Origin: Pseudomonadota bacterium
GTDB taxonomy: Bacteria; Campylobacterota; Campylobacteria; Campylobacterales; Sulfurimonadaceae
Reading direction: 5' to 3'
Assembly: GCA_043797085.1 (NCBI GenBank)
Contig: JAZDQA010000013.1
Coordinates: forward strand, 241,140-305,139
DNA length: 64,000 bases
Shown here: positions 1 through 64,000 of the stretch, piece after piece
Position numbering within the stretch: the first letter of the stretch is position 1
How the letters are laid out: each line of letters opens with the position of its first letter
The notes under the pieces: generated by a model
What the model was told of the DNA's origin: nothing
The model's input: the letters and a program-made list of their open reading frames with translations, nothing else
The model's database searches: none
Made by a program: the position numbers and the translations under genes

Positions 1-2680
1 CGTTTACCGTGACGGTTGCTCCTGCTTCGTTGACGCCGGTTACGGTAACGGTTGCTGCTTTTTCAGCACTGTTTATGATGTTATCTGTTGCTATAGAATT
101 GACCGTCAAAAGTGGTGCGCCAGTATCTACAGTGATAGCTTGTGATACCAAAGCACTAACATTTCCGGCAGCATCTTTGGCAGTAGCGGTAATAGTTGTC
201 CCAGAACCAATGCTCGTATAGTCTGCTTCCGTGAGAGTGTATGTCCATGCACCAGAACCATTTGTAGTAACGGCATGAATATTTCCAGCACCCAAAGTAA
301 GTGTGATAAGAGCATTAGCCTCGGCGGTTCCGCTGATGGTGACCGTGCCATTTTTTTCGGCTGTGTTAATAGCACTATCTGTCGAAACAGCATTGATAGT
401 TGGTGCTGTTGGAGTGATGGTATCAATAGTAATATTACGAGTAGAGTCGGCGAATGTAGCATTGGCTGCTGTAACTCTAACGTCGATGGTTTCAGTACCT
501 TCACCCATAGCAGTATAATCACCGGCAGTAAGCGTATAACTCCATGAAGTCCCCGTTACCGTAGCGGCATTTCCTTCTACGGTTACCGTTGAACCTGATG
601 CGATGGTTCCGCTCAAGACGACACCCGCTGTTTTTTCTACGAGATTGATGATGTCATCTGTGGCTATACGATTAATCGTTGATGGTGTAGTAGGCGTGGT
701 ATCTACGGTCACATTTACCGATGGGTAAGGTGCGCTAATATTACCTGCTTGGTCAACGATAACAGCACTGATAGCATGAACCCCCTCAGAAAGAACGGGA
801 GAGTTTAGGGTGATATATCCCCGTGCAATATCAAGCTCTGAGAGTGTTGAAGAAGCTATTTGAACGCCATCGGCCTTTAGAAGAACGGTATCACCTGAAA
901 TTGCTGCTGTTCCGTCAGTTGAAGTGGTAGTTAGGTTGATTTTGATTGCCGGAGTGGTATCTGCGGTAATAGCGGTAGCAGTAATCGTTGAAGCGCTCAC
1001 AGCAACAGTATCCAATGCAACGGATTGCGCTGTTGTGATTTCGCTCAAAACTGTTGCTGCTTGTATAGCCGTTGAAGCATCGGCAATGGCACTTTGCACT
1101 TCATCACTCAGGGTGACACCTGCTGTCATGTTTGAAATGGTAGTGGAATCGCCTAAATCAAGAACAACTGTGGATGTTTCGGATGCTTGGATTTGAGTGA
1201 CGATGTTGCTGATGATGGTATTGGTAGCCGTAGTTGCGGCAGTTGAGTCAGCTGCACTTTCAGCGGCGAGGGTGATGATGGTTGCTACGGTTGCGGCGGC
1301 TTGTTGAGCGACAAGAGCATTTGCTGCAACGGTTGGATCAGAGCTTTGAGCCGCTTCAATCGGATCATAGGTTGTCAGATTGGTACCTGCGGTCAGTCCT
1401 AACGCGGTTACAACGCTGGTTGAGGCATCTGCTATGGAAGTTGATGGGTTTGCTTGAATAATCGCTTGAACCAATGTCGTCAATGGATTGATAACGGTTG
1501 ACCCCTCGGGCGCACGTAATGGCATAGTATTTTCAACGCCCGTATCGATGTTCACCCCGCCGATTGCAACAATCGAGCCTGAGGGTGTTCCAGGAGGGAG
1601 GAAAAAGTTACCACTTTCATCGGTAGTGAGACCTGTATTGTAGTCTTGAACTCCATCATGATTGGTATCGATCCAGATTTGCGCTCCGCGAACGTATCCG
1701 TCGGCTACGGCTCCCGATGAGAGAGAAGCAATAGCGACGGCATCATTTCCTGAGGCATCTTGGATGGCATTTACACCACTTCCGTTGTAGCTAATAACCA
1801 CTGCATCACCAGCGCTAAACGCAGATGTAAGAGTGAGAGTAACCGTAGATCCCGAGACCGCAACAGCAGTTACAACATTGGCGACACCACCTGTTGTAAT
1901 GGTGAAACTAGTAGAAAGTGGAGGATGAGATGCATCAAGAGTTTCTCCGTAGGTCAATACAACGGTTTTGCTCACACCGTGCGCTAAAACACCCGTTAGT
2001 ACTGGAGCTGTCGTATCAGCAGGAGCGGAAGGAGCACTGCTCCCACCTCCGCCGCCACCTGCTGCAACGGCAACTACGCCTACGCCAAGAGCACCCAATC
2101 CGACCATGGCACCCGTAGACATCCCAGCAAAGAGTCCGCCTGCTGTTTCTACTGTTGCAGCTGTACCTGCGCCAGCACCTCCTGCAACTGCGTCTGTAGC
2201 TACTCCTGTAGCCACCTGGGCATAACGGTCCAAATGCGCAAGCGATGTGTTGTTGGCAAGAGCCGTTTGAAGTGTTTCGTTTTGGGACACCATGCCCATC
2301 AATGTCGTGGTATTACCATGAGAATAGACCAAACTGCTTCCATTAGAAAGAGTTGTTCCTGTATCGGTGGATGCAATAGTATGGCTTGCCCCATTATCTA
2401 AAGACAGTTCGATTTCAGCTCCCGGGGAGGTATAAAACCCTTCCAAAGAAATTTGAGTTCCATCTGCGTACTGAAGCGAAAGGGTATCCCCCTCTTTTAG
2501 TGCGATAACATCGTCCGCAATCGAGTCTGCTCCCGCTTTTTTGAGGCGAAATTTCTCGCCTGCTTTCACACTTATTTTCGTGTGCGACCCGGTAGCTCCT
2601 TCACCAAAAGAACCTTTATTTCCCACTACTTGCACTGCTTCGATCACATTTGCCGATGGCATCTCAACTGCTGGTTTCAT
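1..2680 (-). CDS. Large Ig-like/SwmB-repeat surface protein (T1SS substrate), N-terminal ~890 aa; runs off the left edge
   Basis: Absent from the ORF track because there is no stop in the window. ATG at 2680 after AAAGG gives MKPAVEMPSANV...; spot checks show the same frame at 2222 and at the left edge (TGVNEAGATVTVN). Contains a hydrophobic/poly-Gly segment, a DTTAP...VLTYGETLD...VSGSTVTLTL repeat and Ig-like repeats; lies directly downstream of hlyD. Confidence 0.85.
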   Translation of the reverse strand, partial: MKPAVEMPSANVIEAVQVVGNKGSFGEGATGSHTKISVKAGEKFRLKKAGADSIADDVIALKEGDTLSLQYADGTQISLEGFYTSPGAEIELSLDNGASHTIASTDTGTTLSNGSSLVYSHGNTTTLMGMVSQNETLQTALANNTSLAHLDRYAQVATGVATDAVAGGAGAGTAATVETAGGLFAGMSTGAMVGLGALGVGVVAVAAGGGGGGSSAPSAPADTTAPVLTGVLAHGVSKTVVLTYGETLDASHPPLSTSFTITTGGVANVVTAVAVSGSTVTLTLTSAFSAGDAVVISYNGSGVNAIQDASGNDAVAIASLSSGAVADGYVRGAQIWIDTNHDGVQDYNTGLTTDESGNFFLPPGTPSGSIVAIGGVNIDTGVENTMPLRAPEGSTVINPLTTLVQAIIQANPSTSIADASTSVVTALGLTAGTNLTTYDPIEAAQSSDPTVAANALVAQQAAATVATIITLAAESAADSTAATTATNTIISNIVTQIQASETSTVVLDLGDSTTISNMTAGVTLSDEVQSAIADASTAIQAATVLSEITTAQSVALDTVAVSASTITATAITADTTPAIKINLTTTSTDGTAAISGDTVLLKADGVQIASSTLSELDIARGYITLNSPVLSEGVHAISAVIVDQAGNISAPYPSVNVTVDTTPTTPSTINRIATDDIINLVEKTAGVVLSGTIASGSTVTVEGNAATVTGTSWSYTLTAGDYTAMGEGTETIDVRVTAANATFADSTRNITIDTITPTAPTINAVSTDSAINTAEKNGTVTISGTAEANALITLTLGAGNIHAVTTNGSGAWTYTLTEADYTSIGSGTTITATAKDAAGNVSALVSQAITVDTGAPLLTVNSIATDNIINSAEKAATVTVTGVNEAGATVTVN

Positions 2681-2775
2681 CTCGCTTGCCTTTAACGTCA
2701 GAATTATTATCCGTTATTTATAACACAACGAATCTTAATATATCTTCAAAAAGCTTTTAAAATCAACAAAATATA

Positions 2776-3945
2776 TCAACGCTCATGCAGTGATTCAGAG
2801 AACGTTTTCGTAACGGGTTTTGACAAATAGGTCAGGACACTGCGGTTGCCGGTGATAATATCGACTTGGGCGCTCATTCCGGGGGCTATGTCTATTTTTT
2901 TACCGGATTTAGAGATGAGCTGTGTTTGATCCAGCGCGATTTGCACTCTAAAGTACTGCTTGTCTCCCTGTTGTGTTTTTTCGGTCAAAGTATCGGGGCT
3001 GATGTATTTTACTTTTCCGTGAAAAATTCCATAAATACTGTAATCGTACGCATCGAGTTTAACGGCTGCTTTTTGCCCTTGTTTGATAAACGAGATATCC
3101 GACGGACTGAGTTTCGCTTCGATGATGAGCTCATCACCGGAAGGGACAAGCTCTAAGATCACATCACCCGGTCGTACTCTTGCCCCTTGTGTCGTTAAAA
3201 TAATATTTTTGACGATAGCATCCATTTGTGAAATAATCGTTGTTCGCTCCAAAGTAATAGAGCGGTCGGTTAGCTCTTGCTCTTTGGTGGAGAGCTCTTC
3301 TTCGGCTTTGGTCATTTCGGCTTGAGAGTCTTGGAAGTATTTATTTCTTTTGTTCGATATTTGCCCTTTTAAATCGGCGATTTGACGTTTTATACGGATA
3401 ATCTCCGTCGCACCAATATCGCCGTTTTTTAGCAAAGGAAGATTGAGATCCAGCTCATCCTGCGCCAGTTTTAACGATTCTTCCAAAGCGGATATTTCAT
3501 CATTGAGCGCTTGCTGGCGGCGATGAAATAAAGCGGTTTGATTATCAACAAACTCTGTATAGTTCTTTACCTGTTGGGAAAAAACCAGCGGCTTGCCGTA
3601 CACTTCCGCTCTGAGACGAACCAAGGCTGCTTGAAGTGCGGCCACTTTAGCACGGCTGTCATCATACGACGCTTGCGCTTGGGATTTTTCCAGAACGATG
3701 AGACGATCCCCTTTTTTAACATGCTGCCCTTCGTGAACGTAAATCTCTTCAACCACTCCGTCATTAGCCGATTGGATCTCTTGGGTTTTTGCTGTCGTTA
3801 TGACTTGCCCTTGGGCGTGTGAAATTTGGTCGATTTGTGCATACGATGCCCATGCGAAAAAAGGGACTATCACTAGGAATAATGAGCCGAATACAACCAC
3901 GAGAGGGTTTAGGCGTGTTATGTAGGGAAGAGTGTGTGATTTCAT
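2776..3945 (-). CDS. HlyD-family type I secretion periplasmic adaptor
   Basis: N-terminal TM helix, biotinyl-lipoyl-like V.EG..VKKGD, coiled coil, YDYSIYG and PGMSAQVDIITG.RSVLTYL motifs. Confidence 0.95.
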   Translation of the reverse strand: MKSHTLPYITRLNPLVVVFGSLFLVIVPFFAWASYAQIDQISHAQGQVITTAKTQEIQSANDGVVEEIYVHEGQHVKKGDRLIVLEKSQAQASYDDSRAKVAALQAALVRLRAEVYGKPLVFSQQVKNYTEFVDNQTALFHRRQQALNDEISALEESLKLAQDELDLNLPLLKNGDIGATEIIRIKRQIADLKGQISNKRNKYFQDSQAEMTKAEEELSTKEQELTDRSITLERTTIISQMDAIVKNIILTTQGARVRPGDVILELVPSGDELIIEAKLSPSDISFIKQGQKAAVKLDAYDYSIYGIFHGKVKYISPDTLTEKTQQGDKQYFRVQIALDQTQLISKSGKKIDIAPGMSAQVDIITGNRSVLTYLSKPVTKTFSESLHER

Positions 3946-6047
3946 TGTTTGCCCTGTGCGGTAGGTTTGAGTTGTTGCAACACTGCGTCGCGTGGTCCGT
4001 CCATCACGATTCCCTGCGGCGTCATGACGATAATACGGTTTACCAGTCCCAGCAATGCAGGTTTATGGGTCACTAAAATAAGGGTTTTATCCGCAGTGAT
4101 TTGTTGATGCAGTGCCGTTAAAATATTTCGCTCTGTCCCCTCATCCATGTTGGCAGTGGGTTCATCCAATAGCCAAACATTGGGAGACGCTAATATCATT
4201 CTCGTGATCGCAATCATCTGTTTTTGACCGCCTGAAACACTTTCTCCCCCTTCGGGAACAGGAGTGTCTAACCCTTGGGGGAGTGAATTGATAAGATGGA
4301 TTAATCCGGTTTTTCCGGCAGCTTCGATAATCTTATCATCATTGATCCCGACCAATCCCAGCAAAAGGTTATCGCGAAGGGTTCCTGAAAGGAGTTTGAT
4401 GTTTTGAGGAAGATACCCGATGGTTTCATTGAGTCGATTGCGTGAGATATGCTGGATGTCGATTCCGTTGATCAGTACGCTCCCCTCTTGAGGCATATAA
4501 AGCCCTGAGAGGATTTTTAACAGCGTTGATTTTCCTGAGCCAATGACTCCCAATATTGCGACTCGCTCACCCTCTTTGATCGTCAAGTTGGCAACTTTTA
4601 TGTTTGCCATATCTTTGCCATAGCCGAATTGAATGTTTTGGCACGAAAAGCTGGGGTTCATATTGACGGGACTCAAAGGGCGCTCAATCCCTTCGTTGTC
4701 GCTTTTGAGGGCATAGACGTTATCCAAATCTTTGACGGCAATTTTGGTTCGTCCCCACTGAACGAGGAGGTTTGGCAACATCGCGATAGGGGATAACACA
4801 CGTCCGGAGAGAATCGTAACGGCAATCAATCCCCCCATCGTCAGGGTATCGGTGGTACTTACCAAATACGCCCCCGTACCCACCAATGCCATATAGCTGA
4901 TTTGCTGTAAAAATGCCGCCATATAGTTGGAGAGTTCGCTGTAATGACGTATGGCTATATCATCATGGATTGCATCTTCTGTGAGGGCATTCCATCGGCT
5001 TAAAATGCTCCATCCTGCACCGGTTGCTTTTATGTTTTCCGCATTTTCGACAGTTTCAACGAGCAATCCCAGTTTTTTATGGGACGCCATCGACGAGGTT
5101 TGAGAAAGTTTTTCGATTTTTTTACGAAAAAGAGTACCGGTAATGATCGAAACCACTAAAAAGATCAAGGCAATCAAGCCCATAGACCAGCCGGAAATCA
5201 TCACAATAACCGCTAAAAAGATCATCGAAAAAGGAAAGTCGATAATCAAATATAAAGCAGCCGAGGAGATAAAACTGCGAACGGTACTGTAGCTTTGAAG
5301 CTGACCCGATAAGGTTCCGATACTTTTAGGAAGGGCATCGGAACGGATTTTTAAAAAGCGATTAAAGATATCATGTGAATAGGCTACGTCCATATTTTTC
5401 GAAGCATGATCGAGAATCGTTGCACGGGAAAGTTTGAGTACCATTTCTAAAAAGATGGCAATAAAGACTCCGATGCTCAAAGCAATCAACGTCGAAATTC
5501 CCTGTGTAGGAATAACGCGGTCGTACACTTGCATACTGTAAAAAGAGGTACCGAGTGCCAAGATGTTGATGCTCAAAGAGGCGATGGCGGCATGAATGAG
5601 TATCGGTTTTTGAGCGCGTGCCACTTCCATGAACATTTGGGTTGCCGATATTTTTTCAAGGCTGGAACGTTGCGATTTGATGGAGGTAAACAGTGTTTTT
5701 GCCGGAAAGTTTCTCTCGCGGCGAATTCCATTTACCCCGTCACTTTTCCATGACCCGTCGGCTTCGTGTTCGATGATGACCCGCATCCCCTCACCCGGTA
5801 TTAATGCCAATATCGGCAATGCCTCATGGGACAATGTTTTTGTCCAAAAAGGTTTTTTGAGATTAAACGTCTCAAAAAGCGTTTCGAAGAAAGCAAGAAT
5901 CGATTTATCGTCGATGGTCACCAATCGCTTTTCTAACGTCACAACCTCATACGAGGATAGTCTCGATGATGCGAAATGGGGAAGCGAGCAGTGCCCAGTA
6001 AGCCATTGCATATCTTCTCTAGCTTTATCCAGATGGGTATAGATCAT
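3942..6047 (-). CDS. Type I secretion permease/ATPase
   Basis: MQVYDRVIP, TM domain, Walker A GVIGSGKST, VSGGQ signature, LLDEPT. Confidence 0.95.
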   Translation of the reverse strand: MIYTHLDKAREDMQWLTGHCSLPHFASSRLSSYEVVTLEKRLVTIDDKSILAFFETLFETFNLKKPFWTKTLSHEALPILALIPGEGMRVIIEHEADGSWKSDGVNGIRRERNFPAKTLFTSIKSQRSSLEKISATQMFMEVARAQKPILIHAAIASLSINILALGTSFYSMQVYDRVIPTQGISTLIALSIGVFIAIFLEMVLKLSRATILDHASKNMDVAYSHDIFNRFLKIRSDALPKSIGTLSGQLQSYSTVRSFISSAALYLIIDFPFSMIFLAVIVMISGWSMGLIALIFLVVSIITGTLFRKKIEKLSQTSSMASHKKLGLLVETVENAENIKATGAGWSILSRWNALTEDAIHDDIAIRHYSELSNYMAAFLQQISYMALVGTGAYLVSTTDTLTMGGLIAVTILSGRVLSPIAMLPNLLVQWGRTKIAVKDLDNVYALKSDNEGIERPLSPVNMNPSFSCQNIQFGYGKDMANIKVANLTIKEGERVAILGVIGSGKSTLLKILSGLYMPQEGSVLINGIDIQHISRNRLNETIGYLPQNIKLLSGTLRDNLLLGLVGINDDKIIEAAGKTGLIHLINSLPQGLDTPVPEGGESVSGGQKQMIAITRMILASPNVWLLDEPTANMDEGTERNILTALHQQITADKTLILVTHKPALLGLVNRIIVMTPQGIVMDGPRDAVLQQLKPTAQGKQ

Positions 6048-7309
6048 TTCATTTCTCCGGATTCAAGTTTTATTTCTCCATTTTTTAACGCCAAGCGATA
6101 GGCAGATGCCACCAGTGTCGCTTTAATATCTGCCAGAGTATTTTTGTTTTGTGTGAGTTCTCGTGATGAGTTTACCAGATCAAGCCATTGACGTTTACCC
6201 GCAATAAAAAGACGGGTATAGGAGTCCAATACGTTTTGAGAGGCTTCTATGGTCTTGTTCATCCCATCGATACGATCCATCGAGGCATGATAATTATCGA
6301 AATCGAGCATCAAGGCATCGCTGAGCTCCCGTTCTTTGGTCAGCTTATCCGATTGGACTTGCAAAACCTTGGACTCGGCACTTTGGATACTCGACAATGC
6401 GGACAACCCTGCTCCCGGTGACATAGAGACAGCAACATAAAGTACATTATCGGTCGTAGCTTGATCGCTGTACATCGAGCCTCGCAGATGCTCTGCACGC
6501 AAAGAGACGTTGGGCCATATAACGGCTTCTGCTCTGGCTTTTTCTGCTTGGGCCGTTTTAATTTGCTCACTGATTTTTTTGAGGGAGGGATGGGTTTTTA
6601 TCATTTGATCCATCATTTGGTTAATAGAGGCTGTTTGTTTGATAATCTTAGTATTGCTAAACTCAACGGCACACTCCATCTTGGAACCTATGAGCAGTTC
6701 CAGTTGAGAGCGTGCGGTATTACGTTTTGATCTGGCAACGGTCAAATCTGCACTGATTTGAGAGAGACGGGATTTGATAAGCTCACTGTCTGCAACCGAT
6801 GAGACACCTGCTTCAATACGACGGTTTAACATTTGATCAAACACTTCAAGCTGTTTTTTTCCATCTTCCAGTGCAGCTATGCTTCCATCCGCTTGGACAT
6901 AGTTTTGCAAAACACGCAAGAGGTTTTCCATCAACACATACGCACTTTCATCCAAAGCATATTGGGATTCATTTTTACGAGATTGGGCAATATCAACCAT
7001 AGCATCGAGCTTGCCTCCCGTCCACAATGGCTGATCGAGACGTATCGTCGTCCCTGTCCGTCCAGAACCTTGGGATACATCCACCGAAGGGGTAGGATAA
7101 TAGTTCCACTTCGCCCCCTCTAACTGAGCATCGGCACCTTGGATGATGTAGCGTGAGGATTGGATACTGGGATAGGTTTTAAAACTGGCATTCATAAGTG
7201 TCTCGACACTGCTTATGCAGATATCGCTATTTCCGACACGGAGGGGAGTTTCTTGGGCATCACAGAGCGTTGAAAAAAAGATTAGAAAAATTCCAATAGC
7301 ATAATGCAT
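6044..7309 (-). CDS. TolC-family outer membrane channel of the T1SS
   Basis: Signal peptide, LDQPLWTGG, RLFIAGKRQWLDL; overlaps the ABC gene. Confidence 0.93.
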   Translation of the reverse strand: MHYAIGIFLIFFSTLCDAQETPLRVGNSDICISSVETLMNASFKTYPSIQSSRYIIQGADAQLEGAKWNYYPTPSVDVSQGSGRTGTTIRLDQPLWTGGKLDAMVDIAQSRKNESQYALDESAYVLMENLLRVLQNYVQADGSIAALEDGKKQLEVFDQMLNRRIEAGVSSVADSELIKSRLSQISADLTVARSKRNTARSQLELLIGSKMECAVEFSNTKIIKQTASINQMMDQMIKTHPSLKKISEQIKTAQAEKARAEAVIWPNVSLRAEHLRGSMYSDQATTDNVLYVAVSMSPGAGLSALSSIQSAESKVLQVQSDKLTKERELSDALMLDFDNYHASMDRIDGMNKTIEASQNVLDSYTRLFIAGKRQWLDLVNSSRELTQNKNTLADIKATLVASAYRLALKNGEIKLESGEMK

Positions 7310-7353
7310 ACATATAACCCTTTAAAAAAGCATATTGTACCGTAATGAGTAGA

Positions 7354-7372
7354 CTCTTCCGAAAAGGAAGAG
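7354..7372 (-). terminator. Hairpin after the adhesin gene, possible terminator/attenuator
   Basis: CTCTTCC-gaaaa-GGAAGAG, 7-bp stem, weak U tract. Confidence 0.4.
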
Positions 7373-7393
7373 CTGTTAAAAAGAGAGGAGTAT

Positions 7394-10300
7394 TTAGATT
7401 ACGGTATTAATACTATGCGTAAATGAGCTTACATCGCTACCATAGATACTTTGCAATGCTTGCGCATCATTACCTGGATTGTCGGTATAGGTGACAATCC
7501 AAGTTGCGCTAGGGGTATCAGTGATTGATGGATCGATACTAAGTGTTACATTATTGCCTAATACCGAAACTGCTGTAGCTACAAATTTCAGCAAAGCTGC
7601 TCCGTCAGTAAGATCAGGAGTAAGCGTTCCATCGGTTACATAAAACATACTATTTGGGGCATACATACCTTCATCTAATAATGAATTAAAAGTAATGTCA
7701 ATCGTACCCGTACTGGTGTGACCTACCACATCTGCAACAGGAGCGGTAATCAATGGTGCTTTCGTTTCTACTATGTAGTTACCGGTACTACCGCCAACAC
7801 CTGTATTCCCTGCCACATCGGTATACACACCTGCGAGCGTGATTGTATTTAACACATCTGCTGCTATTCCTGCAGTTGGGGCGAATGTTCCTGTATAGGT
7901 CACTCCGCCATCACCGCTAAAGAGGTTGTTAATTGTTCCGTTTGCACTAGATAAATTTAAATCACTTCCATCAAACCCTAGAACCGCTTCGCTAAATGTG
8001 AAAGTAACGATGGGAGCGTCTCCCGCAGTGACTACTGCATCGTTCATTGAGATAACAACCGTAGGTGCTTTCATATCTACGGCTTGTATCGACTGAAGGG
8101 CTACGGTGCTTGGATTACCATAGAAATCTGTGACTGCACCCGCAGCGACATCGACCGTTACATTCCCTTTAACACCCGCAGTAGGAGTTATATCCAACGT
8201 GTAGACGGAAGTGCTGACTGTAGTCAGTGCACCTGCCGGAGTCCCCCCTACAATTGTAATATCTTGGAGGGTAAAGTCTGTAACGGGTTCACTAAAAGTA
8301 AATGTATACGTCAAATTACCTCCGACGATGTTAGCAACAGCCGCCGCTTCATCGTCAGATATAGCTATAGTCGGAGCACGAGTATCGACATAATACGTAT
8401 AGGGAGTAGTTGTCGTACCGGCAAGACCATTGAGGTCATGATAATCACCAGCACCAACACTAAACACATTAGAGGTAAACTCTACGTTTGCACTTGCGGT
8501 AAAAGTTGCAGTCCAAACACGTGCATCAGCCGTAGATGCTAAAGCGCTTAGTGTTCCATTATTGAAATGAACAAGAAGATCTCTAACCTCCTCAGAAAAA
8601 GTAATAGTCACTAAAGAGCTTTGACCAATGCTTAAGTTTGGATTGTTAAAAAATATTTGTGTTACAGTAGGAGGAGTAACATCAGGCTTGATATAGGTGA
8701 AAGACGTAGCATCATTCCCTGCTAAATCTTGAATAGCTGGTGTTAAATCTGTGGTTACGTCTTTGTACACAACCCGAACACTCTCAAGATTTGTAAAATC
8801 ATCCGCTATAGCTTTTGGCATAATTAGCGTAACGGTATCACCTAACATGGAAACAGCTTGAACAGGGATAAGATGTGTATTGATATAAACATCAAAGCCT
8901 CCCGGATCCGACATATTTACCGCTTCCAGCGATGAATTAAGCGTAAAGGAGATAGTTTTATTAACGTAATCGTATATCCAATCATTGACCCCGTCAAATG
9001 TTGTATCCATGAGTAGCGGAGCTAACATATCTACTACCTGTACGGATGATGTGTCCGAAGCAATATTTCCAACATTACCCGCCACATCATGGTATACAGA
9101 CGATAGTACGCCTATTGTCATATTTCCTTCGTAACCAACTTCTGGCGTTACGCCAAGTGTGTAAGTCATACCATCCGGACTAGCCGTAAATGTTTTAGCG
9201 GTTCCGTGCGTTACGACAATATCTCCTGCCGTAAAGTCTTTGACCACTTCATCAAATTTAAACGTATAGAGGATATCGGCTCCATCCGCTTTTGACGTGG
9301 CATCACCATTGCTCCCATCCATGTTAGCGGTGACGTCTCCTTGATTGTTTGTAATCGTGAGTTTTGGTCCTGTAGTGTCAGTGGTAATTGCTTCGGTGTT
9401 GCTCGTTGCAATACTGACATTTCCTGCTGCATCACTCTGGCGCACTTGAATCGCACCAATCGAATACGCTGTATTATTGGAAAGGTTAAAAGTTGTTGCA
9501 CTTCCACTTGTCCACGTACCCCCATCTAAACTGTATTCCCACGTAGCTCCCGCTTCTATTCCTGACACTGTCATAGCTGAGCTACTTGTAATGTTATCGG
9601 TATTGTCTAGGCCTGTATCGTTAGCAGGTAAAAGATCAAGCGTTAATGCAGTTGGGGCTAACATATCGACAAGTTGTGATGAATTTGCGGCAAGGGATTG
9701 TGCGCTTCCTGTGCCAAGAGCTGCGCCTGCAGCCACACTCACGGCAACATTCCCTTCATACCCGGCAGTTGGGGTTACCACCAACGCATAAGTAATACCG
9801 CTACCGCTAAATGCTCCTTTGCCTCCACCGGTTACGGTAATGTCATCTGCGGTAAATCCTGTAACGGTATCGCCAAACGTAAAGGTATATGCAATAGACC
9901 CTCCTGCAATATTTGCCGTAGTTGAGGGTTCATCATCGCTAATAGTTAGAGTGGGCGCTGGCGGTGGGGTAGTGGCAGTGTTAACCGTATAGTTTGCACT
10001 TTGAGCTGACGTGCCTGCATTTCCTGCGCCATCGATATAGGTGCTCGCTAAGTTAATAACATTGGAAACATCTAATGAAATACCAGCCGTTGGCGTAAAG
10101 ACAGCCGTCCACGTAATGCCGCCATCAGCACTGACAAAAGTACTAACCGTCCCATTTTGGACCGTAATATCCGCATTACTAAATCCTGCTACCGCTTCAG
10201 AAAAAGTGATCGTGACGGTAGCCGTTTCTCCACTATTAAGTAAACTGTCTGAAAGCGCAATTGTTGCAGTAGGTGAAGTGGTGTCAGCCACAACTGCATT

Positions 10301-11209
10301 TAAATGCGCTGTTGCCGCTACCTCTGTAACCAATGTAACACCTGTAGGTGTTAATGCCGTTTGTAATGCAGGATCAAGCGCTGTTTGAACATCAATAACG
10401 GTAGTAATCAATGCAGCAGTAGCTGGAGCGATAGTGATCCCATTAGCTGCATTGCCATCACTATCAAGAGATTGCAAAAACTGGGCGATATTAACAACTT
10501 TTGTATCAGTAGTATTGGTTCGAAGTACACCCGCAATTTCCTGAATAGTGACAATATGATCCGCATTAATGTTAGCAGTATTAAACGTCCCGATCGTTGC
10601 CTGTCCTACTTTAAATGTTACTGTATCCCCTGCTTTATATGCGAACGATCCTAATGATCCATCAGCGAGCGTAATACCTGTAACACCCGTAAGTCCACTG
10701 CTCGTCGTATACGATACCCCCTGAACCAAGCTGTCAACTAAATTTGCGGTTAATGTTGTGGCTGCTGGAACTGTTGTCGTGCTTCCGCCGCCACCTCCAC
10801 CGCCAGCTGCAGCGGCAACTCCGCCCGCAACTGCGAGAATCCCTACACCCCACCATGCACTCGTCGACATAACAGGAGTAGGAGCTGCAACTGGGGCTAC
10901 GCTCACTGCGCCAAGCTCCATTGCGCCTGCTTGAGTAGTACTGTAGTTGGCGAAGGCGCCGCTTGAGTCAATGCCTGAGATTTGAACGGTTTGGTCATAC
11001 GAAGCATACTCATTCAAAATCACAGAAGGATCTGTTGCGCCGTCTGCAAAAATATGGAGATCTTTATTGACCATTTTTGTTGTTATCTTTTTTGGTGGTT
11101 GTCCTGTTGAGGCATCGACCAAAACAATTCTATCGCCGCTCATAACCATTTGTTGCGTAAGCTGTGTCACGCCATCTATTTTTTTGCCAACCACCATTGT
11201 TTTCATCAT
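7394..11209 (-). CDS. Ig-like (Big_13-type)/SwmB-repeat surface adhesin, probable T1SS substrate
   Basis: 1271 aa Thr/Ala/Gly/Val-rich; repeated TITFSEAV.GF...DITV..G units; no Sec signal; upstream of tolC. Confidence 0.88.
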   Translation of the reverse strand: MMKTMVVGKKIDGVTQLTQQMVMSGDRIVLVDASTGQPPKKITTKMVNKDLHIFADGATDPSVILNEYASYDQTVQISGIDSSGAFANYSTTQAGAMELGAVSVAPVAAPTPVMSTSAWWGVGILAVAGGVAAAAGGGGGGGSTTTVPAATTLTANLVDSLVQGVSYTTSSGLTGVTGITLADGSLGSFAYKAGDTVTFKVGQATIGTFNTANINADHIVTIQEIAGVLRTNTTDTKVVNIAQFLQSLDSDGNAANGITIAPATAALITTVIDVQTALDPALQTALTPTGVTLVTEVAATAHLNAVVADTTSPTATIALSDSLLNSGETATVTITFSEAVAGFSNADITVQNGTVSTFVSADGGITWTAVFTPTAGISLDVSNVINLASTYIDGAGNAGTSAQSANYTVNTATTPPPAPTLTISDDEPSTTANIAGGSIAYTFTFGDTVTGFTADDITVTGGGKGAFSGSGITYALVVTPTAGYEGNVAVSVAAGAALGTGSAQSLAANSSQLVDMLAPTALTLDLLPANDTGLDNTDNITSSSAMTVSGIEAGATWEYSLDGGTWTSGSATTFNLSNNTAYSIGAIQVRQSDAAGNVSIATSNTEAITTDTTGPKLTITNNQGDVTANMDGSNGDATSKADGADILYTFKFDEVVKDFTAGDIVVTHGTAKTFTASPDGMTYTLGVTPEVGYEGNMTIGVLSSVYHDVAGNVGNIASDTSSVQVVDMLAPLLMDTTFDGVNDWIYDYVNKTISFTLNSSLEAVNMSDPGGFDVYINTHLIPVQAVSMLGDTVTLIMPKAIADDFTNLESVRVVYKDVTTDLTPAIQDLAGNDATSFTYIKPDVTPPTVTQIFFNNPNLSIGQSSLVTITFSEEVRDLLVHFNNGTLSALASTADARVWTATFTASANVEFTSNVFSVGAGDYHDLNGLAGTTTTPYTYYVDTRAPTIAISDDEAAAVANIVGGNLTYTFTFSEPVTDFTLQDITIVGGTPAGALTTVSTSVYTLDITPTAGVKGNVTVDVAAGAVTDFYGNPSTVALQSIQAVDMKAPTVVISMNDAVVTAGDAPIVTFTFSEAVLGFDGSDLNLSSANGTINNLFSGDGGVTYTGTFAPTAGIAADVLNTITLAGVYTDVAGNTGVGGSTGNYIVETKAPLITAPVADVVGHTSTGTIDITFNSLLDEGMYAPNSMFYVTDGTLTPDLTDGAALLKFVATAVSVLGNNVTLSIDPSITDTPSATWIVTYTDNPGNDAQALQSIYGSDVSSFTHSINTVI

Positions 11210-11358
11210 TTTAAAAACCTTTATAATACGAAATAATTATTTACTCTAGGATAAATCGAAAGAAAATCAAAACAGCATATCAATATTAGTATTATAATAA
11301 TATTAAAACACTATTTAATATTTAAAATAGTTACAAATAGGAACAAGAAAAGGTTACT

Positions 11359-11886
11359 TTACCGTTTGAGCAAAATATCTACACTCAAATCAACTTGATC
11401 GCGTACCGTTAGAAACATCATTGTGATCGGTTTGATTCCAAAATCGGTCATTTTTAGTGTACTTGCGGTTTTAATGTGTACTTTCGAGCCTTCTTCGATA
11501 ATTGTTCCATCAAAACTCAGCGGTTTAGTGACACCGTGCAAACTCATCGTCCCCTTGAGAGTATAAGCATTTCCCCCTTTGGCAATAACCTCTTTAACTG
11601 CAAAGACCGCTTTGGGAAAACTATCGGATTCGAGGGATTGCTGCATGTGTTCATCGCGCTTTTTATTATCACTGACAAGATCCCCCATCGAAACTTCAAT
11701 CGTCCCTTTTAAGCTGGACGGATTTGTGTCCATGACTAAATGCGACGTTGCCCGCTTGGCGATTGGGTCAATCGTGCTGTCTCCAAATACTTCCGTATGC
11801 GCTTTAATCACGCCGGAATCAAAACTCAAATTTCCTGCGAACATTGACGTCGCCAATATCATGGCGAGTGAACTAACTTTTTTCAT
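11359..11886 (-). CDS. YceI-family periplasmic lipid/isoprenoid-binding protein
   Basis: Signal peptide, SDNKKRDEHM, FPKAVF, GTMSLHGVTK, TDFGI motifs. Confidence 0.9.
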   Translation of the reverse strand: MKKVSSLAMILATSMFAGNLSFDSGVIKAHTEVFGDSTIDPIAKRATSHLVMDTNPSSLKGTIEVSMGDLVSDNKKRDEHMQQSLESDSFPKAVFAVKEVIAKGGNAYTLKGTMSLHGVTKPLSFDGTIIEEGSKVHIKTASTLKMTDFGIKPITMMFLTVRDQVDLSVDILLKR

Positions 11887-12836
11887 ACAGTTCTCCTAAA
11901 ATAAAATGGATAGATAAGGACAAAAATGCCCAAAAGAATGACAACAATCCAAAGTTCATGCGTCAAAGCGACTAAATTGGCTATCGACGATGCACCCCAG
12001 CCTACCCCTACCATAGTAATTCCAATCACTCGAACATCGCCCATCTGAGTCAACTCGCGGAACAATAAAACATTATAATATGAAATAACAATCGGATAAA
12101 TAATAGCGAGCAATACCGGCTGATGAGAGTAATAAGCAGCATAACTTAGGGCAAAAAGTCCCAATATTATCCCATTGCTTCGCATCAATGTTTTGCCATA
12201 ACGAAACGCCAAATAAACTCCCAAGAGATGCGATATAACAATCAGTGCCATATAGTGCCGCCAAACATCCATCTCATCTGAGCGGTTCAAGGTTTCAAAC
12301 AAAGCGGAATCTGCAAAAATCCACACCATCATCACTGCTATCACTTTAAAATTGAGGGGAGTATGGTGGCGATGTGAGCGCATAGGCAGGCTTGAAAAAT
12401 ACAGTGCTGCCATTGAAATACTGGGTAACATAATTGCTATGATTCCTCGCTGTTGGAACGGATACGTATAGAGGGCTGTTCCTACCGCGTACGAGAGAGC
12501 AAGTCCCAGTGCCAGATTTTTTCGGCTTTGTTCACGAAAGACATAGAGCATCAAAGGGGTTGTGTAGCCCACGATAAAGCCCAATACCAATAAAAGTCCC
12601 AGTGAATAATCGGGATAAAACCACGAAAGAATAATCTGTGCGATAAACATAAAAAAAAGCTCTTGCTTAATCCCATGATGCTTCCAATACGCACTCACAA
12701 TACTCCCAATCACCCCTCCAATAGGAAGCGTATAAAGATCGTGTATGTGAGAGTCAAACGCTCCCACGACTCCCGTTTGTGCAATCAGGAGATAATAAAG
12801 CAACTGAGAACTAAGAACAATGACGAGCATATTCAT
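11883..12836 (-). CDS. Polytopic membrane protein of unknown function
   Basis: About 10-11 hydrophobic segments in two halves; overlaps both neighbours. Confidence 0.75.
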   Translation of the reverse strand: MNMLVIVLSSQLLYYLLIAQTGVVGAFDSHIHDLYTLPIGGVIGSIVSAYWKHHGIKQELFFMFIAQIILSWFYPDYSLGLLLVLGFIVGYTTPLMLYVFREQSRKNLALGLALSYAVGTALYTYPFQQRGIIAIMLPSISMAALYFSSLPMRSHRHHTPLNFKVIAVMMVWIFADSALFETLNRSDEMDVWRHYMALIVISHLLGVYLAFRYGKTLMRSNGIILGLFALSYAAYYSHQPVLLAIIYPIVISYYNVLLFRELTQMGDVRVIGITMVGVGWGASSIANLVALTHELWIVVILLGIFVLIYPFYFRRTV

Positions 12837-14404
12837 TTACGCAAGCCTAAGAAATAAATCATGGCATACAGACCATCATAAAAAGCAATCAACAATGCCA
12901 ACTCATCCAAAATTCCTGCCATATACAAAGCGGCGAACGTCGAAGAGATGAGGAATCGGATGATGGCACTGAGGCTTGCGAGACGATCTTCATCCCCATG
13001 CAATCCAAACCAGTGAATCATCCCCGTCCCCATGACAAAGGCAAACACGATATACTCATACGTTGCGGTAAACGTAAACCCAAGCAAGCCAAAAAGCCAG
13101 CCCCCTGCGATCACAAGAATCAGCCCGCCAAAAGCGTCCCCTAAAAATCCCATCAAATGATAAATTTTTAACGGAGTATTGATAGGGATAATCAATCGGT
13201 CATAGAGTATTTTTGCGACTAAAACAACAATCATGACCCCGAAAATAGCCCTCATCATCAAAAATGGCTCAATACTTCCGCCAATCAATCCCGCTTCTAT
13301 AAGACCGGCGAGAGAAAGAGAGAGTGCCATTAAACTAATTAACAGAGCCCAGAGTGTCGCATACAATCGTTTAAACAGCGCCGGTAAAAGATGGTAGGCG
13401 ATAGAGAGAGCCATAAAAGCAACCCCTAATCCCATGGCGATATGGGCATGTCCCACGACCAAATCGTTGCGATGTATCAGCGCTCGAAGTTCAGGGATAA
13501 AAAGGATATTTCCCTCAATATCGACAAAGATAAACGCCGCAATCGATAGGATGAGATAGGGATTTGTTTTAAACTGTACCCCAGCATCCCGAAGCCAAAT
13601 CCACAGCAGCGGCAGATACAACAACGTCAAATACTGAAAAAACCACTCTTCGTTGTAACTCAATGGGTGGAAAAAATTACGTATTATCAGTGAAGTGACA
13701 TATCCCGCCAACGGAATCATCCACAGCCAGTGAAAGCGTGGTGCGAACGCTTTAGGTGCGGAAAGCTTGATGAGCAAATAATAAATCGGGAGAAGAGCGA
13801 AACTCATCCCCAGCGTATTGTCCCCATGAGGGCCTACGAGAGTTTTTTCCACCTGACCGTATTGGGGATTCATCAAAACTACCAAAGCGATGGGGGCGGC
13901 GATAACCGCTAAAAGCGATACATTCACCCACAGCGGACGTTTTTCATAACGCTTCAGTGCGTCCAAAAGTGCCAAAAGATAAAACAGCCCGCTAAAGGCG
14001 AGGAGAAAGTTCAACTGATAGGGAAAATCGTAAAATGGTAATCCCCGAATATTTCCAAAAAGAAGCGCCATACTCATAAAGAGTAAAAATACGTTCCAAA
14101 CGACGAAGTATCGCGCCAAATGTTTCAAACCGTTTTGACTCAAAACACCCTCTTTTTCAAACAGCGCAAAAGGCAACAATGAGAGAATAAGCGGGAAAAA
14201 ACCATACAACATTTGCGAAATATGGAGAGACCTGGCACGCTCAGGGGAAAGCAGGGTCATGGAAGCATCTAATCCTAACATCTCAACTGCGTACACTAAT
14301 CCCGTAAAGAGTCCTAAAAAGAGCCAAAACAAAAGAAGAGGGAGATTATCGTTTAAGAATTTTGACAATTTTTCCATCCTCCATTTCAATGATTGTATCG
14401 GCAT
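12833..14404 (-). CDS. Divergent heme-copper oxidase subunit I-like membrane protein (CcoN/NorB-like); start may be 14377
   Basis: RARSLH, GDNTLG...YY, H.NDLVVGHAH motifs in the order of CcoN RLRPLH, GHNAVG...YY, HYTDWTIGHVH. Confidence 0.72.
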   Translation of the reverse strand: MPIQSLKWRMEKLSKFLNDNLPLLLFWLFLGLFTGLVYAVEMLGLDASMTLLSPERARSLHISQMLYGFFPLILSLLPFALFEKEGVLSQNGLKHLARYFVVWNVFLLFMSMALLFGNIRGLPFYDFPYQLNFLLAFSGLFYLLALLDALKRYEKRPLWVNVSLLAVIAAPIALVVLMNPQYGQVEKTLVGPHGDNTLGMSFALLPIYYLLIKLSAPKAFAPRFHWLWMIPLAGYVTSLIIRNFFHPLSYNEEWFFQYLTLLYLPLLWIWLRDAGVQFKTNPYLILSIAAFIFVDIEGNILFIPELRALIHRNDLVVGHAHIAMGLGVAFMALSIAYHLLPALFKRLYATLWALLISLMALSLSLAGLIEAGLIGGSIEPFLMMRAIFGVMIVVLVAKILYDRLIIPINTPLKIYHLMGFLGDAFGGLILVIAGGWLFGLLGFTFTATYEYIVFAFVMGTGMIHWFGLHGDEDRLASLSAIIRFLISSTFAALYMAGILDELALLIAFYDGLYAMIYFLGLRK

Positions 14405-14981
14405 ACTCGGCTATTTTTTTATCATGGGAAGCGACCACAAATCCTGTCCCCTCGTGCGAAAAACGCTTGAACAATTCATACACACCCAACGCATTTTTCG
14501 TATCCAGGTTACCCGTTGGTTCATCGGCAAATACCACGGCGGGGCGATTTACCAAGGCTCGTGCGATGGCAGCGCGCTGACGCTCACCCCCTGAGACCTC
14601 ATCACTGTAACGAGCGGCTAAGCGCCCAATCCCCAAACTCTCCATCAGTGGCTCAACGCTGTCTTCATCCAAAGCAGAAAGGGCAATATTTTCCCGCAAG
14701 GTCAAATAGGAGATAAGATAATGAAACTGAAACACAAATCCGATGTTGTGCCGTCTAAACACATCAATATTTCCTAGCTCGCTGATGCCTTTTTCATCAA
14801 AGGTCACTGCACCGCTTGTGGGATTAAGGAGAGTTGATAGGATTGATAACAAGGTTGTTTTTCCGCTTCCGCTCTCTCCGATAATCGCCGTAAAACTCCC
14901 TGCTTCGATGGAGACATCAACGCCGCGCAAAACATGCTCAATCCCATAATAGTGCTCTATATTTTTGGCTTGGATTCTCAT
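14346..14981 (-). CDS. LolD/MacB-type ABC ATP-binding protein
   Basis: GESGSGKT, IGFVFQF, VSGGERQR, ADEPTGNLD. Confidence 0.95.
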   Translation of the reverse strand: MRIQAKNIEHYYGIEHVLRGVDVSIEAGSFTAIIGESGSGKTTLLSILSTLLNPTSGAVTFDEKGISELGNIDVFRRHNIGFVFQFHYLISYLTLRENIALSALDEDSVEPLMESLGIGRLAARYSDEVSGGERQRAAIARALVNRPAVVFADEPTGNLDTKNALGVYELFKRFSHEGTGFVVASHDKKIAEYADTIIEMEDGKIVKILKR

Positions 14982-16057
14982 GCACCGCCTCGCTGTATCA
15001 GCGTCATCGGATCAATACGCGCAGCATAAATAGCAGGGAGTAATGTCCCCAACATTGCCATGACAATCGAGACAATAAAGACTTTAAGGGCGAGAGAGAA
15101 GGTGATTTCACCGTTGATATACCCTTGAAATTTATCCGCGTGTTCGATCAGCTCCAACACCCCAAGCGACACCCCAAGGGCAACCGCAAAAGAGAAGAGG
15201 GCAATAATCAAGGTTTCCGCCAAAAGCTTTTTGATAATCACCCACGAAGAAAGTCCAATGGAGCGCATTATCCCAAACTCCGTTTTACGATCATTGACCA
15301 CCATACTCATCATGCTCACTATTCCCAAAATTCCCATTAAAAATGCCATCGCTCCAATCACATCCGAACTGGTTTTTATAATTTTGAACTGATTATAGGA
15401 ATCAATAAAACTATCCGTGGTTTTAGCTTCTATATCGGGATTAAGTCCGTTTATTTTTTCAATAAGGGGATCGCTTTGAGCCAAATCATCCAAACTTACC
15501 AAAAAAATCGAGGCACTTTTATGAAACAATACTCCGCCGTCATGTAAATTCATCACCACACCGCCATCTTCAAATCCGATACGGCTTTTAAACACACCGC
15601 TTACGGTGAATTTTTGCTTGGAGAGGATGATTGTTTTGGGATGTTTCAGGGTTTCATAGATCTTAGAACCCAGTATCACTTCCCCATTTTTTGGGGTAGA
15701 ACCTTGCAGTAAAGTATAACTTTTAAAACGGTTCTCGCTCACACCATAGATTCCCACAATAGGTAGAGGTTCGACGGGTGCAGCTCCTAAAATCAAAGCA
15801 CCTGCCTCACGCACACCCTCTATCCGAACAATCTCATCTACCATGGAACGGTTAATGTCACTAAAAAAAGTATCGGCGATCCCTTTTTGTGTGACGATAA
15901 TATCCCCATCCGTTTTGAGCATCGCAGAGTACATACTCACGACGCCCCCCGATATGGCGCTAATGAGAAAAATTGCCGCGATAGAGACACTCATGCTCAT
16001 AAAAATGAGTGCTGTCTTAAAGCGATTTTTCCGAAGCGCTTTAATCGGGGTTATCAC
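14978..16057 (-). CDS. MacB/FtsX-type ABC permease
   Basis: One TM, large periplasmic domain, three TM with R..EFGIMRSIG and PA..AARIDP. Confidence 0.92.
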   Translation of the reverse strand: MITPIKALRKNRFKTALIFMSMSVSIAAIFLISAISGGVVSMYSAMLKTDGDIIVTQKGIADTFFSDINRSMVDEIVRIEGVREAGALILGAAPVEPLPIVGIYGVSENRFKSYTLLQGSTPKNGEVILGSKIYETLKHPKTIILSKQKFTVSGVFKSRIGFEDGGVVMNLHDGGVLFHKSASIFLVSLDDLAQSDPLIEKINGLNPDIEAKTTDSFIDSYNQFKIIKTSSDVIGAMAFLMGILGIVSMMSMVVNDRKTEFGIMRSIGLSSWVIIKKLLAETLIIALFSFAVALGVSLGVLELIEHADKFQGYINGEITFSLALKVFIVSIVMAMLGTLLPAIYAARIDPMTLIQRGGA

Positions 16058-16512
16058 TGACTAATTGCCTGTTTTAGTTCTGTTGCGGTAGAGACAAATT
16101 CAATTCGAGTAAGGAAGTTACCCCGAAATTTCATCACGGTAATTTTTTCTTCTTGGGCAGGAAATCGCAATCCTTGTTCTTCATCACGAATCAGCAAAAC
16201 CGTATGGGCGTATTTTCGCATTTTGGGGAGAGCAAATGTTTCCGTAATAAAATTGGGCATTTGACTAATATCCGCAACAAATGCGGCATTATTTTTTTTC
16301 AAATAGCCCTTATCCAGCGTTGCCAAATACTCATTGACCGTCGCACCTGTCCCTTTTTCAAATGCCATAATCAACGTCTTTGGCATCGCTTTAAGTGTGG
16401 TACGTTTACCAAACTGATCTTCCAAATCCAAGGGCATAACTGACTGCCCTGTTTTATACGGCGCTCCAAAAAGGCTTAGTGCCAAGAGTGCGAATACTAT
16501 AACTTTTTTCAT
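16054..16512 (-). CDS. Secreted protein, possible Cys-less thioredoxin/redoxin-like fold
   Basis: Signal peptide, LEDQFGK and ADISQMP...FALPKM; first gene of the operon. Confidence 0.65.
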   Translation of the reverse strand: MKKVIVFALLALSLFGAPYKTGQSVMPLDLEDQFGKRTTLKAMPKTLIMAFEKGTGATVNEYLATLDKGYLKKNNAAFVADISQMPNFITETFALPKMRKYAHTVLLIRDEEQGLRFPAQEEKITVMKFRGNFLTRIEFVSTATELKQAISQ

Positions 16513-16686
16513 AACAATCCTTTCGTTAATTCATCCAAAGTGTACCCTAACAAGGGTAAATGATTATTTTTTACGAAGGATACAAAGAGATTATGAATTT
16601 TTGATGAAAGGCGAATTAACGGCGATATAAAGGTTAAATACAATAAAATCTCTTTGCACTATTTAAACTCAAACAATCAGGTACAG

Positions 16687-18957
16687 ATGAAATTCAAATC
16701 AAATACACTATTTCTTATCGCTGCTTTTATTCTTTTCACGCTCGCGGTTACTCTCTTTAGTTATTATGAATACCGTCAAAATAAAATCGAGCTCTATCAT
16801 CAAATCGACGAGAAGCTTCTTGCTTCGGCGGAAGGAGCTTCTCTCGTTTTACCTCCTGATTTTTATAACCGTGCGGTTGATCCTTCATCCATTGCGCAAG
16901 GAGAAGATGACTCCAATATTGACCGCTTAAGCCGTTTTGCCAAAGGGCAAAAAGTCGTGTATATCTACACCATGATCCAAAAAAATGACACGATTTATTT
17001 TACCGCTTCAAGCGGTACGGAGGAGGAACGTAAAAGCGGTATCAACCTCACCCGTTATTTTGATACCTACGATGATGCGAGCGATGAGCTGAAAAATGTT
17101 TTTCGTACCCAGAAAAAACAGTTTGCCGAATATACAGATAAATGGGGAACTTTTCGAAGTGTTTTTATCCCCATGAAAAGCCAAAAAGGGACCCTCTATG
17201 TTATCGGGGCAGATATTCAAATCAATACAATCAAGCAAACCCTTAACGATAAAGCCCTCAACCTCTTGCTGCGTCTTGCTGTTGTCCTCGCGCTCACTCT
17301 TCCGTTTCTCACTTGGCGTTTACGGCAGCTCAATAGCCGTTTATTGGAAAAAAATGGCACGCTCGGGCAAGAACTCGAAGAGGGAGAAAAAAATCTCAGG
17401 CAGCGGAATATTGAACTTCAAACTATTCTTGATGCCGCACAAGAAAGTATCTGCTTGATCGATAAACAAGGTACCGTCCTGACGATCAACAGTACGGCTG
17501 CCCATAGACTGGGGAAAACGCCCTCAGAAATGATGGGAAAATGCGTTTATGATTTTTTCCCTTCAGAAGTAGCGCAACAACGACGTATCAAGATAGAACA
17601 AATATTTAGTACCGGTATCGGAATAAACGTTGAAGACAGCCGAGAGGCGATGTTCTTTTCCATCAATTACTATCCTGTCTTCGATAGAAACAATCAAGTA
17701 GAATCTGTTGCGGTATTTGCACGAGACATCACCGAGCAAAAACGCGCCAATGAACGTATCCAGCACCTCGCAACGTTTGATTCTCTCACCGGATTGCCCA
17801 ACCGTCAAAAGCTCTTGCAGGATTTAGAACAGCATCAACCCAACGGATGTGCAATCTTTAACATTGACAATTTCAAAGAGATCAACGATTTTTTCGGAAT
17901 CGCGGCAGGTGATACGCTACTTTGTACTGTGGGTGACTGGTTTAAAACAATGGGCTTTTCCCCCTACAGAATCGGAGGGGATGAATTTGCCATTTTATTT
18001 TATGAAACGATGACTCAAAACAAACTATACAGTCGCATTACCGCGCTCATGTCTGCACTGGATGAAGAACGCTTTCTTGTCGAAAATGAAACACTCGATG
18101 TTCATATGAGTACCGGAGCGGCACTGGGTACGCATAAACTTCTCACCCGTGCCGACATCGCATTGCATAGGGCTAAAGAGCAAAAAATTCCGATCGCTTT
18201 TTACGAAGAATCTGAAAATGTAGAAAAACAATATCATAGCAATATCGCCATGACAAGCACCATCCGCAAAGCATTAGCAGGAGGACGTATTCTCTGCCAT
18301 TATCAGCCTATTGTCACAATTTCGACAGGGAAGATTGAGAAGTATGAGACGCTAGTGCGAATGATTGATGAAGAGGGGACTCTTATTATGCCGCTGCAAT
18401 TTCTGCCGATTGCCAAAAAAACAAAACTTTATCCCCGCATTACCAAAGAGGTCATTCATCAAGCGTGCCATCTCTTCAGCAACCGCACTGAAGAGTTTTC
18501 TGTTAATATCTCGATGTATGATATTCATGATTCTTCTACGCTGCAAGAGATTATTACCACCATTACACAAACAGGGACAGCATCTCGAATTGTTTTTGAA
18601 ATTCTAGAATCGGATGGGATTGAAAACTATCAAGAAGTGGCTCAATTTATCAGCAAAGTCAAATCACTTGGAGCCAAGATCGCCATCGATGATTTCGGGA
18701 CAGGGTATTCCAATTTTGAGCATATACTCAAGCTCGATGTGGATTACATCAAAATCGACGGTTCACTGATTCGGGAAATCACAGATAATCCACGGCACCG
18801 CATCATCGTTGAAACGATTGTCGATTTTGCGCAAAAAATTGGGGCGAAAACCATCGCCGAGTTTGTCAGTGATGAGACGATATACACTACGATCAAAGAG
18901 ATTGGAGTCGATTATTCCCAAGGATATTATACCGGCAAGCCAGAGCCGCTTCAGTAA
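16687..18957 (+). CDS. Membrane sensor PAS-GGDEF-EAL diguanylate cyclase/phosphodiesterase
   Basis: Two TM flanking a periplasmic domain, PAS ending RDITE, DSLTGLPNR, GGDEF, ETLVR, DDFGTGYS, KIDG. Confidence 0.95.
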   Translation: MKFKSNTLFLIAAFILFTLAVTLFSYYEYRQNKIELYHQIDEKLLASAEGASLVLPPDFYNRAVDPSSIAQGEDDSNIDRLSRFAKGQKVVYIYTMIQKNDTIYFTASSGTEEERKSGINLTRYFDTYDDASDELKNVFRTQKKQFAEYTDKWGTFRSVFIPMKSQKGTLYVIGADIQINTIKQTLNDKALNLLLRLAVVLALTLPFLTWRLRQLNSRLLEKNGTLGQELEEGEKNLRQRNIELQTILDAAQESICLIDKQGTVLTINSTAAHRLGKTPSEMMGKCVYDFFPSEVAQQRRIKIEQIFSTGIGINVEDSREAMFFSINYYPVFDRNNQVESVAVFARDITEQKRANERIQHLATFDSLTGLPNRQKLLQDLEQHQPNGCAIFNIDNFKEINDFFGIAAGDTLLCTVGDWFKTMGFSPYRIGGDEFAILFYETMTQNKLYSRITALMSALDEERFLVENETLDVHMSTGAALGTHKLLTRADIALHRAKEQKIPIAFYEESENVEKQYHSNIAMTSTIRKALAGGRILCHYQPIVTISTGKIEKYETLVRMIDEEGTLIMPLQFLPIAKKTKLYPRITKEVIHQACHLFSNRTEEFSVNISMYDIHDSSTLQEIITTITQTGTASRIVFEILESDGIENYQEVAQFISKVKSLGAKIAIDDFGTGYSNFEHILKLDVDYIKIDGSLIREITDNPRHRIIVETIVDFAQKIGAKTIAEFVSDETIYTTIKEIGVDYSQGYYTGKPEPLQ

Positions 18958-18963
18958 ATCGTT

Positions 18964-20079
18964 TTATTTATGCGTAATTGTCTTCAACATTTTTTCGATC
19001 TCGCCGTGCTGTTCGAGCGTTAGAACAAAACTTTCATCCATCATCTTGTCCAAATGGTTCATCTCGGTGAGGGTAATGCCTAACGGATCTTTTTTCGCTA
19101 CTTTAGCAATACCTGAAGTTACGGTGATATTATCGAGTTTTTTACCCGAATGTCGGACAAAATAAGTGAGAAAATAACCGCCCGTATGATCTTTTTCAAT
19201 GGCGACAACCGCCCGCTTAGCCTGAGAATTTTCAAACTGCACGCTTGGGACAATAGCGTTAAAATCCTCTATACTTACATATCCGATGTAGACTTTAGTA
19301 TAAATATCGTGATAACGCTGGGTCGCACTTTTTCGGAAAAAATCCCAATTGATGGGTTGCCCTCCCCGAAGAGAACGCAGCATCCATGATAACGTCGCAT
19401 AGTATTTAAAGGATGCGATTTTAATCTCTTCTGCGTGAGCAATCTTATCACTCTCGATACGTACCATCGGTGCTTTTGGTGCATTGGTACTGAGACTCTC
19501 CAAGAGATGCTGTGCACTGTACGCTTCCGTAAACCATACGCTGGCATACGGAGGCAAATCGTTCGTTCCTGTTGCACCTTCGTTGAGAACTAAAACCGCT
19601 CTGACGTTATAACGAGGAAATAACACTTCCAAAAGTGCCCGTTTCTTACGAAGCCGTTTTTTGAGACTCGTTGCCGATTTCACCAACGTCATTTCCATAA
19701 AATAGAGTTCTTTGTCGGTAAAAAGAAGCCCGTCAAATTCTCCGATTTCCTTGTGGCGGGCACGGTAAATAATCTGCCCTTTCCAGCTTACAGAGAGAGC
19801 ATCGCTTTGGGCATGAGTACGATTTTTGTGCGGTCCTTTAATAATGAAACTTTTGATTTCAGGCTCATTTGCCGCGTAACGGAGAAGTTTTTCGTAGATG
19901 TAGTTCTCATACACTTCTCCCTCAAACGAACGAAAAGCACTGACATACGATTCATCTTCCATCGTCTGCCCTTTGGCTTGGAGCGAGAGTAAATGAGCGA
20001 TATTGTAGTCGTAATAGAGGAGATTATCGCCTAAATCAGCGTCCCCATTGGGAATCACCTTGGAATTAATGGTTAACAA
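18964..20079 (-). CDS. Hypothetical protein with PD-(D/E)xK-like nuclease motif
   Basis: 371 aa ORF; GEVYE...GEFDGL...YFMEMT. Confidence 0.6.
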   Translation of the reverse strand: MLTINSKVIPNGDADLGDNLLYYDYNIAHLLSLQAKGQTMEDESYVSAFRSFEGEVYENYIYEKLLRYAANEPEIKSFIIKGPHKNRTHAQSDALSVSWKGQIIYRARHKEIGEFDGLLFTDKELYFMEMTLVKSATSLKKRLRKKRALLEVLFPRYNVRAVLVLNEGATGTNDLPPYASVWFTEAYSAQHLLESLSTNAPKAPMVRIESDKIAHAEEIKIASFKYYATLSWMLRSLRGGQPINWDFFRKSATQRYHDIYTKVYIGYVSIEDFNAIVPSVQFENSQAKRAVVAIEKDHTGGYFLTYFVRHSGKKLDNITVTSGIAKVAKKDPLGITLTEMNHLDKMMDESFVLTLEQHGEIEKMLKTITHK

Positions 20080-20167
20080 ATAGAGCCTTTTTGGATGTTT
20101 CTAGGCACATTTCTCTAATGCCCACAGTATTTTAGCGAAAATATGGGGAAGATGTTATAATTCCGGC

Positions 20168-20767
20168 ATGCAACCATTCACCCCAACCGATGATCAGATT
20201 CGCACCCAGTTTGTCACCTCTTTGATGAACTATTTCAAAATAGATGAAGATGTGTTCTTACGCTCTCATATCGATGAGCTCATCCGTCCCATCAGCACAG
20301 CTCGTTACAGTGAGTTTTTGCGTCGTCTTTCCAGTCGTGATTTTACGTATAAAACGGGAATTGAAAAAATTTCTCTTATCGCTCACGAACTGTATGAAGA
20401 ACAGCTCTCTCCTTTGGAGATGCAAGCGCATGAGCGAACGCAAAAGCTGTATGCACTCATGTATGATTTGCGTCGAAACATCACGGAAATCAAAAACAGC
20501 GAAAGCAGTGCTGCCCAACGATTCGAAAATGTCCGTTTTACCTCGATCAAACATGCCGACTCCACCGAACCTCTTTTGGATTCACTGGACATTGACGTTA
20601 TTCGAATTCTCACAAAACGATGGATTTACGATTATGTTGCGAATGATCGCGGACTATTTGAAGCACGAGTGGAACACGAATACCTCAACTTGTTAATCGA
20701 ACAAGAACGATTGGCAAGACAGCCTCTCATCGCGAAAACCACCAAAAAAGCGCTAAAATGCTCATGA
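20168..20767 (+). CDS. Hypothetical helical protein, coupled to the replication-like gene
   Basis: 199 aa ORF overlapping the next gene by 10 bp. Confidence 0.7.
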   Translation: MQPFTPTDDQIRTQFVTSLMNYFKIDEDVFLRSHIDELIRPISTARYSEFLRRLSSRDFTYKTGIEKISLIAHELYEEQLSPLEMQAHERTQKLYALMYDLRRNITEIKNSESSAAQRFENVRFTSIKHADSTEPLLDSLDIDVIRILTKRWIYDYVANDRGLFEARVEHEYLNLLIEQERLARQPLIAKTTKKALKCS

Positions 20768-21648
20768 TAGCCATCCCCTCTTCTCTCATCGACCGTAATG
20801 ATTTGAGCCTCTTAGAACGCGCGCTTCTTCCTCTGATTATTCGCCACGGTCTCATTTGGGGAGATAAACCAAAAGCTCTCTCTGCCTCATTTTTAGCCGA
20901 ACTTTTACGCCACAGTCCTCGTGAAGTGGTCGAAGCACTGGATGCATTGGTAACAAAAAAAATACTCAAAACAACCCGTGAAAAAACGGCGAACGGCGTG
21001 ATGATCCTCTACGTCCTTGAGCCCATTGCTGCTTCCATTGCAAGCCCTTCTTTGGCACTTACCGCATCGCAGTACACCGACAGCAACTATTATCTCAACC
21101 TCTCCAACGATTTTTTCGAAGAACTCCACGCCTATGCGCTCGAAGTATGTGATCGAGAGGGTCTGCGACGGGAGCTGTTTGATGATTTCAATCTCTATCA
21201 ACGCTCGCAAAACCGCCGATCGTTTGACTGGTTTGCCGAGTTTGAGCGGTGGTGTCGCCGTGAAGTAAGCTCCAATGCACCCGCAATCGCCAATCCAAAG
21301 CAAGTCGAAGAGACAAAGCCAAGCACTCAAGAATTCGAGATGGCGCAGTATTTTATCCGTCGTCTCTCCTCCATCGACCCGCAGTTCCAAGAGCCGTTTG
21401 ATGTGATGAGCTGGGCTGCACAGATTAAACTTTTGAGTGACACAGGAGGGTATTCCCTGCTTGAAATCAAGGCAGGAATTGATTGGCTCTTTAGCAGTAA
21501 AGGAGACTGGTTCCGTCCCAATGTCCCTGATGCCTATCATTTGAGAAAACACTTCAAACGGCTCATCTCTAACACCCGAAGTTTCCGAGACGGAGAGACA
21601 AAACTCCCCGATGGCATCAATATTTTCGATATTATCGGGCGGGAATAA
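20758..21648 (+). CDS. Phage replication-initiator-like protein (wHTH, DnaT-like middle, lambda-O-like C-terminus)
   Basis: LAELL..S...V..AL..L..K HTH; F..Y......DW.A.F..W.RR; WA..IKLL....YS..EI...IDW.....WF..NV.....LRKHF..L. Confidence 0.6.
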   Translation: MLMIAIPSSLIDRNDLSLLERALLPLIIRHGLIWGDKPKALSASFLAELLRHSPREVVEALDALVTKKILKTTREKTANGVMILYVLEPIAASIASPSLALTASQYTDSNYYLNLSNDFFEELHAYALEVCDREGLRRELFDDFNLYQRSQNRRSFDWFAEFERWCRREVSSNAPAIANPKQVEETKPSTQEFEMAQYFIRRLSSIDPQFQEPFDVMSWAAQIKLLSDTGGYSLLEIKAGIDWLFSSKGDWFRPNVPDAYHLRKHFKRLISNTRSFRDGETKLPDGINIFDIIGRE

Positions 21649-22570
21649 TTTCCGTCTCAATCCGTGTTTTTTGAAGCTTATCCTCTATAACTTTCACCTC
21701 TAAACGGCTTGCCTCTATCGATACCAAGTATTTTGTAATCTCTTCGGCACGTGCCGTTGAAAAGAGCTGTGCGGTGGGATAAAGAGCGACCAACCGTACA
21801 GGAGCAACCGTGTCTTGAAACAGACGTACCAAAAGCTTATCTCCCTTCTTCATCGTATCGGCTAGTTGTTTCAATTGACCTTTCCCTAATATCGTTAAAA
21901 CAACATCCCCTTTTACAAAAAGGTCTTGATTGTCATACGTACGAATAGTGGATTTTTTAACATCCGTCATCTCGCTCTTGGCTTCAACTTTCTCTTTTTT
22001 AACACTTTGCGATTCCAATTCCATGTAAATACAAGCCCCTTTGACATTGGGAGCGATGAGGGTGTAATTACCCTCACTGATTTTCCACTCTTTGATTTTA
22101 AGCTCTTTTAGATTGTCATCCAATCCTTTGTAGTTGAAAACTTTTTGCTCTTTTGGAACCATCACCGTCAAGATGTTTTGCTCGATCACACACTCTTTTG
22201 AACTGGCACAATCACCGCCGCAAATTAAAATTTTATTGATAGTCTCAGTACTGTTCACAATAAAATCATTTCTCTCAATGTGCTGCGTGTACGAATATCG
22301 ATCGGTTGCACCAAAGCGTAATTTTACTTTCTCATCTTTTTGAGTTTCAATCGTATAGTTACCAGGTTGTGCATACGTAATTTGTTTTTTATCAAATCCT
22401 TTATCAAACAAAAACTCATACGACTCTTGTTTATCCCCTTGATGATAAAAATGGGCAGTGGCAGAGGAGAGATCAGATTTAGGATAAAAAACCAATTTGC
22501 TCATGTTAGCATTTGCGATACTAAGCCCCAACATCGTCACCAATAATACTAATATACTTTTTTTCATCAT
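21632..22570 (-). CDS. Secreted protein with degenerate OmpA/MotB-like C-terminal domain
   Basis: Signal peptide; DLF..G...LT..GK..L and FSTARAEEITKYL. Confidence 0.6.
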   Translation of the reverse strand: MMKKSILVLLVTMLGLSIANANMSKLVFYPKSDLSSATAHFYHQGDKQESYEFLFDKGFDKKQITYAQPGNYTIETQKDEKVKLRFGATDRYSYTQHIERNDFIVNSTETINKILICGGDCASSKECVIEQNILTVMVPKEQKVFNYKGLDDNLKELKIKEWKISEGNYTLIAPNVKGACIYMELESQSVKKEKVEAKSEMTDVKKSTIRTYDNQDLFVKGDVVLTILGKGQLKQLADTMKKGDKLLVRLFQDTVAPVRLVALYPTAQLFSTARAEEITKYLVSIEASRLEVKVIEDKLQKTRIETEIIPAR

Positions 22571-22677
22571 AACCTCACTATAACCAGCCTACGCACATAG
22601 TAATAAAAAAATGCTTAAAAACTTTGCTTTATCCCTTACATGCTACAATGTCTTTACTTTAATATCCGAGTCTCTCA

Positions 22678-23964
22678 ATGTTTAAAACCGAATCTTATCT
22701 CCCTATAATCGAATCCAGTATCCACGATTTTTACAATGATCTCGAATATGAGGGGTATCTTGGAAACAGTAATTTCGAATATGCCCGTGCTATCAATCAC
22801 CACAAGGAACTTTTTATTGCACTGCTTGCATCCAGCAATGCGGAGGATGCAACTGAAAAAACCGAAGAGTTTGTACACTTTTGTGTTACACACGACATCC
22901 CTTATATGTTCGTCTATGGAGAGCTTCTCACCATTGCACGAAATTTGATGGGTATTCTCGCCAAAGAGGGAGATCTTGAAAATCTCAAAAAACTCAATGC
23001 CTATTTTGACAACCTTGAACATGAAATCACCGTTGCTTATTTTCATAAATTTCTCCGACGCCTTGCTGCCAAAAATCACCTGCGCCTCTCTCACATCGCC
23101 AACCTCGTTGAAAAAAATCTCATGGTTCATTATCAACAACACATTGAATGGCTTATTGCCCTCATTTCCTACATTGAAAATAGCTGTACAACTTCGCATC
23201 CAGAGCTCAACCATTGTCTTTGCAAGTTTGGACAATGGCTTCATAGCACCGCTATCCCCTACATCGTTACGACAAGCCACTTTAAAGAAGTGACACGCCT
23301 GCATCAAAGCTTGCATGATGCGGCAAGCGATGTAGTAGGGCAATGTCAACAGCTCATCCTAAAACCTAAACATTTGATCCATCTGCTCCAACGCCTTGAC
23401 TACATCTCGTTGGAAATCGGAAATGAGATTGCTATTTTAAACGATATGATGATGATTGAAGAGTATTCTAAAGATCCCCTCACTGGTCTACTAACGCGCC
23501 GACTGTTCGATAAAGTGATGATGGGGCAAATCGAAACCGCCAAGGCGACAGAGAGTCAATGCTCTCTCCTTATGTGTGATTTGGATCATTTCAAAATCAT
23601 CAATGACACATACGGTCATTTGGCAGGAGATGCGGTTATCAAAGATTTTTCCGCACTGCTTCAAAAAATATTGCGAAAATCGGATTTTATTTTCCGCTAT
23701 GGAGGGGAAGAGTTTATCGTCCTTCTCCCTGCCACTTCCAAGACTCAAGCGCGAACCATTGCACAAAAAATTTGCGATGAAGCCGCAGCCCAAGTTGTCC
23801 TTTTTGATACCATTCCCTTAAGCTATACCGTCAGCATTGGAGTAACCGCGGTTGTAACCGACGACACCTCTTATATCCTTAAAGAGACGATTCAAAGTTA
23901 CGTTGCCGAAGTTGACAGCAAACTCTATCTCGCCAAACAAAACGGACGCAATCGGGTGGAATAA
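22678..23964 (+). CDS. Diguanylate cyclase with CZB zinc-binding domain
   Basis: H..W, NHCLCKFGQW, H..LH (CZB); DPLTGL, DLDHFK, GGEEF. Confidence 0.92.
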   Translation: MFKTESYLPIIESSIHDFYNDLEYEGYLGNSNFEYARAINHHKELFIALLASSNAEDATEKTEEFVHFCVTHDIPYMFVYGELLTIARNLMGILAKEGDLENLKKLNAYFDNLEHEITVAYFHKFLRRLAAKNHLRLSHIANLVEKNLMVHYQQHIEWLIALISYIENSCTTSHPELNHCLCKFGQWLHSTAIPYIVTTSHFKEVTRLHQSLHDAASDVVGQCQQLILKPKHLIHLLQRLDYISLEIGNEIAILNDMMMIEEYSKDPLTGLLTRRLFDKVMMGQIETAKATESQCSLLMCDLDHFKIINDTYGHLAGDAVIKDFSALLQKILRKSDFIFRYGGEEFIVLLPATSKTQARTIAQKICDEAAAQVVLFDTIPLSYTVSIGVTAVVTDDTSYILKETIQSYVAEVDSKLYLAKQNGRNRVE

Positions 23965-23968
23965 TCCC

Positions 23969-24307
23969 TTAACGGATCTTCACCAGCACTTTACGCTGAC
24001 AATCACACTCTCCAAAATAGACCCATTGTTCTTGATACATGGGTTGTGGTGCATACACAACAGGGGCTTGAACATTTTGTACGTACGTAACGCTTTCTCT
24101 TTGAGGAGAAGAGAGGGCATACCCGATAACACTTCCTACAACCAAGGGGATAACCCAATTGTTATGATGCCCTCCCCTTTCATACGACATCCGTTCGTGA
24201 TGAGAACCACGGTTACCTCTATGCTCATTCCCGCGATCCGCATAAAGCGAAGTTGAGAGAAGTGCAGTTGCACCTAAAACGGTGACGAATAATTGTAATG
24301 GTTTCAT
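23969..24307 (-). CDS. Small secreted hypothetical protein
   Basis: Signal peptide, His/Arg/Gly-rich stretch, hydrophobic segment, AGGAG RBS. Confidence 0.7.
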   Translation of the reverse strand: MKPLQLFVTVLGATALLSTSLYADRGNEHRGNRGSHHERMSYERGGHHNNWVIPLVVGSVIGYALSSPQRESVTYVQNVQAPVVYAPQPMYQEQWVYFGECDCQRKVLVKIR

Positions 24308-24406
24308 TGGAAACTCCTACTTTTTAGATAGTCGTATTGTTGCCCATAACTGTGAAGTCATTGTGGAATGGTATAATTGCCCAAATAAATACAGGAGAGT
24401 ATTGTA

Positions 24407-25168
24407 ATGAAGTATCAATGGTTAGGATTATGGGTCCTTACAGCATCGCTGTACGCTTCTCCCCAATGTTACACGCAAGGCTATGGCGACCTCATCACTT
24501 CTGTCAACGAAACGTCCCTGATCCTCAAAGATGGTACTCAATTGCCATACCATACCGACAGCGCAAAGACATCATGGGATGAAAAAATCAACAATGCTGA
24601 TTTAGAAATGCAGCTTTCACAAGCCTACGATGCCGGCGGAATAGAGACACCACCGCCCTATCTCTTTGATCCGGGACGTTTACGCTATCAGCCTTTTTTC
24701 CAAGCTCTCTACGGCAAAGATAAAAAAGCCATCGAAAAAAATCTTGTCACGATCCAATGGCCAACACTCAAAGGTTCCGTAAAACTCCCCGTCAACAAAG
24801 TGGGAGAAGTGGATAAAAAACTTTATGCAATCGGTCAAGAGATCGCAAAACTTCCTAAAAAAGATCGGATTTGGGCAGAGGGCGCAACGACTTATTGTTA
24901 TCGCGTTATCAAAGACACTGACCGACTCTCCATGCACAGCTTTGGTATCGCCATCGACTTGGCCCCAGCCACTACCCAATACTGGAAAGACGAAGCTCCT
25001 AACGAGACCGATAAAATCGGTTATAAAAATACCATGCCTATGTCTATCGTTCGCATTTTTGAAAAATATGGCTTTATTTGGGGTGGGCGCTGGTACCACT
25101 ACGATACGATGCATTTCGAATATCGTCCTGAACTCTTCGCCCCCACATGTGCTACAAAGGGTATATAA
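24407..25168 (+). CDS. Secreted M15-family peptidoglycan metallopeptidase
   Basis: Signal peptide, SMHSFGIAID, GFIWGGRW.HYDTMHFE. Confidence 0.92.
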   Translation: MKYQWLGLWVLTASLYASPQCYTQGYGDLITSVNETSLILKDGTQLPYHTDSAKTSWDEKINNADLEMQLSQAYDAGGIETPPPYLFDPGRLRYQPFFQALYGKDKKAIEKNLVTIQWPTLKGSVKLPVNKVGEVDKKLYAIGQEIAKLPKKDRIWAEGATTYCYRVIKDTDRLSMHSFGIAIDLAPATTQYWKDEAPNETDKIGYKNTMPMSIVRIFEKYGFIWGGRWYHYDTMHFEYRPELFAPTCATKGI

Positions 25169-25171
25169 ATT

Positions 25172-26503
25172 TTAGCAGCTGGTGCATGTAATCGTTTGGT
25201 TACGCCCTTGATGTTTGGCCGCGTAAAGCGCTTGATCTGCTCGTTCAATCACCATACTCAAAGCATCTTCTGTATTGACACGGGTTATCCCGATACTGCA
25301 CGTGATGTGTCCTGCTTGATTAAAAATATACGCTTCAACAGCGAGACGAATTTTTTCAGCCGCGACGTATGCTTGATCACAATCCGTATGTTGCAACAAA
25401 ACGACAAATTCTTCCCCGCCCCATCGGGCAAAGACGTCTGCCTCTCGAATCAACCCTGTGACAATCGAGCTAAACGTCTTAAGGACATAATCGCCGATAT
25501 TATGCCCATAGGTGTCATTGACTTTTTTGAAATCATCCAAATCCAGCATTAAAAGCGATAAGTCAATATTGTACCGTTTTGATGTTGCCAATTCTTTGTC
25601 GAAAAGTTCTGCAAACATATGCCGATTATTGATCGAGGTAAGAGAATCTTTGGTTGCCAAAGTGGTTAAATGTTTATTTTTTTGTTGAAGGATTTGGTTC
25701 AGTTCTTCAAATTTATCGTAATGCGTATTCAGCAACTGTGACCACTTTAAATACGTTCGAGAGATAAGATCTTGCTGTGTCACGATACCAATAATAATCC
25801 CATTCTCTACAACAACAATCCTCTTATAATGATGACTTTTAAAGAAATCAAGGGCATCACTGATCGTAGCTGTTGAGAGCATTGTTTCCAATGGTGAAGA
25901 CATCACCTCTCCAGCGGTAATACTGGAACAATGATCATCATCGATAAATTTCAAAATATCTTTGGAGGTAACAATTCCAACAGGAAGACTTTTATCTTGG
26001 ATAATGACACAATCAGAAAGAGCATCTTTCATGTATTCCAAAACATTATCCATGTTTTCCGAACAATCAAAGCTTTTAAATCCAAATTTTTTATCGAAAA
26101 TAGTTCCAAGCTGCAAACTTTCCAAAACGACCTGAGGATCGACACTTGCCACAATATCACTGTTGGTAACCAACCCATATAATGAGCCATCCTCATTGCA
26201 AACACAAATATACTCACCTGTTTTGTCCGTCATATTAAGAGCATTAATAACATTACTCTCTTTGCTTAAACGCGGAAGTGTATGCAATGAAATTTTTGAT
26301 AGCGGTGTCGAAAAATCAATTTTTTCTACTTTTAAACGAATCAAATCCTTCGAAGTAATGATGTGATGAAGGGGTCCATTCACGACGACAATACTTCGAT
26401 GCTCATGCTCGTGCATCTTTCTTAAGGCGTCGTTAATGGTATCGTTGATATCGGCACAGATAACATCCGTGGAAGCAATCAATTCAAGGGTGGGGAAAAA
26501 CAT
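25172..26503 (-). CDS. CBS-domain diguanylate cyclase
   Basis: Four CBS-like repeats (IITSKD, LVTNSD, IVTSKD, IVTQQD), DLDDFK, WGGEEF. Confidence 0.93.
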   Translation of the reverse strand: MFFPTLELIASTDVICADINDTINDALRKMHEHEHRSIVVVNGPLHHIITSKDLIRLKVEKIDFSTPLSKISLHTLPRLSKESNVINALNMTDKTGEYICVCNEDGSLYGLVTNSDIVASVDPQVVLESLQLGTIFDKKFGFKSFDCSENMDNVLEYMKDALSDCVIIQDKSLPVGIVTSKDILKFIDDDHCSSITAGEVMSSPLETMLSTATISDALDFFKSHHYKRIVVVENGIIIGIVTQQDLISRTYLKWSQLLNTHYDKFEELNQILQQKNKHLTTLATKDSLTSINNRHMFAELFDKELATSKRYNIDLSLLMLDLDDFKKVNDTYGHNIGDYVLKTFSSIVTGLIREADVFARWGGEEFVVLLQHTDCDQAYVAAEKIRLAVEAYIFNQAGHITCSIGITRVNTEDALSMVIERADQALYAAKHQGRNQTITCTSC

Positions 26504-26588
26504 ACGGTAAACTCCTCTATATGTTTTATTATACCCCCAATTTTCATAAAAAACTAACTTTTCTCTAACTAAAGAAGGAAGATTCTAT

Positions 26589-26939
26589 CTATCGCCTAAT
26601 CAAAAATTCAATCACTTTTTCAACTGGACGCCCGATCAGCGCTCGATTATTCTCAATGAGAATTGGTCTTTCGATTAATTTAGGGTACTCCGCTAGGGCG
26701 TCAATAAGTTTTGATTCCTCTGTTACTTCCGCAAGTCCCAACTCTTTATACAGATCTTCTTTTGTCCGCATAAGCTCCCGCGCCGATATTCCAAGCTTTT
26801 GCAAAAGGTCCGTGATCTCTTGTCGGGAAGGTGTTGTTTCCAGATATTTAACTACTTCATAGGAAAGCCCCTTCTCTTCGAGGAGTTTGAGGGCTTCACG
26901 CGATTTCGAACATTTTGGATTGTGCCAAATGGTTATCAT
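26589..26939 (-). CDS. arsC: ArsC/Spx-family arsenate reductase (glutaredoxin type)
   Basis: HNPKCSKSR, LIERPI, IGRP; likely start MITIWH at 26939. Confidence 0.88.
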   Translation of the reverse strand: MITIWHNPKCSKSREALKLLEEKGLSYEVVKYLETTPSRQEITDLLQKLGISARELMRTKEDLYKELGLAEVTEESKLIDALAEYPKLIERPILIENNRALIGRPVEKVIEFLIRR

Positions 26940-27005
26940 GGTGTCTCTCTTTTTTATCAACATTATAACGCAACGCATTAAGGCTCTCTTGTGGAAGTAT
27001 CTATC

Positions 27006-29084
27006 TTACCATTTCCCCTCAATCGATAAAACCACCTGTGGTTTTGTATGCTCTTTATCCACCTGAGTCTGCGTAATCGCTCCTGCTGCATCGTACAGAC
27101 GTGAAGTTGTCTCTACCGTAGAAGCCGTGATATTTTTCACGTTAAACTGTAATTTAAACGTTTTATTGAGCCGTTTATTGGCATAGAAATCGAGTGTGCC
27201 GTACCCTTTTTGCGATTGGGATATGAAATACTCCTGCGGATCATCGTATCCACCGACGTAGCGATAAGCGGCTCCGTAGGTGATTTCAGAGCCTTTTAGC
27301 GTGTGATCAAAACCGAGGTTACAGGTAAAATTCGGTGTTTGTAAAAGCTCTCTTTTGACTCCGGTTAGAGTGTTCGTAATCGATGAGTCTTGCAGCGTTG
27401 CATTGGCAAAAATTCCGAACCCTGTGATGTACTCTTTGAGTGATTTTTTAACCTCTAATTCAAGACCCCACAACGATCCCTCTCCAGCATTTTCAGGGGT
27501 TTGTTCATAGCGTCCCGATACGGAGTTAAAACGGATCGCATTTTCGATTTTATCATTGATGGTTCGATAAAACCCGCCGATACTCGCTAAGCCTTTATCC
27601 TCAAAAAAATGTTCGTACCGAAGCTCATAACTCAACGCTTTCTCTTCGTTCAAATTCGGATTTCCGATCACATCGGGGCGATGGATGCTGTTTTCATCGA
27701 GGGTGCTGTTGGTACTCGCCGATAGTTGGCTGAGTCTTGGGAGACGGACGGTTTTAGCAACACTTGCACGGATATTGTCTTTTGGTGTCACCTGAAACAG
27801 TGCGTGCAGAGAGGGCGCGAAGTAACCCAGATTCGACGTTGCACCATAGTCTCTCTCTAATGTTTCATAACGAAGACCCGGGGTAATGACGATCCCCTCA
27901 TTCAGTGTATATTCGTCTTGGATATAGAGGGCGAGCTTGTCCTCTTTCATCTGAATTTTATCGTTCACAGAAGTGACATCTACCCCGTTTAACACCCGTG
28001 TCGTTTCATCGATTTGATCGCTTCTTTTGAGTTCAAATCCGGCTTTGATAAAGTGATCCTCTCGAAGTGCGGAATAATCTCCTTGAAGTCCGTAAAACCG
28101 ACTCAATACATAATCGTGATTTTTTCGGTTGTTAGCAGATGGGGTCGATAATGACTCCAAATCGGCACTCTCTTCAAACGAATGGATTTTTGCCTTCCAT
28201 TCAAAAATATCATCACCAAATCGGTGCTCCGCCCCCAATGCCGACCAAAGCATCGTATTGGTAGCATCGTCGTAACTTTGGTAACGACTTGTCGGAGTGG
28301 CTGAGCCTTCGGTTAGCGTCGTTGAATTAATCCTATCAGTATCATGATTAAACGTCACAGAGCCGTCATAGAGTATTTTAAGGCGTGAAGAGGGGGTGAA
28401 GTTCAGTTTTCCACGCAGTCCTACGGAGCGATTTTTGCTTTTATCGTCACGCTTCTCATTGGTATTTAATGCTATTTTATCGGTAAAAATATCCGTCCGA
28501 TCTACTTTACGGTTTTCAGACGCGGTAAGGTTTGCCAAATACGAAATTTTATCGATTTTCCCTTCTCGTTGAACATACGCGGTTTCACTCAAATCCTCAC
28601 CGTAGGCACCAACGGTTACTTTTGCTAACATTCGCCCCTCTGCCTTTGGTTTTTTGAGAACGACGTTGACGATCCCCCCCATCGATTCGGCAGTGTACTC
28701 TGCCGAACCGTTGGTCATCACCTCGATGCGCTCGATCATGTCGGGTGAAATCTGCTCTAACGGACTAGCACGCTTACTCGTACCCGTCGAAGTCGCCTCA
28801 CCGTCGATCATTACCACCGTGTATCCCTTACCCGGTGCACTAGCGGGTCCTTTGCCATTTGGAATCGTTACCCCAGGGGTGCGTCGGAGAATCTCTAACG
28901 CATTCGAATCCCCATACTGAGTCAATTCCTCTGCTTTGATAATCCGTTTGGCGATGGAATTATCCCGTCGCTCATCGATAGCGGAATACTCTTCGGCGAC
29001 TTGGATTTTTTCTAACGTCACAATCTCTTGCGCACACACACTGCTAATCATAGCGGTAGATGCAAGTATAATTCGATAATTCAC
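27006..29084 (-). CDS. TonB-dependent outer membrane receptor
   Basis: Probable GTG start at 29084 after AGGA; plug motifs LRRTPGV, IERIEV, GGIVNVVLK; terminal Trp. Confidence 0.93.
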   Translation of the reverse strand: MNYRIILASTAMISSVCAQEIVTLEKIQVAEEYSAIDERRDNSIAKRIIKAEELTQYGDSNALEILRRTPGVTIPNGKGPASAPGKGYTVVMIDGEATSTGTSKRASPLEQISPDMIERIEVMTNGSAEYTAESMGGIVNVVLKKPKAEGRMLAKVTVGAYGEDLSETAYVQREGKIDKISYLANLTASENRKVDRTDIFTDKIALNTNEKRDDKSKNRSVGLRGKLNFTPSSRLKILYDGSVTFNHDTDRINSTTLTEGSATPTSRYQSYDDATNTMLWSALGAEHRFGDDIFEWKAKIHSFEESADLESLSTPSANNRKNHDYVLSRFYGLQGDYSALREDHFIKAGFELKRSDQIDETTRVLNGVDVTSVNDKIQMKEDKLALYIQDEYTLNEGIVITPGLRYETLERDYGATSNLGYFAPSLHALFQVTPKDNIRASVAKTVRLPRLSQLSASTNSTLDENSIHRPDVIGNPNLNEEKALSYELRYEHFFEDKGLASIGGFYRTINDKIENAIRFNSVSGRYEQTPENAGEGSLWGLELEVKKSLKEYITGFGIFANATLQDSSITNTLTGVKRELLQTPNFTCNLGFDHTLKGSEITYGAAYRYVGGYDDPQEYFISQSQKGYGTLDFYANKRLNKTFKLQFNVKNITASTVETTSRLYDAAGAITQTQVDKEHTKPQVVLSIEGKW

Positions 29085-29097
29085 AATAGGTTCCTGC

Positions 29098-29487
29098 TTA
29101 TTTTTGTTTGTCGGTGACAATATAGAGCTGTTCATGCCCTAGACGTTTAAGAACGTCCATCACTCCAACAAAATTTTGAAATGCTGCATCTTTATCGCTG
29201 TAAAGTACAACTGTCATCTCTTTACCACCAGCCACTACACGCTGTTCAAACTCTGCCAAAGTGATCGGAGTTTTTGCCTCATCCAACATTAGAATCCCGT
29301 CTTTTCGGATAGTCAGTTTAAGTTCTGAGGGTTTATGCTCTGCAGCTGTCCCTTTGGCATCAGGCAACTCAACAGGGATTAATCCGGTACGAATAAATGT
29401 CGCCGTCGTCAATACCATGACCAAAAGAACCAGCATAATGTCGATAAAAGGAATGACGTTAATGGAATCAACCCGTTTCATTTTCAT
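29098..29487 (-). CDS. exbD: ExbD
   Basis: INVIPFIDIMLVLL, SDKD, VMDVLK. Confidence 0.95.
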   Translation of the reverse strand: MKMKRVDSINVIPFIDIMLVLLVMVLTTATFIRTGLIPVELPDAKGTAAEHKPSELKLTIRKDGILMLDEAKTPITLAEFEQRVVAGGKEMTVVLYSDKDAAFQNFVGVMDVLKRLGHEQLYIVTDKQK

Positions 29488-29490
29488 AGG

Positions 29491-29943
29491 TTACCCTCGA
29501 TTTTTATGGGCGCTAATGTCCCATTGTGTCAAAAGTCGTTCCATTTTTCGAAGCAAAATATTGTAAAAAATGATAGCAGGGATAGCAACCACCAGCCCCA
29601 TCGCCGTAGCTTTGAGCGCCAATGCCAATCCGGTCATAATCTTCTTCGGATCAACCGCACCAACATCACCGAGGCTGTAAAACGTAATCATAATCCCCAA
29701 TACCGTCCCAAGCAGTCCCACATAAGGAGCATTGGAACCGATAGTCGCAATCGTACTGACGTTATTACCTAAATCAAGCTCCAACTCCTCTTTGGTCTCG
29801 TAATCATGGATACGTACCGACCCATACGCCATCATTCTCTCGATAAAAAGCGAGAGTGAGGCAACACTCATTAACACCAAAATCCCGATAATTCCATAAT
29901 CAATCGCCGCGTGTGCGAATTCCAACATGTTGCTATTTTCCAT
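29491..29943 (-). CDS. exbB: ExbB
   Basis: NAPYVGLLGTVLGIM, ALKATAMGLVVAIPA. Confidence 0.95.
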   Translation of the reverse strand: MENSNMLEFAHAAIDYGIIGILVLMSVASLSLFIERMMAYGSVRIHDYETKEELELDLGNNVSTIATIGSNAPYVGLLGTVLGIMITFYSLGDVGAVDPKKIMTGLALALKATAMGLVVAIPAIIFYNILLRKMERLLTQWDISAHKNRG

Positions 29944-31123
29944 TTTTTTCTCCCTGTGTGGTTAATTTTAACGCTTTTCTTCTCTTCTTTTTAAGCCACA
30001 ATAGTGTTCCGGTAATCATCAAGATTATCGTCACAATGCCCGAAGCAAAAATCATCAAACGACCTGTCATTCCCAAGGCTTCACCATTATGCAAAGGAAA
30101 CTGCCAATTAATAAACGATTGTCCTGAAGATACTTTTAACGGATCTTTCACATAAAGGACTTTCCCACTATACTGATCGATCCATATTGTTGTTTGCCCT
30201 TTTGTTTTTCGGACTTCACCCTCTTGGCGTTTGTAAACTTTATACGTATCTTCAGCATCTATAGGCAAGCTGATATGACTCAATACTGCATTTGGAAAAG
30301 TACTATTTGCAATTTTCACCGCATCTTCGATAGTGATAGCCTTAGTCTCCAATAGCGTGTGCGTCGAGGTTAAATCTTTGGGTGTTTTTTCCAGCGGAGA
30401 AAAAACTTTTACTACAGGTTTGATGTATTCGGGAAAAATCAAATAGACTCCCGTGAACGTAACGACTACGAGGATGATTGCAGTGTAAATACCGCTAACA
30501 CGATGCAAGTCCAAATTAAATCGAACCGAATTTCCATCATGCTTGAGCTTTAGAGCGCGTTTGAATTTGCCATTTCTTGGCCACCATAAATAAATACCGC
30601 TTAGGACAACGATAAGCCACGCAATCCCCGAAAGCCCAACGATTGTTCGACCGGTTCCTCCCAAAAGAAGAGATGAGTGCAGTTCATAAATAGTTTTAAT
30701 CAGATGCGCTCCGTCAACGCCGTACGTGCTACGGTCACGTTTTCCCAAAACTTCTGCCGTATAAGGGTTTACCATCACTTGAAACCAATCAAATCCGCCG
30801 CAGCATTTAGGCATGCCTGCCTCAGGATGCTCTTTAGGCGTTTTAAACAACACCAAACAAACACTCTCTTTCTCTTTAGGAGGATAGATCAAAGCAGCAG
30901 GTTTATCCGGATACGCCATTTTAGCCGAAGCCAAAATTTCAGACATCGATTTTCGGTGTCCATCTCCATAATCGCTCACGGTAAATAGTTCAGGATTAAT
31001 CATCTCATCCAATGCATCGTCAAAAACAATCACACTTCCAGTAATACCAACAACGAGAAAAATTATCCCTAAAAATAAACTCAAGTAAAGATGAATCTTC
31101 ACAAAAATACTTCGTACACTCAT
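29933..31123 (-). CDS. PepSY-associated TM helix protein
   Basis: IHLYLSL, VNPYTAEVLG, ELHSSL, SGIYLWWPR, DLHRVSG, IDQYSG, PLHNG. Confidence 0.93.
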   Translation of the reverse strand: MSVRSIFVKIHLYLSLFLGIIFLVVGITGSVIVFDDALDEMINPELFTVSDYGDGHRKSMSEILASAKMAYPDKPAALIYPPKEKESVCLVLFKTPKEHPEAGMPKCCGGFDWFQVMVNPYTAEVLGKRDRSTYGVDGAHLIKTIYELHSSLLLGGTGRTIVGLSGIAWLIVVLSGIYLWWPRNGKFKRALKLKHDGNSVRFNLDLHRVSGIYTAIILVVVTFTGVYLIFPEYIKPVVKVFSPLEKTPKDLTSTHTLLETKAITIEDAVKIANSTFPNAVLSHISLPIDAEDTYKVYKRQEGEVRKTKGQTTIWIDQYSGKVLYVKDPLKVSSGQSFINWQFPLHNGEALGMTGRLMIFASGIVTIILMITGTLLWLKKKRRKALKLTTQGEKNGK

Positions 31124-31154
31124 TTGAACCTCTTTTATCGATTATGTATATTTT

Positions 31155-31961
31155 TCAACTCTCTGATTCGCTCAAAAACGCATCACGAGCCAAAACGGCT
31201 GCACCGTAGGATGTTGTAATTTGCGGAAATTCAGGGACAAAAATTTTGTGTCCTAGTTCATTTTCTATCGCGCTTACAAGCCCACCATTTAATGCCGGTC
31301 CTCCGTCAAAGTAGACATTTTCTTTGACCCCGACTCGCTTCACGAGTTTCACGATCCGTTTGGCAATCGAATAATGAACTCCCGAAACGATGTCTTCCAC
31401 GCTGTGACCATTACCTAAAAGTCCTATGATTTCAGACTCAGCAAAAACCGCACACGTACTGCTGATCGAAAGCGGTGTCCCTTTGGATTGAAAATGAAAA
31501 TCGCCAAGTTCATCCACTCCGATTTCCAAATTCATCGCGACCACATCGAGAAATTTTCCCGTTCCTGCCGCGCATCGGTCATTCATTGCAAAATTGACTA
31601 CATTTCCCTCAGCATCCAGTGAAATCGCCTTGCTGTCTTGTCCGCCGATGTTAATGATGGTTTTTATCTCTCCATACTCTTTGGCTGCTTGTTGCGCACC
31701 GATGGCATTGGCGGTAATTTCACTGATGTTTTCATCCGCCTCTTTAAAAAGTTTACGCCCATATCCTGTAGCTACCGTATAGACCACCTCACTCTCATCA
31801 ATACCTAACTCTTTTAACAGCTCCGCCAACGCCTCTTGTGCGTATTTGTAAAACATACTCCCACTCGCGCTGATTTTATGCCCGACTAAATTTTTATTTT
31901 CATCTGCAACACTAATCTTGATTGCGGTAGAGCCGATGTCGATACCTACAAAATATTTCAT
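31155..31961 (-). CDS. CoA-substrate-specific enzyme activase (HgdC/BadF-type ASKHA ATPase; DCCP-reductase-like)
   Basis: GIDIGST, ATGYGR, SEITA, IGGQDSK, MNDRCAAGTG, STCAVFAESE. Confidence 0.95.
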   Translation of the reverse strand: MKYFVGIDIGSTAIKISVADENKNLVGHKISASGSMFYKYAQEALAELLKELGIDESEVVYTVATGYGRKLFKEADENISEITANAIGAQQAAKEYGEIKTIINIGGQDSKAISLDAEGNVVNFAMNDRCAAGTGKFLDVVAMNLEIGVDELGDFHFQSKGTPLSISSTCAVFAESEIIGLLGNGHSVEDIVSGVHYSIAKRIVKLVKRVGVKENVYFDGGPALNGGLVSAIENELGHKIFVPEFPQITTSYGAAVLARDAFLSESES

Positions 31962-33229
31962 TTTTTCATTCTCTTTCGATTTTTTAATGACTCGATAAAT
32001 GCTTCAACCCGTGTGGTAAGCTGTCCTTGTTGCGATGGGCTGTACTCGCTCTCGATGTAGAGGATCGGGATACCCTCTCGCTCCATCGCGGCCAAAACAC
32101 TGCGCTGTTCCATCTCATACACTTGACACCCTGCAAATGCTTGGTAGATCACCCCATCACCGTTATAACTGCGAACCAATTGGATGATTCTGCGGATTCG
32201 GTCGTCGTTTTGGGTAAATATCGGGCAGGTACACGCTTTGAGATATTTATCCGAAACCGAATCGATCATGTCGTAGAGATTCCACTCATCCACTGCCACC
32301 ATATCGTTAAACATACGGTTCGAGCTGCACGTCTCATCGGCGACGATGATGGCATCGCTCTCTTCGATAATGAGGGGGATTTTATAGTTGGGGAAAATCG
32401 GTGGGGAACCTGTATAAACGATTCTCGGGCTTGCTTTTCCTGCCACATTGATACCTTCAATTACCCGTTGTTCCAACTCTGCGACCAGTTTCTCAACAGC
32501 ACTTATCCATTCGTCTATCTTGTCAAAAAAGAATGCGTTGGTAACCAAAAACATATCGACACCCAAGATAGGGACAATTTTATTTTTTCGAAAATCGGTA
32601 AGTTTATGATAAAGCGATTGTGCATATCCGACCTTTTTAATCGCACTCTCCAGATTGGTTCGTGTCAACTTTTTACCTTGAAACTTCGAGAGTTCAACGG
32701 CAAAATGTTTGACACTTTCGCGCCAATAATGGCGGCTCTCTTCACTCTCTTTGGTTCGTGGAAATCCAACATCGATAATCGTATGTCCCAAATTCTCGAT
32801 GATCGCACCCGCTTTGGTTTTTTGATCGCACGTCGTCGGTGAAAAGGTAATATCTGGCTTATCGGTAAAATTATCCGATGCGAACAATCCCACCGTCGCT
32901 TTAACCAGCGGACACGATTTGGAAGGCATCAAATCACTTCCGATTTCATCGTCGGTATAAAATCCGTTGCACAGTCGAATCGGCACACCATCAAGGGCAT
33001 AAATGATTTCAGAAGGGATTTGGATACACATCGTCCCGATTTTTGTTTTCCCTTCATGCAGAGGTTCGTGATGACAATAGACTTTTTCAAACAAATCGTA
33101 AAAATAATCCATACTCTTGATTGGGGATTTAAAATCCTCTTTCAACGCATTAATAACATGGATCGCCTCCATCGCTTTATGGCGATTTTGTCTCTCTTTT
33201 GCTGTTTCTATTGTATGTTCAGTGTTCAT
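31958..33229 (-). CDS. 2-hydroxyacyl-CoA dehydratase-family protein with double-cubane cluster protein (DCCP)-like Cys pattern
   Basis: Start MNTEH at 33229 after AAAGGA (423 aa); GTMC, SCPLVK, TTCD.K, DETC, CTC, AGC, GQLTTRVEAF. Confidence 0.85.
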   Translation of the reverse strand: MNTEHTIETAKERQNRHKAMEAIHVINALKEDFKSPIKSMDYFYDLFEKVYCHHEPLHEGKTKIGTMCIQIPSEIIYALDGVPIRLCNGFYTDDEIGSDLMPSKSCPLVKATVGLFASDNFTDKPDITFSPTTCDQKTKAGAIIENLGHTIIDVGFPRTKESEESRHYWRESVKHFAVELSKFQGKKLTRTNLESAIKKVGYAQSLYHKLTDFRKNKIVPILGVDMFLVTNAFFFDKIDEWISAVEKLVAELEQRVIEGINVAGKASPRIVYTGSPPIFPNYKIPLIIEESDAIIVADETCSSNRMFNDMVAVDEWNLYDMIDSVSDKYLKACTCPIFTQNDDRIRRIIQLVRSYNGDGVIYQAFAGCQVYEMEQRSVLAAMEREGIPILYIESEYSPSQQGQLTTRVEAFIESLKNRKRMKK

Positions 33230-34232
33230 TATTATCCTTTCTCTGATCCATCGCCATACGCACAAGAAAGCCTTCTTTGGTCGATTCGAAAATAGTGGCT
33301 CCCATAAAATTAGCCTCCAAACATCCCTCTTCAGGACACGCTGCGATACATTTGAGACAAAGGGTACAATCTTCAGTAACTAAATTTTTGCTCGTCACAT
33401 CATCGGCGATTTCGAGAATGTCCATATCACACGCATGATAGCAATCCCCGCATTTGGTACATTTAGCTCCATCTTTATAAAGCTTCAATAAGGCGGGTTT
33501 GGAAAAAATATATTGCAATGCCGCCATCGGGCAAAAGTAGCAAAAAAACCGTTTTTTGACAAACGACCCCACTAAAAACAGTCCTGTTATAATCATCCCT
33601 AGTGCCGTCATAACCATATCTGTCTTCGACGAAAAATCAATGTAGAACTGATTAAAATGACCTGTAAATGCCGGAATCATCATCCGTCCGGGACAAATAT
33701 CGCAAAATGGCATTGAGAGCCCATTGGGAAGTTTCGGAAGACCAAATACCGAGTTGGCAATCATCACGGGGAGCAAGAGCAAAAGAATTAAAAGAATGTA
33801 TTTGATACTTTTGATTTTTCCACGATTCGCCCATGAGTATTCACTGTAACGGATTCTGGATTTTTCACGCAACATCGTGAGCCAGTCTTGCATCGTCCCA
33901 AGAGGGCACACAAATCCACACCACCCTTTGTTCAACACCCAAAACCACACCATAAACATCCCAAGGGATATGAGAAAAGCGTATCCGGCAAATCCCATAA
34001 ACATATCAATCGGATGTTTCAAATCATGTTGAAGTTCCCCCACATAACACTTTCCGCCCGTCCCTTCTCCGTTAAATACACACGCAAAAGTAGGAAGCTT
34101 ATCGCCCAAATCGAGTCCGACATATCCGCCGTACACCATTAGAACAAACGCAACGATCTGAAACCAAAACCGAAACCGCACGAGGTTCATATTATTGACT
34201 GCACGACGGAGACTAAATTTATTCTTCGTCAA
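33219..34232 (-). CDS. NapH/MauN-type membrane polyferredoxin
   Basis: TM helices; WCGFVCP, FCDICP, FCYFCP, CTKCGDCYHAC, CTLCLKCIAACP. Confidence 0.9.
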   Translation of the reverse strand: MTKNKFSLRRAVNNMNLVRFRFWFQIVAFVLMVYGGYVGLDLGDKLPTFACVFNGEGTGGKCYVGELQHDLKHPIDMFMGFAGYAFLISLGMFMVWFWVLNKGWCGFVCPLGTMQDWLTMLREKSRIRYSEYSWANRGKIKSIKYILLILLLLLPVMIANSVFGLPKLPNGLSMPFCDICPGRMMIPAFTGHFNQFYIDFSSKTDMVMTALGMIITGLFLVGSFVKKRFFCYFCPMAALQYIFSKPALLKLYKDGAKCTKCGDCYHACDMDILEIADDVTSKNLVTEDCTLCLKCIAACPEEGCLEANFMGATIFESTKEGFLVRMAMDQRKDNNEH

Positions 34233-35172
34233 AATAGATCTCCTTGGGCGTTTTGCGCTTGCGTCGTCGGTTGTAATAAAGCCCCAGCGAAAAGACCAAC
34301 ATCACCCCAATAGCGGTTGCGAAGCCTAATACTTTTGATTCGTATTCCAGCGGAGATGCACCAAAGGAGAGAGGCAAAGTCATTACATAATGAACAGCAT
34401 GATATTTTTCTGTGCCGTAGATTCCCGATTCATTCACATCGTATGACGCTTCAACAATCATCTTTTCGGAACGCTTTTTTTCTTTTTCGGTTGCCGCATA
34501 GGTACTGCGCGGAATCTCAAATGAGGTCATCCCCTCTTCATCGGGTTGAATCGTGGCATTCCAGCCGCTCTCCATGCTCACTTTTAACGGAACATCTTTT
34601 TGTACTACCCCTTTATAATAAATCGTGAAAGGGGCAATATCACCCGAATACAAACAACAGTTAATATGGTGTTTTCGAATCGGTTTCTCCATAATCAACT
34701 CAAACGGAAGCTGTGCGAGAGGTTCATGATCGTAATGGGAATCGTTCGTTTTCCCACGGATCTCTTTAAGTAGCGTTTGAGAGATATTCCCCTCTTTGTT
34801 ATGAATTCTTACCGATGAAAGATTTACATGAAGGACACCATCTTGAACGGATTTTTGTTCAAAATAAAGACGATAGCCCCCTTTGTGTACCGGAGTAAAA
34901 GAAATTTTCCCTCCCGACACATCCAGCTTTGTTACCGCATGATCCATATCGCGAACATAGACAACCGTATTATTTAAATCACGGACTTTTTTATTCTCAT
35001 CGAATGTCCCTTTTTTGATGAAAAATTCTTTGGCTTCTACTGTTTTATCCCCTGCCTTGCAACACGATTTTTTCTTGGATTCATCCATCCATACAAAATC
35101 ATCCCCAAAAAGAGGCAATGACCCATACGTGATCGCAATGACCAAAAATGTTTTTGATAGGATCGATTTCAT
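34219..35172 (-). CDS. Periplasmic protein with C-terminal membrane anchor (DUF4198-like)
   Basis: Signal peptide, PFELI, YYKG, ...DEEG..SF; terminal TM plus basic tail; two CC motifs. Confidence 0.65.
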   Translation of the reverse strand: MKSILSKTFLVIAITYGSLPLFGDDFVWMDESKKKSCCKAGDKTVEAKEFFIKKGTFDENKKVRDLNNTVVYVRDMDHAVTKLDVSGGKISFTPVHKGGYRLYFEQKSVQDGVLHVNLSSVRIHNKEGNISQTLLKEIRGKTNDSHYDHEPLAQLPFELIMEKPIRKHHINCCLYSGDIAPFTIYYKGVVQKDVPLKVSMESGWNATIQPDEEGMTSFEIPRSTYAATEKEKKRSEKMIVEASYDVNESGIYGTEKYHAVHYVMTLPLSFGASPLEYESKVLGFATAIGVMLVFSLGLYYNRRRKRKTPKEIYFDEE

Positions 35173-35174
35173 AA

Positions 35175-37451
35175 TTAAAAATTTGCCGATAAATTAATCG
35201 TTACACCACGCCCTGGCATACGATAGTATTCATAATACTCTTTATCCAATAGGTTATCTATCATCACGCTGGCTTTTATATTTTTGTTGATTTTATAATC
35301 TGCTTTCAAGTCAACAACTGTATATTTACTATAACCTGTCCATATACCCTTAACTATATCCGAATTGTCATTGCTGTTAAATACTTCTCCTACATAACGA
35401 CCTGAAAGTGCTCCTGAATAATCTCCATATTGAGCTAAGAATGCCAAAGTTGCCGTATCTTTAGGGACATTGGTTACCCGCTTTCCTTCCATCCCCGTAT
35501 TGGTATTATCTTTGGTAATTTTAGAATCCGTATACGAGTAGCTCCCACGCACTTCCAACCAATTTACTAAAGGATATTCTCCTGAGAGTTCAATCCCTTT
35601 TGCCAACGCTTCTCCAGTATTTTCCTGTTTAGCAATATAATCAACCACTTTGTTGATGATTGGATCGGTATATTGAGGTACTTTGGTAATTTTTTGATAA
35701 ATCAAATCGGTTGTCTTGGTTACAAAACACGTAGCCATTACCTTTCCGCCATCCACAAAGTGATATTCAACTCCAAGATCAAACGCTTTTGCTTTCTCAG
35801 GCTTCAAATCCGGATTTGAATAAATCATCTTTCCATTGGGTGCTGCGTTACCTGAAAAAGTAGGATTAGCAAAAAGATAATAGTTTGTCGGCGCACGGAA
35901 TCCTGTCCCTACCGAACTTTTAATCGACGTTCGATCATTGACCATATAAACAGCGGCGATTTTTGGGCTAAATGATGATTCCTTGCGATCTGAATACACA
36001 GTCGTCCCCGGAACAGAGCCTGTGGTCACAACACCTACCCCACCCGCTTTCCACATATCATATCGCCCACCTACGTACAACAATAGATCATCATTAACCG
36101 CAATTTGGTCTTGAAGAAAAATTGAGTTCGTAATACTTCTAGCATCAATCCGATCCAGCTCCGCCGTTTTGGTATCCATATTCGTCCAATCCGAAACCGC
36201 GTATTTTTTCTGATGAAGACGCCCAACTTCCGTCGCAACACCCGTAATCAATAAATGGCTATCACCAATAGGAGTAGTCAGCTGTGCTGAAGCATTGGTT
36301 GTACTATTAGGTGAATTACTAAGCGTCCCAGCACCAGAGGTCAATGTTGCCGTTGCACCAATAGCAGAGCTCCAATACTCACGATCAATTTTCCCAAAAT
36401 TGAGACTCAACTTACTGTCTCCCAATTTTCCATCATATCCAGCAAAATAGCGCAATGCAGTATTACCCATCGGAACAGAACCGGCAAAATCTTGTTCTTT
36501 AATCGTAGTCGCTTTGCCGTTTAGATTTAGGCTTGTTGCCGTTGTCCCTATTGCGATTGGATTCCCACTTGTATCAGTCAAATAACTATTGTATCCACGA
36601 TTCAGACTCTTTGCATCGGAATAAGCGAAACCTGCATTCACGGTTGAAGTTGGAGAGAGATCATAATAGAGTTTCGCATGAATATTTTTCTCCATAGAGG
36701 CATTAGTTCCCTTATCCCCGACAATATAAGTAGTTGCTCCCGCCGTTGTGGTGGTTTGTGTCGCACCATTAACAACAACAGCACTACCAGCAGGTGTCCC
36801 AGTAGGTGTTTTGGTTACATACTCGGCGATATATCCTTCACGATAGTTTTCAGAGACTCCAAATACAACCCCAAGACCATTTTTGAATTTATTGCGGTAC
36901 AACGCACTTGCATGATCTCCCGATGCATCACCAAAACCTTTGCCAACATTAAACGACATTTCCTCTTTCGTCGGTGCTTTGGTCGTAATACTAATAACTC
37001 CACCTACTGCGTTACTACCGTATAATGAGGAACCAACCCCCGGCACTACCTCAATACGATCCACATCATCCATTGTAACCATAGACCAGTTAACTTGACC
37101 CGAATAGGCATCGACCATATTCATCCCATCTACCAAGACTGCCATCTTGGTCAATGTTCCCCCTGCACCTCGCATAACAAGATATCCTGTTGCACCAGGT
37201 CTAGAATTACCCAATGCTCCTCCTCGCAGATAAAGCCCAGGGACTTTAGCATTTAACGCATCCCCTATACGCGGTGTGTTCATTTTTTCCATATCTTCAG
37301 CCGTTACTACTGAAACATTCACTGGAGCTTCCAATGTTGATTGCTCAATTTTTGATGCACTTATAGACACATCCCCCAAATTAACCGTTTCAGTAGCATA
37401 GGCGCTACTGCAAAATATAACTGCCGCCATTGATAGCTTAACTACTTGCAT
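35175..37451 (-). CDS. TonB-dependent outer membrane receptor
   Basis: ATG 37451 after AAGGA; VPGL, DRIEVV.G..SSLYG..A.GGVI.I.TK, GFRAP, NPDLKPE, NLLDK.Y, terminal Phe. Confidence 0.95.
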   Translation of the reverse strand: MQVVKLSMAAVIFCSSAYATETVNLGDVSISASKIEQSTLEAPVNVSVVTAEDMEKMNTPRIGDALNAKVPGLYLRGGALGNSRPGATGYLVMRGAGGTLTKMAVLVDGMNMVDAYSGQVNWSMVTMDDVDRIEVVPGVGSSLYGSNAVGGVISITTKAPTKEEMSFNVGKGFGDASGDHASALYRNKFKNGLGVVFGVSENYREGYIAEYVTKTPTGTPAGSAVVVNGATQTTTTAGATTYIVGDKGTNASMEKNIHAKLYYDLSPTSTVNAGFAYSDAKSLNRGYNSYLTDTSGNPIAIGTTATSLNLNGKATTIKEQDFAGSVPMGNTALRYFAGYDGKLGDSKLSLNFGKIDREYWSSAIGATATLTSGAGTLSNSPNSTTNASAQLTTPIGDSHLLITGVATEVGRLHQKKYAVSDWTNMDTKTAELDRIDARSITNSIFLQDQIAVNDDLLLYVGGRYDMWKAGGVGVVTTGSVPGTTVYSDRKESSFSPKIAAVYMVNDRTSIKSSVGTGFRAPTNYYLFANPTFSGNAAPNGKMIYSNPDLKPEKAKAFDLGVEYHFVDGGKVMATCFVTKTTDLIYQKITKVPQYTDPIINKVVDYIAKQENTGEALAKGIELSGEYPLVNWLEVRGSYSYTDSKITKDNTNTGMEGKRVTNVPKDTATLAFLAQYGDYSGALSGRYVGEVFNSNDNSDIVKGIWTGYSKYTVVDLKADYKINKNIKASVMIDNLLDKEYYEYYRMPGRGVTINLSANF

Positions 37452-37493
37452 TAATATCCTTGTATTAAATAAATCCAAGAATTATTTCAAAGT

Positions 37494-37534
37494 AGTGTTA
37501 CATTTGTGTTAAGTCTTAACAGTAATGTAACACT
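37494..37534. promoter_or_regulatory. 41-bp palindrome in a divergent promoter, probable operator
   Basis: AGTGTTACATT-tg-TGTTAAG-t-CTTAACA-gt-AATGTAACACT; 18 of 20 positions pair. Confidence 0.7.
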
Positions 37535-37580
37535 TTTCTTTCATACTTACACAAATAAATCTTAGTAAGAAGCTATTTTA

Positions 37581-38234
37581 ATGATGCAATCGTTACCTCT
37601 TTTTTCATTGTTTCTTATTGCATTATCCTATGGTGCAACGGCATGTATGCTCTCGTGTATGCCTATCCTTTCCCCGATTCTTTTAGCCAACAGCGCCACA
37701 CGCCAAGAAAGCCTTCGAGTCCTTATCCCCATCACCGCAGGTCGCATTAGCGGTTATACACTCTTAGCAGTTATTGCCTTCACAGGAGCAGTCTTTGTCC
37801 AATCACTGCTCAAAGATAAAACCTTAATGGGCTATGTTTTAGGAGCTGTAACCCTGCTGCTTGCACTCAAACAACTGCTCGCCATTCGGACAAAACAAAC
37901 CTGTTGCGCTCAAACCACACAACCCAGCAAAAGCACCAATACCACCCTTTTTGCGACGGGACTTCTTCTATCGATGTCCATTTGCGCACCCGTTGCTACC
38001 ATGATGACACTCAGTGCAACCGCTCCCTCATTGGGCTGGGCAGCTTTATACGGATTGTTTTTCGGGCTGGGAGCTACGCTGTTGTGGTTTTTCTTTTTTT
38101 CCGTTGTTCTAACAACCGCACTCAAAGAAAGCCTTAATCACCTATCACGCTATCGACGCACCATTGAAATAATGGCTCCGATTTTATTGGCGTGTGTCGG
38201 AATTTTAATTTTTAATGGATGGATACGACTATGA
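37581..38234 (+). CDS. DsbD_2/CcdA/UreH-like six-TM protein
   Basis: CMLSCMP, GRISGY, ICAP, FFGLG motifs. Confidence 0.8.
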   Translation: MMQSLPLFSLFLIALSYGATACMLSCMPILSPILLANSATRQESLRVLIPITAGRISGYTLLAVIAFTGAVFVQSLLKDKTLMGYVLGAVTLLLALKQLLAIRTKQTCCAQTTQPSKSTNTTLFATGLLLSMSICAPVATMMTLSATAPSLGWAALYGLFFGLGATLLWFFFFSVVLTTALKESLNHLSRYRRTIEIMAPILLACVGILIFNGWIRL

Positions 38235-38935
38235 CTATAACCATGACCCCTCAGACCAAAGCTTTTGGACTCTCCTTCGCGTTGCACACCTTAATGGCGC
38301 TTCTTGCGATGTTAGCACTTACGCGGATGTACCATCCTGTTAATCTGGATGTTATCCCAATGAAACATGTCACTCTTGTGACACTATCTCATGTGACTCC
38401 AATGCCCATACAACCCACAATCACACCGCCAACCACAACAATCACACAACCCGCTCCCACACAGCCCATCACAAAACCAATCGTGCCTACCAAAACCCAA
38501 CCTATTGTGACTCAAACAATACCTGTACCCTCCATTCCTGCTGTCGTACATCAAGCTATACCTACAGAAACAAAACCTGTTGTAGTCGCGGAAACAAAAG
38601 CTATACCTGTTCAAGCCGTCATTCCCTCAAAACCAAAAATCGATACAACCTCTGAAAAAAAATTGTTCTATGCCTCATTACGTACAAAAATCCAACAAAA
38701 CCTTCGCTATCCGTTTGCCGCAAGACGTGTAGGGAAAGAGGGAGAAGTTGGTGTTCGCTTCACACTTTCTGATGATGGTTCAATCCGTAATATCTCAGTT
38801 CAACGCGGTGAAGAAATTTTTCATAACGCCGCCAAAGCAGCCGTTGCATCAACCGCCGGTATCGATATTCCTAAAAATCTTATCGACTCTCTGCCAGTAG
38901 AGATGGATTTAACCCTCGAATTTAAGCTTAACTAA
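38219..38935 (+). CDS. tonB: TonB energy transducer
   Basis: SFALH (SxxxH) TM, Pro/Thr-rich linker, YPFAARR.GKEGEV.V.F. Confidence 0.92.
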   Translation: MDTTMTITMTPQTKAFGLSFALHTLMALLAMLALTRMYHPVNLDVIPMKHVTLVTLSHVTPMPIQPTITPPTTTITQPAPTQPITKPIVPTKTQPIVTQTIPVPSIPAVVHQAIPTETKPVVVAETKAIPVQAVIPSKPKIDTTSEKKLFYASLRTKIQQNLRYPFAARRVGKEGEVGVRFTLSDDGSIRNISVQRGEEIFHNAAKAAVASTAGIDIPKNLIDSLPVEMDLTLEFKLN

Positions 38936-39011
38936 TATACTATTTAATTATTTTAATTATAATACTAGTGTATTCTATTAAAATACTATCTTGCAAAATT
39001 GGAGAAACAAA

Positions 39012-39395
39012 ATGTCCAAAAAAACATTTTTAAAAATAAGTGCATTGATTGCACTTGCGGTAACGATCCCTCAAAGTTTTGCGCAAGCAAACGGTGAATC
39101 TCTTTTTGAACAAAAATGCGCCATGTGCCATTTGAAACAAAGACCCTCAGCCGATGAGATGAAAAATATGATTGCGCCCCCGATGATGGGTGTTATGCGC
39201 CACGTCAAACAAGCAAAAACAAACCGCACTGAAGCAATCGCATTTATCGCCGACTATCTCTTTGCTCCGTCCCAAAAAAGTGCCGTTTGTCTTCCTGAGT
39301 CGATTGCAAGATTTGGCGTCATGCCCTCACAAAAAGACAATCTTACAAAAGAAGAGGCGCAAACGGTTTCTGCCTATATTTACGATACTTTTTGA
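39012..39395 (+). CDS. Periplasmic monoheme cytochrome c
   Basis: Signal peptide, CAMCH, APPM, FGVMP. Confidence 0.9.
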   Translation: MSKKTFLKISALIALAVTIPQSFAQANGESLFEQKCAMCHLKQRPSADEMKNMIAPPMMGVMRHVKQAKTNRTEAIAFIADYLFAPSQKSAVCLPESIARFGVMPSQKDNLTKEEAQTVSAYIYDTF

Positions 39396-39543
39396 GCGGA
39401 TCGTAATCCGTTTGACTGATGGTACACACCTAATTATAATGTGAAACACTATTTCTATATCCATCCTAACTACAAGCAAATTTTAGTTGACTTTATGCTA
39501 CGATATTAATTATTTGAATAAATCTAGTCATTGAGGATTTTGT

Positions 39544-40530
39544 GTGTACCTAAGATTTCTATCCTTTTTTTTCGTCGCTTTGACCTCATCGATGTATGCC
39601 GATGGCTATGAGTTTGGTCATGGGTACACACTCAACGACTCGTTAACGGTCGGCGGCTACATCTCTTCTGAATTTGACTCCAACAAACAAACGGAAAAAT
39701 TAACAATCGATGATGTCGCGATGATGGCATACGGTAATGTTGGATCGAATTTTTCTTATTTAGCCGAAATGGAAGCGATAGGCTTTTATTATAAAAATCT
39801 TACCGATGGCAATGAAGGTGGAAGTCAAAAATTTCATGTTGAACGGTTATATGGTGATATTTGGGTATCAGATGACTTTAATTTTCGTGTGGGAAAACAA
39901 ATAGCCCCCATAGGGTATTGGAATCTTGAACCGATCAATGTTCTGCGAGACACCACGTCAAATCCTCTCTACAGTATGCTTTTATTCCCCAAATTTTTAA
40001 CCGGTATCAATATGAACGGCTATCTTGGCGATACAACCCGCTATCACCTCTTCGGTCAAATAACCCATGATCTGGATGAAGAATATATCAACATCCCCAA
40101 TACCCATTTTTACGGTTTATCCCTAGAACATGAACTCTCAACGGACACAAATTTTGGTGGAAGCATCGGAGAGTTTATCGCATTGGCGACCGATGAAAAA
40201 ACACAATTCATCCAAGGAAATCTAAAAAGCGACAACGGCACTCTTTTTCTAAGCGTAGAAGCAATCGCCGCCAAAACCGACTATCACCATACCAAAAACG
40301 ATTTTACCCTCAGCGGATACATCCAAAGTGTTTACCATTTTTCCAACGAACATGCCCTCGTAGGACGATATGAATATTATAATGACCAACATCGTGATTA
40401 TAAAGACCATATCGGTATTTTAGGATACAGCTACCGTCCCATCTATCCCATCTCCCTCAAAGGGGAATACCAATGGCACTCGCAACACGATGAAAATCGT
40501 GCACTTTTTTCATTCTCGGTACTCTTCTGA
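39544..40530 (+). CDS. Outer membrane beta-barrel/porin
   Basis: Signal peptide, alternating beta strands, terminal FSVLF. Confidence 0.75.
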   Translation: MYLRFLSFFFVALTSSMYADGYEFGHGYTLNDSLTVGGYISSEFDSNKQTEKLTIDDVAMMAYGNVGSNFSYLAEMEAIGFYYKNLTDGNEGGSQKFHVERLYGDIWVSDDFNFRVGKQIAPIGYWNLEPINVLRDTTSNPLYSMLLFPKFLTGINMNGYLGDTTRYHLFGQITHDLDEEYINIPNTHFYGLSLEHELSTDTNFGGSIGEFIALATDEKTQFIQGNLKSDNGTLFLSVEAIAAKTDYHHTKNDFTLSGYIQSVYHFSNEHALVGRYEYYNDQHRDYKDHIGILGYSYRPIYPISLKGEYQWHSQHDENRALFSFSVLF

Positions 40531-40931
40531 TGAAAAATCTATTGATAATTAGCCTGCTATGCGGAAGTTTATCAGCATCTGAGTATAGCGTTATTATTTC
40601 TAAAAAAATTTCTGTGATCGAAACATCTTCGCAACAGATACGAGATCTTTACCTCATGAAACGTCACACCATCGGGAATCAAAAGATTATCCCTCTTAAT
40701 CTACTAGGACAAGACGCTTCTCGAATCGCATTTGAAAATGAGATACTAAAAATGGATCGAGACCGACTTAATACCTATTGGATAAAACAACATTTCCAAG
40801 GGATCACCCCTCCTGTTACGCAACCTTCTCACGAATCCATCAAAGCATTCGTCCAAAACGTCGAGGGTGCTATCGGCTACATCCCCTCATATATGGTCGA
40901 TTCAAACGTAAAGGTGATTTATGAGTTTTAA
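40530..40931 (+). CDS. Small periplasmic-binding-protein-like (PstS-like fragment) protein
   Basis: Signal peptide, IRDLYL, YW....F.G..PP, FV...EGAIGYI. Confidence 0.75.
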   Translation: MKNLLIISLLCGSLSASEYSVIISKKISVIETSSQQIRDLYLMKRHTIGNQKIIPLNLLGQDASRIAFENEILKMDRDRLNTYWIKQHFQGITPPVTQPSHESIKAFVQNVEGAIGYIPSYMVDSNVKVIYEF

Positions 40932-42435
40932 ACTCAAAACAATTCTCCTCTTTTTAGCGGTTAGCCTCATCCCCTATGCGCTTACCATGTTTCTCGTCGG
41001 AAATTCGTTTCGTCAAGAGATCTATGATGCCGTTACGCAGGAGATGAACACCCAGCTGCGCTTGAGCATTGAGAGGATCGATCAGCAGCTGATTACCCTC
41101 CGAAATGATATGACCTTTATCGCAAAATCAGACATTATGAACGATGTTTACACCCAAGATTTAGATCGACGTATCAGCAATACTCTACTATCGAAAAAAA
41201 ATGATCTCAAGATGGAAGGTGATTTCTATCTCACAAATCTCAATGGACTGATTATCGCCTCCAGTGATTTCAACGCGATAGGAAAAACCAACCGTGCACC
41301 CTCTTTTTACCACGTTAATGTTTATTCCACCTTCTCAACACAACCCATCGGAAAACTCGAAGTACGTTATCCCGTAGAAAATTTTAAACGCTTTTTTGCC
41401 AATACACAACAACGACACTACTACATACGTCAAAATGATGGATCGGTGTACTTACGCCCTTATGTATTTGATGATGTACTCCAAGTCTCGAAATCTCTCA
41501 AAAATGCGCCTCATCTCACAATCATCCTCGAAGAAAAAAAAGAGTTCGCCTACCGTCTTTTATACAAATACGAACAATGGTTTGTCTTTTTTCTAATCGG
41601 TGGAGCCATTTTTATTTCTCTAGCCGCCTATTTCATCGCCACTTATTTGATTAAACCCATCATCACCCTCTCTAATACCGCTAAAAAAATCACCCGTACG
41701 CATGACTATACCCAGCAAGTAGACATCAAACGCGATGATGAAATCGGGAAACTCTCTTCTGCTTTTAATACTATGATTAGCGGAATGGATCATGCCCTAA
41801 ACGAAATTACCGATCTGAATCAAGAGATTGAAGAGACCCAAAGAGAAGTCGTCTTTACGATGGGTTCCATCGGGGAGAGCCGATCTAAAGAGATGGGTAA
41901 CCATGTAAAAAGGGTTGCCGAATATTCCAGACTGCTCGCTGTGTATTACGGTCTAAGCGAAGAAGAGTCTGCAATGCTCAAACAAGCTTCTCCGATGCAT
42001 GACATCGGCAAAGTCGCTATCCCCGATGCCGTTCTCAATAAACCGGGACGATTTGACGAGGAAGAGCGCCGTATCATGGATACCCATGCAGCACTGGGAT
42101 ACGAAATGCTCAAACACTCTCACCGCACTTTGCTCCAAGCAGCAGCGATTGTTGCCTATGAACATCATGAAAAGTGGAACGGTAGCGGCTATCCACGAGG
42201 ATTAAGCGGTGAGGAGATTCATATTTATGGACGGATTACTGCACTTGCTGATGTGTTCGATGCCCTCGGGAGTGACCGCGTTTACAAAAAAGCGTGGGAT
42301 GATGAGAAAATTTTTACCCTCTTTAAAGAGGAGAGAGGAGAACATTTCGATCCGAAACTCATTGATATCTTTTTTGACCATTTAGAAGAGTTTATCGCAA
42401 TTCGAGAGACGTTTAAAGATATTCATGAATCCTAA
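40921..42435 (+). CDS. Membrane HAMP/HD-GYP c-di-GMP phosphodiesterase
   Basis: Two TM, HAMP DEIGKL..AFNTM, HVKRV, HDIGK, HHEKWNGSGYP. Confidence 0.95.
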   Translation: MSFKLKTILLFLAVSLIPYALTMFLVGNSFRQEIYDAVTQEMNTQLRLSIERIDQQLITLRNDMTFIAKSDIMNDVYTQDLDRRISNTLLSKKNDLKMEGDFYLTNLNGLIIASSDFNAIGKTNRAPSFYHVNVYSTFSTQPIGKLEVRYPVENFKRFFANTQQRHYYIRQNDGSVYLRPYVFDDVLQVSKSLKNAPHLTIILEEKKEFAYRLLYKYEQWFVFFLIGGAIFISLAAYFIATYLIKPIITLSNTAKKITRTHDYTQQVDIKRDDEIGKLSSAFNTMISGMDHALNEITDLNQEIEETQREVVFTMGSIGESRSKEMGNHVKRVAEYSRLLAVYYGLSEEESAMLKQASPMHDIGKVAIPDAVLNKPGRFDEEERRIMDTHAALGYEMLKHSHRTLLQAAAIVAYEHHEKWNGSGYPRGLSGEEIHIYGRITALADVFDALGSDRVYKKAWDDEKIFTLFKEERGEHFDPKLIDIFFDHLEEFIAIRETFKDIHES

Positions 42436-42502
42436 TTCCTAAAACACTAAGCCTCTGTATGGTATAATCGCGCCATTATTTACACCTTAAAAGGTCATTA
42501 TT

Positions 42503-43771
42503 ATGCGCCAAACCATTACAGAAAAAATATTTTCGCAGCACGTCGGCAAAGCCGTTTACGCAGGTGAAATCATCCGCTGTCCTATCGATATGGTCATCGG
42601 AAACGATATTACAACCCCTATTTCGATCAAAGCGTTCGAAGACATCGGGGCAACTAAACTTGCCAATCCAGAGGGCTTTTCCATCGTCCTTGACCACTTC
42701 ATCCCTGCCAAAGACATAGCTTCCGCCAACCAAGCGCGTATCAGCCGTGATTTCGCTAAAAAATATCAGATGAAACACTTTTTCGACGAAAAAGATATGG
42801 GAATCGAACACGCATTGCTTCCTGAAAAAGGGCTTGTAGTACCGGGTGATGTTATCATCGGTGCGGATTCTCATACATGTACTCACGGTGCATTGGGAGC
42901 ATTTTCTACAGGAATGGGTTCAACCGATTTGGCGTTTGCAATGGTAACCGGAGGGAACTGGTTTAAAGTCCCTGAGTCGATCAAAGTTGTCCTTAGCGGC
43001 AAACCGGGCAAATACACAACAGGTAAAGATGTGATCCTCGAAGTAATCCGCATGATCGGGGTAGATGGCGCGCTCTACCGCACGCTCGAATTTGTCGGAA
43101 GCACCATCCCGTATCTCACGATGGATGACCGTTTCAGTATGTGTAACATGGCGATAGAGGCGGGAGCGAAAAGCGGTATCGTCGCGTATGACGAGATCAC
43201 GGCAGAGTTCCTAGCCGATAAACCTCTCGCGCGTGAGCCGAAAATTCACACATCGGATGAAGACGCAACGTATGTTCAAGTATTGGAAATTGATGTCGCC
43301 AACCTCGAACCCGTCATTGCCTACCCATTCTTACCATCCAACGGACATAGCCTCAGCCAAGCCGTGAGCGACCACATCAAAGTCGATCAAGCATTCATCG
43401 GCAGCTGCACCAACGGACGTTTGAGCGACCTCAAAATCGCGGCAGAAATTCTTAAAGGCAAACGGGTACATCAAGATGTTCGCCTCATCGTCACACCGGG
43501 AACACAGCGTATCGCACGCGAAGCAACAAAACTCGGTTACATAGACATTATCATCGATGCAGGCGGGGTTGTTTCCAATCCGACTTGTGGCGCATGCCTA
43601 GGTGGCTATATGGGAATCTTGGGCGATAACGAAGTCGCTGTTGCGACCACTAACCGTAACTTCGTCGGACGCATGGGTTCACGCTCATCAAAAGTCTATT
43701 TGGCGAATTCTGCCGTTGCTGCGGCTTCGGCTATCACGGGATACATTACCGATCCTGAAACGATAAAATAA
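42503..43771 (+). CDS. leuC: 3-isopropylmalate dehydratase large subunit
   Basis: GADSHTCT.GA, FIGSCTNGR, CGACLG, TTNRNF.GRMG. Confidence 0.9.
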   Translation: MRQTITEKIFSQHVGKAVYAGEIIRCPIDMVIGNDITTPISIKAFEDIGATKLANPEGFSIVLDHFIPAKDIASANQARISRDFAKKYQMKHFFDEKDMGIEHALLPEKGLVVPGDVIIGADSHTCTHGALGAFSTGMGSTDLAFAMVTGGNWFKVPESIKVVLSGKPGKYTTGKDVILEVIRMIGVDGALYRTLEFVGSTIPYLTMDDRFSMCNMAIEAGAKSGIVAYDEITAEFLADKPLAREPKIHTSDEDATYVQVLEIDVANLEPVIAYPFLPSNGHSLSQAVSDHIKVDQAFIGSCTNGRLSDLKIAAEILKGKRVHQDVRLIVTPGTQRIAREATKLGYIDIIIDAGGVVSNPTCGACLGGYMGILGDNEVAVATTNRNFVGRMGSRSSKVYLANSAVAAASAITGYITDPETIK

Positions 43772-43786
43772 CCTCTTTCTCTGGGG

Positions 43787-44668
43787 TTATACCCCCGTAT
43801 TACACGCTTCCAACGTCCCTTTATCAAATCCTCGTTTAAACCACTCCATCCGCATTTCCGAGCTTCCGTGAGTAAACGCATCGGGGACGACATACCCTTG
43901 TGATTGTTTTTGGAGCGTATCATCACCGATCTGACTGGCGGCGTTGAGTGCCTCTTCGATATCCCCCTCTTCGAGTACTGCTCTCTCTTTTTGGGTGTGG
44001 TATGCCCATACTCCGGCGTAGCAGTCGGCTTGAAGCTCCACTTTTACCTGTACAGCATTCCCTTTTGTCTTACTCGATTTCTCTTGAGCACTGTGCGCTT
44101 TATCCAATGTCCCGAGTTGATTTTGAACATGGTGACCGATTTCATGCGAAATCACGTATGCTTGGGCAAAATCTCCAGGGGCATTATGACGCTGAGACAG
44201 CTCATCGAAAAAGCTCAAATCCAAATACACCTTTTGATCCACAGGGCAGTAAAACGGACCAACTTGAGCATCGGCATATCCGCAGCCGCTTTGGACGCTT
44301 CCGCGAAACAGCACTAACTTCGGTTTGGGATAGGTTAGCCCTTTTTGCGTAAAAATCTTCGTCCATACCTCTTCCGTTTGCCCTAAAACAGCAGCTACAA
44401 ACTGGGCACTGCGATCATCCTCCTGTTGACTAACAGCCGTGTTAGTACGTGTTTGAGTATCGAGCAAAGTGAGAGGATTGTATCCCATAAAATACGCCAC
44501 AATCCCTATCACCAAAACAATCCGTCCGATATTAGTTCCCATCAAAAACCGAATAATCGGAATAAGCAGATTCGCCCCTCTCCCGCTGCCGAAATTCATC
44601 CGTCCTCCGGAGTCTTGAGAACGTAAATCCTCAATATTGGTACTTCGCTTTAAATCTTCCCATTTCAT
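43787..44668 (-). CDS. YpfJ-type neutral zinc metallopeptidase
   Basis: MKW...RSTNIED.R, GPFYCP, HEIGHHVQ, ELQADC, FTHGS. Confidence 0.93.
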   Translation of the reverse strand: MKWEDLKRSTNIEDLRSQDSGGRMNFGSGRGANLLIPIIRFLMGTNIGRIVLVIGIVAYFMGYNPLTLLDTQTRTNTAVSQQEDDRSAQFVAAVLGQTEEVWTKIFTQKGLTYPKPKLVLFRGSVQSGCGYADAQVGPFYCPVDQKVYLDLSFFDELSQRHNAPGDFAQAYVISHEIGHHVQNQLGTLDKAHSAQEKSSKTKGNAVQVKVELQADCYAGVWAYHTQKERAVLEEGDIEEALNAASQIGDDTLQKQSQGYVVPDAFTHGSSEMRMEWFKRGFDKGTLEACNTGV

Positions 44669-44865
44669 AACAGCATCCCTATCTTCTCTATTTCGCTCCA
44701 AAGCTCTGCTTAGGAATCTATTTTATTAGCTACTGTATTTTAGCAATATTTATCCTCTAATCTGAACCGACTACAATTCATCCACATTTTTATTTTAAAA
44801 TACTATAGCCTCAAAATATAATAACGATTATATTTTGGATTAGCTATACTTTGAAAATATAATAC

Positions 44866-45345
44866 ATGGGGATTACAATGCGTTCTTTTTATCTCGCTTC
44901 TTTACTTTTACTCGGCTCATTTTCCAATGTTAGTGCTTTTGATTTTGGCGAACTGATGCAGACCGTGGCTCCAGTGGCTACCGCAGTTGCTCCTATCACG
45001 GATGCAAAGCTTGTCTCCAATCCGTTGATCAAAAATCTGACCACCTCTTTGGGTGTTACTCCCACCCAAGCCATTGGCGGAACAGCTGCTATTCTTAATG
45101 ATGCCAAAGGCAATATGAAGCCAGCCGACTTCAAAACCCTCACAAAACAAGTTCCTCAAGTAAACACACTCCTCGCAGCAGCACCTGCCGGAATGCTAGA
45201 ACTTGGAAGCCTTGGTTCACAGTTTTCCATGTTGGGGATGGATGCTTCTATGCTCGATAAATTCTCTCCGTTCGTCCTCCAATACCTCCAAGACGGTGCA
45301 ACACCAAGTATGGATAAAATTGTAGCCGCAGCCTTCGCACAATAA
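44866..45345 (+). CDS. DUF2780-like secreted protein
   Basis: Signal peptide, LGVT.TQA.GG, F..LGMD. Confidence 0.75.
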   Translation: MGITMRSFYLASLLLLGSFSNVSAFDFGELMQTVAPVATAVAPITDAKLVSNPLIKNLTTSLGVTPTQAIGGTAAILNDAKGNMKPADFKTLTKQVPQVNTLLAAAPAGMLELGSLGSQFSMLGMDASMLDKFSPFVLQYLQDGATPSMDKIVAAAFAQ

Positions 45346-45951
45346 ATGTTTACCCTGCCTTGTATTCTCTTCGCAGGTGGGAAAAGCTCCCGCATGGGGA
45401 GCGACAAATCATTGCTTCCTTTTGGTGAATATACCTCTCTTGCCGCGTTCCAATATAACCGACTTACCAAGCTTTTCACCAATGTCTATATTTCTACCAA
45501 AACACGTGAAAAATTCGATTTTGAAGCCCAATTTATCCTTGATGCAGAGAATACCGATTTTGCTCCAACCGTAGGTTTTGTGAGTGCTTTTGAAAAGTTG
45601 GGATGTGAGCGTTTTTTTGCCTTAAGTGTCGACACCCCTTTTGTTGATGTCGATACTATTGAAATGCTTCTACACGCAGATGAGTCTCATCTCGATGCCG
45701 TCATTGCCAAAACGCCTTCAGGAACCCATCCCCTATGCGGAATCTATCATCACACATTGCTAAAAAACTTTCAGCAGATGCAGCGTGAAGGTGACCACAG
45801 ACTAGGAAAACTGCTCTCCATGAAGCAAACACGTTTTGTAGAATTTGAAAACGAAGAAATTTTTATGAATCTTAATCATCCTCACGAATACAAAGAAGCA
45901 CTCATGCGTTATAGAAGTTTAGAAAATAGCATTTCCATCAAAGAAGTATAG
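45346..45951 (+). CDS. mobA: Molybdenum cofactor guanylyltransferase
   Basis: AGGKSSRMG.DK, VDTPF, HPLCGIY, F.NLN.P. Confidence 0.95.
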   Translation: MFTLPCILFAGGKSSRMGSDKSLLPFGEYTSLAAFQYNRLTKLFTNVYISTKTREKFDFEAQFILDAENTDFAPTVGFVSAFEKLGCERFFALSVDTPFVDVDTIEMLLHADESHLDAVIAKTPSGTHPLCGIYHHTLLKNFQQMQREGDHRLGKLLSMKQTRFVEFENEEIFMNLNHPHEYKEALMRYRSLENSISIKEV

Positions 45952-46709
45952 TATGAGGTTAGCGTATCCCAAGGATTAGTAGTATTATCGTTTGTTAAAT
46001 ACACATATCCTATTTTAAAAGAGTTCAACTTTTGCAGCTTTTGGGATGTAACCTCTGTTTGCGGAACTCCGTAACCAAGAAGGGCAAATTTCTCCGATGG
46101 ATACCGCGTAATGTACTCAGGCGGAGTAAGTGCATCATACGCAATCCCTTTTTTTTCATAGATAACCGTTATATCCGATATACGAACGATCTCTTCATCA
46201 GGATAAGCACCTGTATTTAAAACTACTTTTTGAGAAACATTACCCTCTTTGATAAAAGAACGTAACTCTTGATAATACACAGCACTTTGTGCGGATGCAT
46301 TTGCTTCATCGACAAAAATACCATCCAAGTTTGAATAACATTCTCTATAGCGGGCAATATCTGCCTTAACCTCTTCTATGGGACGCGCTGCGTAGAGAGT
46401 ATGAACATATCCGATTGCTTTAATTGACTTGCCCTTAAGTTGGCTAATTCCCGCTTGATAGTCTTGGCTTATTGTTGTATTGCACTCTACTGGACCATTA
46501 TTTGGGTTGATAATAGTTATGATTTCTACTGTTGTATTAATGTCTAATAGAGCTTTCCACTGCGGACCAGTCGGATAAGCATACAACGGAATAAGGGTCC
46601 CCTTAAACAAAGCAGGAGGGGTCGCAATCGTTTCATTACCATCTGTACCCATTTTACAACCCAGCACAAGAAGCATCGTAGCCACAAAAAATAAAAACTT
46701 TACAACCAT
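45909..46709 (-). CDS. Spherulin-4 family (GH135-like) lipoprotein
   Basis: LVLGC lipobox, LIPLYAYP, IINPNNGP, IGYVHT.Y, DGIFVDE, NPWD.L. Confidence 0.85.
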   Translation of the reverse strand: MVVKFLFFVATMLLVLGCKMGTDGNETIATPPALFKGTLIPLYAYPTGPQWKALLDINTTVEIITIINPNNGPVECNTTISQDYQAGISQLKGKSIKAIGYVHTLYAARPIEEVKADIARYRECYSNLDGIFVDEANASAQSAVYYQELRSFIKEGNVSQKVVLNTGAYPDEEIVRISDITVIYEKKGIAYDALTPPEYITRYPSEKFALLGYGVPQTEVTSQKLQKLNSFKIGYVYLTNDNTTNPWDTLTSYYTSLMEMLFSKLL

Positions 46710-46861
46710 AAAAATATCCAATATTAAAATTTAACTAAAAAAATTAAAGAGAGCGATTATTCTACCTTTAACTGCTTAATTTTCTTCTGATGTTCGATCT
46801 TCTTTTGAATTTACCACTCTAAGCTATAATAATAAAAAAATTAGATCAAAGTGATACAATA

Positions 46862-47356
46862 ATGAACCTAACCCACCTCGATGAGCGTGACCGACCCAAA
46901 ATGGTCGATGTCTCCGATAAAAACGCCTCAACACGAGTCGCCGTTGCCAGCGGACTTATTACAATGAGCCAAGACGCCTATGATGCCGTCGTCAACCAAA
47001 CCGCCAAAAAAGGTCCCGTCCTCCAAACGGCTGTCATCGCCGCCATCATGGGGACGAAAAAAACCAGCGATATTATTCCGATGTGCCATCCGTTAAACCT
47101 CAGCGGGGTAAACTGTGATATTGACGAACTTCCACAACTCCCTGGATTTCGTCTCACCGTCACGGCGAAATTAACAGGACAGACAGGCGTGGAAATGGAG
47201 GCCCTCACAGGGACAAGTATCGGATTGCTCACCATTTACGATATGCTAAAAGCGATTGATAAAGGGATGGTCATCGGACCCATCCAACTTGAAACCAAAT
47301 CAGGAGGAAAAAGTGGCGATTACATGCGAAATGAACGGACAAAAACTACAGCTTGA
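46862..47356 (+). CDS. moaC: Cyclic pyranopterin monophosphate synthase
   Basis: [42 protein letters not shown]. Confidence 0.97.
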
Positions 47357-47585
47357 ATACCCATGCTCATGGTGCTATAAAGTCATAGCATTTGAGCGAG
47401 CCGGTATTGAGATAGCGGCGATGGAAATTTTTTCCGAACGGATTTATTCACTCAAACCATCTAACACGAGTGGCAGCGGAAAATATGTCAGCATGAACTT
47501 AGAACTGTTGGTGCATAATGAGGATGAACGTACCTTTTTTTACGAAACACTCAAAGCACACCATCACATCAAAATGGTACTATAA
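47313..47585 (+). CDS. DUF493/HP0495-family protein
   Basis: GTG after AGGAGG; EYPC.W.YKVI, S..GKYVS, terminal IKMVL. Confidence 0.88.
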
Positions 47586-47594
47586 AGGAAACAT

Positions 47595-48566
47595 ATGAGC
47601 CTCGAAACTTTTGAAAATCAATTTAATCTTCAAGTCATTGACAAGCTCCCTTTAGAGGAGTTAAAAAGTCTCACATCCTCCCTCTTAAAAGAGGAAGCCT
47701 CTACTCTCCATAATGAACTCGAAGAACTCATCGAGCAAAAAGAAAAAATTGAGCGTCAAATATCTCGGAAAAGTGATGAATTGCAGCACCTGAAATATCA
47801 ATGTTTTGATATTTTAGAAAAAAAGTTTAGTGATAATGAAGAGATTTTAGCGAAATTGCACCTCATCAAAATTCAATCCGTAGATCTTCTTGACATACTC
47901 GAAGAGATGGTCGAATCAGCGATTATCACAACCCTTGAGAAAGGTTCTGACACTGAAGAAACCCTTCATGAAATCATCAAAGAGATAACTTTCCAAACGC
48001 TCAATGCCAACGTCCTAAATGCCGTTCGTATTCGTCGTATCTTTTCTAGTATACTTCAAAGCGCCCTTAATGTTGCCGAAGCAACACCCAATCAAGCTGA
48101 ACCGATTTTACGGGGAACGCTTTTGGGTATCCGTTCAGCACTCCACAAATCGATAGAAAAATTCCGTCAATATCTCCTCTATCTTCCCGATGAAATCCGA
48201 GCGCTCTACCATAAAGAGTATCAGTTGATCGAAGACGAATTGGAACAAATCCATACACTCTTTGGAAAAATCGTCCACTCTCTTGCCAAAAATAACTCTC
48301 CTGTACTCATAGAACAACTCACAGTTATTGGCTCAGAAATTCGTCTCGACAGCGATGAACTCGCTATTTTATCTCAAGAAACCGCCAAGCTCCTCCAAGG
48401 CAAACTCTCCAAGCTCCGTCAAGAAGTAAGTGAACGCAGTGCTGCACTCCTTAATTCTAACTCAGCACAAGAAGCAAAAGCAATGGGTAAACGCGCGTGG
48501 AGTGTTGCCAAATCAACGATGGAAGGGGCACTCAAAAGTGCCAAAGAGGCTATGGAGAAAAAATAA
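47595..48566 (+). CDS. Coiled-coil hypothetical protein
   Basis: 323 aa helical ORF with AAGGA RBS. Confidence 0.75.
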   Translation: MSLETFENQFNLQVIDKLPLEELKSLTSSLLKEEASTLHNELEELIEQKEKIERQISRKSDELQHLKYQCFDILEKKFSDNEEILAKLHLIKIQSVDLLDILEEMVESAIITTLEKGSDTEETLHEIIKEITFQTLNANVLNAVRIRRIFSSILQSALNVAEATPNQAEPILRGTLLGIRSALHKSIEKFRQYLLYLPDEIRALYHKEYQLIEDELEQIHTLFGKIVHSLAKNNSPVLIEQLTVIGSEIRLDSDELAILSQETAKLLQGKLSKLRQEVSERSAALLNSNSAQEAKAMGKRAWSVAKSTMEGALKSAKEAMEKK

Positions 48567-48584
48567 GCCCTCACGTTATTCTCT

Positions 48585-48668
48585 GTCATACCGAACTTCA
48601 CGTGCCCTTTAGGGTAGATTCGATATCCATTCCTTATTTGTGGATTCCGTGTCATAGCACGGAATGAC
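48585..48668. repeat. ~85-bp composite palindromic repeat, copy A
   Basis: GTCATACCG...CACGTGCCCTTTAGGGTA...GGATTCCGTGTCATAGCACGGAATGAC; near reverse complement of 50360-50447. Confidence 0.85.
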
Positions 48669-48675
48669 GAATGGG

Positions 48676-49761
48676 TTACATATCTCTCGCTAACGTAAAC
48701 ATATTACTAAACTCTTTTTTATAGCCGGAACAACGATCACAAATCGGATCCCCGCCTTTATAAGGGAACGGACATCGGCACTCATTGCACATGACCATTT
48801 CATAATGAACCAATTGCTCTGCACGCTCGTATGCGATGCTCACCATGTCAAAACCGGCTTTAGCCGTGATGGCATTTGGTTTGCAAATATCTTCACATAT
48901 CCCGCATCCTATACACTTGCCCTGAGAAAAATAGATTCCTTGTTTATCGGAGGTTGGGAACAGTGCATCGGTCGGACAAAATTGGGTACAATCACCGCAA
49001 TTCGTACAAAGATCAAAAGCAATTTGTTTGTTGAAAAAAAGCGGTGAAGATTCTGAAAAATCCGTTACTGCCATCGCTGTAACCACATCTTTGAGACTGT
49101 TTTTCAACAACACTTTCTTAAGCGGCGTGGTCATATTGGGAAGAGCATGATGGGTTGCAGTCATACTTTTTTGTACTTTTGGAGCATCCGCCACAGCTTC
49201 CTTTACTTTTTCCAATCCTTTGCGAAAAAGGGCACGGCGCGGCTCTTGCTCCTCTTGAACTTCAAGGGTGTCAATTTTCTTATCCACTGCTATTTGTACT
49301 AAAAAATCATTTGCTTGAGTAATAGCCCATCGTATGGTCTCTTCCATCTTTCCATTTTCATTCAATGCACAGCTGGAACAATGACTCATGTCACATACAA
49401 CAGCCAATTCTCCTCGCAAGGTCATCGTCAATAGATGTTCGGTATCAAATACACCCAAACACGGGGTTGTACTTTTACACGAGAGCTGAGTGTTTGTCTG
49501 AGATTGAAAAGATACCGAAAATTCATTGGGATCAAAACTCTCAATTTCAAAAGCTTCCGTAGGGCAGCTTCCGATACATCCTGCACATTCGATGCACTCA
49601 TTGTCAAATAAAGTGAGTTTATTACGAACTAAATGTATTGCCTCTTTGGGGCACAAATCGATACAAATATGACAATCATTATGAAAATATTCATTGCGTA
49701 AACAACGTGTCGCCGTAAAACTAAAAAGGTTATTTTTTTGAATAAAGTTATGGTTACCCAT
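48676..49761 (-). CDS. Polyferredoxin (multiple 4Fe-4S dicluster protein)
   Basis: CHICIDLCP, CIECAGCIGSCP, CTNCGDCTQFCP, CIGCGICEDIC, CNEC...CDRC. Confidence 0.9.
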   Translation of the reverse strand: MGNHNFIQKNNLFSFTATRCLRNEYFHNDCHICIDLCPKEAIHLVRNKLTLFDNECIECAGCIGSCPTEAFEIESFDPNEFSVSFQSQTNTQLSCKSTTPCLGVFDTEHLLTMTLRGELAVVCDMSHCSSCALNENGKMEETIRWAITQANDFLVQIAVDKKIDTLEVQEEQEPRRALFRKGLEKVKEAVADAPKVQKSMTATHHALPNMTTPLKKVLLKNSLKDVVTAMAVTDFSESSPLFFNKQIAFDLCTNCGDCTQFCPTDALFPTSDKQGIYFSQGKCIGCGICEDICKPNAITAKAGFDMVSIAYERAEQLVHYEMVMCNECRCPFPYKGGDPICDRCSGYKKEFSNMFTLARDM

Positions 49762-50323
49762 TGGCAATCTCTTGGTGTAAATATTCATAATCAGAGCATA
49801 AAAACTCCACCATAAAATCACATATGTCTTTGTAAAAAGGGGTATCTGCCATGCTTTTCATCCCTAGCATATAAGGGATAACCCACATAAACAAATGCTC
49901 ATCCATAAACTGGACTTGCGCTTTCATTTCGTTACGAAATACCAGCATCTGCATGAAAGCCAATTCGATAGAGAGATGATCCGGAGCCATAAGCTCGGTT
50001 TGATCCATGTTAAGCTCAAAACCGTGCGTAAAATAAAAAGCCATTACCGGGTTTTGCAGTCCCACAAGAGTTTCATTTTTCGCATCCAAAACAAATGACT
50101 CAACCGGCTGGGTATTCAGAAAAAAGAGGGATGTATAATCGGTATTCAATGCCGAATATAGCTCCTCTTCATTGGTTGTGTCAAACCACGCCCTCGTCTC
50201 TTCACCAATAACCTCGAGCAATTGCTGATTATTTTTGAGGTCAGTGATAAAACGACGATCGGGGATATTACTCATTACTCGCGATAAAAATGCATAAATA
50301 TAACGTCGATATTCAGTGTTCAT
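49754..50323 (-). CDS. TorD/DmsD-family molybdoenzyme maturation chaperone
   Basis: YAFLS, DYTSLF, PVES, PDHLSIELAFM, F..EHL..W; start MNTEY at 50323 after AGGA. Confidence 0.92.
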   Translation of the reverse strand: MNTEYRRYIYAFLSRVMSNIPDRRFITDLKNNQQLLEVIGEETRAWFDTTNEEELYSALNTDYTSLFFLNTQPVESFVLDAKNETLVGLQNPVMAFYFTHGFELNMDQTELMAPDHLSIELAFMQMLVFRNEMKAQVQFMDEHLFMWVIPYMLGMKSMADTPFYKDICDFMVEFLCSDYEYLHQEIANG

Positions 50324-50359
50324 AATTATTCCTAAAAAATGGAAGGGGATAGCTAGTGT

Positions 50360-50447
50360 GTCATTCCGTGCCACGACACGGAATCCATAAATATTAAAAG
50401 AGTGGATACCGTATCTACCTTAAAGGGCACGTGAAGTACGGTATGGG
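50360..50447. repeat. ~85-bp composite palindromic repeat, copy B (inverted relative to A)
   Basis: GTCATTCCGTGCCACGACACGGAATCC...TACCTTAAAGGGCACGTGAAGTACGGTATG. Confidence 0.85.
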
Positions 50448-50451
50448 TTTA

Positions 50452-50850
50452 TTATAAACAACCCTTAAAGAACGATTTCTTCGGTGGAGGCGGAGCTTTA
50501 AATTCAGTAGCAGCAATGATGTTTGTAGCCGTATCTAAAATACCTACGATAATAACACCATTTTTATTCATCCCCTCACCAAGCTCAGAAACTTTAAGTT
50601 TTGATGTATCGATTTGATACACTTTACCCGTATTGTGTTGAAACAACGCCAATTTTGGATTAGTAGTTGCGCCTGGTTCAATTTTTTTGAAACAATCATC
50701 TGAACCACAGCTATAATTTTCTAAATAACAATCCGCAAATGCTCCCTGAGCAGCACATGCCGGAGTCGTTAAAAGACCTTCGAATTCTTGCCCTTCATTT
50801 GCAAATGCACTAACAAAAAATGCCGCGCAGATCAGTGCAAATTTTTTCAT
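50452..50850 (-). CDS. Small secreted Cys-containing protein in the molybdoenzyme operon
   Basis: Signal peptide, five Cys in mature part, OB-like C-terminal half; overlaps gamma subunit stop. Confidence 0.75.
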   Translation of the reverse strand: MKKFALICAAFFVSAFANEGQEFEGLLTTPACAAQGAFADCYLENYSCGSDDCFKKIEPGATTNPKLALFQHNTGKVYQIDTSKLKVSELGEGMNKNGVIIVGILDTATNIIAATEFKAPPPPKKSFFKGCL

Positions 50851-52058
50851 TATTCTACCTCCGCTTTAAGAGATTTGAGATACGTTACGATATCTTCAAC
50901 TGTTTCTTTGTCTAGGAAACTGTAATCGGTCATCGTAGAAACGCGTTTCCCTTTTTCAATATTGTACCAAGGAGTATTGGCATGCGCATTACGGTTATAA
51001 CCTGGTACGACAACCGCAGACGGTTTTAAGATTGACTCACGCAGATAGGCTACTGAAGAGTAACCCCCAACATATTTCAATGACGGGGCCAAAAATGAAA
51101 CAGGATCAACCCTCTCTATTTGGTGACATCCGTTACATCCGTTTGCGGCAGATGCTTCTTTACCTTTTGCCGCATTACCTTTTGGATCGGTTGTCAGCTC
51201 AGCGAGCATTTCTGCATTCGATTTTTGCCCCTCAAGATTAATGGCAATCCACGCACTCAGGTTTTTAATTCCGTTACGACCCATTTTTGAACCGTCCCAT
51301 ACCGCGATCGAAACCGGTACGGTTCCGTTCAAATTCACATATTCATCTTTGAGTGAGCGACTAAGCGTCCCTGTCCAACCGTTCGATGCATACGTCATAG
51401 CTGCGTTAGATTTAACGGAACCGTCTTTAATTTCAGTCAAAGAACGATATCCCTCACCTACAAAGACACGCTCATAATCAGTATTGGCAAGTGATGCTGC
51501 TTTCGCGTCAAAATCGGCTAATTCTTTTTGGAATACCCCTGTTTGTTGACGATTGATTTGCATCCCTACATCATTATTACCATTAGGCTCATACACTTTT
51601 TCCATTGCTTTTTGGAGGTGTACAACTACCGGTCTACCGGTCGAACCCATACCGATGTATGGAAGCACTTGAGGTACTTTCGTTATCCCTGCAAATTGCA
51701 CGGCAAAACCATCGCTATACTCCGTAGTTGTTGCCGCGGATTGCACATCTTTCGTCCCGTCAGCCCATTTGACCAACAAGGCGATATTTTTGCCGTCATA
51801 CAGCGCAGCAACCTGTGCTTTTTTAGCTTTCGGATTTAAATTTTCAGGAAGCACATTTGCTTTTTTATCGTTCATATAGATTGCAGTTTGCGGATAAAGA
51901 GTTACGGTTTCAAATTTTGCTTTCGACCATACTGCTGAATTGGCTTTAATCGCATCCAATTTTTCAGAAACCTTAACTGCGTTAATCGCAGGATTAGCCG
52001 CTAGAGCCGCAGAGGCGGCAACACCCAGTGAAAGAAGGGTTGTAAGAAGCTTTTTCAT
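50850..52058 (-). CDS. Type II DMSO-reductase-family gamma subunit (EbdC/SerC-like heme b domain) fused to cytochrome c
   Basis: W.D.T, DGFAVQF, PYIGMG, AVWDG...RNG.K; C-terminal CNGCH, YLRESI..P. Confidence 0.85.
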   Translation of the reverse strand: MKKLLTTLLSLGVAASAALAANPAINAVKVSEKLDAIKANSAVWSKAKFETVTLYPQTAIYMNDKKANVLPENLNPKAKKAQVAALYDGKNIALLVKWADGTKDVQSAATTTEYSDGFAVQFAGITKVPQVLPYIGMGSTGRPVVVHLQKAMEKVYEPNGNNDVGMQINRQQTGVFQKELADFDAKAASLANTDYERVFVGEGYRSLTEIKDGSVKSNAAMTYASNGWTGTLSRSLKDEYVNLNGTVPVSIAVWDGSKMGRNGIKNLSAWIAINLEGQKSNAEMLAELTTDPKGNAAKGKEASAANGCNGCHQIERVDPVSFLAPSLKYVGGYSSVAYLRESILKPSAVVVPGYNRNAHANTPWYNIEKGKRVSTMTDYSFLDKETVEDIVTYLKSLKAEVE

Positions 52059-53155
52059 TAGTGGTGTCCTCCGGCTTTTGTAAACTTACCGGCAATGTAG
52101 CGCGTATCTACAGGTGCCAATGGTGTACGTTTTTGCTCTTTTGCAACTTCTTGATAGTAATGATTATCCAAACGGAACATGTCGGCATGCTGATACGCGA
52201 TCAGAATGTCCATAAGCTCACTTACACCCGTCTCTTTACGTTTTTTCATTTCCGCTTTGAGCGTTTTAATCGCATGGTGCACTTCAGGTCCAAACAATTT
52301 TTCAAGCTCTCCAATCGGTAGACGTGTTGATCCTTCGATGATTTTCCCCTCAGCATCAAACTTAGCAGGAGATTCGGTCGGAGGAACATAATAGACATTT
52401 GGTTGTGTTCCGTAATCAGAACGCAAGCCGATTGCTACTTTGTATTTGTGCACCAATTTATAAACTTGAGACTCTTCATCATCCAAGAATCCTACGAAAC
52501 GGATACGTCCGACACATTGTTGCGCACATGCCGGTGGTAAGCCCTGCTCAATACGTGGGAAACAAAGAATACATTTCTCTGATTTAGAGATTTTTGGATT
52601 GAAATAGATTTTTTTATAAGGACAGCCTGCGATACAATAACGGTATCCTTGACAACGATCCAAATCCACCAATACTACACCGTCTTGATCACGCTTAAAG
52701 ATAGCATCACGAGGACACGCACTCAAACATCCCGGATTTGTACAGTGATTACAAATACGCGGAAGATAGAAGAAATAGTTGTCTTGCGGGAATACTCCAG
52801 CACCCTCATCTTCATCCCAGTTTGGTCCCCAAGTAGGAGATATATGCGGCTTAAAAGTACTGTGATCAGCACTTTCCGTCATAATAGACTCATAGTTATA
52901 ATCCCAAGGAACCCCATAATCAGCTTCTAGATTAGGAATAACTCCCGGTTGAAGATCGCCAGCAGCATCAAATCCGCCGCCAAGTTCCATCCAGTTTTTC
53001 GGATAACCCGTACCCGGATAGGTCTCAACGTTATTCCAATACATATATTCACGACCGTTACGGTTCGTCCACTGTGTTTTACATGCCACAGTACATGTTT
53101 GGCACCCGATACATTTGTTCAGGTCCATGACCATTGCTAATTGTCTTTTAGACAT
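52058..53155 (-). CDS. Type II DMSO-reductase-family Fe-S beta subunit (NarH/SerB-like)
   Basis: DLNKCIGCQTCTVACK, WNNVET.PG, GPNWDED, CNHCTNPGC..ACP, CQGYRYC..GCPYKK, CILCFPR. Confidence 0.95.
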   Translation of the reverse strand: MSKRQLAMVMDLNKCIGCQTCTVACKTQWTNRNGREYMYWNNVETYPGTGYPKNWMELGGGFDAAGDLQPGVIPNLEADYGVPWDYNYESIMTESADHSTFKPHISPTWGPNWDEDEGAGVFPQDNYFFYLPRICNHCTNPGCLSACPRDAIFKRDQDGVVLVDLDRCQGYRYCIAGCPYKKIYFNPKISKSEKCILCFPRIEQGLPPACAQQCVGRIRFVGFLDDEESQVYKLVHKYKVAIGLRSDYGTQPNVYYVPPTESPAKFDAEGKIIEGSTRLPIGELEKLFGPEVHHAIKTLKAEMKKRKETGVSELMDILIAYQHADMFRLDNHYYQEVAKEQKRTPLAPVDTRYIAGKFTKAGGHH

Positions 53156-53164
53156 CTAAACCCC

Positions 53165-56077
53165 TTAATATTTTACGTCAGTTGCTTTTTCATAGTTCAC
53201 GGCACCATCGTAAGCGTATTGGTTACCATCCCACAGACCACCGAATTTCAAGTGACCCCAGCCATCAGCCATTTCCAAAAGGTTCATCGCGACAGGAACG
53301 ACCTCATTGTGACCTTTGTTTTTCAAATACATGTACGGTTCCCATCCATGCTCAAGAACCAAGCCATCAGCCGGTGCAGATGAAGAGAGTTTTGCCATTG
53401 CATAGAACTCGCCTTGTTGGTTAAAAATACGGATTGTTTCGCCGTCAGTAATCCCTTTAGCTTCCGCAACCACACGATTGATTTGAATCGCAGGAACACC
53501 GCGCTGTAAGCGTAAAAGCGTACGTGACGTTTTATAGTTGGAGTGAATAGACCAACGAGCATGAGGCGTCATGAACACATACGGATGATCCGATGATTGT
53601 GGACGAATTCCTTCCATTCCCGTGTTGGTTGCCGCACCCATTTTGATGTACATATCATGGTCAACATAGAATGTTTGACGACCTGATAATGTTTCAAGAC
53701 GCTCAAATTTATACAAATGATATTCCATAGAGCTGTACGGACGATCCGAATACAACGGTGAACTTTTTGCTGCTTTTTCATTAATAAGTAGGAACCCGCC
53801 CACTTTGTACATTTTTTCCATCGTCCATGGCTCGTACTGCTCACATTTTTCCAATGCCGCTTGAACTGCCATTTTATCGGTTCCGAGGTAGTTTTCACCA
53901 GCCCCTTCAGATTCAGCATCCGTATTCGTATACTCTTTGTGGAATATTGTCAAATCGTGGAAACCAGGTTTTGCATATTTTTTATGATCAGGAACTTTTG
54001 CTTTACTAATATTTTGAGGGCGATTTGCAAGCTCTTCCATTTTTTTAGCAAGAAGAGTAAACATAGACCACTCATCCATTGATTCACCAATATTTTTGAT
54101 GTTTGCAACCGGTTGAGCCAAATTGGTAAAACGGTGGTAACCCGGAGACGTACGAAGGTCATAGACTTCATAGTGCGATTTTGCAGGAAGTAAAATATCC
54201 GCAAATTGAGCTGCTTCAGACATACGATAATCCACGTACGCATAGAATTTCGTTTTTTCTAAGAATGCTTTTCGGTAATCAGAACCTTTATTACGACGGA
54301 ATTTTGAGTCCGCTACGATGAGAGCACAATCAGGCTGCCACCACGGCTTATTCACATTACCATGCTTCGACTCTTTATTAATCGTGTCATTCTCTCCAGA
54401 TTTAAGCATTTCTGACAATACTGCCATGTACTCTTTTTTCGACATACCGTTTTGTGCACGCTTCACGTCGTCATCACTGAAAAATTTGTCAAACGATTTC
54501 ATTCCGTCACCGAATACGAATTCGCCAACGAAACCGGATCCAAAACGAGCATTGTACTTACCGCTAAATCCTGCCAATACGCCAAGACCTGAGAGTTGGA
54601 ACTCATTTTCAGTATTGAGTCCGCCATATGGTCCCATACGCCCTGTCAATCCACAGATAGACGAGATATTCCAGATTGACATAACTCCATTGAAATATTT
54701 ATTCAATGAGAAACCGGTTGTAATTTCAACAACTTTTGGCAATGCAATGTCATGCGCAAGAATACGCACGGTATCAGGATGAACACCCGTAATATCTTTG
54801 GTTGCTTCAGGAGCAAATTTCGCTGCTGATGCTTTAAGCATTTCAAATACTGTTGTTACTTCGCGTTTATGACCATGCATATCTGTAATCGTCCATGAAC
54901 CCTCAAGCTCAGGTGTGATTCCCTGCTCATCAAGACGGAGTGATTTAATTGCACTACCTTCAGATGCCGGCATTAATGCAGGTTTTCCTGTCGCTGAATT
55001 CATACAGTAGAACTCTTCCGTATATTTGTGGTGATCTTCATCGTTTGCCGCATGTTCCATATCGGAACGACGGATCATTTTTTGCGTTTTTACATCGACC
55101 AAGAATGGAAGATCGGTAAACGTTTTCATGAACTCCGGTTTATAAAGCTTTTCGTTGATGATAACGTTCATAACACTCATCGCCAAGATGTTATCAGAAC
55201 CTGCTTTGATCGGGATCCAAAGGTCTGCTGATTTAGCGGTTGCATTGAATTCAGGAGTAATAACGATGACTTTAGCCCCGTTGTATTTCCCTTCCCAAAC
55301 GAAGTGAGCATCAGGAATACGAGAAACCGATGGATTTCCACCCCACATAACAGCGGTGTCAACGGTATACATGAAATCCCATGTACAACCAACGTTACCT
55401 TCGCCGTATGCGATTGCCGCACCTGAGAACATGTCCCCTAGATATGAAGAAGGATAAATACGAATCGCACCCAACTGTGTCGAGAAACGCAATGGAGCAC
55501 CACGACGACCTTCTGTGAGCAAACCTGTACCTGCGTGAACCATCAACTTATCCGGTCCGCGTTGTGGATCGGTCATACAATCAAAAATTTGTTGACATAC
55601 GACCTCAGCAGCCTCATCCCAGCTAATACGTTTCCATTTACCTTCACCACGCTCACCAACACGCTGCATTGGATAAAGCAAGCGGTCTTTTTGATACATT
55701 ACTTGAGAGTGCTGAACCCCTTTGTTACATCCGCGCGGGTTAAAGTCAGGGATTTTAGCGTTGATAACCGGATAACGAGCCGATTGGTTTTCACGTGTAA
55801 CAACACCGTTATTCGACCAAACTTCCCATGCACAGTTACCTTGACAGTTTACACAGTGATACGCAAAACCGTGCTCTTCTTTTTTACCGTACGTAAACGC
55901 AAACTCATTGCGATACATACTTTCGGTATAGTTGGTATTCGGATAATTTTCTTTTCCGTTTTCAACCGACATTACATTGGTTTTAGCAAACAATGACCCT
56001 TGAGAAGCCACCAATGCAGCCGTCATTCCTGATACTTTCAGGAAATCACGACGATTATTGTTCATTACTTTTGTCAT
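53165..56077 (-). CDS. Periplasmic type II DMSO-reductase-family Mo-bisPGD catalytic subunit
   Basis: Tat RRDFLK, HCVNCQGNC...PRGCNKG, GD putative Asp Mo ligand, TPHARWSIHS. Confidence 0.93.
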   Translation of the reverse strand: MTKVMNNNRRDFLKVSGMTAALVASQGSLFAKTNVMSVENGKENYPNTNYTESMYRNEFAFTYGKKEEHGFAYHCVNCQGNCAWEVWSNNGVVTRENQSARYPVINAKIPDFNPRGCNKGVQHSQVMYQKDRLLYPMQRVGERGEGKWKRISWDEAAEVVCQQIFDCMTDPQRGPDKLMVHAGTGLLTEGRRGAPLRFSTQLGAIRIYPSSYLGDMFSGAAIAYGEGNVGCTWDFMYTVDTAVMWGGNPSVSRIPDAHFVWEGKYNGAKVIVITPEFNATAKSADLWIPIKAGSDNILAMSVMNVIINEKLYKPEFMKTFTDLPFLVDVKTQKMIRRSDMEHAANDEDHHKYTEEFYCMNSATGKPALMPASEGSAIKSLRLDEQGITPELEGSWTITDMHGHKREVTTVFEMLKASAAKFAPEATKDITGVHPDTVRILAHDIALPKVVEITTGFSLNKYFNGVMSIWNISSICGLTGRMGPYGGLNTENEFQLSGLGVLAGFSGKYNARFGSGFVGEFVFGDGMKSFDKFFSDDDVKRAQNGMSKKEYMAVLSEMLKSGENDTINKESKHGNVNKPWWQPDCALIVADSKFRRNKGSDYRKAFLEKTKFYAYVDYRMSEAAQFADILLPAKSHYEVYDLRTSPGYHRFTNLAQPVANIKNIGESMDEWSMFTLLAKKMEELANRPQNISKAKVPDHKKYAKPGFHDLTIFHKEYTNTDAESEGAGENYLGTDKMAVQAALEKCEQYEPWTMEKMYKVGGFLLINEKAAKSSPLYSDRPYSSMEYHLYKFERLETLSGRQTFYVDHDMYIKMGAATNTGMEGIRPQSSDHPYVFMTPHARWSIHSNYKTSRTLLRLQRGVPAIQINRVVAEAKGITDGETIRIFNQQGEFYAMAKLSSSAPADGLVLEHGWEPYMYLKNKGHNEVVPVAMNLLEMADGWGHLKFGGLWDGNQYAYDGAVNYEKATDVKY

Positions 56078-56086
56078 ATTTGAGCC

Positions 56087-57202
56087 TTATCGTTTAATCG
56101 GAAGATTCATGTCGTTACCCCAAACATCCCAGCTTCCAGTGAAGACTTTGACATTTTTGTAACCGAGCAATTGAAGCGCTGTAATGTGTTCTGAACTTCG
56201 TCCTGCACCTACATGGCAATACGCATAAATGGTTTTATCTTTTGTGATCCCATAGTTGTCATATACCTTTTGGATCTCATCAGCAGATTTAAAAGACAAT
56301 TTTTTATCCGCATCCGAAATTTGACTCCACTCGATGAAAGTTGCACCTGGAACGTGTCCGCCACGCGCAACATTATCCATTTTTCGCTCACCGATGATTT
56401 CACCCATCCCGCGAGAGTCAATAATGACGTATTTTGATTTACTGCCGTTTTTAAGAATATCATCCATCGCGTGTTTTACTTCAACTTTATCCGCGATAAC
56501 ATTCCATTTGATTTTTTTAGGATCAATTTTATAGGTTTTCGGTTTTACTACCTCATCCCCTTTGACGACTAGAAGACGTTTTTCAACTGCTGTCATTTTT
56601 GCTTTTAATGCAGTAGAATCCGCTTGAGCTTTTGCGATAGTTGCATCAAGAGCCGCTTTATCCGCACCCTCTTTTTTCAACGCCTCTTTCGCTTCTTTTT
56701 GCGCTTTTGTAGCCGCTTTAAACTCTTTATTCAATGCATCGTATTCTTTTTGAGCCGGATCCACTGCCATCATAGCTGCACGTCCGCCGTTAAGTACTTT
56801 TACATTTTTATGTCCGTAACTGTCAAAAAATGAATAAACACCTGTTGCATTGGGACCTTTGAAGTCATCGTATGCGATAACGGTCATATCGTTGCTGATC
56901 CCTTTTTTCCCGATGGTTTGTTCTGCATCATCAATACAACGATACAAAGGTGCACAGTGCATCTCACCATCGATATCAGAATGGTGCAGGTGGTGCGCAT
57001 ACATCTCAACTGAGCCTTTAATGTGCCCAAGTTTATAAATGTCTTCGTTATCACCCGATACAAACATAACTTTTGGATTTCCGATCAATTTAACCGCGTC
57101 TTCGGCTGAAATAAGAATATCCTTATTCACAAAATCTGCTGCCAACACATTTGCCGCAGATAATGATGCACTCAAACAGAGGGTCATTAACAATCTATTC
57201 AT
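56087..57202 (-). CDS. Secreted tandem-domain rhodanese-superfamily protein
   Basis: Signal peptide from MNRLL at 57202; GHIKGS, LNGG, IDSR, GGHVPGA, YCHVGAGRS, FTGSW..W. Confidence 0.9.
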   Translation of the reverse strand: MNRLLMTLCLSASLSAANVLAADFVNKDILISAEDAVKLIGNPKVMFVSGDNEDIYKLGHIKGSVEMYAHHLHHSDIDGEMHCAPLYRCIDDAEQTIGKKGISNDMTVIAYDDFKGPNATGVYSFFDSYGHKNVKVLNGGRAAMMAVDPAQKEYDALNKEFKAATKAQKEAKEALKKEGADKAALDATIAKAQADSTALKAKMTAVEKRLLVVKGDEVVKPKTYKIDPKKIKWNVIADKVEVKHAMDDILKNGSKSKYVIIDSRGMGEIIGERKMDNVARGGHVPGATFIEWSQISDADKKLSFKSADEIQKVYDNYGITKDKTIYAYCHVGAGRSSEHITALQLLGYKNVKVFTGSWDVWGNDMNLPIKR

Positions 57203-57534
57203 CCATGCTCCTTTTTCTCTAAAATTAAATATTCTAATAACCAATTACCATCGTAATATATAGCTATCTTATGGAATTACCGCTCTTATTATAGATTCGA
57301 GTCTCTTAATAACTCTTAAATTTGTTTTAAAACTTACTATTTTTTTACCATTTGTTACATTCCCATCACAATTTCGTGCAATCTTCCTAATAAGATATTG
57401 TTTTATGTTTTCTTATAAATCTACTATCTTTTCTTAACCTTATAGCTTGAACTTAAAAGTATTTGTTTAATGAGTTTTTGCTAGTATCACAGTTACATTT
57501 ATATCAAATATACCAAAATTCAAGGAGTCCTCGT

Positions 57535-58140
57535 ATGAGCACTACCACCGTTTCGTATGCAATCGAACACTCAGACACCCTCGCACTTATTGAATTTCTC
57601 GAAGATAAAACCCTTCCTATCGAAGAGGTACGCATGATTTATGATGCATTTAAAGAGAACAAACAGCTCGTTGGTCAAGTTGCCATGAATCTCTCATTGC
57701 GAACCTCTGTCTATGAACGTGAAAAAGAGTACAGTCCTATAATGGTTGATTTACTCATCGATATTTCGCAAAATCCAATCGACATGGGAGCACGATGGGC
57801 GGTTGCCAAAAATCCTCATACCCCAGTAAAGGTTTTACGCCATTTGGCGAACGACTCTATCAATCTCGTTCGCGCTCTCGTTGCTGCCAATCCCTCAACC
57901 CCAAGTGATGTTTTAGAGAAATTTTTCAGTGATGAAAAAATTGTACGCGATGGGCTCTCAGGTAATCCTAACACGCCCCCTAAATTACTCAAAATTCTTG
58001 TTGACGACAATGATAAAATGGTTCGTATGCGCCTTGCTGAGAACCGTGCAGCACCAAGGGAAATCATTGAATCTCTCCTAAAAGACAACGACATTGATGT
58101 TACAAAAGCAGCACAGGCCAACTTGGATGCTTCAAAATGA
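57535..58140 (+). CDS. HEAT/LRV-repeat protein
   Basis: Repeats R..VA.NP.TP..VL..L..D; AAGGAG RBS. Confidence 0.85.
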   Translation: MSTTTVSYAIEHSDTLALIEFLEDKTLPIEEVRMIYDAFKENKQLVGQVAMNLSLRTSVYEREKEYSPIMVDLLIDISQNPIDMGARWAVAKNPHTPVKVLRHLANDSINLVRALVAANPSTPSDVLEKFFSDEKIVRDGLSGNPNTPPKLLKILVDDNDKMVRMRLAENRAAPREIIESLLKDNDIDVTKAAQANLDASK

Positions 58141-58511
58141 AAAAACACAATCATGAAATACGCAGTAAGTTTTTGACCCTTGAAAATCATTTTCTCAATA
58201 CTTTTTTTTCAGGACTTTATCTAAGCGCCGCCGATTTTATCAGTATTGCTGCAATGAACGGACTGGATTTAAAAATGCATTCCCGTGAAATGCTTATCAA
58301 AGAGCTTTTAAATGAAACCGATAAACTCGGAACAATTGGCGGTGTAGTTGTCGCGTTGAACCATCTTATAGATGAGCGAATCACGGCGTATCATCGACTT
58401 AGTCTTCAATATCCCCACGCTCGAGTACCGCTGGCAAAGCTTGCTCAAAAGGCAAATGGAACCAAATCACTTCTCGCACGAGATATCCGAGGAAATCCTT
58501 ATGAACAGTAA
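58137..58511 (+). CDS. Hypothetical protein
   Basis: 124 aa ORF overlapping both neighbours. Confidence 0.7.
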   Translation: MKKHNHEIRSKFLTLENHFLNTFFSGLYLSAADFISIAAMNGLDLKMHSREMLIKELLNETDKLGTIGGVVVALNHLIDERITAYHRLSLQYPHARVPLAKLAQKANGTKSLLARDIRGNPYEQ

Positions 58512-59541
58512 AAATTTTGAACATGCATTGCAAACGCTTAAGTACCCAAATCTCGATCGAACTCTTGGTGAGCTAAAGCTTATCTCTACAGCAAAAGTAA
58601 CCGATGGTAACGCTCACGTAGAACTTCTTACCGTAAGTGATGAATCCTACCTCACCGTCAAAACGGCCATTGAAAATGCATTTGCACATGATTTCAAATC
58701 GTTAAACATCACCAAAAAAGCGCAAACCCAAAAAGACAGCAACTACGGCACAACCTCGACACCAAATAATCGAGCACCGTATGCAGCAAACGTTATTGCA
58801 GTAACAAGCGGCAAAGGCGGAGTGGGCAAAAGTACCGTTAGTGTCAATCTAGCTATCGCACTCGCTCAATTGGGCTACAAAGTGGGTTTACTGGACGCTG
58901 ACGTCTATGGTCCCAACGTCCCGCGCCTCACCAATACCGATTTGGAAAAAATCAGCTGGAATGATGACAACAAAATCGTCCCAAGTGAAAACTACGGGCT
59001 CAAAATCATGAGTGTAGCATTGACCACTCCCACCTCTGATACTCCGCTTGTCTGGCGTTCATCCGTTGCCGTCTCTGCTCTTATTCAGTTTCTTGAGGAT
59101 GTTGCATGGGGTGAGCTTGATTTTATGGTCATCGATATGCCTCCGGGGACAGGAGATATTCAGCTCACCATGGCGCAAGAACTTCCCATCACAGCCGGTG
59201 TTCTCGTCACTACTCCGCAACTTGTCGCATCCGATGACGTCAGTCGTGCTATCCGAATGTTTCAAGACATCCATGTCCCTATGGCAGGATTGGTTGAGAA
59301 TATGAGTTATTTTATCGCTCCGGATACGGGAAATCGATATGACATTTTTGGTTCAGGGGGAGGACAGCGCCTAAGTGAACGATACAATATTCCCCTATTA
59401 GGTCAAATACCGCTGGACATGGAAATACGTGAAGGTTCAGATAACGGGGAGCCTCCAGTAGCACTTGGAAGCGATGTACAAAAAAAATATTATCAAGATA
59501 TTGTGAAAAAGATGCTGCAAGAGATAAAGTTTAAACTGTAG
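58501..59541 (+). CDS. mrp: Mrp/ApbC/NBP35-family P-loop ATPase
   Basis: SGKGGVGKST, DADVYGP, DMPPGTGD, VTTPQ, VENMS. Confidence 0.95.
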   Translation: MNSKNFEHALQTLKYPNLDRTLGELKLISTAKVTDGNAHVELLTVSDESYLTVKTAIENAFAHDFKSLNITKKAQTQKDSNYGTTSTPNNRAPYAANVIAVTSGKGGVGKSTVSVNLAIALAQLGYKVGLLDADVYGPNVPRLTNTDLEKISWNDDNKIVPSENYGLKIMSVALTTPTSDTPLVWRSSVAVSALIQFLEDVAWGELDFMVIDMPPGTGDIQLTMAQELPITAGVLVTTPQLVASDDVSRAIRMFQDIHVPMAGLVENMSYFIAPDTGNRYDIFGSGGGQRLSERYNIPLLGQIPLDMEIREGSDNGEPPVALGSDVQKKYYQDIVKKMLQEIKFKL

Positions 59542-59597
59542 TCATCCTCGTGCTTGACACGGGGATCCAGCTAAATTCCCGCCTTCGCGGGAATGAC
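59541..59597. repeat. Doublet palindromic repeat between convergent genes (dRS3/RPE-like)
   Basis: GTCATCCTCGTGCTTGACACGGGGATCC...ATTCCCGCCTTCGCGGGAATGAC. Confidence 0.8.
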
Positions 59598-59604
59598 GAG
59601 AAAA

Positions 59605-60027
59605 TTACTCTTGCGCCCTAAGCTCTGCATACAGCTTCGTATACGCATCCACATCACTTCTCTGAGGCTTAATACGTATAGAGAGATACGAAATACTTCC
59701 ATCGCTTTTTTCACGCCTAAGCGCTGTTGCGTATACCCAATAGTGCCCATTATCTTTACGACGATTTTTGACAAATCCCGTCCAAAAACCTTTGCTCTGC
59801 AAATCATCCCACAACCCTTTAAAAGCGATACGCGGCATGTCAGGATGGCGAACAATATTATGCGGTTGACCGAGAAGTTCTTCTTTGGTATATCCTGCAA
59901 CTTCACAAAAAAGATCATTCACATACGTAATCATTCCATTGCTGTCTGTTTCGCTTAAAATATATCCGCTGGAGGGGAAAAACCATTCGTTACTTGTTGG
60001 ATCTTGATAGATGTCAGCCATGTGCAT
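59605..60027 (-). CDS. Stand-alone Aer-type PAS protein
   Basis: SETD..G.ITYVN..F, GQPHNIVRHPDMP, W.G.VKN.RKD..HYWV. Confidence 0.92.
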   Translation of the reverse strand: MHMADIYQDPTSNEWFFPSSGYILSETDSNGMITYVNDLFCEVAGYTKEELLGQPHNIVRHPDMPRIAFKGLWDDLQSKGFWTGFVKNRRKDNGHYWVYATALRREKSDGSISYLSIRIKPQRSDVDAYTKLYAELRAQE

Positions 60028-60173
60028 ATTCCTAAACAGTAATTACAAAAGTATAGCTAAAAAATTAGGATGGAAAATTTAAAATGTGGAAAAAAAAGAC
60101 TCTGAAGGTGAGTCTTAAGCACCGTCTTGATGCGGGGATAAAACCCCACTTCTAAGAATAGGCATAAAACGAC

Positions 60174-61004
60174 TTATTTAAACGTTTTTTGAAGGCTTTT
60201 TGTAACGGCATCAGGAATAGTCATAATGCCCATAAATCCGCCCATATCTAACAACGGATAGCTCACTGCGATAAAATATTTTGCATTTAATGCTTTTGCT
60301 TTTCCATCTTCGATTAACACAGCCCATGGCAAAAGCTCACTGTTTTGTGCACCGATTTTTTTAGGGAAAGCACTGGTACGTTTATCAAGCTCGACAAACG
60401 CAACATAACGATCAGGACCTACTTGGACAACAGTACCCTTGGCTGCATTGGCACGTGCGACCAAATCTGCGGTTGCTCCCTCACCCACAACATCCATATC
60501 TTGATAATACGGCATACCCATCATAAAACGGTAATCCGACAATCCTGCGAATTCCCATTGATCTTCAGAGTTTTTCAATGGACCAAATGCTTTTTCTAAA
60601 GCAATATATTCAGCGGAAGCTGTCGCATGATTGTAATCATCCTGCAAAAATGCTTTATTAAAATAAATAGGGTTAGCAATGTGCACTTGCTGGCGCTCAG
60701 CATCCACTAACATTCTTCCAACAGCAGCCAAACCACGCATTGGTTTGTTAGCATCCGCTTTCATGCTCGCATTGGTATAAAGAATTGTAGTAGCATTTTC
60801 TGATAATTTAAACGTGCCGACGACTTCAAAACCTTGAGCCGTTAATTTTGATTTTGCACTCTCAACATCAACATACGCCCCAACTCTATACGCCGAAACC
60901 ATTTTTTCTACAACAACACCGCCTTCAATTTTTGGCGCAGTGGCAGAACATCCTGAAAAAGCGATGGCAAATGCCAACGCGGTTAATGATAGTAATTTTT
61001 TCAT
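60174..61004 (-). CDS. Lipoprotein of unknown function
   Basis: FSGC lipobox; YRFMMGMPYY and YPLL.M..FM motifs. Confidence 0.8.
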   Translation of the reverse strand: MKKLLSLTALAFAIAFSGCSATAPKIEGGVVVEKMVSAYRVGAYVDVESAKSKLTAQGFEVVGTFKLSENATTILYTNASMKADANKPMRGLAAVGRMLVDAERQQVHIANPIYFNKAFLQDDYNHATASAEYIALEKAFGPLKNSEDQWEFAGLSDYRFMMGMPYYQDMDVVGEGATADLVARANAAKGTVVQVGPDRYVAFVELDKRTSAFPKKIGAQNSELLPWAVLIEDGKAKALNAKYFIAVSYPLLDMGGFMGIMTIPDAVTKSLQKTFK

Positions 61005-62011
61005 AGCTCTTTCGCTCCTAAATCTGTCATGATTTTAGTAATCTCTTTGTCAAGCTTCAAAACAGAATCAACCATTTTAGGATCTTTAAGTCCCATAACT
61101 GCTGTCCATGTTTCCAAACGCGGCATACCGACTATCATCTTGTTTGACCCTTTGTCTACATACATATACATAGAACAAGGAGCGAATGCGCCGGCATCCG
61201 GACGACCTTGGTTGAAGATAGCTTCTGAGAATCGGAAATGACACAATGAGTAAACCCAATACGCATCAAAACGGTCAAACTTAACTCCCGCACCATCCAT
61301 AGACTCTTTCATGTCTTTGTAACCCGCAATGATATATTTTTGTGCTTCAAATGCCTCTTCAAATCGGCTTTGGAAATCACTTTTAAACTTCTCAACTCCG
61401 CCAGCACGATCAAACGGTACTTCAAACGTCATCATAGGTTTTGCAGGTAATCCTTTATACTCGACGTATTGCACTTTTGAACTGATCTCTTTTTCGGTCA
61501 TTTTATCAAGCTCTGTAAACGATGCTGTAAATTGCTTGCGAACCTCTGGATTTTTTACCCCTACGATGTCCAACATCGTCTCAGGCGTAACGTGACCGAC
61601 AAAAGTTTTATCTTCACCCATCTTTTTGTAAATATGAAGATTAAACGGAGAAAATCCGCCCAAAGAAGGCTCTTTCATCAACAATGGTCCCACAACCGCA
61701 TCGTTAGTAATCGAGAAAAATCCGAGATTGTCCAACGTAGGTTTAAAGGTAGGATCAAAATCAGGATGAGGACCCGTTACCCCTTTAATCGTTTGTGTAG
61801 GTGTACCCCATTTGGTTTTATACGCATGGTCGATATGTTCATGCGGATCAGAAAGCACAAAACCCAAAGAAGCGATCTTTTCATTGACCATACTCATATA
61901 TTCTTTTTCTTTATCGCCGTCACCAACGTAAAATTTTACCCCTTGGGCACCAAAAGCAACAGAAGCTGCAAGCGACAGTGCAAATGCACCCATCAAAAAT
62001 TTGTTTAACAT
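61001..62011 (-). CDS. Periplasmic tandem DUF302-like protein
   Basis: Signal peptide; GGFSPFNLHIY and YSLC...GAFAPCSMY.Y repeats. Confidence 0.7.
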   Translation of the reverse strand: MLNKFLMGAFALSLAASVAFGAQGVKFYVGDGDKEKEYMSMVNEKIASLGFVLSDPHEHIDHAYKTKWGTPTQTIKGVTGPHPDFDPTFKPTLDNLGFFSITNDAVVGPLLMKEPSLGGFSPFNLHIYKKMGEDKTFVGHVTPETMLDIVGVKNPEVRKQFTASFTELDKMTEKEISSKVQYVEYKGLPAKPMMTFEVPFDRAGGVEKFKSDFQSRFEEAFEAQKYIIAGYKDMKESMDGAGVKFDRFDAYWVYSLCHFRFSEAIFNQGRPDAGAFAPCSMYMYVDKGSNKMIVGMPRLETWTAVMGLKDPKMVDSVLKLDKEITKIMTDLGAKEL

Positions 62012-62148
62012 CTTATCTCCTAATGTAAGTTGAAGGTATTCTCTTTTTATATAGACTATTGTATCACAAAGACATCAAAAAAACGATAATAACACACCAA
62101 CAATTTGATCTCTTATTATGGATTAAAAAAGTGAATGGATTGTGAATA

Positions 62149-62166
62149 TCTCTCCGAGTGGAGAGA
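62149..62166 (-). terminator. Hairpin after the porin gene
   Basis: TCTCTCC-gagt-GGAGAGA just downstream of the stop codon. Confidence 0.5.
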
Positions 62167-62174
62167 AAAACTTT

Positions 62175-63482
62175 TTAGAAGTTATAGTTTAATTGAAGGC
62201 TTAACGCTTTTTGTGAATGCTTAACAGTTGTTTCAGTACCACCAGAAGCTCCATTCATTGGATTGCCATCAACATCATATGCCATTGTAGTCAATGTTGT
62301 AGATGCCTCAGGAGCATACACGTATGCTAAATCAACTGATGTTGTTTTTGAAAAGTTATATGTACCACCAACAGTATAATGATCTTCTACAGTTGCTGGA
62401 AATCCAAGTAAATTAAATGTGTTCAATGCATTACCAGCATAATCAGTACCTGTCATTGATGAATTTGCTGCAATAGCACCAGCATCTTTAATTGGAGATT
62501 TTGAGTGATTATAACCTACACGAAATGCCATTCCATTAGTCGCATATTGATACCCAATTGCTATTACATTTTGATCATCCCATCCAAAATCTTTATAACC
62601 TTTTGCATCTGACCATTTAATCTGTTTATAATCAACAGCAATTGCATGCTCACCCATAGCATAAGAAGCACCAACACCAAGTTCAGCTGGCTGCTCTAGT
62701 TTATCAGACATTGCAGCTGGAAATATACCAAATCCAACAAATGGTTGTGTTGCAACTGAAAGCTGACCTTTATAGTTCATTTCAATTGGTGATTTGTAAA
62801 CAGCACCCACAGTTATTCCTGCCATCTCATACGCAGCGCCTAATGTATATCCAAATGCTAAATCTTGAGCAACTCCTGCTCCTGATGAAGCATCAGCAGA
62901 ACCATCATAATTTGAATCATATTTGTAATTGATATCCAATGCACCATATTGTAGAATTGGAGTAATACCTACACTAAAACCTGCAGTTTTATAAGCTAAT
63001 GGAACGCCAAATTGCATCAACTGCAAATTTGTAACCATTTCCATTCCACCTAGACCTCTGTAGTCAACACCCATACCTGCAGTTCCCCACATACCAATAC
63101 CTGCATAAAAATTGTCATTGATTTTTGATGCCAATGATACTTCAGGAATCATACTCATATCGGAAGCACTATTGCCAGTTGCCATTACAGTACCAGCAGG
63201 CATAACTCCAGCACCCATAGCAGTATCAGTAGCTCTCATTTCATATGACACATCTGGCATAAATAATGTACCACCAAAAGAAAATTCAGTTCCTTTAACG
63301 GATGTGATTAAAGCAGGGTTAGCAAGAGCAGATTCTGCACCATGACTCATACCGATACCAACACCACCCATACCACGTGCTTTTGCACCTAATCCGATAA
63401 GATGATCTCCATTCGTTGCGAATGCCGCTGTTGATGTCAATGCAACTGCTGCTGCAACTGCCAATTTAATAGTACGTTTCAT
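62175..63482 (-). CDS. FadL/TodX (OMPP1) family outer membrane transporter
   Basis: ATNG..LIG.G..ARGMGG, NPA, G.GV.Y, terminal YNF. Confidence 0.9.
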   Translation of the reverse strand: MKRTIKLAVAAAVALTSTAAFATNGDHLIGLGAKARGMGGVGIGMSHGAESALANPALITSVKGTEFSFGGTLFMPDVSYEMRATDTAMGAGVMPAGTVMATGNSASDMSMIPEVSLASKINDNFYAGIGMWGTAGMGVDYRGLGGMEMVTNLQLMQFGVPLAYKTAGFSVGITPILQYGALDINYKYDSNYDGSADASSGAGVAQDLAFGYTLGAAYEMAGITVGAVYKSPIEMNYKGQLSVATQPFVGFGIFPAAMSDKLEQPAELGVGASYAMGEHAIAVDYKQIKWSDAKGYKDFGWDDQNVIAIGYQYATNGMAFRVGYNHSKSPIKDAGAIAANSSMTGTDYAGNALNTFNLLGFPATVEDHYTVGGTYNFSKTTSVDLAYVYAPEASTTLTTMAYDVDGNPMNGASGGTETTVKHSQKALSLQLNYNF

Positions 63483-63783
63483 TAATTCTCCTGAATTATT
63501 TTTTCAAATCGGTAAACGATTCGTTAACAGTGTCATTATAGGGGTGTTAAAATAAATCTAAACTTAACACGAAATTATCACAAAATAAGCATTTCAAATA
63601 GTAAGTATTACAGATAAAATACGACGGTGTTATTAGGGTTTATTATGATACATTCAACGTCAAAACAACATCAAATGACCTATTATGGGCGCAATTGACA
63701 ATAACAAAGAGTAAATAAAGGGTTTATAAAAATGTAATAACTTTTTGAGAAAAGAATAAAGTGTTTCGAATAGTAACAATTAT

Positions 63784-63808
63784 GTCATTCCTGCGAAGGT
63801 GGAATGCC
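63784..63808. repeat. Single degenerate palindromic repeat unit
   Basis: GTCATTCCTGCGAAGGTGGAATGCC, same family as 59541-59597. Confidence 0.6.
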
Positions 63809-63935
63809 GACGAGAGATAATAAGTAAAATTATAGATGATTAAATTTATGATTGACAACAAGACATTTTGTTGATTAATAAAAGAAGAGGTTTCTGATTG
63901 ATGATTGAATGTAAAGAAGAAGGATTAAATCCGAG

Positions 63936-64000
63936 GCCAGGCGGCGACCTACGTTTCCACACCTGAAAGATGCAGTATTATGAGCGAAGAGGGTCTTAGC
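63936..64000 (-). rRNA. rrf: 5S rRNA, 3' portion (truncated by window edge)
   Basis: Minus strand reads GCTAAG...ATAATACT...GGAAACGTAGGTCGCCGCCTGG, matching the bacterial 5S 3' half. Confidence 0.88.

Follow-up and report, generated by a model that had tools for sequence, protein, structure and literature searches.

The heme-copper oxidases are defined by a core of six histidines, and in the C-family enzymes a cross-linked tyrosine is located six residues before the HH pair. Proteins of the oxidase fold that lack the full six-histidine set, NnrS and the HCOH families, were reportedly described by Pei et al. in 2014, with most HCOH proteins said to keep two histidines and one heme. According to a 2024 survey of the superfamily by Murali et al., gNOR is the first family in which even one of the six histidines is replaced; the same survey mentions the migrated tyrosine of the C-family (PMC11214002). 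A different type of system is built around the YceI-family proteins. YceI structures mostly contain octaprenyl compounds or ubiquinone-8; the usual partner of YceI is a di-heme cytochrome b561, which is proposed to recharge it, and the two proteins act against lipid peroxidation (PMC9113575). The gene analyzed here, located in a window of 64,000 nucleotides (the whole stretch of DNA that was analyzed), encodes a CcoN-like protein that can be compared with both types of system. Coordinates of the gene, of the key residues, and of the surrounding operon are listed in Table 1.

The homology of this protein to the heme-copper oxidases is well beyond chance. The Pfam COX1 model matches at 6e-8, slightly short of its curated cut-off, and the ccoN model at 8e-7 with 28.3 bits, without reaching its cut-off of 583; a Pfam family search over the source genome did not pick up the gene itself. 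The single sequence has no match among the PDB sequences, and a profile of 90 family sequences was needed to obtain one, cbb3 CcoN (6xkw_n). All seven Foldseek matches to the AlphaFold model (pLDDT 87.9) at E<=0.001 are likewise cbb3 CcoN. NorB and CcoN tie in VIA-align, with Z-scores of 23.5–25.4 and an rmsd of about 4 Å over about 375 residues, and the match spans residues 8–408 (approximately) of the model. The 12-helix catalytic-subunit fold of the superfamily is therefore seen in the AlphaFold model and in both structural comparisons. The initial annotation had proposed a heme-copper oxidase fold and named a COX1 search and a superposition on CcoN and NorB as checks, and both agree with the proposal. 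Most homologues start at the residue equivalent to Met10.

About four additional C-terminal transmembrane helices had also been anticipated. Four are predicted by the model, at residues 411–441, 449–469, 472–495 and 501–521, and this extension has no match in Pfam.

The ligand register was taken from an alignment to the source genome's own CcoN and to the reference families. Residue counts refer to 209 distinct family sequences (211 rows), gaps excluded, in a set weighted towards Sulfuricurvum. The protein contains the motifs RARSLH (H61), GPHGDNTLG (H193 and D195), GYVTSLIIRNFFHP, and DLVVGHAH (H319 and H321), all as previously reported. The three histidines that serve two hemes across the superfamily, one in helix II and two in the HxH of helix X, were said to be retained; all three are present at the sequence level and invariant in the family. 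These positions lead to the prediction of two bound b hemes.

The three histidines that ligate CuB in the C-family are not conserved. The helix VI copper histidine of CcoN falls on D195, which is invariant (207/207), with an extra histidine, H193, two residues upstream (206/207). The HH pair of helix VII is missing, with I241 and R242 at its place, and the HH dipeptide occurs in none of the 207 family sequences over this stretch. Position 241 is variable (Ile in 142, Tyr in 22, His in 19 and Leu in 10 of 206 sequences), and R242 is nearly invariant (205/206). Y235, six residues ahead of position 241, is kept in 205 of 206 sequences, but the histidine that would be its partner in the C-family His-Tyr cross-link is Asp. 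H246, which is mistakable for a ligand, is His in just 158/206. Each of the changes pointed out in the initial annotation, the His-to-Asp exchange, the additional histidine upstream and the absent HH pair, is a property of the whole family, and no intact three-His site was found. Residues 186–195, including H193 and D195, have pLDDT values below 50, and helix VI begins at residue 197 in the model; the model is thus no guide to the geometry of the former copper site.

Judged by its ligand positions, the protein is predicted to have no O2 or NO reductase activity. Genes of this family are frequently labelled cbb3 subunit I in databases, yet we see next to no chance that the protein reduces O2 as an ordinary cbb3-type enzyme: it lacks the three-His copper set, its ccoN score is 28 bits against 583, the Campylobacterota operon lacks CcoO, and a real ccoNOQP is encoded in the source genome.

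The gene is under purifying selection, with dN/dS values of 0.056–0.079 against seven close homologues. The ccoNOQP genes of the source genome are located about 60 kb away and norCB is on another contig, while 17 of the 18 carrier genomes besides the source have a full-strength CcoN-level COX1 match (the exception is a draft). The gene is, thus, no substitute for respiration. Family-wide loss of the copper ligands, invariant heme histidines, purifying selection, and the separate cbb3 and cNOR enzymes together support the suggestion, already made from the sequence, that the protein is a non-respiratory di-heme offshoot of the heme-copper oxidases.

A family search gave 589 matches among 7999 scored candidates. 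There are 211 confirmed loci in species genomes, 80 of which were fetched, and they belong to Sulfuricurvum, Sulfurovaceae, Sulfurospirillum and Arcobacteraceae. In an even sample of Campylobacterota, the family is present in 19 of 301 genomes; it was found in none of the 90 and none of the 124 genomes of the two largest families sampled. Cultured carriers are Arcobacter, Malaciobacter, Poseidonibacter and Sulfurospirillum.

Table 1. Features of the oxidase-like gene and its operon (window positions; counts in regions refer to the 81 neighborhoods described in the text).
Feature	Position	Strand	Remarks
CcoN-like heme-copper-fold protein	12833..14404	-	523 aa ORF; 12-helix core (about residues 10–408) and 4-helix C-terminal extension
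Four-helix extension	12836..13180	-	conserved D423, H464, R483, D510
His61	14222..14224	-	aligns with helix II low-spin heme b ligand; invariant, 202/202
His319-Ala-His321	13442..13450	-	align with helix X heme b3 and heme b ligands; 203/203 each
His193-Gly-Asp195	13820..13828	-	D195 at helix VI copper His position; low-confidence model loop
Tyr235 to Ile241/Arg242	13679..13702	-	from the site of the cross-linked Tyr of the C-family to that of the missing HH pair
152-aa protein, first operon gene	16054..16512	-	signal-peptide-like N-terminus; 52/81 regions
MacB/LolCE/FtsX-type (type VII) ABC permease	14978..16057	-	76/81 regions
LolD-like ABC ATPase	14346..14981	-	model matches
12-helix MFS-fold protein, 317 aa	11883..12836	-	79/81 regions
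YceI-family lipid-binding protein	11359..11886	-	Pfam YceI 3e-20; 75/81 regions
TTCAT-N6-TTCAT direct repeat	16593..16608	-	upstream of operon; candidate response-regulator box

The genomic neighborhood was compared across 81 regions, consisting of the 80 fetched loci and the window, several of them on short contigs. The gene set of the operon is stable despite several gene orders. The MFS-fold protein, whose predicted fold has 12 helices and resembles MFS transporters, is encoded in the identical 19 of the 301 sampled genomes that carry the oxidase-like gene, related genomes not being independent in this count. Further neighbors are a metallo-beta-lactamase-fold hydrolase (46/81) or a metallophosphoesterase (19/81), and the Arcobacteraceae operon has an extra CusRS-like two-component pair, which scores under the model cut-offs. 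The 152-aa protein resembles a redoxin by eye; this assignment was rejected, as no Pfam family matched consistently across 16 members, and a profile of the protein has no match in the PDB. A 748-aa open frame in one genome, considered as a fusion, proved to be an overlap with the ATPase gene.

As noted before, no ccoO, ccoP or norC adjoins the oxidase-like gene. CcoO is co-encoded with CcoN in the C-family but not in the Campylobacterota operon, and none of the 81 regions has a CxxCH protein within the operon. CxxCH proteins are encoded nearby in 17 regions, two of which have true ccoO/ccoP right upstream.

The direct repeat is present upstream in 40 of 66 regions compared to 0.24 in shuffles, eight regions without the operon start having been removed beforehand. 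The EptA and LtaS-like genes of the source genome have no such repeat upstream, so that a common lipid-modification regulon is not supported in this genome. Promoter and terminator scans gave results at chance level, and a defence-system search gave no match. One metatranscriptome contains near-identical contigs that cover three short segments of this gene, with a depth of about 4; this match was left out of the evidence because DNA carry-over is possible. The yceI mutant of Arcobacter butzleri was considered as a mutant of this operon and rejected, since yceI adjoins cusA there, at a different locus (PMC12811638).

A search with cluster representatives returned 74 matches, including a tail of distant full-length proteins that led to a large sister family, the named members of which are Opitutales. 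The two families match by profile at 98%, with the four-helix extension included, and Atlas agrees. The three heme histidines are invariant in the 224 sister sequences. The helix VI copper position is Ala in 129, His in 63, Thr in 16 and Ser in 8 of these, and the distal motif reads GGATG(A/H/T/S)S as opposed to the invariant GPHGDNT of the Campylobacterota clade. A histidine after helix VII is partly conserved (187/224), and some sister members may therefore keep a partial metal site.

These differences bear on the residues newly fixed at the former copper site in the Campylobacterota family. DyP peroxidases use an Asp/Arg distal acid-base pair. The near-complete conservation of D195, R242, H193 and Y235 could point to a heme-only peroxidase or oxygenase, in which Asp195 and Arg242 would form such a pair together with His193 and Tyr235, and which would destroy H2O2 or lipid peroxides alone, with no hand-over to YceI. 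We consider this improbable, as the sister family has neither the Asp nor an invariant Arg at these positions and yet shares the same operon, and since the loop carrying H193 and D195 is modelled at a pLDDT below 50.

The sister loci were sampled from 80 metagenome loci, 55 of which are longer than 3.5 kb and were counted, some being near-duplicates. They encode the ATPase in 53 cases, the permease in 49, the four-helix unit in 46, the MFS homologue in 41 (34 with CxxCH), YceI in 36, an FPP/GGPP-type synthase in 34, and a response regulator in 18. The four-helix extension has its homologue there either as a small gene of its own or as part of a fusion. The MFS homologue, which matches the MFS-fold protein of the window at 93% by profile, either carries a CcoO-like cytochrome c domain by fusion or has one encoded behind it; a second cytochrome c is often present as well. 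We regard the sister operon as the strongest clue to both the origin of the system (a CcoNO pair) and its cargo (an isoprenoid). A search of plasmids gave no homologue of this protein family. Neither the lipid-transport context of the operon nor the CcoO domain of the sister loci had figured in the initial annotation.

The sister family may also include genes that have been studied under another name. In Trojan et al. (2021), the acidobacterial 'cbb3' operons consist of ccoN, an unknown gene and ccoO, and their genes are weakly transcribed, with lower levels at low O2 (log2FC of -2.7 and -3.6 for ACP_0885) (PMC8407424). The qPCR primers given there translate to LVIIAI, LCWWIV, LKAGKP and MAMAGF, and the distances between them agree with the sister family. 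The pattern HxAMAG is present in 216 of 224 sister proteins compared to 0 of 20 reference oxidase and NOR rows. From four short primers and the gene order, we infer that the acidobacterial genes probably belong to the sister family. If so, the so far unexplained silence of this 'cbb3' at low O2 (PMC8407424) would be explained.

The sister family also bears on ancestry. In a tree of 42 rows, from which one unrelated row was excluded, both families are on the C-family branch (support 95/91), away from cNOR and gNOR, with a warning for long branches. A quick 22-row tree without the sister family left the Campylobacterota family between CcoN and cNOR. The phylogenetic comparison suggested at the outset has thus given a mixed answer, a C-family placement when the sister family is included and no choice between CcoN and cNOR when it is omitted. 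A C-family origin is likely, and kinship with gNOR is not supported.

The smaller tree, together with a structural match to NorB that equals that to CcoN, would leave room for an unconventional NO reductase or NO-detoxifying enzyme in which H193, D195 and a carboxylate make up a reconstructed non-heme metal site. The analogy would be to gNOR, which also has an Asp at the helix VI position, in our alignment and in the survey (PMC11214002). Such an enzyme appears very unlikely. gNOR retains the HH pair that is absent in 207/207 sequences here, no denitrification genes are among the common operon neighbors in the 81 regions, the source genome has a separate norCB, and the lipid-handling neighbors would be left unexplained.

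The loss of the copper histidines, in an operon with a lipid carrier and an ABC transporter, makes redox chemistry on an envelope lipid likely, rather than O2 respiration. Our preferred reading, to which we give slightly less than an even chance, is that the protein works outside respiration as a di-heme redox module, and that the isoprenoid lipid on which it acts is passed to YceI by the ABC transporter. Electrons would reach the protein at its low-spin heme (H61/H321). In Opitutales they would come from a CcoO-type cytochrome c; in Campylobacterota, whose operon has no CcoO, the quinol pool is the likely guess. They would then move to the high-spin heme (H319), where the distal pocket of H193, D195, Y235 and R242, in the place of copper, may reduce or oxidize a prenyl lipid, for example a quinone or lipid peroxide. 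The product would be extracted from the inner membrane by the MacB/LolCDE-type ABC transporter and passed to periplasmic YceI, much as LolCDE loads LolA. The likely purpose would be to protect the envelope when a two-component system signals stress, with the oxidase-fold heme protein filling the place of cytochrome b561 beside YceI. The direction, donor and substrate of the redox step are inferred.

Redox chemistry on a lipid is consistent with the ligand pattern, the dN/dS values, the separate CcoN-level matches in carrier genomes, the co-occurrence in 19 of 301 genomes, the operon gene set, the prenyl synthase in 34 of 55 sister loci, the isoprenoids found in YceI, and the transcription pattern of the acidobacterial genes. 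Against it, a prenyl synthase is not a common neighbor in Campylobacterota: no polyprenyl synthase cluster is found among the common neighbors in the 81 regions, and the best match in the source genome is located away from the operon. The distal residues also differ between the two clades, so that a single shared catalytic chemistry is not evident.

This difference would be expected if the protein were a catalytically dead scaffold or sensor, whose hemes would serve to bind a gas (O2, NO or CO) or to signal the redox state and which controls the MFS-fold protein or the ABC transporter, with a cargo unrelated to heme. The strict co-occurrence with the MFS-fold protein could be read in the same way. 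We find this distinctly improbable, however, as turnover fits better with both the newly invariant distal residues of the Campylobacterota clade and the cytochrome c kept in the sister clade.

The free variation of the copper-site residues between clades is also compatible with heme itself being the cargo. HrtBA is a heme exporter, and the ABC transporter might similarly export heme or a prenylated heme, the prenyl synthase supplying a tail of the heme O/A type. The type VII permease is of HrtB-like size, a two-component system adjoins the operon in Arcobacteraceae and Opitutales, and the direct repeat is a candidate box for it. Only a slim chance is given to this explanation. The permease matches the MacB/Lol/YtrF/FtsX group of PDB structures at 2e-20 to 2e-9, and 7w78, which we take to be HrtB, is the last and weakest of the 15 solved matches (7.7e-5). 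No heme prenyltransferase is among the annotated neighbors, and the CcoO kept in the sister family implies electron transfer.

Our preferred reading of a lipid redox module can be extended to a broader proposal, which we regard as rather unlikely when taken in full. A cbb3 core stripped of copper would have become a heme enzyme for the synthesis or recharging of an isoprenoid lipid, which a dedicated type VII ABC transporter and YceI would deliver through the envelope. It would constitute an undescribed branch of the superfamily, present in two phyla or more and wrongly placed among the high-affinity oxidases by genome surveys. The accessible sections of the 2024 survey contain no description of the family's ligand pattern, and the survey's datasets may bear on it (PMC11214002). 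A literature search, with most subscription papers beyond its reach, found no description of the family or the operon. The operon appears undescribed, and the family itself may already be included among the HCOH families. If true, a copper-less, di-heme family in a lipid-transport operon would represent reuse of the heme-copper oxidase scaffold beyond respiration, and would offer a testable route for YceI to obtain and recharge its isoprenoid cargo.

Among known systems, cbb3 CcoN (PDB 3mk7, 8smr and 6xkw) has in common with the family the 12-helix fold, the three heme histidines, and the position of the helix VII tyrosine, as well as H311 and E297 of the HxxD and EG motifs; the sister operons likewise encode a CcoO domain. 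However, the family differs from CcoN in having an Asp for the helix VI histidine, no HH pair, a shorter loop before helix VI and four added helices, and the Campylobacterota operon has lipid-transport neighbors in place of CcoO and CcoP. NorB of cNOR (PDB 4xyd and 3o0r) shares the fold (Z of 25) and the heme ligands, but the family lacks the HLWVE motif, the HH pair and an adjacent NorC, and the FeB set of three His and Glu (HxxxE, HH) of cNOR and qNOR is absent. Like the HCOH families, the family has the oxidase fold without the full six-histidine set; it keeps all three heme histidines, in contrast to most HCOH proteins as they are reported. With gNOR it shares the Asp at the helix VI position in our alignment. 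In contrast, gNOR keeps the HH pair in the same alignment, is derived from the B-family, and has a cupredoxin-fold subunit (PMC11214002); none of these features is found in the family or its operon, and gNOR is placed opposite the family in our trees. In the BcnA/LcoA systems (PMC9113575), YceI is co-encoded with a di-heme cytochrome b561, and in 75 of 81 regions here it is likewise co-encoded with a predicted di-heme membrane protein. This heme protein has the oxidase fold rather than that of cytochrome b561, and its operon also encodes a type VII ABC transporter and an MFS-fold protein, together with a prenyl synthase and CcoO in Opitutales. Despite these differences, the two systems possibly share the same job, the recharging of an isoprenoid carried by YceI.

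On contig C12 of the genome under study, the broken 3' end of an MFS-fold gene precedes a second YceI gene (66% identical), and the two lie between genes that resemble those for MqnE and GlnD. This segment is the remnant of a second copy of the operon. The intact operon at locus L163 likewise adjoins GlnD-like and MqnE genes. On the basis of these two cases, a link between the operon and menaquinone is possible.

The TTCAT-N6-TTCAT direct repeat found upstream of the operon, a candidate response-regulator box, also occurs in identical form on C12, ahead of a thioredoxin-like gene. By eye, the genes that follow the latter resemble the DUF3570/ApbE flavinylation cluster (cf. PMC8238504). The operon and these thioredoxin-like and flavinylation-like genes may be under the control of a common regulator.

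Locations of the features described here
Location	Feature
C12:7084-7804	second YceI with MFS-fold gene fragment
C12:113793-116455	identical repeat, thioredoxin-like gene and flavinylation-like genes after it
C13:235373	hydrolase gene
Window 3942-11209	type I secretion cluster encoding an ABC exporter, a TolC-like protein and a 1271-aa protein with Big_12 repeats
Window 18964-21648	three genes without annotation, for proteins of 371, 199 and 296 aa
L065:6833-8674	613-aa CxxCH-containing ORF
L163:1321-4311	ahead of operon, by eye: glycosyltransferase, lipid-A-biosynthesis-like membrane protein, ArnT-like gene
G070:C1:1010071-1011925	MFS-fold gene in two pieces
L197:4119-5396, L198:4100-5371	COX1-like family, ~425 aa

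Within the window, a type I secretion cluster stands between YceI and the hydrolase gene, which is usually next after YceI and is located at C13:235373 in this genome; a 2513-aa protein is encoded farther along. Sulfuricurvum loci also carry the three unannotated genes next to the operon (present, in the order listed, in 35, 26 and 25 of the 81 regions compared), and no Pfam family matched the 371-aa product. A true ccoNOQP cluster lies immediately upstream of the operon at L015 and L020, the ORF at L065 directly 3' of YceI has no NCBIfam match, and about 900 bases separate the two MFS-fold pieces in G070, another Campylobacterota genome.

A second, weak COX1-like family was found in five genomes, all from a single taxonomic family, and in the alignment it lacks the HxH motif of helix X; we take it to be probably one of the HCOH-type groups. 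Two further CcoN-like proteins, P0181 and P0192, lack the helix VII HH pair. P0192 has CcoO and a second cytochrome c as fusion partners; P0181 groups with divergent C-family enzymes in the tree. These two proteins suggest that the copper site has been lost more than once.

Follow-up and report, generated by a model that had tools for sequence, protein, structure and literature searches.

A conserved TonB-linked gene cluster with a double-cubane-type reductase, a candidate copper-scavenging system of sulfidic habitats

A copper-starvation operon of Bordetella pertussis carries the genes of the receptor CrtA and of CrpH, a PepSY_TM protein. CrpH lends support to haem-copper oxidases and has a synthetic growth defect with ccoG, a putative copper reductase, as described in the available portion of the report (PMC13038864). 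DUF4198 proteins are periplasmic metal binders according to the accessible parts of two other studies (PMC12663993, PMC12537917). The locus described here combines TonB receptors, a PepSY_TM protein and a DUF4198-fold protein with a double-cubane-type reductase. Our literature search found no published description of such an architecture, in agreement with the sequence-only reading, which knew of no characterised system of this kind.

The window, the whole stretch of 64,000 nucleotides that was analysed, contains the ten minus-strand genes noted earlier and the divergent DsbD_2–tonB pair (Table 1). All twelve ORFs reported earlier are present and match their families in Pfam and NCBIfam. The tight same-strand packing is also borne out: adjacent ORFs overlap by 4–47 bases or are spaced by 2–31 bases, the largest overlaps being counted from the longest possible starts. 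The true start of receptor 1 is likely the ATG at about 37451. Scanned with Pfam, the remainder of the window shows no acyl-CoA pathway genes, in line with the earlier remark that none are adjacent, and the gene labelled “HAD-family” exists as described, the correct wording being 2-hydroxyacyl-CoA dehydratase (HGD-D) family. The small c-type cytochrome is an uncertain member of the system; its homologues occur only in the flanks of three related loci (L008, L062 and L074). A second ExbB copy, 89% identical, lies on contig C7 and adjoins a response regulator and a histidine kinase.

Table 1 Features of the TonB–reductase locus (positions in the window).
Feature	Coordinates	Strand	Remarks
TonB-dependent receptor 1	35175..37478	-	First operon gene; Pfam Plug E 1.6e-23, barrel E 5e-53
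Membrane-anchored periplasmic DUF4198-fold protein, 317 aa	34219..35172	-	Signal peptide and C-terminal membrane helix
NapH/CcoG-type membrane polyferredoxin	33219..34232	-	Pfam Fer4_5 E 2.5e-11; Fer4_10 (dicluster domain) E 8.7e-9
Double-cubane-cluster-protein-like reductase, HGD-D family, single subunit	31958..33265	-	Pfam HGD-D E 7.4e-90
ATP-dependent [4Fe-4S] activase (archerase)	31155..31961	-	Pfam BcrAD_BadFG E 7.3e-54
PepSY_TM membrane reductase, FoxB-like	29933..31123	-	Pfam PepSY_TM E 5.3e-68
ExbB (exbB2 type)	29491..29943	-	TIGR02805 161.6 bits, above cut-off 135.35
ExbD	29098..29487	-	Pfam ExbD E 5.5e-24
TonB-dependent receptor 2	27006..29135	-	Pfam barrel E 4e-43, Plug E 5e-12
ArsC-family reductase, glutaredoxin-type	26589..26978	-	Last gene; TIGR00014 141.7 bits, above cut-off 106
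Operator between divergent promoters	37495..37533	.	Inverted direct-repeat pair
DsbD_2 (UreH-like) membrane protein	37581..38234	+	PF13386 E 1.5e-15; CxxxC and CC motifs
TonB	38219..38935	+	Pfam TonB_C E 1.2e-10
Small periplasmic c-type cytochrome, downstream of tonB	38991..39395	+	Cytochrome_CBB3 E 2.7e-7

The reductase scores 324.6 bits against the NCBIfam double_cubane model NF040772, 25 bits short of the cut-off of 350. Its Cys columns align with those of its PDB matches 6ENO (E 1.3e-64) and 7YYL (E 4.7e-65). The seven Cys lie at residues 80, 99, 118, 146, 313, 345/347 and 380, and three of their spacings deviate by 1–2 residues from the published double-cubane motif. The activase reaches 228.7 bits against TIGR00241 (cut-off 125.4) and matches HadI (4EHT, E 5.9e-62) and DCCP-R (7YYL_E, E 6.8e-40). 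The PepSY_TM protein aligns over its full length with FoxB (7ABW, E 3.5e-32), including four His, and is probably a di-haem protein, and the DsbD_2 protein is a candidate for a soft-metal permease of the inner membrane or for a conduit of thiol electrons.

As modelled, the protein previously described only as anchored and periplasmic is a DUF4198 metal-capture fold with Cys-Cys motifs. The 317-residue protein itself has no Pfam match, and 18 of 26 members of its family match PF10670 at E ≤ 1. Its AlphaFold model (mean pLDDT 77.7) has as top Foldseek matches Zcp (9MHL, E 1.4e-8) and a Ni-bound DUF4198 protein (9GCB), with a probability of 1.00. In alignment A1 the protein shows a CC in its N-terminal part and HHINCC as a conserved motif, and the C-terminal membrane helix is followed by a conserved cytoplasmic tail. 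The polyferredoxin carries the CxxxCP motifs of Fer4_5, two [4Fe-4S] motifs and a Cys51/Cys62 pair in the first loop that is invariant in a 31-sequence alignment (A2); it scores 69.4 bits against the NapH equivalog (cut-off 234). The two proteins are predicted to bind each other, with a complex score of 0.64 compared to 0.00 for the best of three controls, contacts agreeing by at least 65% between runs and a partner pLDDT of at least 71; 116 of 157 solved complexes attain the mark used for such predictions, compared with 2 of 215 mismatched pairs. In other genera the DUF4198 domain is fused to a NapH-like polyferredoxin, with linkers rich in His, Gly and Met. Three of the six long fused forms that we read also contain a NosL domain, one of these with the full CxxC...CxxxC pattern.

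The arrangement recurs in Sulfuricurvum, Sulfurimonas, Sulfurovum, Arcobacteraceae, Sulfurospirillum, Hydrogenimonas and one Sedimenticola. Full flanks, meaning 7 kb or more upstream and 4 kb or more downstream of the reductase gene, are available for 47 related loci. The NapH-like and DUF4198-like genes occur in all 47, and the activase, DsbD_2 and a TonB receptor in 45 each, so the arrangement is not due to chance. ExbB is found in 30 of these loci and TonB in 27. With looser flank limits, the NapH-like gene is present in all 66 loci with 1.1 kb or more of sequence ahead of the reductase gene, and the activase in 72 of 74 with enough downstream sequence. These counts are inflated by kinship, since the loci were sampled by similarity to the reductase and nearly all come from one phylum. 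The core order is nevertheless kept in at least six genera, at 57–95% reductase identity, and in one gammaproteobacterium, while the flanking genes vary. The synteny between TonB and reductase genes, whose absence elsewhere had been named in advance as refuting the proposal, thus holds, and it upholds the idea that TonB uptake and a double-cubane-type reductase with its activase form the basis of an import-and-reduce system. The proposed ten-gene makeup stands for the TonB–reductase core, which also takes in DsbD_2 and the anchored protein, but not for PepSY_TM (1 of 47) and arsC (2 of 47), which are lineage-specific additions. The arsC gene is specific to Sulfuricurvum. Orthologues of receptor 2, 56–91% identical, likewise occur in Sulfuricurvum loci only.

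In the operator the direct repeat CTTAACAC-N3-TGTAACAC, which has an 11-bp period, occurs twice in inverted orientation, with one copy directed towards each operon. By its sequence the operator is a direct repeat of response-regulator type. Searching the genome with its consensus gives five sites at up to one mismatch; the reversed-sequence control gives none at up to two. Both arms in the window account for two of the five. Another lies upstream of a 676-residue receptor whose best family is TonB-copper (TIGR01778, 195.8 bits, under the cut-off of 472) and whose best PDB match is OprC (6FOK, E 2.5e-27), with the CxxxM and HxM motifs aligned. A further site precedes an operon of response regulator, kinase, ExbB, ExbD, 2OG-Fe(II) oxygenase and receptor, and the fifth lies 49 nt in front of ccoN.

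Across Sulfuricurvum loci the operator is conserved, and all 12 genomes of the genus that were searched contain 2–7 sites, with no control hits. The neighbours there include receptors, ccoN (4), a response regulator and a CopZ-like secreted HMA protein whose gene diverges from DsbD_2; the ccoN site is kept in 4 further genomes. Of 16 operator-linked receptors checked, 14 have both CxxxM and HxM. Related repeats are found upstream of the receptor gene in other genera. In five such genomes they precede OprC-like receptors, NosL-domain proteins, DsbD_2, TonB and ExbB, and also the regulator, the cluster's own receptors and ccoN. Enrichment of the shorter pattern over the control is uneven in these five genomes (10 vs 0, 5 vs 0, 4 vs 2, 5 vs 6 and 1 vs 0), and 10 of the 25 sites lie beside unrelated genes. 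The operator resembles the E. coli ArcA box, so what its regulator senses could be redox state or oxygen and not a metal.

Judged from the genes that share the operator, the metal is somewhat more likely than not to be copper. This refines the substrate list of the earlier reading (scarce metal chelate, cofactor or organosulfur compound): a scarce metal is favoured, the regulon points towards copper, and organosulfur finds no support. Several observations count against copper. The OprC CxxxM/HxM site is absent from both receptors of the window, neither of which reaches a specific NCBIfam cut-off; receptor 1 has no NCBIfam equivalog at or above cut-off, and in contrast to the OprC type its only Cys are residues 23 and 584. 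The DUF4198 proteins investigated to date use His to bind Zn or Ni, not Cys to bind Cu. The cbb3 oxidase is rich not just in copper but in haem iron too. The regulon also includes the 2OG-Fe(II) oxygenase and its receptor, a pair that is iron-linked in Caulobacter according to the accessible part of the published account.

The alternatives start with two that we consider unlikely. One is uptake of cobalt, a corrinoid or nickel, with the reductase serving cobalt or corrinoid reduction or metal release. The Co(II)/Co(I) couple requires a very low potential, which would account for an ATP-driven reductase. TonB-B12 (TIGR01779) is moreover the best family of the small extra receptors of loci L010 and L012 (566–588 residues), at 124.8 and 133.9 bits under a cut-off of 599.7. 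In the accessible portion of one study, DUF4198 proteins are binders of Ni and Co that occur next to TonB receptors and NikR (PMC12537917). However, at Rfam gathering score the window and 18 related loci hold only tRNA, tmRNA and RNase P and no cobalamin riboswitch, RF00174 has no match in the window's genome (95.9% complete), no cob, cbi or nik genes were seen in the nine annotated loci, and the operator-sharing genes are of copper type.

Uptake of iron, in the form of a ferric chelate or an iron-sulfide species that is reduced in the periplasm, has an equally small chance of being correct. It would fit the FoxB likeness of the PepSY_TM protein, the oxygenase–receptor pair and the haem-rich ccoNOQP enzyme, which might be tied to the regulon as a means of sparing iron. 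In the available part of a preprint, gene clusters that combine PepSY-like, DUF4198 and TonB-receptor genes are proposed to serve iron reductive assimilation (10.1101/2021.01.07.425746). Yet PepSY_TM occurs in a single one of the full-flank loci, the operator is a response-regulator-type direct repeat and not a Fur-type 7-1-7 palindrome, the NosL, CopZ-like and OprC-type CxxxM/HxM proteins of the regulon are copper signatures, and the Cys-Cys, Met-rich and His-rich sites fit a soft metal.

Import of a non-metal small molecule (organosulfur, selenium or a sulfur species), reduced in the cytoplasm by the double-cubane enzyme with the membrane proteins merely feeding it electrons, is quite improbable. 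Vicinal Cys pairs could carry S or Se, the Sulfuricurvum operon ends in an ArsC-family reductase and the genome encodes SelD, but the conserved periplasmic partner has a metal-capture fold, NosL domains and linkers rich in His and Met occur in related forms, the regulon has a metal character, arsC is rare among the loci and no genes for the catabolism or assimilation of such a compound were seen in the nine annotated loci. That the reductase–activase pair has no functional relation to the TonB genes and is their neighbour only by descent within one phylum is highly improbable, despite the narrow, reductase-based sampling, given the order conserved across genera amid differing flanks, the overlapping or nearly abutting genes, and the finding that each of the 9 NapH-like genes lacking a reductase gene immediately after it has one no more than 10 kb away.

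We give about an even chance to the cluster being a TonB-dependent copper-scavenging system for sulfidic habitats. It would belong to a small regulon run by an OmpR-type response regulator and comprising OprC-type copper receptors, NosL- and CopZ-like chaperones, DsbD_2 proteins and the copper-dependent cbb3 oxidase operon (ccoNOQP). The two receptors, powered by ExbB–ExbD–TonB, would import a bound copper species, in a sulfidic habitat a chelate or copper-sulfide species, into the periplasm. There the anchored DUF4198-fold protein, set against the NapH/CcoG-type polyferredoxin, would capture copper via its Cys-Cys and His-His-x-x-Cys-Cys sites. The polyferredoxin would perform a redox step at the membrane, complemented in Sulfuricurvum by a FoxB/CrpH-like PepSY_TM haem reductase. 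Across the inner membrane, DsbD_2 would then pass on either the metal or thiol reducing power, and the cytoplasmic double-cubane protein with its ATP-hydrolysing activase may supply or consume very-low-potential electrons in a manner coupled to the polyferredoxin, which may be either the entry of electrons into the reductase, as in the earlier reading, or their exit from it.

The place of the reductase is the weakest link of the copper scheme, because we know of no copper-uptake chemistry that needs a potential below -500 mV, and any single version of its role is doubtful. The operator common to copper-uptake genes and a copper-dependent oxidase suggests that the reductase helps to harvest copper where sulfide locks it away. 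The CrtA/CrpH operon of Bordetella pertussis provides a precedent for the copper reading, CrpH being, like the Sulfuricurvum addition described here, a PepSY_TM protein.

The cluster consists of ten minus-strand open reading frames, overlapping or spaced by 2 to 31 bases, and two divergent plus-strand frames. Families were assigned by Pfam and NCBIfam scans, and together with the ORF calls they bear out the ten-gene same-strand set and divergent DsbD_2 and tonB proposed by a sequence-only reading. That reading also held that no acyl-CoA pathway genes are adjacent, and none were seen nearby in the Pfam scan of the window. In one RNA-library run (X5), where DNA contamination is possible, eight assembled pieces are at least 99% identical with at most one difference each. 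They map to receptor 1, the 317-aa protein (here the capture protein), ExbD, receptor 2, arsC and the adjoining GGDEF gene. None of the assembled X5 contigs compared lies on the reductase, activase, NapH-like or PepSY_TM genes, which is uninformative.

Cyclic-di-GMP genes lie on both sides of the cluster: a GGDEF gene with a zinc-binding CZB domain, a GGDEF gene with CBS domains and a gene for a HAMP-HD-GYP protein. The HD-GYP gene and two preceding genes of no known kind are syntenic with tonB in the related locus L003. The window also encodes a type II DMSO-reductase-family enzyme set, composed of a 970-aa molybdopterin subunit, a 365-aa four-cluster subunit, a 402-aa EB_dh-type haem subunit and a NarJ-like chaperone, which adjoins genes for a 381-aa ferredoxin-domain protein and a 385-aa double-rhodanese protein. 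Beside type I secretion genes (ABC transporter, HlyD, OEP) the window encodes a probable secreted adhesin of 1271 aa, which carries six Big_12 Ig-like repeats.

Features of the window and of compared loci (G000, genome of the window; C7 and C13, its contigs; L handles, compared loci)
Feature	Location	Strand	Remark
TonB-dependent receptor 1	window 35175-37478	minus	1st in transcription order
317-aa capture protein	window 34219-35172	minus	2nd; without Pfam or NCBIfam family match
NapH-like polyferredoxin	window 33219-34232	minus	3rd
HGD-D protein	window 31958-33265	minus	4th; best NCBIfam model double-cubane NF040772, 324.6 bits
Activase	window 31155-31961	minus	5th
PepSY_TM protein	window 29933-31123	minus	6th
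ExbB	window 29491-29943	minus	7th
ExbD	window 29098-29487	minus	8th
TonB-dependent receptor 2	window 27006-29135	minus	9th
ArsC, glutaredoxin-type	window 26589-26978	minus	10th
DsbD_2	window 37581-38234	plus	divergent from the ten-gene set
TonB	window 38219-38935	plus	divergent; small c-type cytochrome gene then downstream
39-bp palindrome	window 37495-37533		
Cyclic-di-GMP genes	window 22678-26503 and 40921-42435		
DMSO-reductase-family set	window 48676-57244	minus	
Big_12 protein	window 7394-11209	minus	
676-aa receptor	G000:C13:37082-39112		
Operon on C7 (locus L089)	G000:C7:18255-25900		
RND permease	L025:12145-15249; L067:12082-15162; L038:12100-15174		
Leader copies	L012:556-640 and 4245-4329; L013:5937-6021; L016:4308-4391; L061:3596-3679; L063:3809-3894		
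Divergent leader forms	L010, L079, L077		upstream of receptor genes

Double-cubane cluster proteins (DCCP) are nitrogenase-like ATP-driven reductases whose natural substrate is unknown. The window protein of the 2-hydroxyacyl-CoA dehydratase family (HGD-D) matches solved DCCP structures in the PDB over residues 68-428 (6ENO, E 1.3e-64; 7YYL, E 4.7e-65), and in the alignment six of its cysteines fall on DCCP Cys columns. Seven cysteines (80, 99, 118, 146, 313, 345/347 and 380) occur in the published order, with gaps of 18, 18, 27, 166, 31 or 33, and 32 residues, three of which are 1 to 2 residues shorter than in the double-cubane motif CX19CX18-19CX29CX166-170CX32-34CX32C (Haft preprint). The NF040772 score of 324.6 bits lies under the curated cut-off of 350, so strict membership is left open, but this is still by far the top NCBIfam family, the next being BzdN at 81.4 bits. 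The activase gene overlaps the 3' end of the reductase gene by 4 bases, and its product matches HadI (E 5.9e-62) and the DCCP activase DCCP-R (7YYL_E, E 6.8e-40) and keeps both cluster Cys contexts. The genome has a single copy of each gene. The two proteins are predicted to work like the DCCP/DCCP-R pair.

We found 223 reductase relatives and kept the best 80, representing 79 distinct loci from Sulfuricurvum (89-95% identity), Sulfurimonas, Sulfurovum, Arcobacteraceae, Sulfurospirillum, Hydrogenimonas and one Sedimenticola. The identity to Sulfuricurvum puts the window in or near that genus. Profiles of the window proteins were scored against all reading frames of the 47 loci with full flanks (reductase gene flanked by at least 7 kb on the upstream and 4 kb on the downstream side). 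Within these 47, drawn from the best 80 of 223, the NapH-like protein and a capture-protein homologue occur in all 47, the activase, DsbD_2 and a TonB receptor in 45 each, ExbB in 30, ExbD in 29, TonB in 27, ArsC in 2 and PepSY_TM in 1, counts that are not independent because the loci are kin and were selected through the reductase. Gene order is kept across related loci while the flanks differ. The PepSY_TM protein of the window is a Sulfuricurvum addition. According to Pfam, an RND permease often comes after the activase in nine annotated loci. In three of the nine (L025, L067 and L038) it is ~1030 aa long and encoded directly after the activase on the same strand, and the scan of adjacent ORFs showed neither a membrane-fusion nor an outer-membrane partner; in a fourth, both partners accompany it on the opposite strand. 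Every NCBIfam score of the three permeases is far under cut-off, and the gene is absent from the window. Such a permease may belong to the uptake system as an atypical component.

The capture protein has no match to PF10670 (DUF4198) at E ≤ 1 in Pfam; 18 of 26 members of its family reach the model at E ≤ 1, with a best E of 1.6e-8, under the gathering score. Foldseek places its AlphaFold model (mean pLDDT 77.7) closest to Zcp (9MHL; E 1.4e-8, probability 1.00, TM-score to target 0.65) and also matches an Ideonella Ni protein (9GCB; E 5.2e-7); by this model the protein has the DUF4198 fold. Both relatives are described as periplasmic metal binders in PMC12663993 and PMC12537917, and are the only DUF4198 proteins with biochemistry found in the literature. 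In the alignment, the signal peptide of the window subfamily is followed by a Cys-Cys pair; a HHINCCLYSGD block is conserved, and a C-terminal membrane helix carries a conserved cytoplasmic tail.

The NapH-like protein matches Fer4_5 (PF12801, E 2.5e-11) and Fer4_10 (E 8.7e-9) in Pfam. Fer4_5-type polyferredoxins include CcoG. Membrane CxxxCP motifs and two [4Fe-4S] ferredoxin motifs are present, with Cys residues invariant in 31 sequences. The protein misses the NapH equivalogs NF007013/TIGR02163 (69.4 against a cut-off of 234, 68 against 213), and no nap genes were seen near its gene in the Pfam scan of the window. In most other genera the DUF4198-like domain forms the C-terminal part of a 770-920-aa protein whose N-terminus is a second NapH-like polyferredoxin. 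The periplasmic linker of these long forms is rich in His, Gly and Met, and a NosL domain occurs in three of six read, one of the three having the full CxxC...CxxxC pattern. For the separate window proteins, a predicted complex scores 0.64 against 0.00 for the best control, a model confidence rather than a measurement; of 157 solved complexes 116 attain the mark applied, as do 2 of 215 mismatched pairs. At least 65% of contacts are shared between runs, with a partner pLDDT of 71 or more, and the predicted interface places the capture-protein anchor helix (residues 277-302) against NapH-like residues 193-225. The fusions suggest that polyferredoxin and capture domain work together, which the predicted complex also supports. 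The C-terminal tail of the NapH-like protein was considered as a reductase-specific docking site and rejected, being equally conserved in nine copies without a following reductase gene.

On substrate specificity, NCBIfam and PDB searches gave only generic matches for both window receptors. The OprC-type CxxxM (plug) and HxM (barrel) motifs are missing in both, and cysteines occur only at 23/584 and 34/605; the form that these receptors take up is probably bound and not ionic. An energising system is encoded, with ExbB (TIGR02805 161.6, above 135.35), ExbD (Pfam E 5.5e-24; TIGR02804 108.2, under 123.45) and a TonB C-terminal domain (TonB_C, E 1.2e-10). The PepSY_TM protein matches FoxB (7ABW, E 3.5e-32) over residues 4-383, and its His 11, 149, 207 and 345 align with FoxB histidines that are presumably the haem ligands there. 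This assignment is supported by PMC13038864 (section 20). DsbD_2 has CxxxC and CC motifs and the PepSY_TM protein a CC motif.

In the 100-bp region between the divergent genes lies a near-perfect palindrome of 39 bp; other Sulfuricurvum loci keep it, with variation at the centre. Both arms are direct repeats, TTAACAC-N4-GTAACAC, with the 11-bp period bound by OmpR/PhoB-type regulators, and related TTAACA-N5-TTAACA repeats precede the first receptor gene in most other genera. As a genome search pattern (three mismatches) the outer palindrome gave no more matches than the control and was rejected; the direct-repeat reading was productive. Its consensus CTTAACACNNNTGTAACAC has five sites at ≤1 mismatch in the 2.40-Mb genome, where the reversed-sequence control has no site at up to two mismatches. 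Two sites are the arms in the window, the third is 45 nt upstream of the gene for a 676-aa receptor on contig C13, the fourth is a perfect copy heading a long operon on C7, and the fifth, in reverse orientation, precedes ccoN by 49 nt. For the 676-aa receptor, the best family is the TonB-copper model TIGR01778 (195.8 bits, under the cut-off of 472) and the best solved relative is OprC (E 2.5e-27), with conserved CxxxM and HxM positions, which we take to be the copper ligands of OprC.

The C7 operon encodes a PgmG-like mutase, dihydroorotase, response regulator, histidine kinase, ExbB, ExbD, 2OG-Fe(II) oxygenase and TonB receptor; the housekeeping genes at its head (PgmG-like, dihydroorotase) are odd company, and YfiR-like and GGDEF genes follow it. 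The kinase is short (288 aa), with two membrane helices and almost no periplasmic loop, and the ExbB-ExbD pair is 89% and 86% identical to that of the window. The regulator is the best own-genome match (41% identity) to the regulator adjoining the cluster in Sulfurospirillum-type loci, and homologues occur within the flanks of seven further loci.

All 12 other genomes of the genus that were searched carry 2 to 7 operator sites, with no control matches. The 32 proteins beside 30 of these sites comprise 14 receptors, six PgmG-led operons, four ccoN, two ArsC, one secreted CopZ/MerP-like HMA protein with a divergent DsbD_2, one response regulator, one FGE-sulfatase-like protein and three without a family. 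In four further genomes the ccoN site precedes the gene by 47 to 89 nt, and CxxxM plus HxM occur in 14 of 16 operator-linked receptors checked. For a shorter repeat pattern, five genomes of other genera gave uneven counts against the control (10 vs 0, 5 vs 0, 4 vs 2, 5 vs 6 and 1 vs 0). Genes after these sites encode OprC-like receptors (two), NosL-domain proteins (three at two sites), DsbD_2 (one), TonB (two), ExbB (two), the regulator (four), ccoN (one) and the cluster's own receptors; ten such sites adjoin unrelated or unassignable genes. The operator sequences thus assign the window cluster to a putative regulon around copper import, copper chaperones and the cbb3 oxidase.

In some related loci a conserved 5' leader separates the direct-repeat promoter element from the start codon of the receptor; this leader is absent from the window. 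Its stem covaries by eye (CCTTGCC/GGCAAGG, CCCTTGC/GCAAGGG, CTTCATCT/AGATGAAG). The leader also has the conserved loop AGTTTGGCGAC and a further hairpin; near the ribosome-binding site lies a GGUGY box with which the 3' strand of that hairpin can pair instead. In Rfam the leader matches no family, even at E ≤ 5. RNAalifold on an 8-sequence MAFFT alignment gives -6.48 kcal/mol with compensatory changes in 5 of 14 pairs, a weak result in which three divergent sequences are misaligned. A covariance model finds seven copies in five genomes, and this leader regulon says nothing new on the ligand, since all seven precede the same receptor type. The leader is a candidate new riboswitch or attenuator. 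No cobalamin riboswitch was found in the window, 18 related loci or the window's genome.

We consider it fairly probable that the system scavenges copper for sulfidic habitats, given the copper-type regulon and the CrtA-CrpH precedent in Bordetella pertussis. The two receptors would import copper species, the Cys-rich DUF4198-fold protein would capture the imported copper, the NapH-like protein would be the place of redox handling, and DsbD_2 would pass the copper on. Against copper stand the lack of an OprC site in the window's own receptors, the iron-type pair that is also in the regulon, the haem-rich nature of the cbb3 oxidase, and the binding of Zn or Ni by the DUF4198 proteins studied so far. 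Because of its likeness to the ArcA box, the operator could also respond to a redox signal rather than a metal.

Within the copper-scavenging reading, a more specific role for the reductase and activase seems rather unlikely at present: an ATP-driven electron injector for the membrane polyferredoxin, delivering energised electrons of very low potential to the periplasm-facing capture protein and freeing copper from sulfide or tight chelates. If true, this would be the first physiological role of a double-cubane enzyme and a new way of metal acquisition. Among the loci from the best 80 of 223 relatives, nine NapH-like genes have no reductase gene directly after them and all nine lie within 10 kb of one. 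This would fit one reductase pair serving several capture units, as an electron source rather than a substrate-specific enzyme.

The architecture is real, conserved and undescribed in the literature searched, and the cluster is a putative TonB-dependent metal acquisition system that recruits an ATP-driven double-cubane-type reductase. Among the papers listed, none joins double-cubane proteins with TonB, or 2-hydroxyglutaryl-CoA dehydratase with TonB and Sulfurimonas; such clusters may be listed in the supplements to the Haft and Méheust preprints. The double-cubane-type enzyme is here part of a strictly conserved operon, and the partners and regulon of this operon point to a concrete, testable job. 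How copper reaches oxidases and N2O reductase where sulfide renders it nearly insoluble is an open question that bears on N2O emission from sulfidic zones. The shared operator, candidate regulator and predicted membrane complex offer direct experimental handles in cultivable relatives.

Several known systems share parts of this architecture. As in the DCCP/DCCP-R system of Carboxydothermus hydrogenoformans (6ENO, 7YYL), which has no natural substrate or partners assigned, a single-subunit HGD-D protein is followed directly by an ATP-dependent [4Fe-4S] activase. In contrast, the window reductase falls under the NF040772 cut-off, its activase is nearer HadI, and the pair sits inside a TonB uptake operon with a membrane polyferredoxin. 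The capture protein shares fold, periplasmic site and a tie to metal starvation and TonB receptors with the DUF4198 binders of Neisseria gonorrhoeae (Zcp, 9MHL) and Ideonella (9GCB), but has ~10% sequence identity to them, is membrane-anchored with a cytoplasmic tail, carries Cys-Cys and HHxxCC motifs, and in other genera its domain is fused to a polyferredoxin. Receptors with the CxxxM and HxM site of the copper receptors OprC and NosA (6FOK) belong to the cluster's regulon, whereas the window's own two do not have this site.

The extracytosolic electron-transfer systems of preprint 10.1101/2021.01.07.425746, with NapH-like components and PepSY-like/DUF4198/DUF2271/ApbE clusters, likewise pair NapH-like, PepSY-like and DsbD-like conduits with DUF4198 proteins and TonB receptors, and periplasmic metal reduction is proposed for them. 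The window cluster has an ATP-driven reductase pair instead of FMN-binding, ApbE and DUF2271 proteins, for which Pfam showed no genes in the window or the nine annotated loci. The nearest described system is the CrtA-CrpH operon of B. pertussis, a copper-starvation operon encoding the receptor CrtA and the PepSY_TM protein CrpH; according to PMC13038864, CrpH supports haem-copper oxidases and has a synthetic defect with ccoG, a putative copper reductase. Both systems combine a TonB receptor and a PepSY_TM haem reductase in one operon and are tied to haem-copper oxidases and a Fer4_5-type polyferredoxin, the tie in the window being an operator shared with ccoNOQP. They differ in that PepSY_TM is optional in window-type loci (1 of the 47 from the best 80 of 223), whose core is instead the DUF4198-like and NapH-like proteins, double-cubane reductase, activase and DsbD_2, under control by a response-regulator-type repeat.

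Follow-up and report, generated by a model that had tools for sequence, protein, structure and literature searches.

The question raised by this locus is what a protein of the 2-hydroxyacyl-CoA dehydratase (HAD) family does in the middle of a TonB-type uptake operon. The window, i.e., the whole 64,000-nt stretch of DNA that was analyzed, carries one such gene beside an activase gene, and the original prediction had read the pair as a double-cubane cluster protein (DCCP) and its reductase (DCCP-R), whose context may reveal the substrate. The two genes are:

31958..33229, minus strand: DCCP-type protein, 423 aa (ATG start, AGGA-type ribosome site)
31155..31961, minus strand: ATP-dependent activase, 268 aa, ASKHA fold (PF01869 and TIGR00241 over cut-off)

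The DCCP-type protein and its activase

The ORF translation places Cys residues at positions 52, 68, 87, 106, 134, 301, 333, 335, and 368; those listed originally (68, 106, 134, 301, 333/335, and 368) were all correct, and C87 and C52 had been overlooked. Alignment to the DCCP of Carboxydothermus hydrogenoformans (DCCP-Ch) predicts C68, C106, C134, C301, C335, and C368 as ligands of an [8Fe-9S] cluster, where C335 rather than C333 was taken as the ligand by our own count on the phmmer alignment. C87 is the seventh Cys of the motif and aligns with the non-ligand Cys94 of DCCP-Ch, while C333 and C52 are extra conserved residues beyond it. Spacings between the seven motif Cys (68, 87, 106, 134, 301, 335, and 368) are 18, 18, 27, 166, 33, and 32 residues, and the protein fits the published motif CX19CX18-19CX29CX166-170CX32-34CX32C, in which six Cys are given as ligands (PMC7317905), with a third spacing two residues short. 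Since eight Cys (68, 87, 106, 134, 301, 333, 335, and 368) are invariant in 81/81 rows from 80 genome loci and in 151/151 full-length rows from genome and metagenome loci (a count that omits rows of <380 aa and over-long metagenome ORFs), the set is not due to chance; C52 is present in 142 of the same 151 rows. In many distant DCCP-like proteins (P0124-P0273), Asp or some other residue occupies the position of the seventh Cys, with the six ligands kept.

When the protein was aligned and modeled against the DCCP structure, as had been proposed, six Cys rather than three fell on ligand positions. A phmmer search of the PDB gave DCCP (7YYL/6ENO) 223 bits (E ~1e-64), compared to 73 for BzdN, 50 for HadC, and 49 for MbdN, and Foldseek ranked DCCP first (TM 0.83, E 1e-23) with an AlphaFold model of pLDDT 75.6, weak around residues 273-314. 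Judged by its seven-Cys motif, fold, and phmmer ranking, the protein belongs to the DCCPs, and we class it as a divergent clade because its NF040772 score (324.6) is under the cut-off of 350. Three clade relatives score 347-378 on this model, giving 325-378 for the clade, whereas three selD-type Campylobacterota DCCPs score 454-476. In a FastTree analysis of 129 sequences, the operon-linked DCCPs grouped together with a support of 0.996, and the selD-type proteins and YjiM fell outside this clade; since the tree was midpoint-rooted and built without HadB/C or DCCP-Ch sequences, it speaks to clade separation only. Of the 221 genomes sampled from the order, 18 contain the clade (at least 57% identity), and the closest named relatives of the protein are from Sulfuricurvum MAGs (86-96% identity). 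Taken alone, identification as a DCCP is ordinary.

The model has N-terminal helices at 10-31 and 38-52, and the alignment spans 416-422 columns; as modeled, this two-helix extension is of the class I DCCP type, predicted to close the CoA channel. The activase gene overlaps the DCCP stop codon by 4 nt. Its product scores 228.7 on TIGR00241 (cut-off 125.4) and has the features of a HAD-type activase, i.e., an ASKHA ATP motif (GxDxGST) and two predicted [4Fe-4S] ligands, C130 and C170, kept in 138/138 aligned rows. The DCCP half of the proposed DCCP/DCCP-R naming was thus borne out, but the activase scores higher with HadI (212 bits) than with DCCP-R (140 bits).

The pair resembles DCCP/DCCP-R of C. 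hydrogenoformans (CHY_0487/0488; 6ENO, 7YYL, 7YZM) in fold (TM 0.83, 31% identity), seven-Cys motif, N-terminal extension, and adjacent ASKHA activase. It differs in its separate clade, its extra C333 and C52, the sequence of its activase, its occurrence in microaerophiles, and its location beside a membrane Fe-S partner within an operon for TonB uptake. With the NF040772 reductases (E. coli YjiM/YjiL and the selD-linked DCCPs of Campylobacterota) it shares its best NCBIfam match and the cluster motif, unlike them scoring around the cut-off, having a different neighborhood, and showing no SelD dependence.

The uptake operon and the predicted DCCP-Fer4 contact

The remaining genes of the operon and of its divergent neighbor are:

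35175..37478, minus strand: TonB-dependent receptor, first operon gene (true start probably the ATG at 37451)
34219..35172, minus strand: periplasmic membrane-anchored protein, 317 aa, DUF4198/Zcp fold, SCC and HHINCC segments
33219..34232, minus strand: NapH/CcoG-like membrane Fe-S protein (Fer4), 337 aa
29933..31123, minus strand: PepSY_TM protein, 396 aa, accessory (absent from most related loci)
29491..29943, minus strand: ExbB
29098..29487, minus strand: ExbD
27006..29135, minus strand: second TonB-dependent receptor, last operon gene
37581..38234, plus strand: DsbD_2 membrane protein, 217 aa, PF13386 (accompanies the operon)
38219..38935, plus strand: TonB

On the minus strand, the order is thus TonB receptor, 317-aa protein, Fer4, DCCP, activase, PepSY_TM, ExbB, ExbD, and second receptor, with junctions of -14 to +31 nt except for one -38 overlap, and DsbD_2 and TonB diverge on the plus strand. 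The operon is conserved in Campylobacterota and in Gallionellaceae-like bacteria. Its cultured carriers include Sulfurovum mangrovi ST1-3 (LN246_RS14995-15030) and Sulfurovum sp. CS9 (L025). Among the best 80 of 209 genome loci, the activase was found at 76, Fer4 at 74, and DsbD_2 at 57 (window row subtracted), and among the best 80 of 410 metagenome loci, whose named members are Gallionellaceae and Gammaproteobacteria, the activase at 71, Fer4 at 69, DsbD_2 at 63, and a homolog of the 317-aa protein at 62; in these counts, many loci end at contig ends. No ABC importer was found in the core operon across the 80 genome and 80 metagenome loci. PCuAC adjoins some of the proteobacterial loci. A Csp-like protein lies beside six metagenome loci; it has no Pfam match, was judged by eye, and is not counted as evidence. 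At L042, L043, L045, L046, L080, and L126, the receptor-DUF4198-Fer4 module is tandemly duplicated before one DCCP, as it also is at L053, which has two DCCPs; such tandem capture modules ahead of a DCCP suggest that several modules share one reductase.

The 317-aa protein has no Pfam match, but its fold resembles that of the Zcp/DUF4198 metal-capture proteins (PDB 9MHI and 9GCB; Z 16.1 with rmsd 3.2 over 198 aligned residues and Z 15.4 with rmsd 3.2 over 186, the next match being 7.5), from which it differs in being membrane-anchored, in its low identity (10-11%), and in its candidate metal ligands. At 41 genome loci, its homolog is fused behind a second Fer4 domain, and in 22 of the 41 fused proteins a NosL domain sits between the Fer4 and DUF4198-like parts; CxxCG is retained in only nine of these 22 inserts. 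Fer4 itself has two ferredoxin motifs (C258-C268 and C289-C299) in a ferredoxin domain spanning about residues 250-337, CxxxCP/CxxCP motifs, and a loop with invariant C51/C62. In DsbD_2, C22, C26, C109, and C135 are near-invariant. PDB searches returned no close solved relative for the operon receptor or for DsbD_2.

The predicted DCCP-Fer4 complex scored 0.72, compared to 0.00 for the best of three controls; the docking mark was reached by 116 of 157 solved pairs and 2 of 215 mismatched pairs, counts that hold roughly here, with our own alignments. Runs agreed in at least 88% of contacts, with a partner pLDDT of at least 79. Predicted contacts join DCCP residues 308-332 and 195-208 to Fer4 residues 256-267, 298-300, and 319-332, including cluster Cys, and leave free DCCP's C-terminal helix, which in the solved complex binds DCCP-R (PMC9351452). 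The model therefore supports binding of DCCP to Fer4, and it gives no direction of electron flow.

Elsewhere in the window, a DMSO-reductase-family operon (50850-57244, minus strand) encodes a rhodanese followed by molybdopterin oxidoreductase alpha (970 aa), Fe-S beta (365 aa), and EB_dh-type gamma (402 aa) subunits. A 523-aa protein (12833-14404, minus strand), downstream of ABC-type genes, may be an atypical heme-copper oxidase subunit I-like protein, from a weak COX1 match (32.4 bits, below cut-off). A 1271-aa protein with six bacterial Ig-like domains is followed by type I secretion-like genes (2776-11209, minus strand), and two ORFs (199 and 296 aa; 20168-21648, plus strand) lack a Pfam match, the second resembling a phage/plasmid replication protein by eye.

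A shared promoter box and its regulon

Two inverted copies of a direct-repeat box lie in the 102-nt gap ahead of the operon, compared to 0.12 copies expected in the window:

37496..37512, minus strand: box TTAACA-N4-TGTAACA facing the operon, then a -10-like hexamer
37516..37532, plus strand: second copy, facing the divergent DsbD_2-TonB genes

Among 178 regions ahead of receptor, exbB, and DsbD_2 genes, some of them internal genes, 79 contain the consensus, TTAACA-N5-(T/G)TAACA, at two or fewer mismatches. A -10 element, which was not searched for, follows 10 nt after the box, with its A in 76/77 and its T in 76/77. At 44 of 59 loci the box lies ahead of the operon receptor, vs. 2 of 1180 shuffles, for a pattern derived from those same loci; three of the misses are downstream copies. 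In geometry, the box resembles OmpR/PhoB activator sites.

In the window's own genome, the exact 13-base pattern occurs six times, twice in the window and four times elsewhere, i.e., ahead of an OprC-like receptor, reversed 46 nt before ccoN, ahead of a PMM-pyrC-regulator-kinase-exbBD operon, and once within a gene. Only two of the 12 TonB receptors have the box directly upstream, the operon receptor and the OprC-like one (C13:37082), and the latter carries the CxxxM and HxM of the OprC copper site (motif from PMC8610252). Since OprC-like receptors are near universal (35/38 genomes), having one is in itself uninformative, and it is the box in common that makes the connection. With a weight matrix, further sites emerged ahead of the genes for a 1050-aa membrane protein and for a response regulator. 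However, the matrix core alone gave 3-7 matches of >16 bits in shuffled genomes vs. 7 in the real one; therefore, trust was limited to the highest-scoring sites and to sites accompanied by the -10 element.

Box plus -10 element was found at 33 sites in 15 other genomes, which are kin rather than independent, compared to one control match. Nine of these sites head this operon, five precede OprC-like or CxxxM receptors, two NosL, one nosZ (where the site abuts the ribosome site), and two DsbD_2-ccoN; the rest precede regulator or exbBD genes (two), other receptors (three), PepSY_TM (one), a peroxidase (one), and unrelated genes (seven). Outside the operon, 10 of 24 sites thus precede copper-import or copper-client genes. 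Three of the 15 genomes had no box or only partial sets (G021, G014, and G127 were without a match). The box is also present in genomes lacking this DCCP clade, so the operon appears as an optional member of a wider regulon. We read this as a copper-limitation regulon, with oxygen as the alternative signal, since OprC/NosA is also induced by anoxia (PMC8610252).

The candidate regulator of the box, by sequence comparison, is the response regulator C7:20733, the best own-genome match for 11 of 15 regulators beside the operon or box and the second for two. The box-headed operon at G000:C7:18253-23751 (L098), which may supply the regulator of a regulon not yet described, encodes PMM, pyrC, a response regulator, a short kinase, exbB, and exbD; its 288-aa kinase has two membrane helices and almost no periplasmic domain. 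For comparison, HsrA is reported to bind TTTAAG repeats, and the CrdR core AACACC-ATTT-CCACAA has only an 11-bp ACA period in common with the box.

A search of 43 upstream regions from Proteobacteria turned up no equivalent box. In 43-52 such regions, regulator-consensus and de novo searches returned exbD coding sequence as top matches, and an FNR-like site occurred in three loci only. An Rfam scan of the window gave no match, hence no riboswitch, and a generic promoter and terminator scan was at chance level. RNA runs yielded five small-share matches, contigs only, two of them probably DNA. At G000:C14:112212-114607, a short His/Cys-rich CxxC ORF lies directly before a TonB receptor with a CSIC plug and by eye resembles a metal-sensing upstream ORF.

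What the operon may do

Considering that the operon shares its box with copper-import and copper-enzyme genes, its strong reducing power likely serves to free copper that is scarce and tightly bound. The reading that we favor, tentatively and with slightly more doubt than belief, is a copper-limitation module in which ATP-energized electrons, passed through a membrane protein, release chelated copper. An OmpR-type regulator would activate the box-headed operon when copper is short, the TonB receptor would import a copper-ligand complex, and the DUF4198-fold protein would hold it in the periplasm. The activase, by homology, would hydrolyze ATP and load electrons into the [8Fe-9S] cluster of DCCP, for which docking onto Fer4's ferredoxin domain is predicted; electrons would then go from DCCP to Fer4 and its Cys motifs, reducing or breaking the complex. 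The Cu(I) would then reach, perhaps via DsbD_2, cbb3 oxidase and also NosZ in bacteria that have it. The original expectation that the context may reveal the substrate was answered in part: it names no substrate, but it indicates a copper-type uptake regulon.

The predicted docking counts in favor of this module, and the order from activase to DCCP, Fer4, and metal complex is favored on the precedent of BzdN, whose [8Fe-9S] cluster serves as an electron store (PMC11971306); by this analogy, a small-molecule substrate does not follow from six cluster Cys. BzdN (PDB 8S02), with its cluster fed by an ATP module, plays the role proposed here for DCCP, but it is a heterodimer with BzdO, acts on a CoA ester, and is only 22% identical. 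Among copper systems, cruR-crtA-crpH (Bordetella pertussis), the cupric reductase CcoG, and OprC/NosA similarly pair a TonB receptor with a PepSY_TM protein or a membrane Fe-S reductase and serve heme-copper oxidases under copper shortage, and a PepSY_TM protein is reported for the copper-starvation operon crtA-crpH; these systems are without DCCP or activase, and our receptor and PepSY_TM protein are likened to CrtA and CrpH by type, not by orthology. We found no description of the operon or box in the literature searched, which covered few subscription papers.

The weak point of the copper model is why copper release should require such a low potential. Cu(II) can normally be reduced without an ATP-driven low potential, so the model requires an unusually inert complex or cleavage of the ligand. 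Against copper also speaks that the OprC-type CxxxM-HxM plug motif was not found in either operon receptor and that seven of the 33 box sites have no relation to copper. In solved DUF4198 proteins, the reported metal is Zn or Ni, be it the physiological one or that of the crystal, and the DUF4198 His site is not conserved in the 317-aa protein. A more specific version, which we consider rather unlikely, is a nitrogenase-like, ATP-driven electron pump that would act via the membrane ferredoxin to mobilize periplasmic copper from inert sulfide- or thiolate-type complexes, with a two-component regulon inducing the pump and damping ccoN and nosZ, thereby sparing copper. Such a pump would give a homodimeric DCCP its first physiological role, and this in oxygen-respiring bacteria.

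Two alternatives accept the DCCP and the operon but differ on its purpose. As the original prediction and the class I model imply, DCCP could be the catalytic end point, a cytoplasmic reductase of a small molecule or of a ligand brought in from outside, with Fer4 only as membrane anchor or electron input. The N-terminal extension is of class I type, a class whose channels are described as suiting a small cytoplasmic substrate; DCCP-Ch reduces acetylene, azide, and hydrazine in vitro (PMC9351452), and the extra conserved C52 and C333 could line an active site. However, the core operon offers no ABC importer to carry a substrate into the cytoplasm, and the predicted interface would set the C301-C335 loop against a Fer4 cluster, fitting a wire, which leaves this reading doubtful. 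Of similarly low probability, in our estimate, is that the same architecture handles another cargo, be it an iron chelate, heme, cobalt, a corrinoid, nickel, or zinc, or that the regulon answers to low oxygen. ATP-driven reduction would make sense for iron chelates of low potential, and members of PepSY_TM, a family of heme-dependent metallophore reductases, are mostly ferrisiderophore reductases. Relatives with the DUF4198 fold bind Zn, Ni, Co, and Cu, a CobN-type chelatase adjoins four of the best 80 (of 410) metagenome loci, and the anoxic induction of OprC would fit as well. Yet none of the 33 box sites was recognized before an iron, nickel, zinc, or B12 gene, although three other box-headed receptors have no assigned cargo; nearly half of the sites outside the operon precede copper genes, as counted above, and no close match to the Fur-box consensus was found ahead of the operon.

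The other two alternatives concern the family itself, and we regard both as very improbable. Databases annotate the protein as a subunit of a classical 2-hydroxyacyl-CoA dehydratase or benzoyl-CoA reductase, in keeping with its PF06050 match, the source names, and an activase closest to HadI. However, neither the homologous subunits nor the three-Cys [4Fe-4S] site of a two-subunit dehydratase or class I benzoyl-CoA reductase was found. PF06050 matched one protein only in the window's genome (95.9% complete), and no second subunit was detected; moreover, the protein has six ligand Cys, scores 223 bits with DCCP vs. 49-73 with dehydratase and reductase subunits, and possesses the N-terminal helices, which in DCCP obstruct the CoA channel. 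A role in selenium metabolism, like the one put forward for the canonical NF040772 DCCPs, would draw on the 955 of 970 DCCPs scoring >400 bits that lie in SelD genomes (bioRxiv 2022.07.06.499078) and on selU-selD in the window's own genome; the mlp cluster paper likewise mentions DCCP only as selenium-linked. We rejected the link because SelD occurs in 6 of 18 clade genomes vs. 9 of 20 controls, and the selD-adjacent Campylobacterota DCCPs, with their far higher NF040772 scores, group with YjiM in a separate clade. A second, canonical DCCP clade does exist in the order (L085-L090), mostly beside selD, selA/selB, and DsrE-, SirA-, and transglutaminase-like genes (by eye), and G193 holds both clades. 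An accessory system for NosZ was also rejected, since nosZ is present in 9 of 18 clade genomes vs. 9 of 20 controls and absent from the window's genome.

The clade represents a second, selenium-independent DCCP context with a putative signal, a putative electron partner, a promoter box, and cultured carriers, and with these named, the role of DCCP becomes testable by copper limitation. Copper is poorly available in sulfidic water. If the copper reading is true, it would bear on how sulfur oxidizers obtain copper for their cbb3 oxidase and N2O reductase in such water.

Follow-up and report, generated by a model that had tools for sequence, protein, structure and literature searches.

The window (the whole stretch of DNA analysed, 64,000 nucleotides) contains an operon of seven intact open reading frames, all located on the minus strand between positions 48676 and 57202. 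They encode a rhodanese, the alpha, beta and gamma subunits of a molybdoenzyme, a small cysteine-tailed protein, a TorD-type chaperone and a polyferredoxin. Published papers label this operon Nar ('narG/narH'). The initial annotation had claimed a rhodanese-led operon of a type II molybdoenzyme, which is borne out by the seven intact frames and by an alpha residue, D215, that aligns with the Asp of NarG. Its reading of the individual genes stands with minor amendments: the FS0 motif includes an additional Cys75, and the starts of the TorD and polyferredoxin genes are refined to 50323 and 49761, respectively. Divergent accessory genes, assigned with Pfam and NCBIfam, are found on the plus strand (57463..59541), namely an LRV-repeat protein (57463-58140), a 124-aa open reading frame (58137-58511) and an Mrp/ApbC Fe-S carrier ATPase that ends at 59541.

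All 20 distant loci, which represent 9 families of Campylobacterota, keep the core order rhodanese-alpha-beta-gamma-small protein, and the rhodanese is linked to the operon in each of them as well as in all 64 near loci for which upstream DNA exists. In the distant loci, torD adjoins the core in 17 of 20 cases and the polyferredoxin in 15 of 20; mrp is located divergently upstream in 19, the 20th locus beginning at a contig end. A scan of 32 open reading frames around the operon revealed no YeeE. Scans for promoters (21 versus 24.2 expected by chance) and for terminators (7 versus 7.6) gave chance levels. Identical contigs from one groundwater metatranscriptome span the junctions rhodanese-alpha, alpha-beta, beta-gamma and gamma-small protein-torD; such contigs give neither strand, level nor a single transcript, and may include carried-over DNA. 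Three further metatranscriptome runs contain relatives at a small share.

Components of the operon

The first gene (56087..57202, minus strand) encodes a secreted tandem-domain rhodanese of 371 aa, assigned by Pfam PF00581, fold match and a structural model (pLDDT 88.6). A long helical hairpin (residues 149-207) separates its two domains, and the catalytic Cys329 (codon 56218-56216), invariant in 45 aligned rows, is located in the second domain, the arrangement that defines TST/MST enzymes. Cys83 and Cys89 are likewise invariant. In the fold search, tandem sulfurtransferases fill the first 50 ranks, the best PDB match of the model being 1uar, a rhodanese of Thermus (E 1.3e-18); the ESM Atlas matches are Rhodanese clusters. 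The active loop, C-x-V-G-[AT]-G-R, is of a CX5R type shared by all 20 distant rhodaneses and by 61 of the 64 near ones. Relative to the classic six-residue CX4[R/T] loop it has a one-residue insertion when aligned against YnjE; with the Thermus and Mycobacterium rhodaneses it aligns ungapped, and the helix of the model starts at G334.

The alpha subunit (53165..56077, minus strand, 970 aa), assigned by profile matches, alignments and trees, has a Tat signal (RRDFLK), an FS0 site and a predicted Mo-bisPGD cofactor. The FS0 motif reads H74-C75-x2-C78-x3-C82...C117, that is, H-x3-C-x3-C with an extra Cys75, and the ligands H74, C78, C82 and C117 are present in 66 of 66 clade rows of the alignment. 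Within the motif SYLGD215MF, D215 aligns with the Mo-ligating Asp of the E. coli and Haloferax NarG proteins (Asp222 and Asp249, respectively, in the available text of PMC8301774), and Asp is kept here in 71 of 71 aligned rows. P209 and S210 occupy the position of the Phe-Tyr gate of Nar and Pcr, whose His is also absent; the protein has Lys460, and R191-R192 are invariant. Its sequence places alpha, Tat-exported and Asp-ligated, among the type II molybdoenzymes of the DMSO reductase family: the Asp ligand, the FS0 His with three Cys and a four-cluster beta subunit (TIGR03478) are all present.

Within this type, the known families compared do not accommodate the operon. Alpha scores 735.2 bits against TIGR03479, the soluble Clr/Ser/Ddh/Ebd alpha family (cut-off 984.75), and gamma (84.4 versus 169.85) and the chaperone (37 versus 152.3) also stay below the soluble type II cut-offs. 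The scores against NarG (TIGR01580, 218.8 versus 1084.15) and the ethylbenzene dehydrogenase equivalog (NF042978, 315 versus 2000 bits) are lower than the respective cut-offs as well. Alpha matches PcrA with E 1.8e-100 and EbdA with E 1.2e-83; its identity is 25-29% to NarG, archaeal pNarG and PcrA, and 33.9% to ClrA, the nearest characterised relative tested. In trees that contain no named SerA or DdhA sequence (FastTree on 66 rows, IQ-TREE with LG+G4 on 26 of them), alpha forms a separate long-branched clade whose sister group includes ClrA; labels such as 'dimethylsulfide dehydrogenase/...' on the clusters P0125 and P0126 are automatic. A grouping with NarG (p-AU 1.5e-77) and a clade with ClrA alone (ClrA plus P0126, p-AU 3.9e-8) are both rejected. 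The initial annotation had tied its reading to this phylogeny, and would have given it up for an alpha nested inside a characterised clade together with an unconserved rhodanese linkage; alpha instead keeps a clade of its own outside those of NarG and ClrA, and the linkage is conserved throughout. The genome of the window, which is 95.9% complete, has no match to NarI (PF02665) or chlorite dismutase (PF06778), and this, together with the rejected clades, supports the earlier statement that a standard Nar or (per)chlorate locus is not present here. Another contig encodes a NarK-like transporter that scores below cut-off.

The beta subunit (52058..53155, minus strand, 365 aa; TIGR03478, 515.6 bits, cut-off 480.7) has 15 Cys in a 4+4+3+4 pattern, predicted to hold three [4Fe-4S] clusters and one [3Fe-4S] cluster. 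The gamma subunit (50850..52058, minus strand, 402 aa, signal peptide; PF09459 and PF00034) consists of an EB_dh domain, the haem b domain of the EbdC/ClrC type, fused to a class I cytochrome c. Its putative haem b ligands Met137 and Lys265 align with the Met and Lys of ClrC and of a Haloferax EbdC-like subunit; the cytochrome c site comprises C308-x2-C311-H312 and Met376, and a single CxxCH is found in 20 of 20 distant copies. For haem b with Met/Lys ligation, the available text of PMC8840923 gives potentials of +256 mV in EbDH and +324 mV in DMS dehydrogenase. The TorD/NarJ-type maturation chaperone (49754..50323, minus strand, 189 aa, PF02613) is followed by the polyferredoxin (48676..49761, minus strand, 361 aa, Fer4 domains). 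A paralogue of the latter is located downstream of TorD behind another Tat molybdoenzyme on contig C12, and the polyferredoxin probably serves the maturation of exported Mo/Fe-S enzymes in general, irrespective of substrate.

The remaining gene (50452..50850, minus strand), passed over in the initial annotation, encodes a small secreted protein of 132 aa that we regard as a candidate sulfur carrier from its conserved tail and its model. Cys32 and Cys41 are invariant, and the protein ends in PPPPKKSFFKG-C131-L-stop (Cys codon 50460-50458). The tail PPPP..FFKGCL is near-invariant: 53 of the 55 near loci have it, as do 19 of the 20 distant ones, the one remaining distant locus having a TGA form. 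All 7 related proteins end at FKG. A metagenome scan with the pattern KSFFKGCL gave 80 of 80 Cys tails, a figure that is biased by the pattern, blind to Sec forms and hence not counted. In the homologue of one lineage (genome G162), an in-frame TGA aligns with the tail Cys and a hairpin follows downstream (z -2.1; 5 of 200 shuffles equally good). The same genome has selA, selB and tRNA-Sec, so that by these gene criteria this relative qualifies as a putative selenoprotein. The copy of the window is the Cys form, in a genome without sel genes. The fold is modelled as an OB-like barrel with a flexible tail. Pfam and NCBIfam gave no match and the fold searches no clear one: Foldseek listed nothing at E<=0.001, and the best Z of a second search, 6.1, was with OB-fold proteins only. 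The ESM Atlas gave unnamed clusters only (best 0.90). No SoxY-like row is among the fold matches listed, although the fold may yet be SoxY-like.

Distribution relative to soxC

Among 401 genomes, the small protein is present in 39, all of which have alpha, and soxC in 61; cultured hosts of the operon exist, Sulfuricurvum kujiense being one. The small protein and soxC occur together in 2 genomes versus 11.8 expected within four mixed families, an overlap this low being reached in 0 of 200,000 stratified draws. Exactly one of operon and soxC is found in 31 of 34 genomes of family f1, 17 of 20 of f6 and 20 of 23 of f10. Family f20 shows no exclusion (soxC in 2 of 8 carriers, 2.5 expected, p 0.49). 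A tree built from recA and eno of 79 genomes yielded 12 independent pairs, with 6.6 in the same direction and 0.4 in the opposite one (median p 0.031, spanning 0.008-0.22 over pairings). Rows G026 and G030 were excluded from the 80-genome sets, and G036 from the species tree on account of a recA fragment.

The two systems also share a chromosomal slot. The operon is bordered on the left by mobA, moaC, DUF493 and DUF6781 genes (45346..48566, plus strand; assigned by domains and relatives' loci) and on the right by genes for a PAS protein, a 276-aa lipoprotein, a DUF302 protein and a FadL-type porin (59605..63482, minus strand). In relatives without the operon the same left and right genes border soxCDYZ, and in Sulfuricurvum soxCDYZ fills this slot. 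Within the genus of the window, soxC-D-Y-Z is located between both flanks in 4 of 5 operon-less soxC-positive genomes, the fifth having one flank visible at a contig start; genome G007 has both operon and soxCDYZ in the slot. Other soxCDYZ loci of f1 border DUF6781-moaC in 8 of 11 cases. In the f17 genomes examined, the operon is 0-8 kb from soxXYZAB (3 of 3), and napA is found 7-9 kb away on the other side.

The genome of the window has soxXYZAB and sorAB and lacks soxC; SorA-like enzymes are encoded in many carriers, this one included. Of all carriers, 22 of 39 have no soxB match. napA is present in 29 of 39 carriers versus 38 of 41 soxC-only genomes (18 of 59 such genomes were left out of this control), and is thus rarer in carriers without an exclusion like that of soxC. 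Sulfuricurvum genomes lacking soxCD have been reported, as has a Thiovulum without sox, dsr or sulfite dehydrogenase. In sox-less Thiovulum, which has a matching 'nar' operon, RNA values are 1907/1525 for alpha and 2.9/15.4 for napA (PMC9938260 supplement), that is, alpha is about 100-fold or more above napA (supplement file 7).

A candidate route of sulfur oxidation

So far labelled a nitrate reductase, the operon probably is a candidate alternative route of sulfur oxidation. We infer both substrate and direction of the enzyme from its genes and their distribution: the exclusion with soxC and the shared slot suggest a sulfur role, the Cys/Sec tail makes sulfane sulfur bound to a protein a better candidate than a free oxyanion, and oxidation is favoured by the fused haem c together with the Met/Lys haem b. 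The initial annotation had proposed turnover of a sulfur (or Se/As) oxyanion, leaving substrate and direction open between oxidation and reduction; its sulfur role is retained on the grounds just given, and the tail speaks for bound sulfur in place of the oxyanion. We consider it fairly likely that the operon encodes a self-contained periplasmic module which, with unrelated components, replaces SoxCD-Y2Z2, oxidising tail-held sulfane sulfur and passing the electrons to cytochrome c. Several observations speak against a SoxCD replacement: the tree places a reductase, ClrA, closest among characterised enzymes; the same type of gamma receives electrons in SerABC and ClrABC; the slot borders moaC/mobA and may attract any Mo-enzyme; and more than half of the carriers lack the soxB match. 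The missing exclusion in f20, the wide span of the tree-based p, the lower share of napA among carriers, the nearby napA in f17 and a relative in a described sulfur reducer count against it as well.

In the proposed mechanism, Cys329 of the rhodanese would accept sulfane sulfur originating from polysulfide, thiosulfate or species derived from S0 and pass it to Cys131, or Sec, of the carrier tail, which would then enter an alpha subunit without the aromatic gate of Nar and Pcr. There, the outer sulfur would be oxygenated two electrons at a time by the Asp-ligated Mo(VI)-oxo centre, as dimethylsulfide is by DdhABC. Electrons would flow from FS0 via FS1-4, the Met/Lys haem b and the fused haem c to the cytochrome c pool, with cbb3 oxidase or nitrogen-oxide reductases as final acceptors. 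The oxidised sulfur would leave as sulfite towards SorAB or as thiosulfate towards SoxXYZAB, both present in this genome, release possibly occurring via the seven-residue loop of the rhodanese.

SoxCD-SoxY2Z2 likewise combines a periplasmic Mo enzyme, a c-type cytochrome exit and a carrier with a flexible tail ending in G-C; its genes stand apart from soxXYZAB, can occur without them and use the same slot in the genus of the window. Parts of PMC10045233 tie soxCDY2Z2 to the oxidation of S0 and describe it as functioning independently of soxABXY1Z1. SoxC, however, is of the sulfite oxidase family, without homology to the Mo-bisPGD/Fe-S enzyme found here, the carrier is OB-like rather than a SoxY/SoxZ pair, in which SoxY has a GGCG(G) arm, and the core adds a dedicated rhodanese. 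No protein of the operon matches a Sox family, save for a weak SoxX-like cytochrome match below cut-off, and the relation to Sox is thus 'works like', not membership. ClrABDC of Ideonella dechloratans shares the Tat alpha, the Asp ligand, a Lys at the position of His546 and the soluble Met/Lys haem b gamma; the operon differs from the Clr/Ser/Ddh group by the gamma-cytochrome c fusion, the constant rhodanese and Cys-tail protein, and the lack of chlorite dismutase. NarGHI, archaeal pNarG and PcrAB share the type II fold, the His-ligated FS0 and the Asp ligand, with the Phe-Tyr gate and NarI missing here. DdhABC of Rhodovulum sulfidophilum, as presented in sections of PMC8840923, is a type II enzyme that oxygenates sulfur and passes electrons from a high-potential haem b to cytochrome c. 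It acts on free DMS and, likened by description, provides the chemical precedent for the proposed step. Neither a rhodanese nor a carrier is known from that system.

Alternative readings and implications

Exclusion and slot would fit equally well if the same sulfur oxidation used free sulfite or thiosulfate from the rhodanese, the small protein being a thiol/selenol redox helper or activator. Cys-to-Sec exchange is typical of catalytic redox thiols. Known type II enzymes also use small free substrates, according to the available text of PMC8840923. This reading is unlikely, as SorA-like enzymes are already at hand in many carriers including the genome of the window, the excluded partner is SoxCD with its carrier SoxY2Z2 and not SorA, and the architecture of the tail, with a barrel followed by a Pro linker and a terminal G-C, is like that of SoxY and other carriers. 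Quite unlikely, in turn, is a periplasmic reductase of nitrate, chlorate or selenate fed by cytochrome c in the manner of ClrABC or SerABC. ClrA in the sister group, the common alpha-beta-gamma layout, napA missing in 10 of 39 carriers versus 3 of 41 soxC-only genomes, napA near the operon in f17 and the published Nar labels would agree with it; the two rejected clades, the missing gate and His, the lack of Cld and NarI and the napA of the other carriers would not, and the fixed rhodanese, the Cys/Sec tail and the soxC exclusion would be left unexplained.

Sulfur chemistry in the reverse direction, that is, an enzyme that reduces or disproportionates S-oxyanions or sulfane sulfur, whether free or on the carrier, and might serve sulfur respiration, is distinctly unlikely. 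A 75% identical protein named Sulfurospirillum arcachonense (P0102) points this way, as that species is described in parts of PMC4794192 as a microaerophilic sulfur reducer with no sox genes, its genome being said there to lack thiosulfate, tetrathionate and polysulfide reductases; the carriers without soxB fit as well. The operon, however, has no quinol-oxidising membrane subunit, and the module it replaces is oxidative. Reduction potentials of thiosulfate, sulfite and S0 are negative, and a haem b near +250 to +320 mV, as measured on relatives, would be too high for these reductions. Very improbable, finally, is a system for As/Se oxyanions or thio-arsenate, with a Cdc25/Acr2-like CX5R rhodanese and a tail thiol that binds the metalloid. 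It draws on the near-constant longer loop, which parts of PMC10135228 give as a mark of phosphatases and arsenate reductases, on the insertion relative to YnjE and on a weak resemblance to ExtH (E 1.5e-10) whose score stays far under the cut-off. Against it stand the tandem sulfurtransferases in the fold search and the ungapped loop alignment; the neighbours of the operon that were scanned include neither ars nor Se-reduction genes, and the soxC exclusion would be unexplained.

Returning to the replacement of SoxCD-Y2Z2, the scales are level for its wider form, a second, independently evolved Sox-type pathway in which an enzyme of the DMSO reductase family acts on a persulfide, or the corresponding Se species, of a dedicated Cys/Sec-tailed carrier that a CX5R rhodanese of the operon both loads and unloads, the whole being interchangeable with soxCDY2Z2 across Campylobacterota. 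In genome surveys, a lack of soxCD is taken to mean that sulfur oxidation is incomplete and 'narGH' to mean respiration of nitrate, and through this operon both readings may err for abundant Campylobacterota of caves, aquifers and vents. If true, the proposed pathway would close a recognised gap by accounting for the oxidation of sulfur past S0 in 'soxCD-less' Sulfuricurvum and in sox-less Thiovulum, would extend an enzyme family known for small molecules to a substrate bound to protein, and would define a new family of Cys/Sec carriers.

Gene content, conservation and distribution of the operon

The seven open reading frames that the initial annotation had placed at 48676–57202 are all present and intact on the minus strand, and domain scans concur with its labels: a rhodanese (56087–57202), a molybdoenzyme alpha subunit (53165–56077), beta and gamma subunits, a small protein (50452–50850), TorD and a polyferredoxin. 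The first five genes are separated by gaps of 0–13 bases. The closest named loci, mostly titled Sulfuricurvum, have alpha subunits 89–98% identical to this one. The lack of NarI and of chlorite dismutase, noted earlier for the neighborhood, holds genome-wide: neither was found in the host genome (95.9% complete), nor was a soxC above cut-off; soxXYZAB, sorAB, and napA are all encoded.

Gene order is constant across 70 near loci, with the rhodanese before alpha in all 64 that include upstream DNA and the small gene after gamma in all 55 that extend that far. The unit rhodanese-alpha-beta-gamma-small is also intact in all 20 distant loci, which represent 9 families and have alpha subunits 64–83% identical. 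torD comes next in 17 of these 20 and the polyferredoxin gene follows in 15; both are probably generic maturation genes, because a pair of this kind is also found behind another Tat molybdoenzyme of the host genome. This second Tat molybdoenzyme (1130 aa; contig C12, 22872–30567) comes with NrfD-like and Fe-S subunits, a TorD and polyferredoxin of its own, and a homologue of a 124-aa ORF near the operon. Two similar REP-like short palindromes lie past the small gene (50360–50390) and past the polyferredoxin gene (48643–48668), and may step down expression ahead of the maturation genes; hairpins past the small gene occur in relatives too.

Within a draw of 401 Campylobacterota genomes, 39 encode the small protein, and all 39 encode alpha; two large families (276 genomes of the draw) have neither. 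The alpha genes of four carriers (G068, G074, G221, G374) are reported as split into two to four fragments, which may reflect frameshift, insertion or sequencing error. Two contigs filed as a Thermoplasmata genome (L027, L028; alpha 91% identical) are most likely misbinned Sulfuricurvum DNA. In several distant genomes a DUF3373 protein, with an OprD-type porin, is encoded ahead of the operon or ahead of soxXYZAB (loci L086, L088, L090, L092, L093, L315, L317, L318).

Sulfuricurvum kujiense oxidizes S0 and thiosulfate to sulfate. One publication gives S. kujiense, RIFRC-1 and PC08-66 as having no soxCD and encoding a 'membrane-bound Nar' (PMC4288042); a protein named Sulfuricurvum sp. PC08-66 (P0059) is 78% identical to alpha. 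A six-gene operon described for Thiovulum (PMC9938260) comprises a rhodanese gene, 'narG' and 'narH', a gene for a cytochrome c and one left unannotated. It matches the present operon in gene order, in sizes (2886, 1113, 1233, 498 nt) and in the orthologues given for it (Sulku_2491/2492, NIS_1816). The same paper gives the Thiovulum genome as without sox, dsr, apr and sulfite dehydrogenase, and reports RNA values of 1907/1525 (alpha) and 567/432 (small gene), compared with 53/18 for neighboring glyQ and 2.9/15.4 for an incomplete napA ORF.

Properties of the encoded proteins

The alpha subunit retains the type II marks: all 66 clade rows have the His and Cys ligands of FS0, and Asp215 is conserved in 71 of 71 rows. 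It reaches the curated cut-off of no named family, and its identity is 33.9% to ClrA of Ideonella, 28.8% to NarG of Haloferax and 25.4% to that of E. coli. In trees without named rows for SerA, DdhA, PcrA and EbdA (PcrA and EbdA being compared through search alone), the alpha clade is long-branched with support 100, followed by the proteins P0124 and P0125, and the group of ClrA is sister. Two forced groupings, chosen after inspection of the first tree, were rejected: alpha with NarG (p-AU 1.5e-77) and alpha with ClrA and P0126 (p-AU 3.9e-8). Where PMC8301774 describes a Phe-Tyr gate in PcrA and NarG, the operon alpha has Pro-Ser/Ala, and the position of NarG His546 is Lys460; ClrA departs in both respects too. 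Two clade members of 943 and 827 aa (P0121, P0122; 48–54% identity) have lost or lack the FS0 ligands along with other motifs of the active site, and are possibly, judging from their sequences, degenerate or inactive paralogues. An 848-aa type II alpha adjoining chlorite dismutase on the conjugative Alisedimentitalea plasmid NZ_CP123588.1 (L084) has its own tree branch and is possibly an unlisted type of (per)chlorate reductase.

The gamma subunit keeps the Met and Lys aligned with those of ClrC, and a cytochrome c is fused to it in all 20 distant copies. For Met/Lys haem b, the available text of PMC8840923 gives potentials of +256 mV in EbDH and +324 mV in DMS dehydrogenase. By analogy, we infer that the enzyme would be a substrate oxidizer or a reducer of a high-potential substrate. 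Reduction of a sulfur compound from haem b of such potential would be uphill.

The rhodanese has tandem domains, a signal-like N-terminus and sulfurtransferases as fold matches. Its loop reads C-x-V-G-[AT]-G-R in all 20 distant copies and in 61 of 64 near ones. Compared with the common CX4R/T form, this CX5R loop has one extra residue, which gives it the length described for Cdc25-type phosphatases and arsenate reductases (PMC10135228). The insertion is visible against YnjE and absent against Thermus and Mycobacterium rhodaneses, and is therefore a lead only; such a loop may suit tetrahedral S-sulfonate as well as sulfane. The two domains are separated by an inserted helical hairpin that is rich in Lys and Ala and varies in length (56582–56758, residues 149–207).

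The small protein, whose N-terminus is signal-like, gave no family match. Its model is a beta-barrel (pLDDT 79.9, tail low-confidence) whose best structural matches are OB folds with modest Z (at most 6.1). The most conserved part is the tail, PPPP-x-x-S-F-F-K-G-C-L-stop, present in 53 of 55 near loci; one of the remaining two runs into Ns and the other is cut by a contig end. Among the distant loci 19 of 20 have the tail with Cys, and the 20th (L104, genome G162) is encoded as K-G-TGA-L-TGA, with the first TGA followed some 11 bases later by a GC-rich hairpin (z -2.1, modest); selA, selB and tRNA-Sec are above cut-off in this genome. Six further clusters, known as protein only (65–76% identical), end at FKG too. 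Two genomes with selA (G031, G222) retain the Cys, and no Sec genes were found in the window's own genome. Cys/Sec exchange on a terminal arm is a mark of a reactive chalcogen site.

Relation to soxCDYZ

The gene soxC is present in 61 of the 401 genomes, and occurs together with the operon only in G175 and G366, where a soxB–soxC distance of about 4 kb indicates a one-piece sox operon. By family, operon, soxC and both are found in 6, 25 and 0 of 34 genomes (f1), 6, 11 and 0 of 20 (f6), 2, 18 and 0 of 23 (f10), and 8, 6 and 2 of 19 (f20); f20, with both modules in 2 of 8 carriers, shows no exclusion. A within-family test gives 2 co-occurrences against 11.8 expected. Because kin genomes are not independent, a tree was built from recA and eno for 79 hand-picked genomes, on which 12 independent pairs (6.6 agree, 0.4 oppose, 5.1 are uninformative) give a median p of 0.031 (range 0.008–0.22), making this test only moderately strong. 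The control napA is somewhat rarer in carriers (29 of 39, versus 38 of 41 soxC-only genomes tested), yet shows no exclusion. Since soxB is found in only 17 of 39 carriers, the operon is independent of soxXYZAB, as is soxCDY2Z2 according to the available parts of PMC7952632 and PMC10045233.

The operon is flanked in the window by mobA-moaC-DUF493-DUF6781 on one side and PAS-lipoprotein-DUF302-fadL on the other. Between the same flanks, four of five operon-less soxC-positive genomes of the genus carry soxC-D-Y-Z, accompanied by thioredoxin, MOSC and two DUF302 genes; one flank is shown in the fifth. This position agrees with the exclusion counts. DUF6781-moaC also borders 8 of 11 other soxCDYZ loci of f1. 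In G007 the slot holds both modules; there the rhodanese gene and the LRV-mrp genes enclose the soxCDYZ cassette (L111, C1:452000–469178), perhaps a swap caught mid-way. In family f17 the operon lies 0–8 kb from soxXYZAB in three genomes, with napA 7–9 kb on the far side in the two genomes for which that side was covered. Genes for DUF302 proteins recur, as do those for a 276-aa lipoprotein and a FadL-type porin, by the operon (60174–63482), by soxCDYZ and behind soxXYZAB (further host-genome sites C6:29713–30576 and C12:182004–182966), and are candidate sulfur-uptake accessories.

Functional assignment

The operon is a real, conserved module mislabelled as Nar. It is apparently uncharacterised so far: in the partly accessible literature searched, with most subscription journals and bioRxiv supplements outside its scope, the operon is nowhere treated as a sulfur enzyme and the putative carrier is nowhere mentioned. 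A sulfur-oxidizing role of some kind is likely. With less assurance, we lean towards a non-homologous stand-in for SoxCD-Y2Z2 that would oxidize sulfane sulfur on a putative Cys/Sec-tailed carrier. Against such a stand-in, the nearest characterized relative is a reductase, and the species named for a protein 75% identical to alpha (P0102), Sulfurospirillum arcachonense, is a sulfur reducer without sox genes according to the available part of PMC4794192; the missing exclusion in f20 also speaks against it, as do the molybdenum-cofactor genes bordering the shared slot. The parts of the module, the putative carrier excepted, come from known families; their combination is new.
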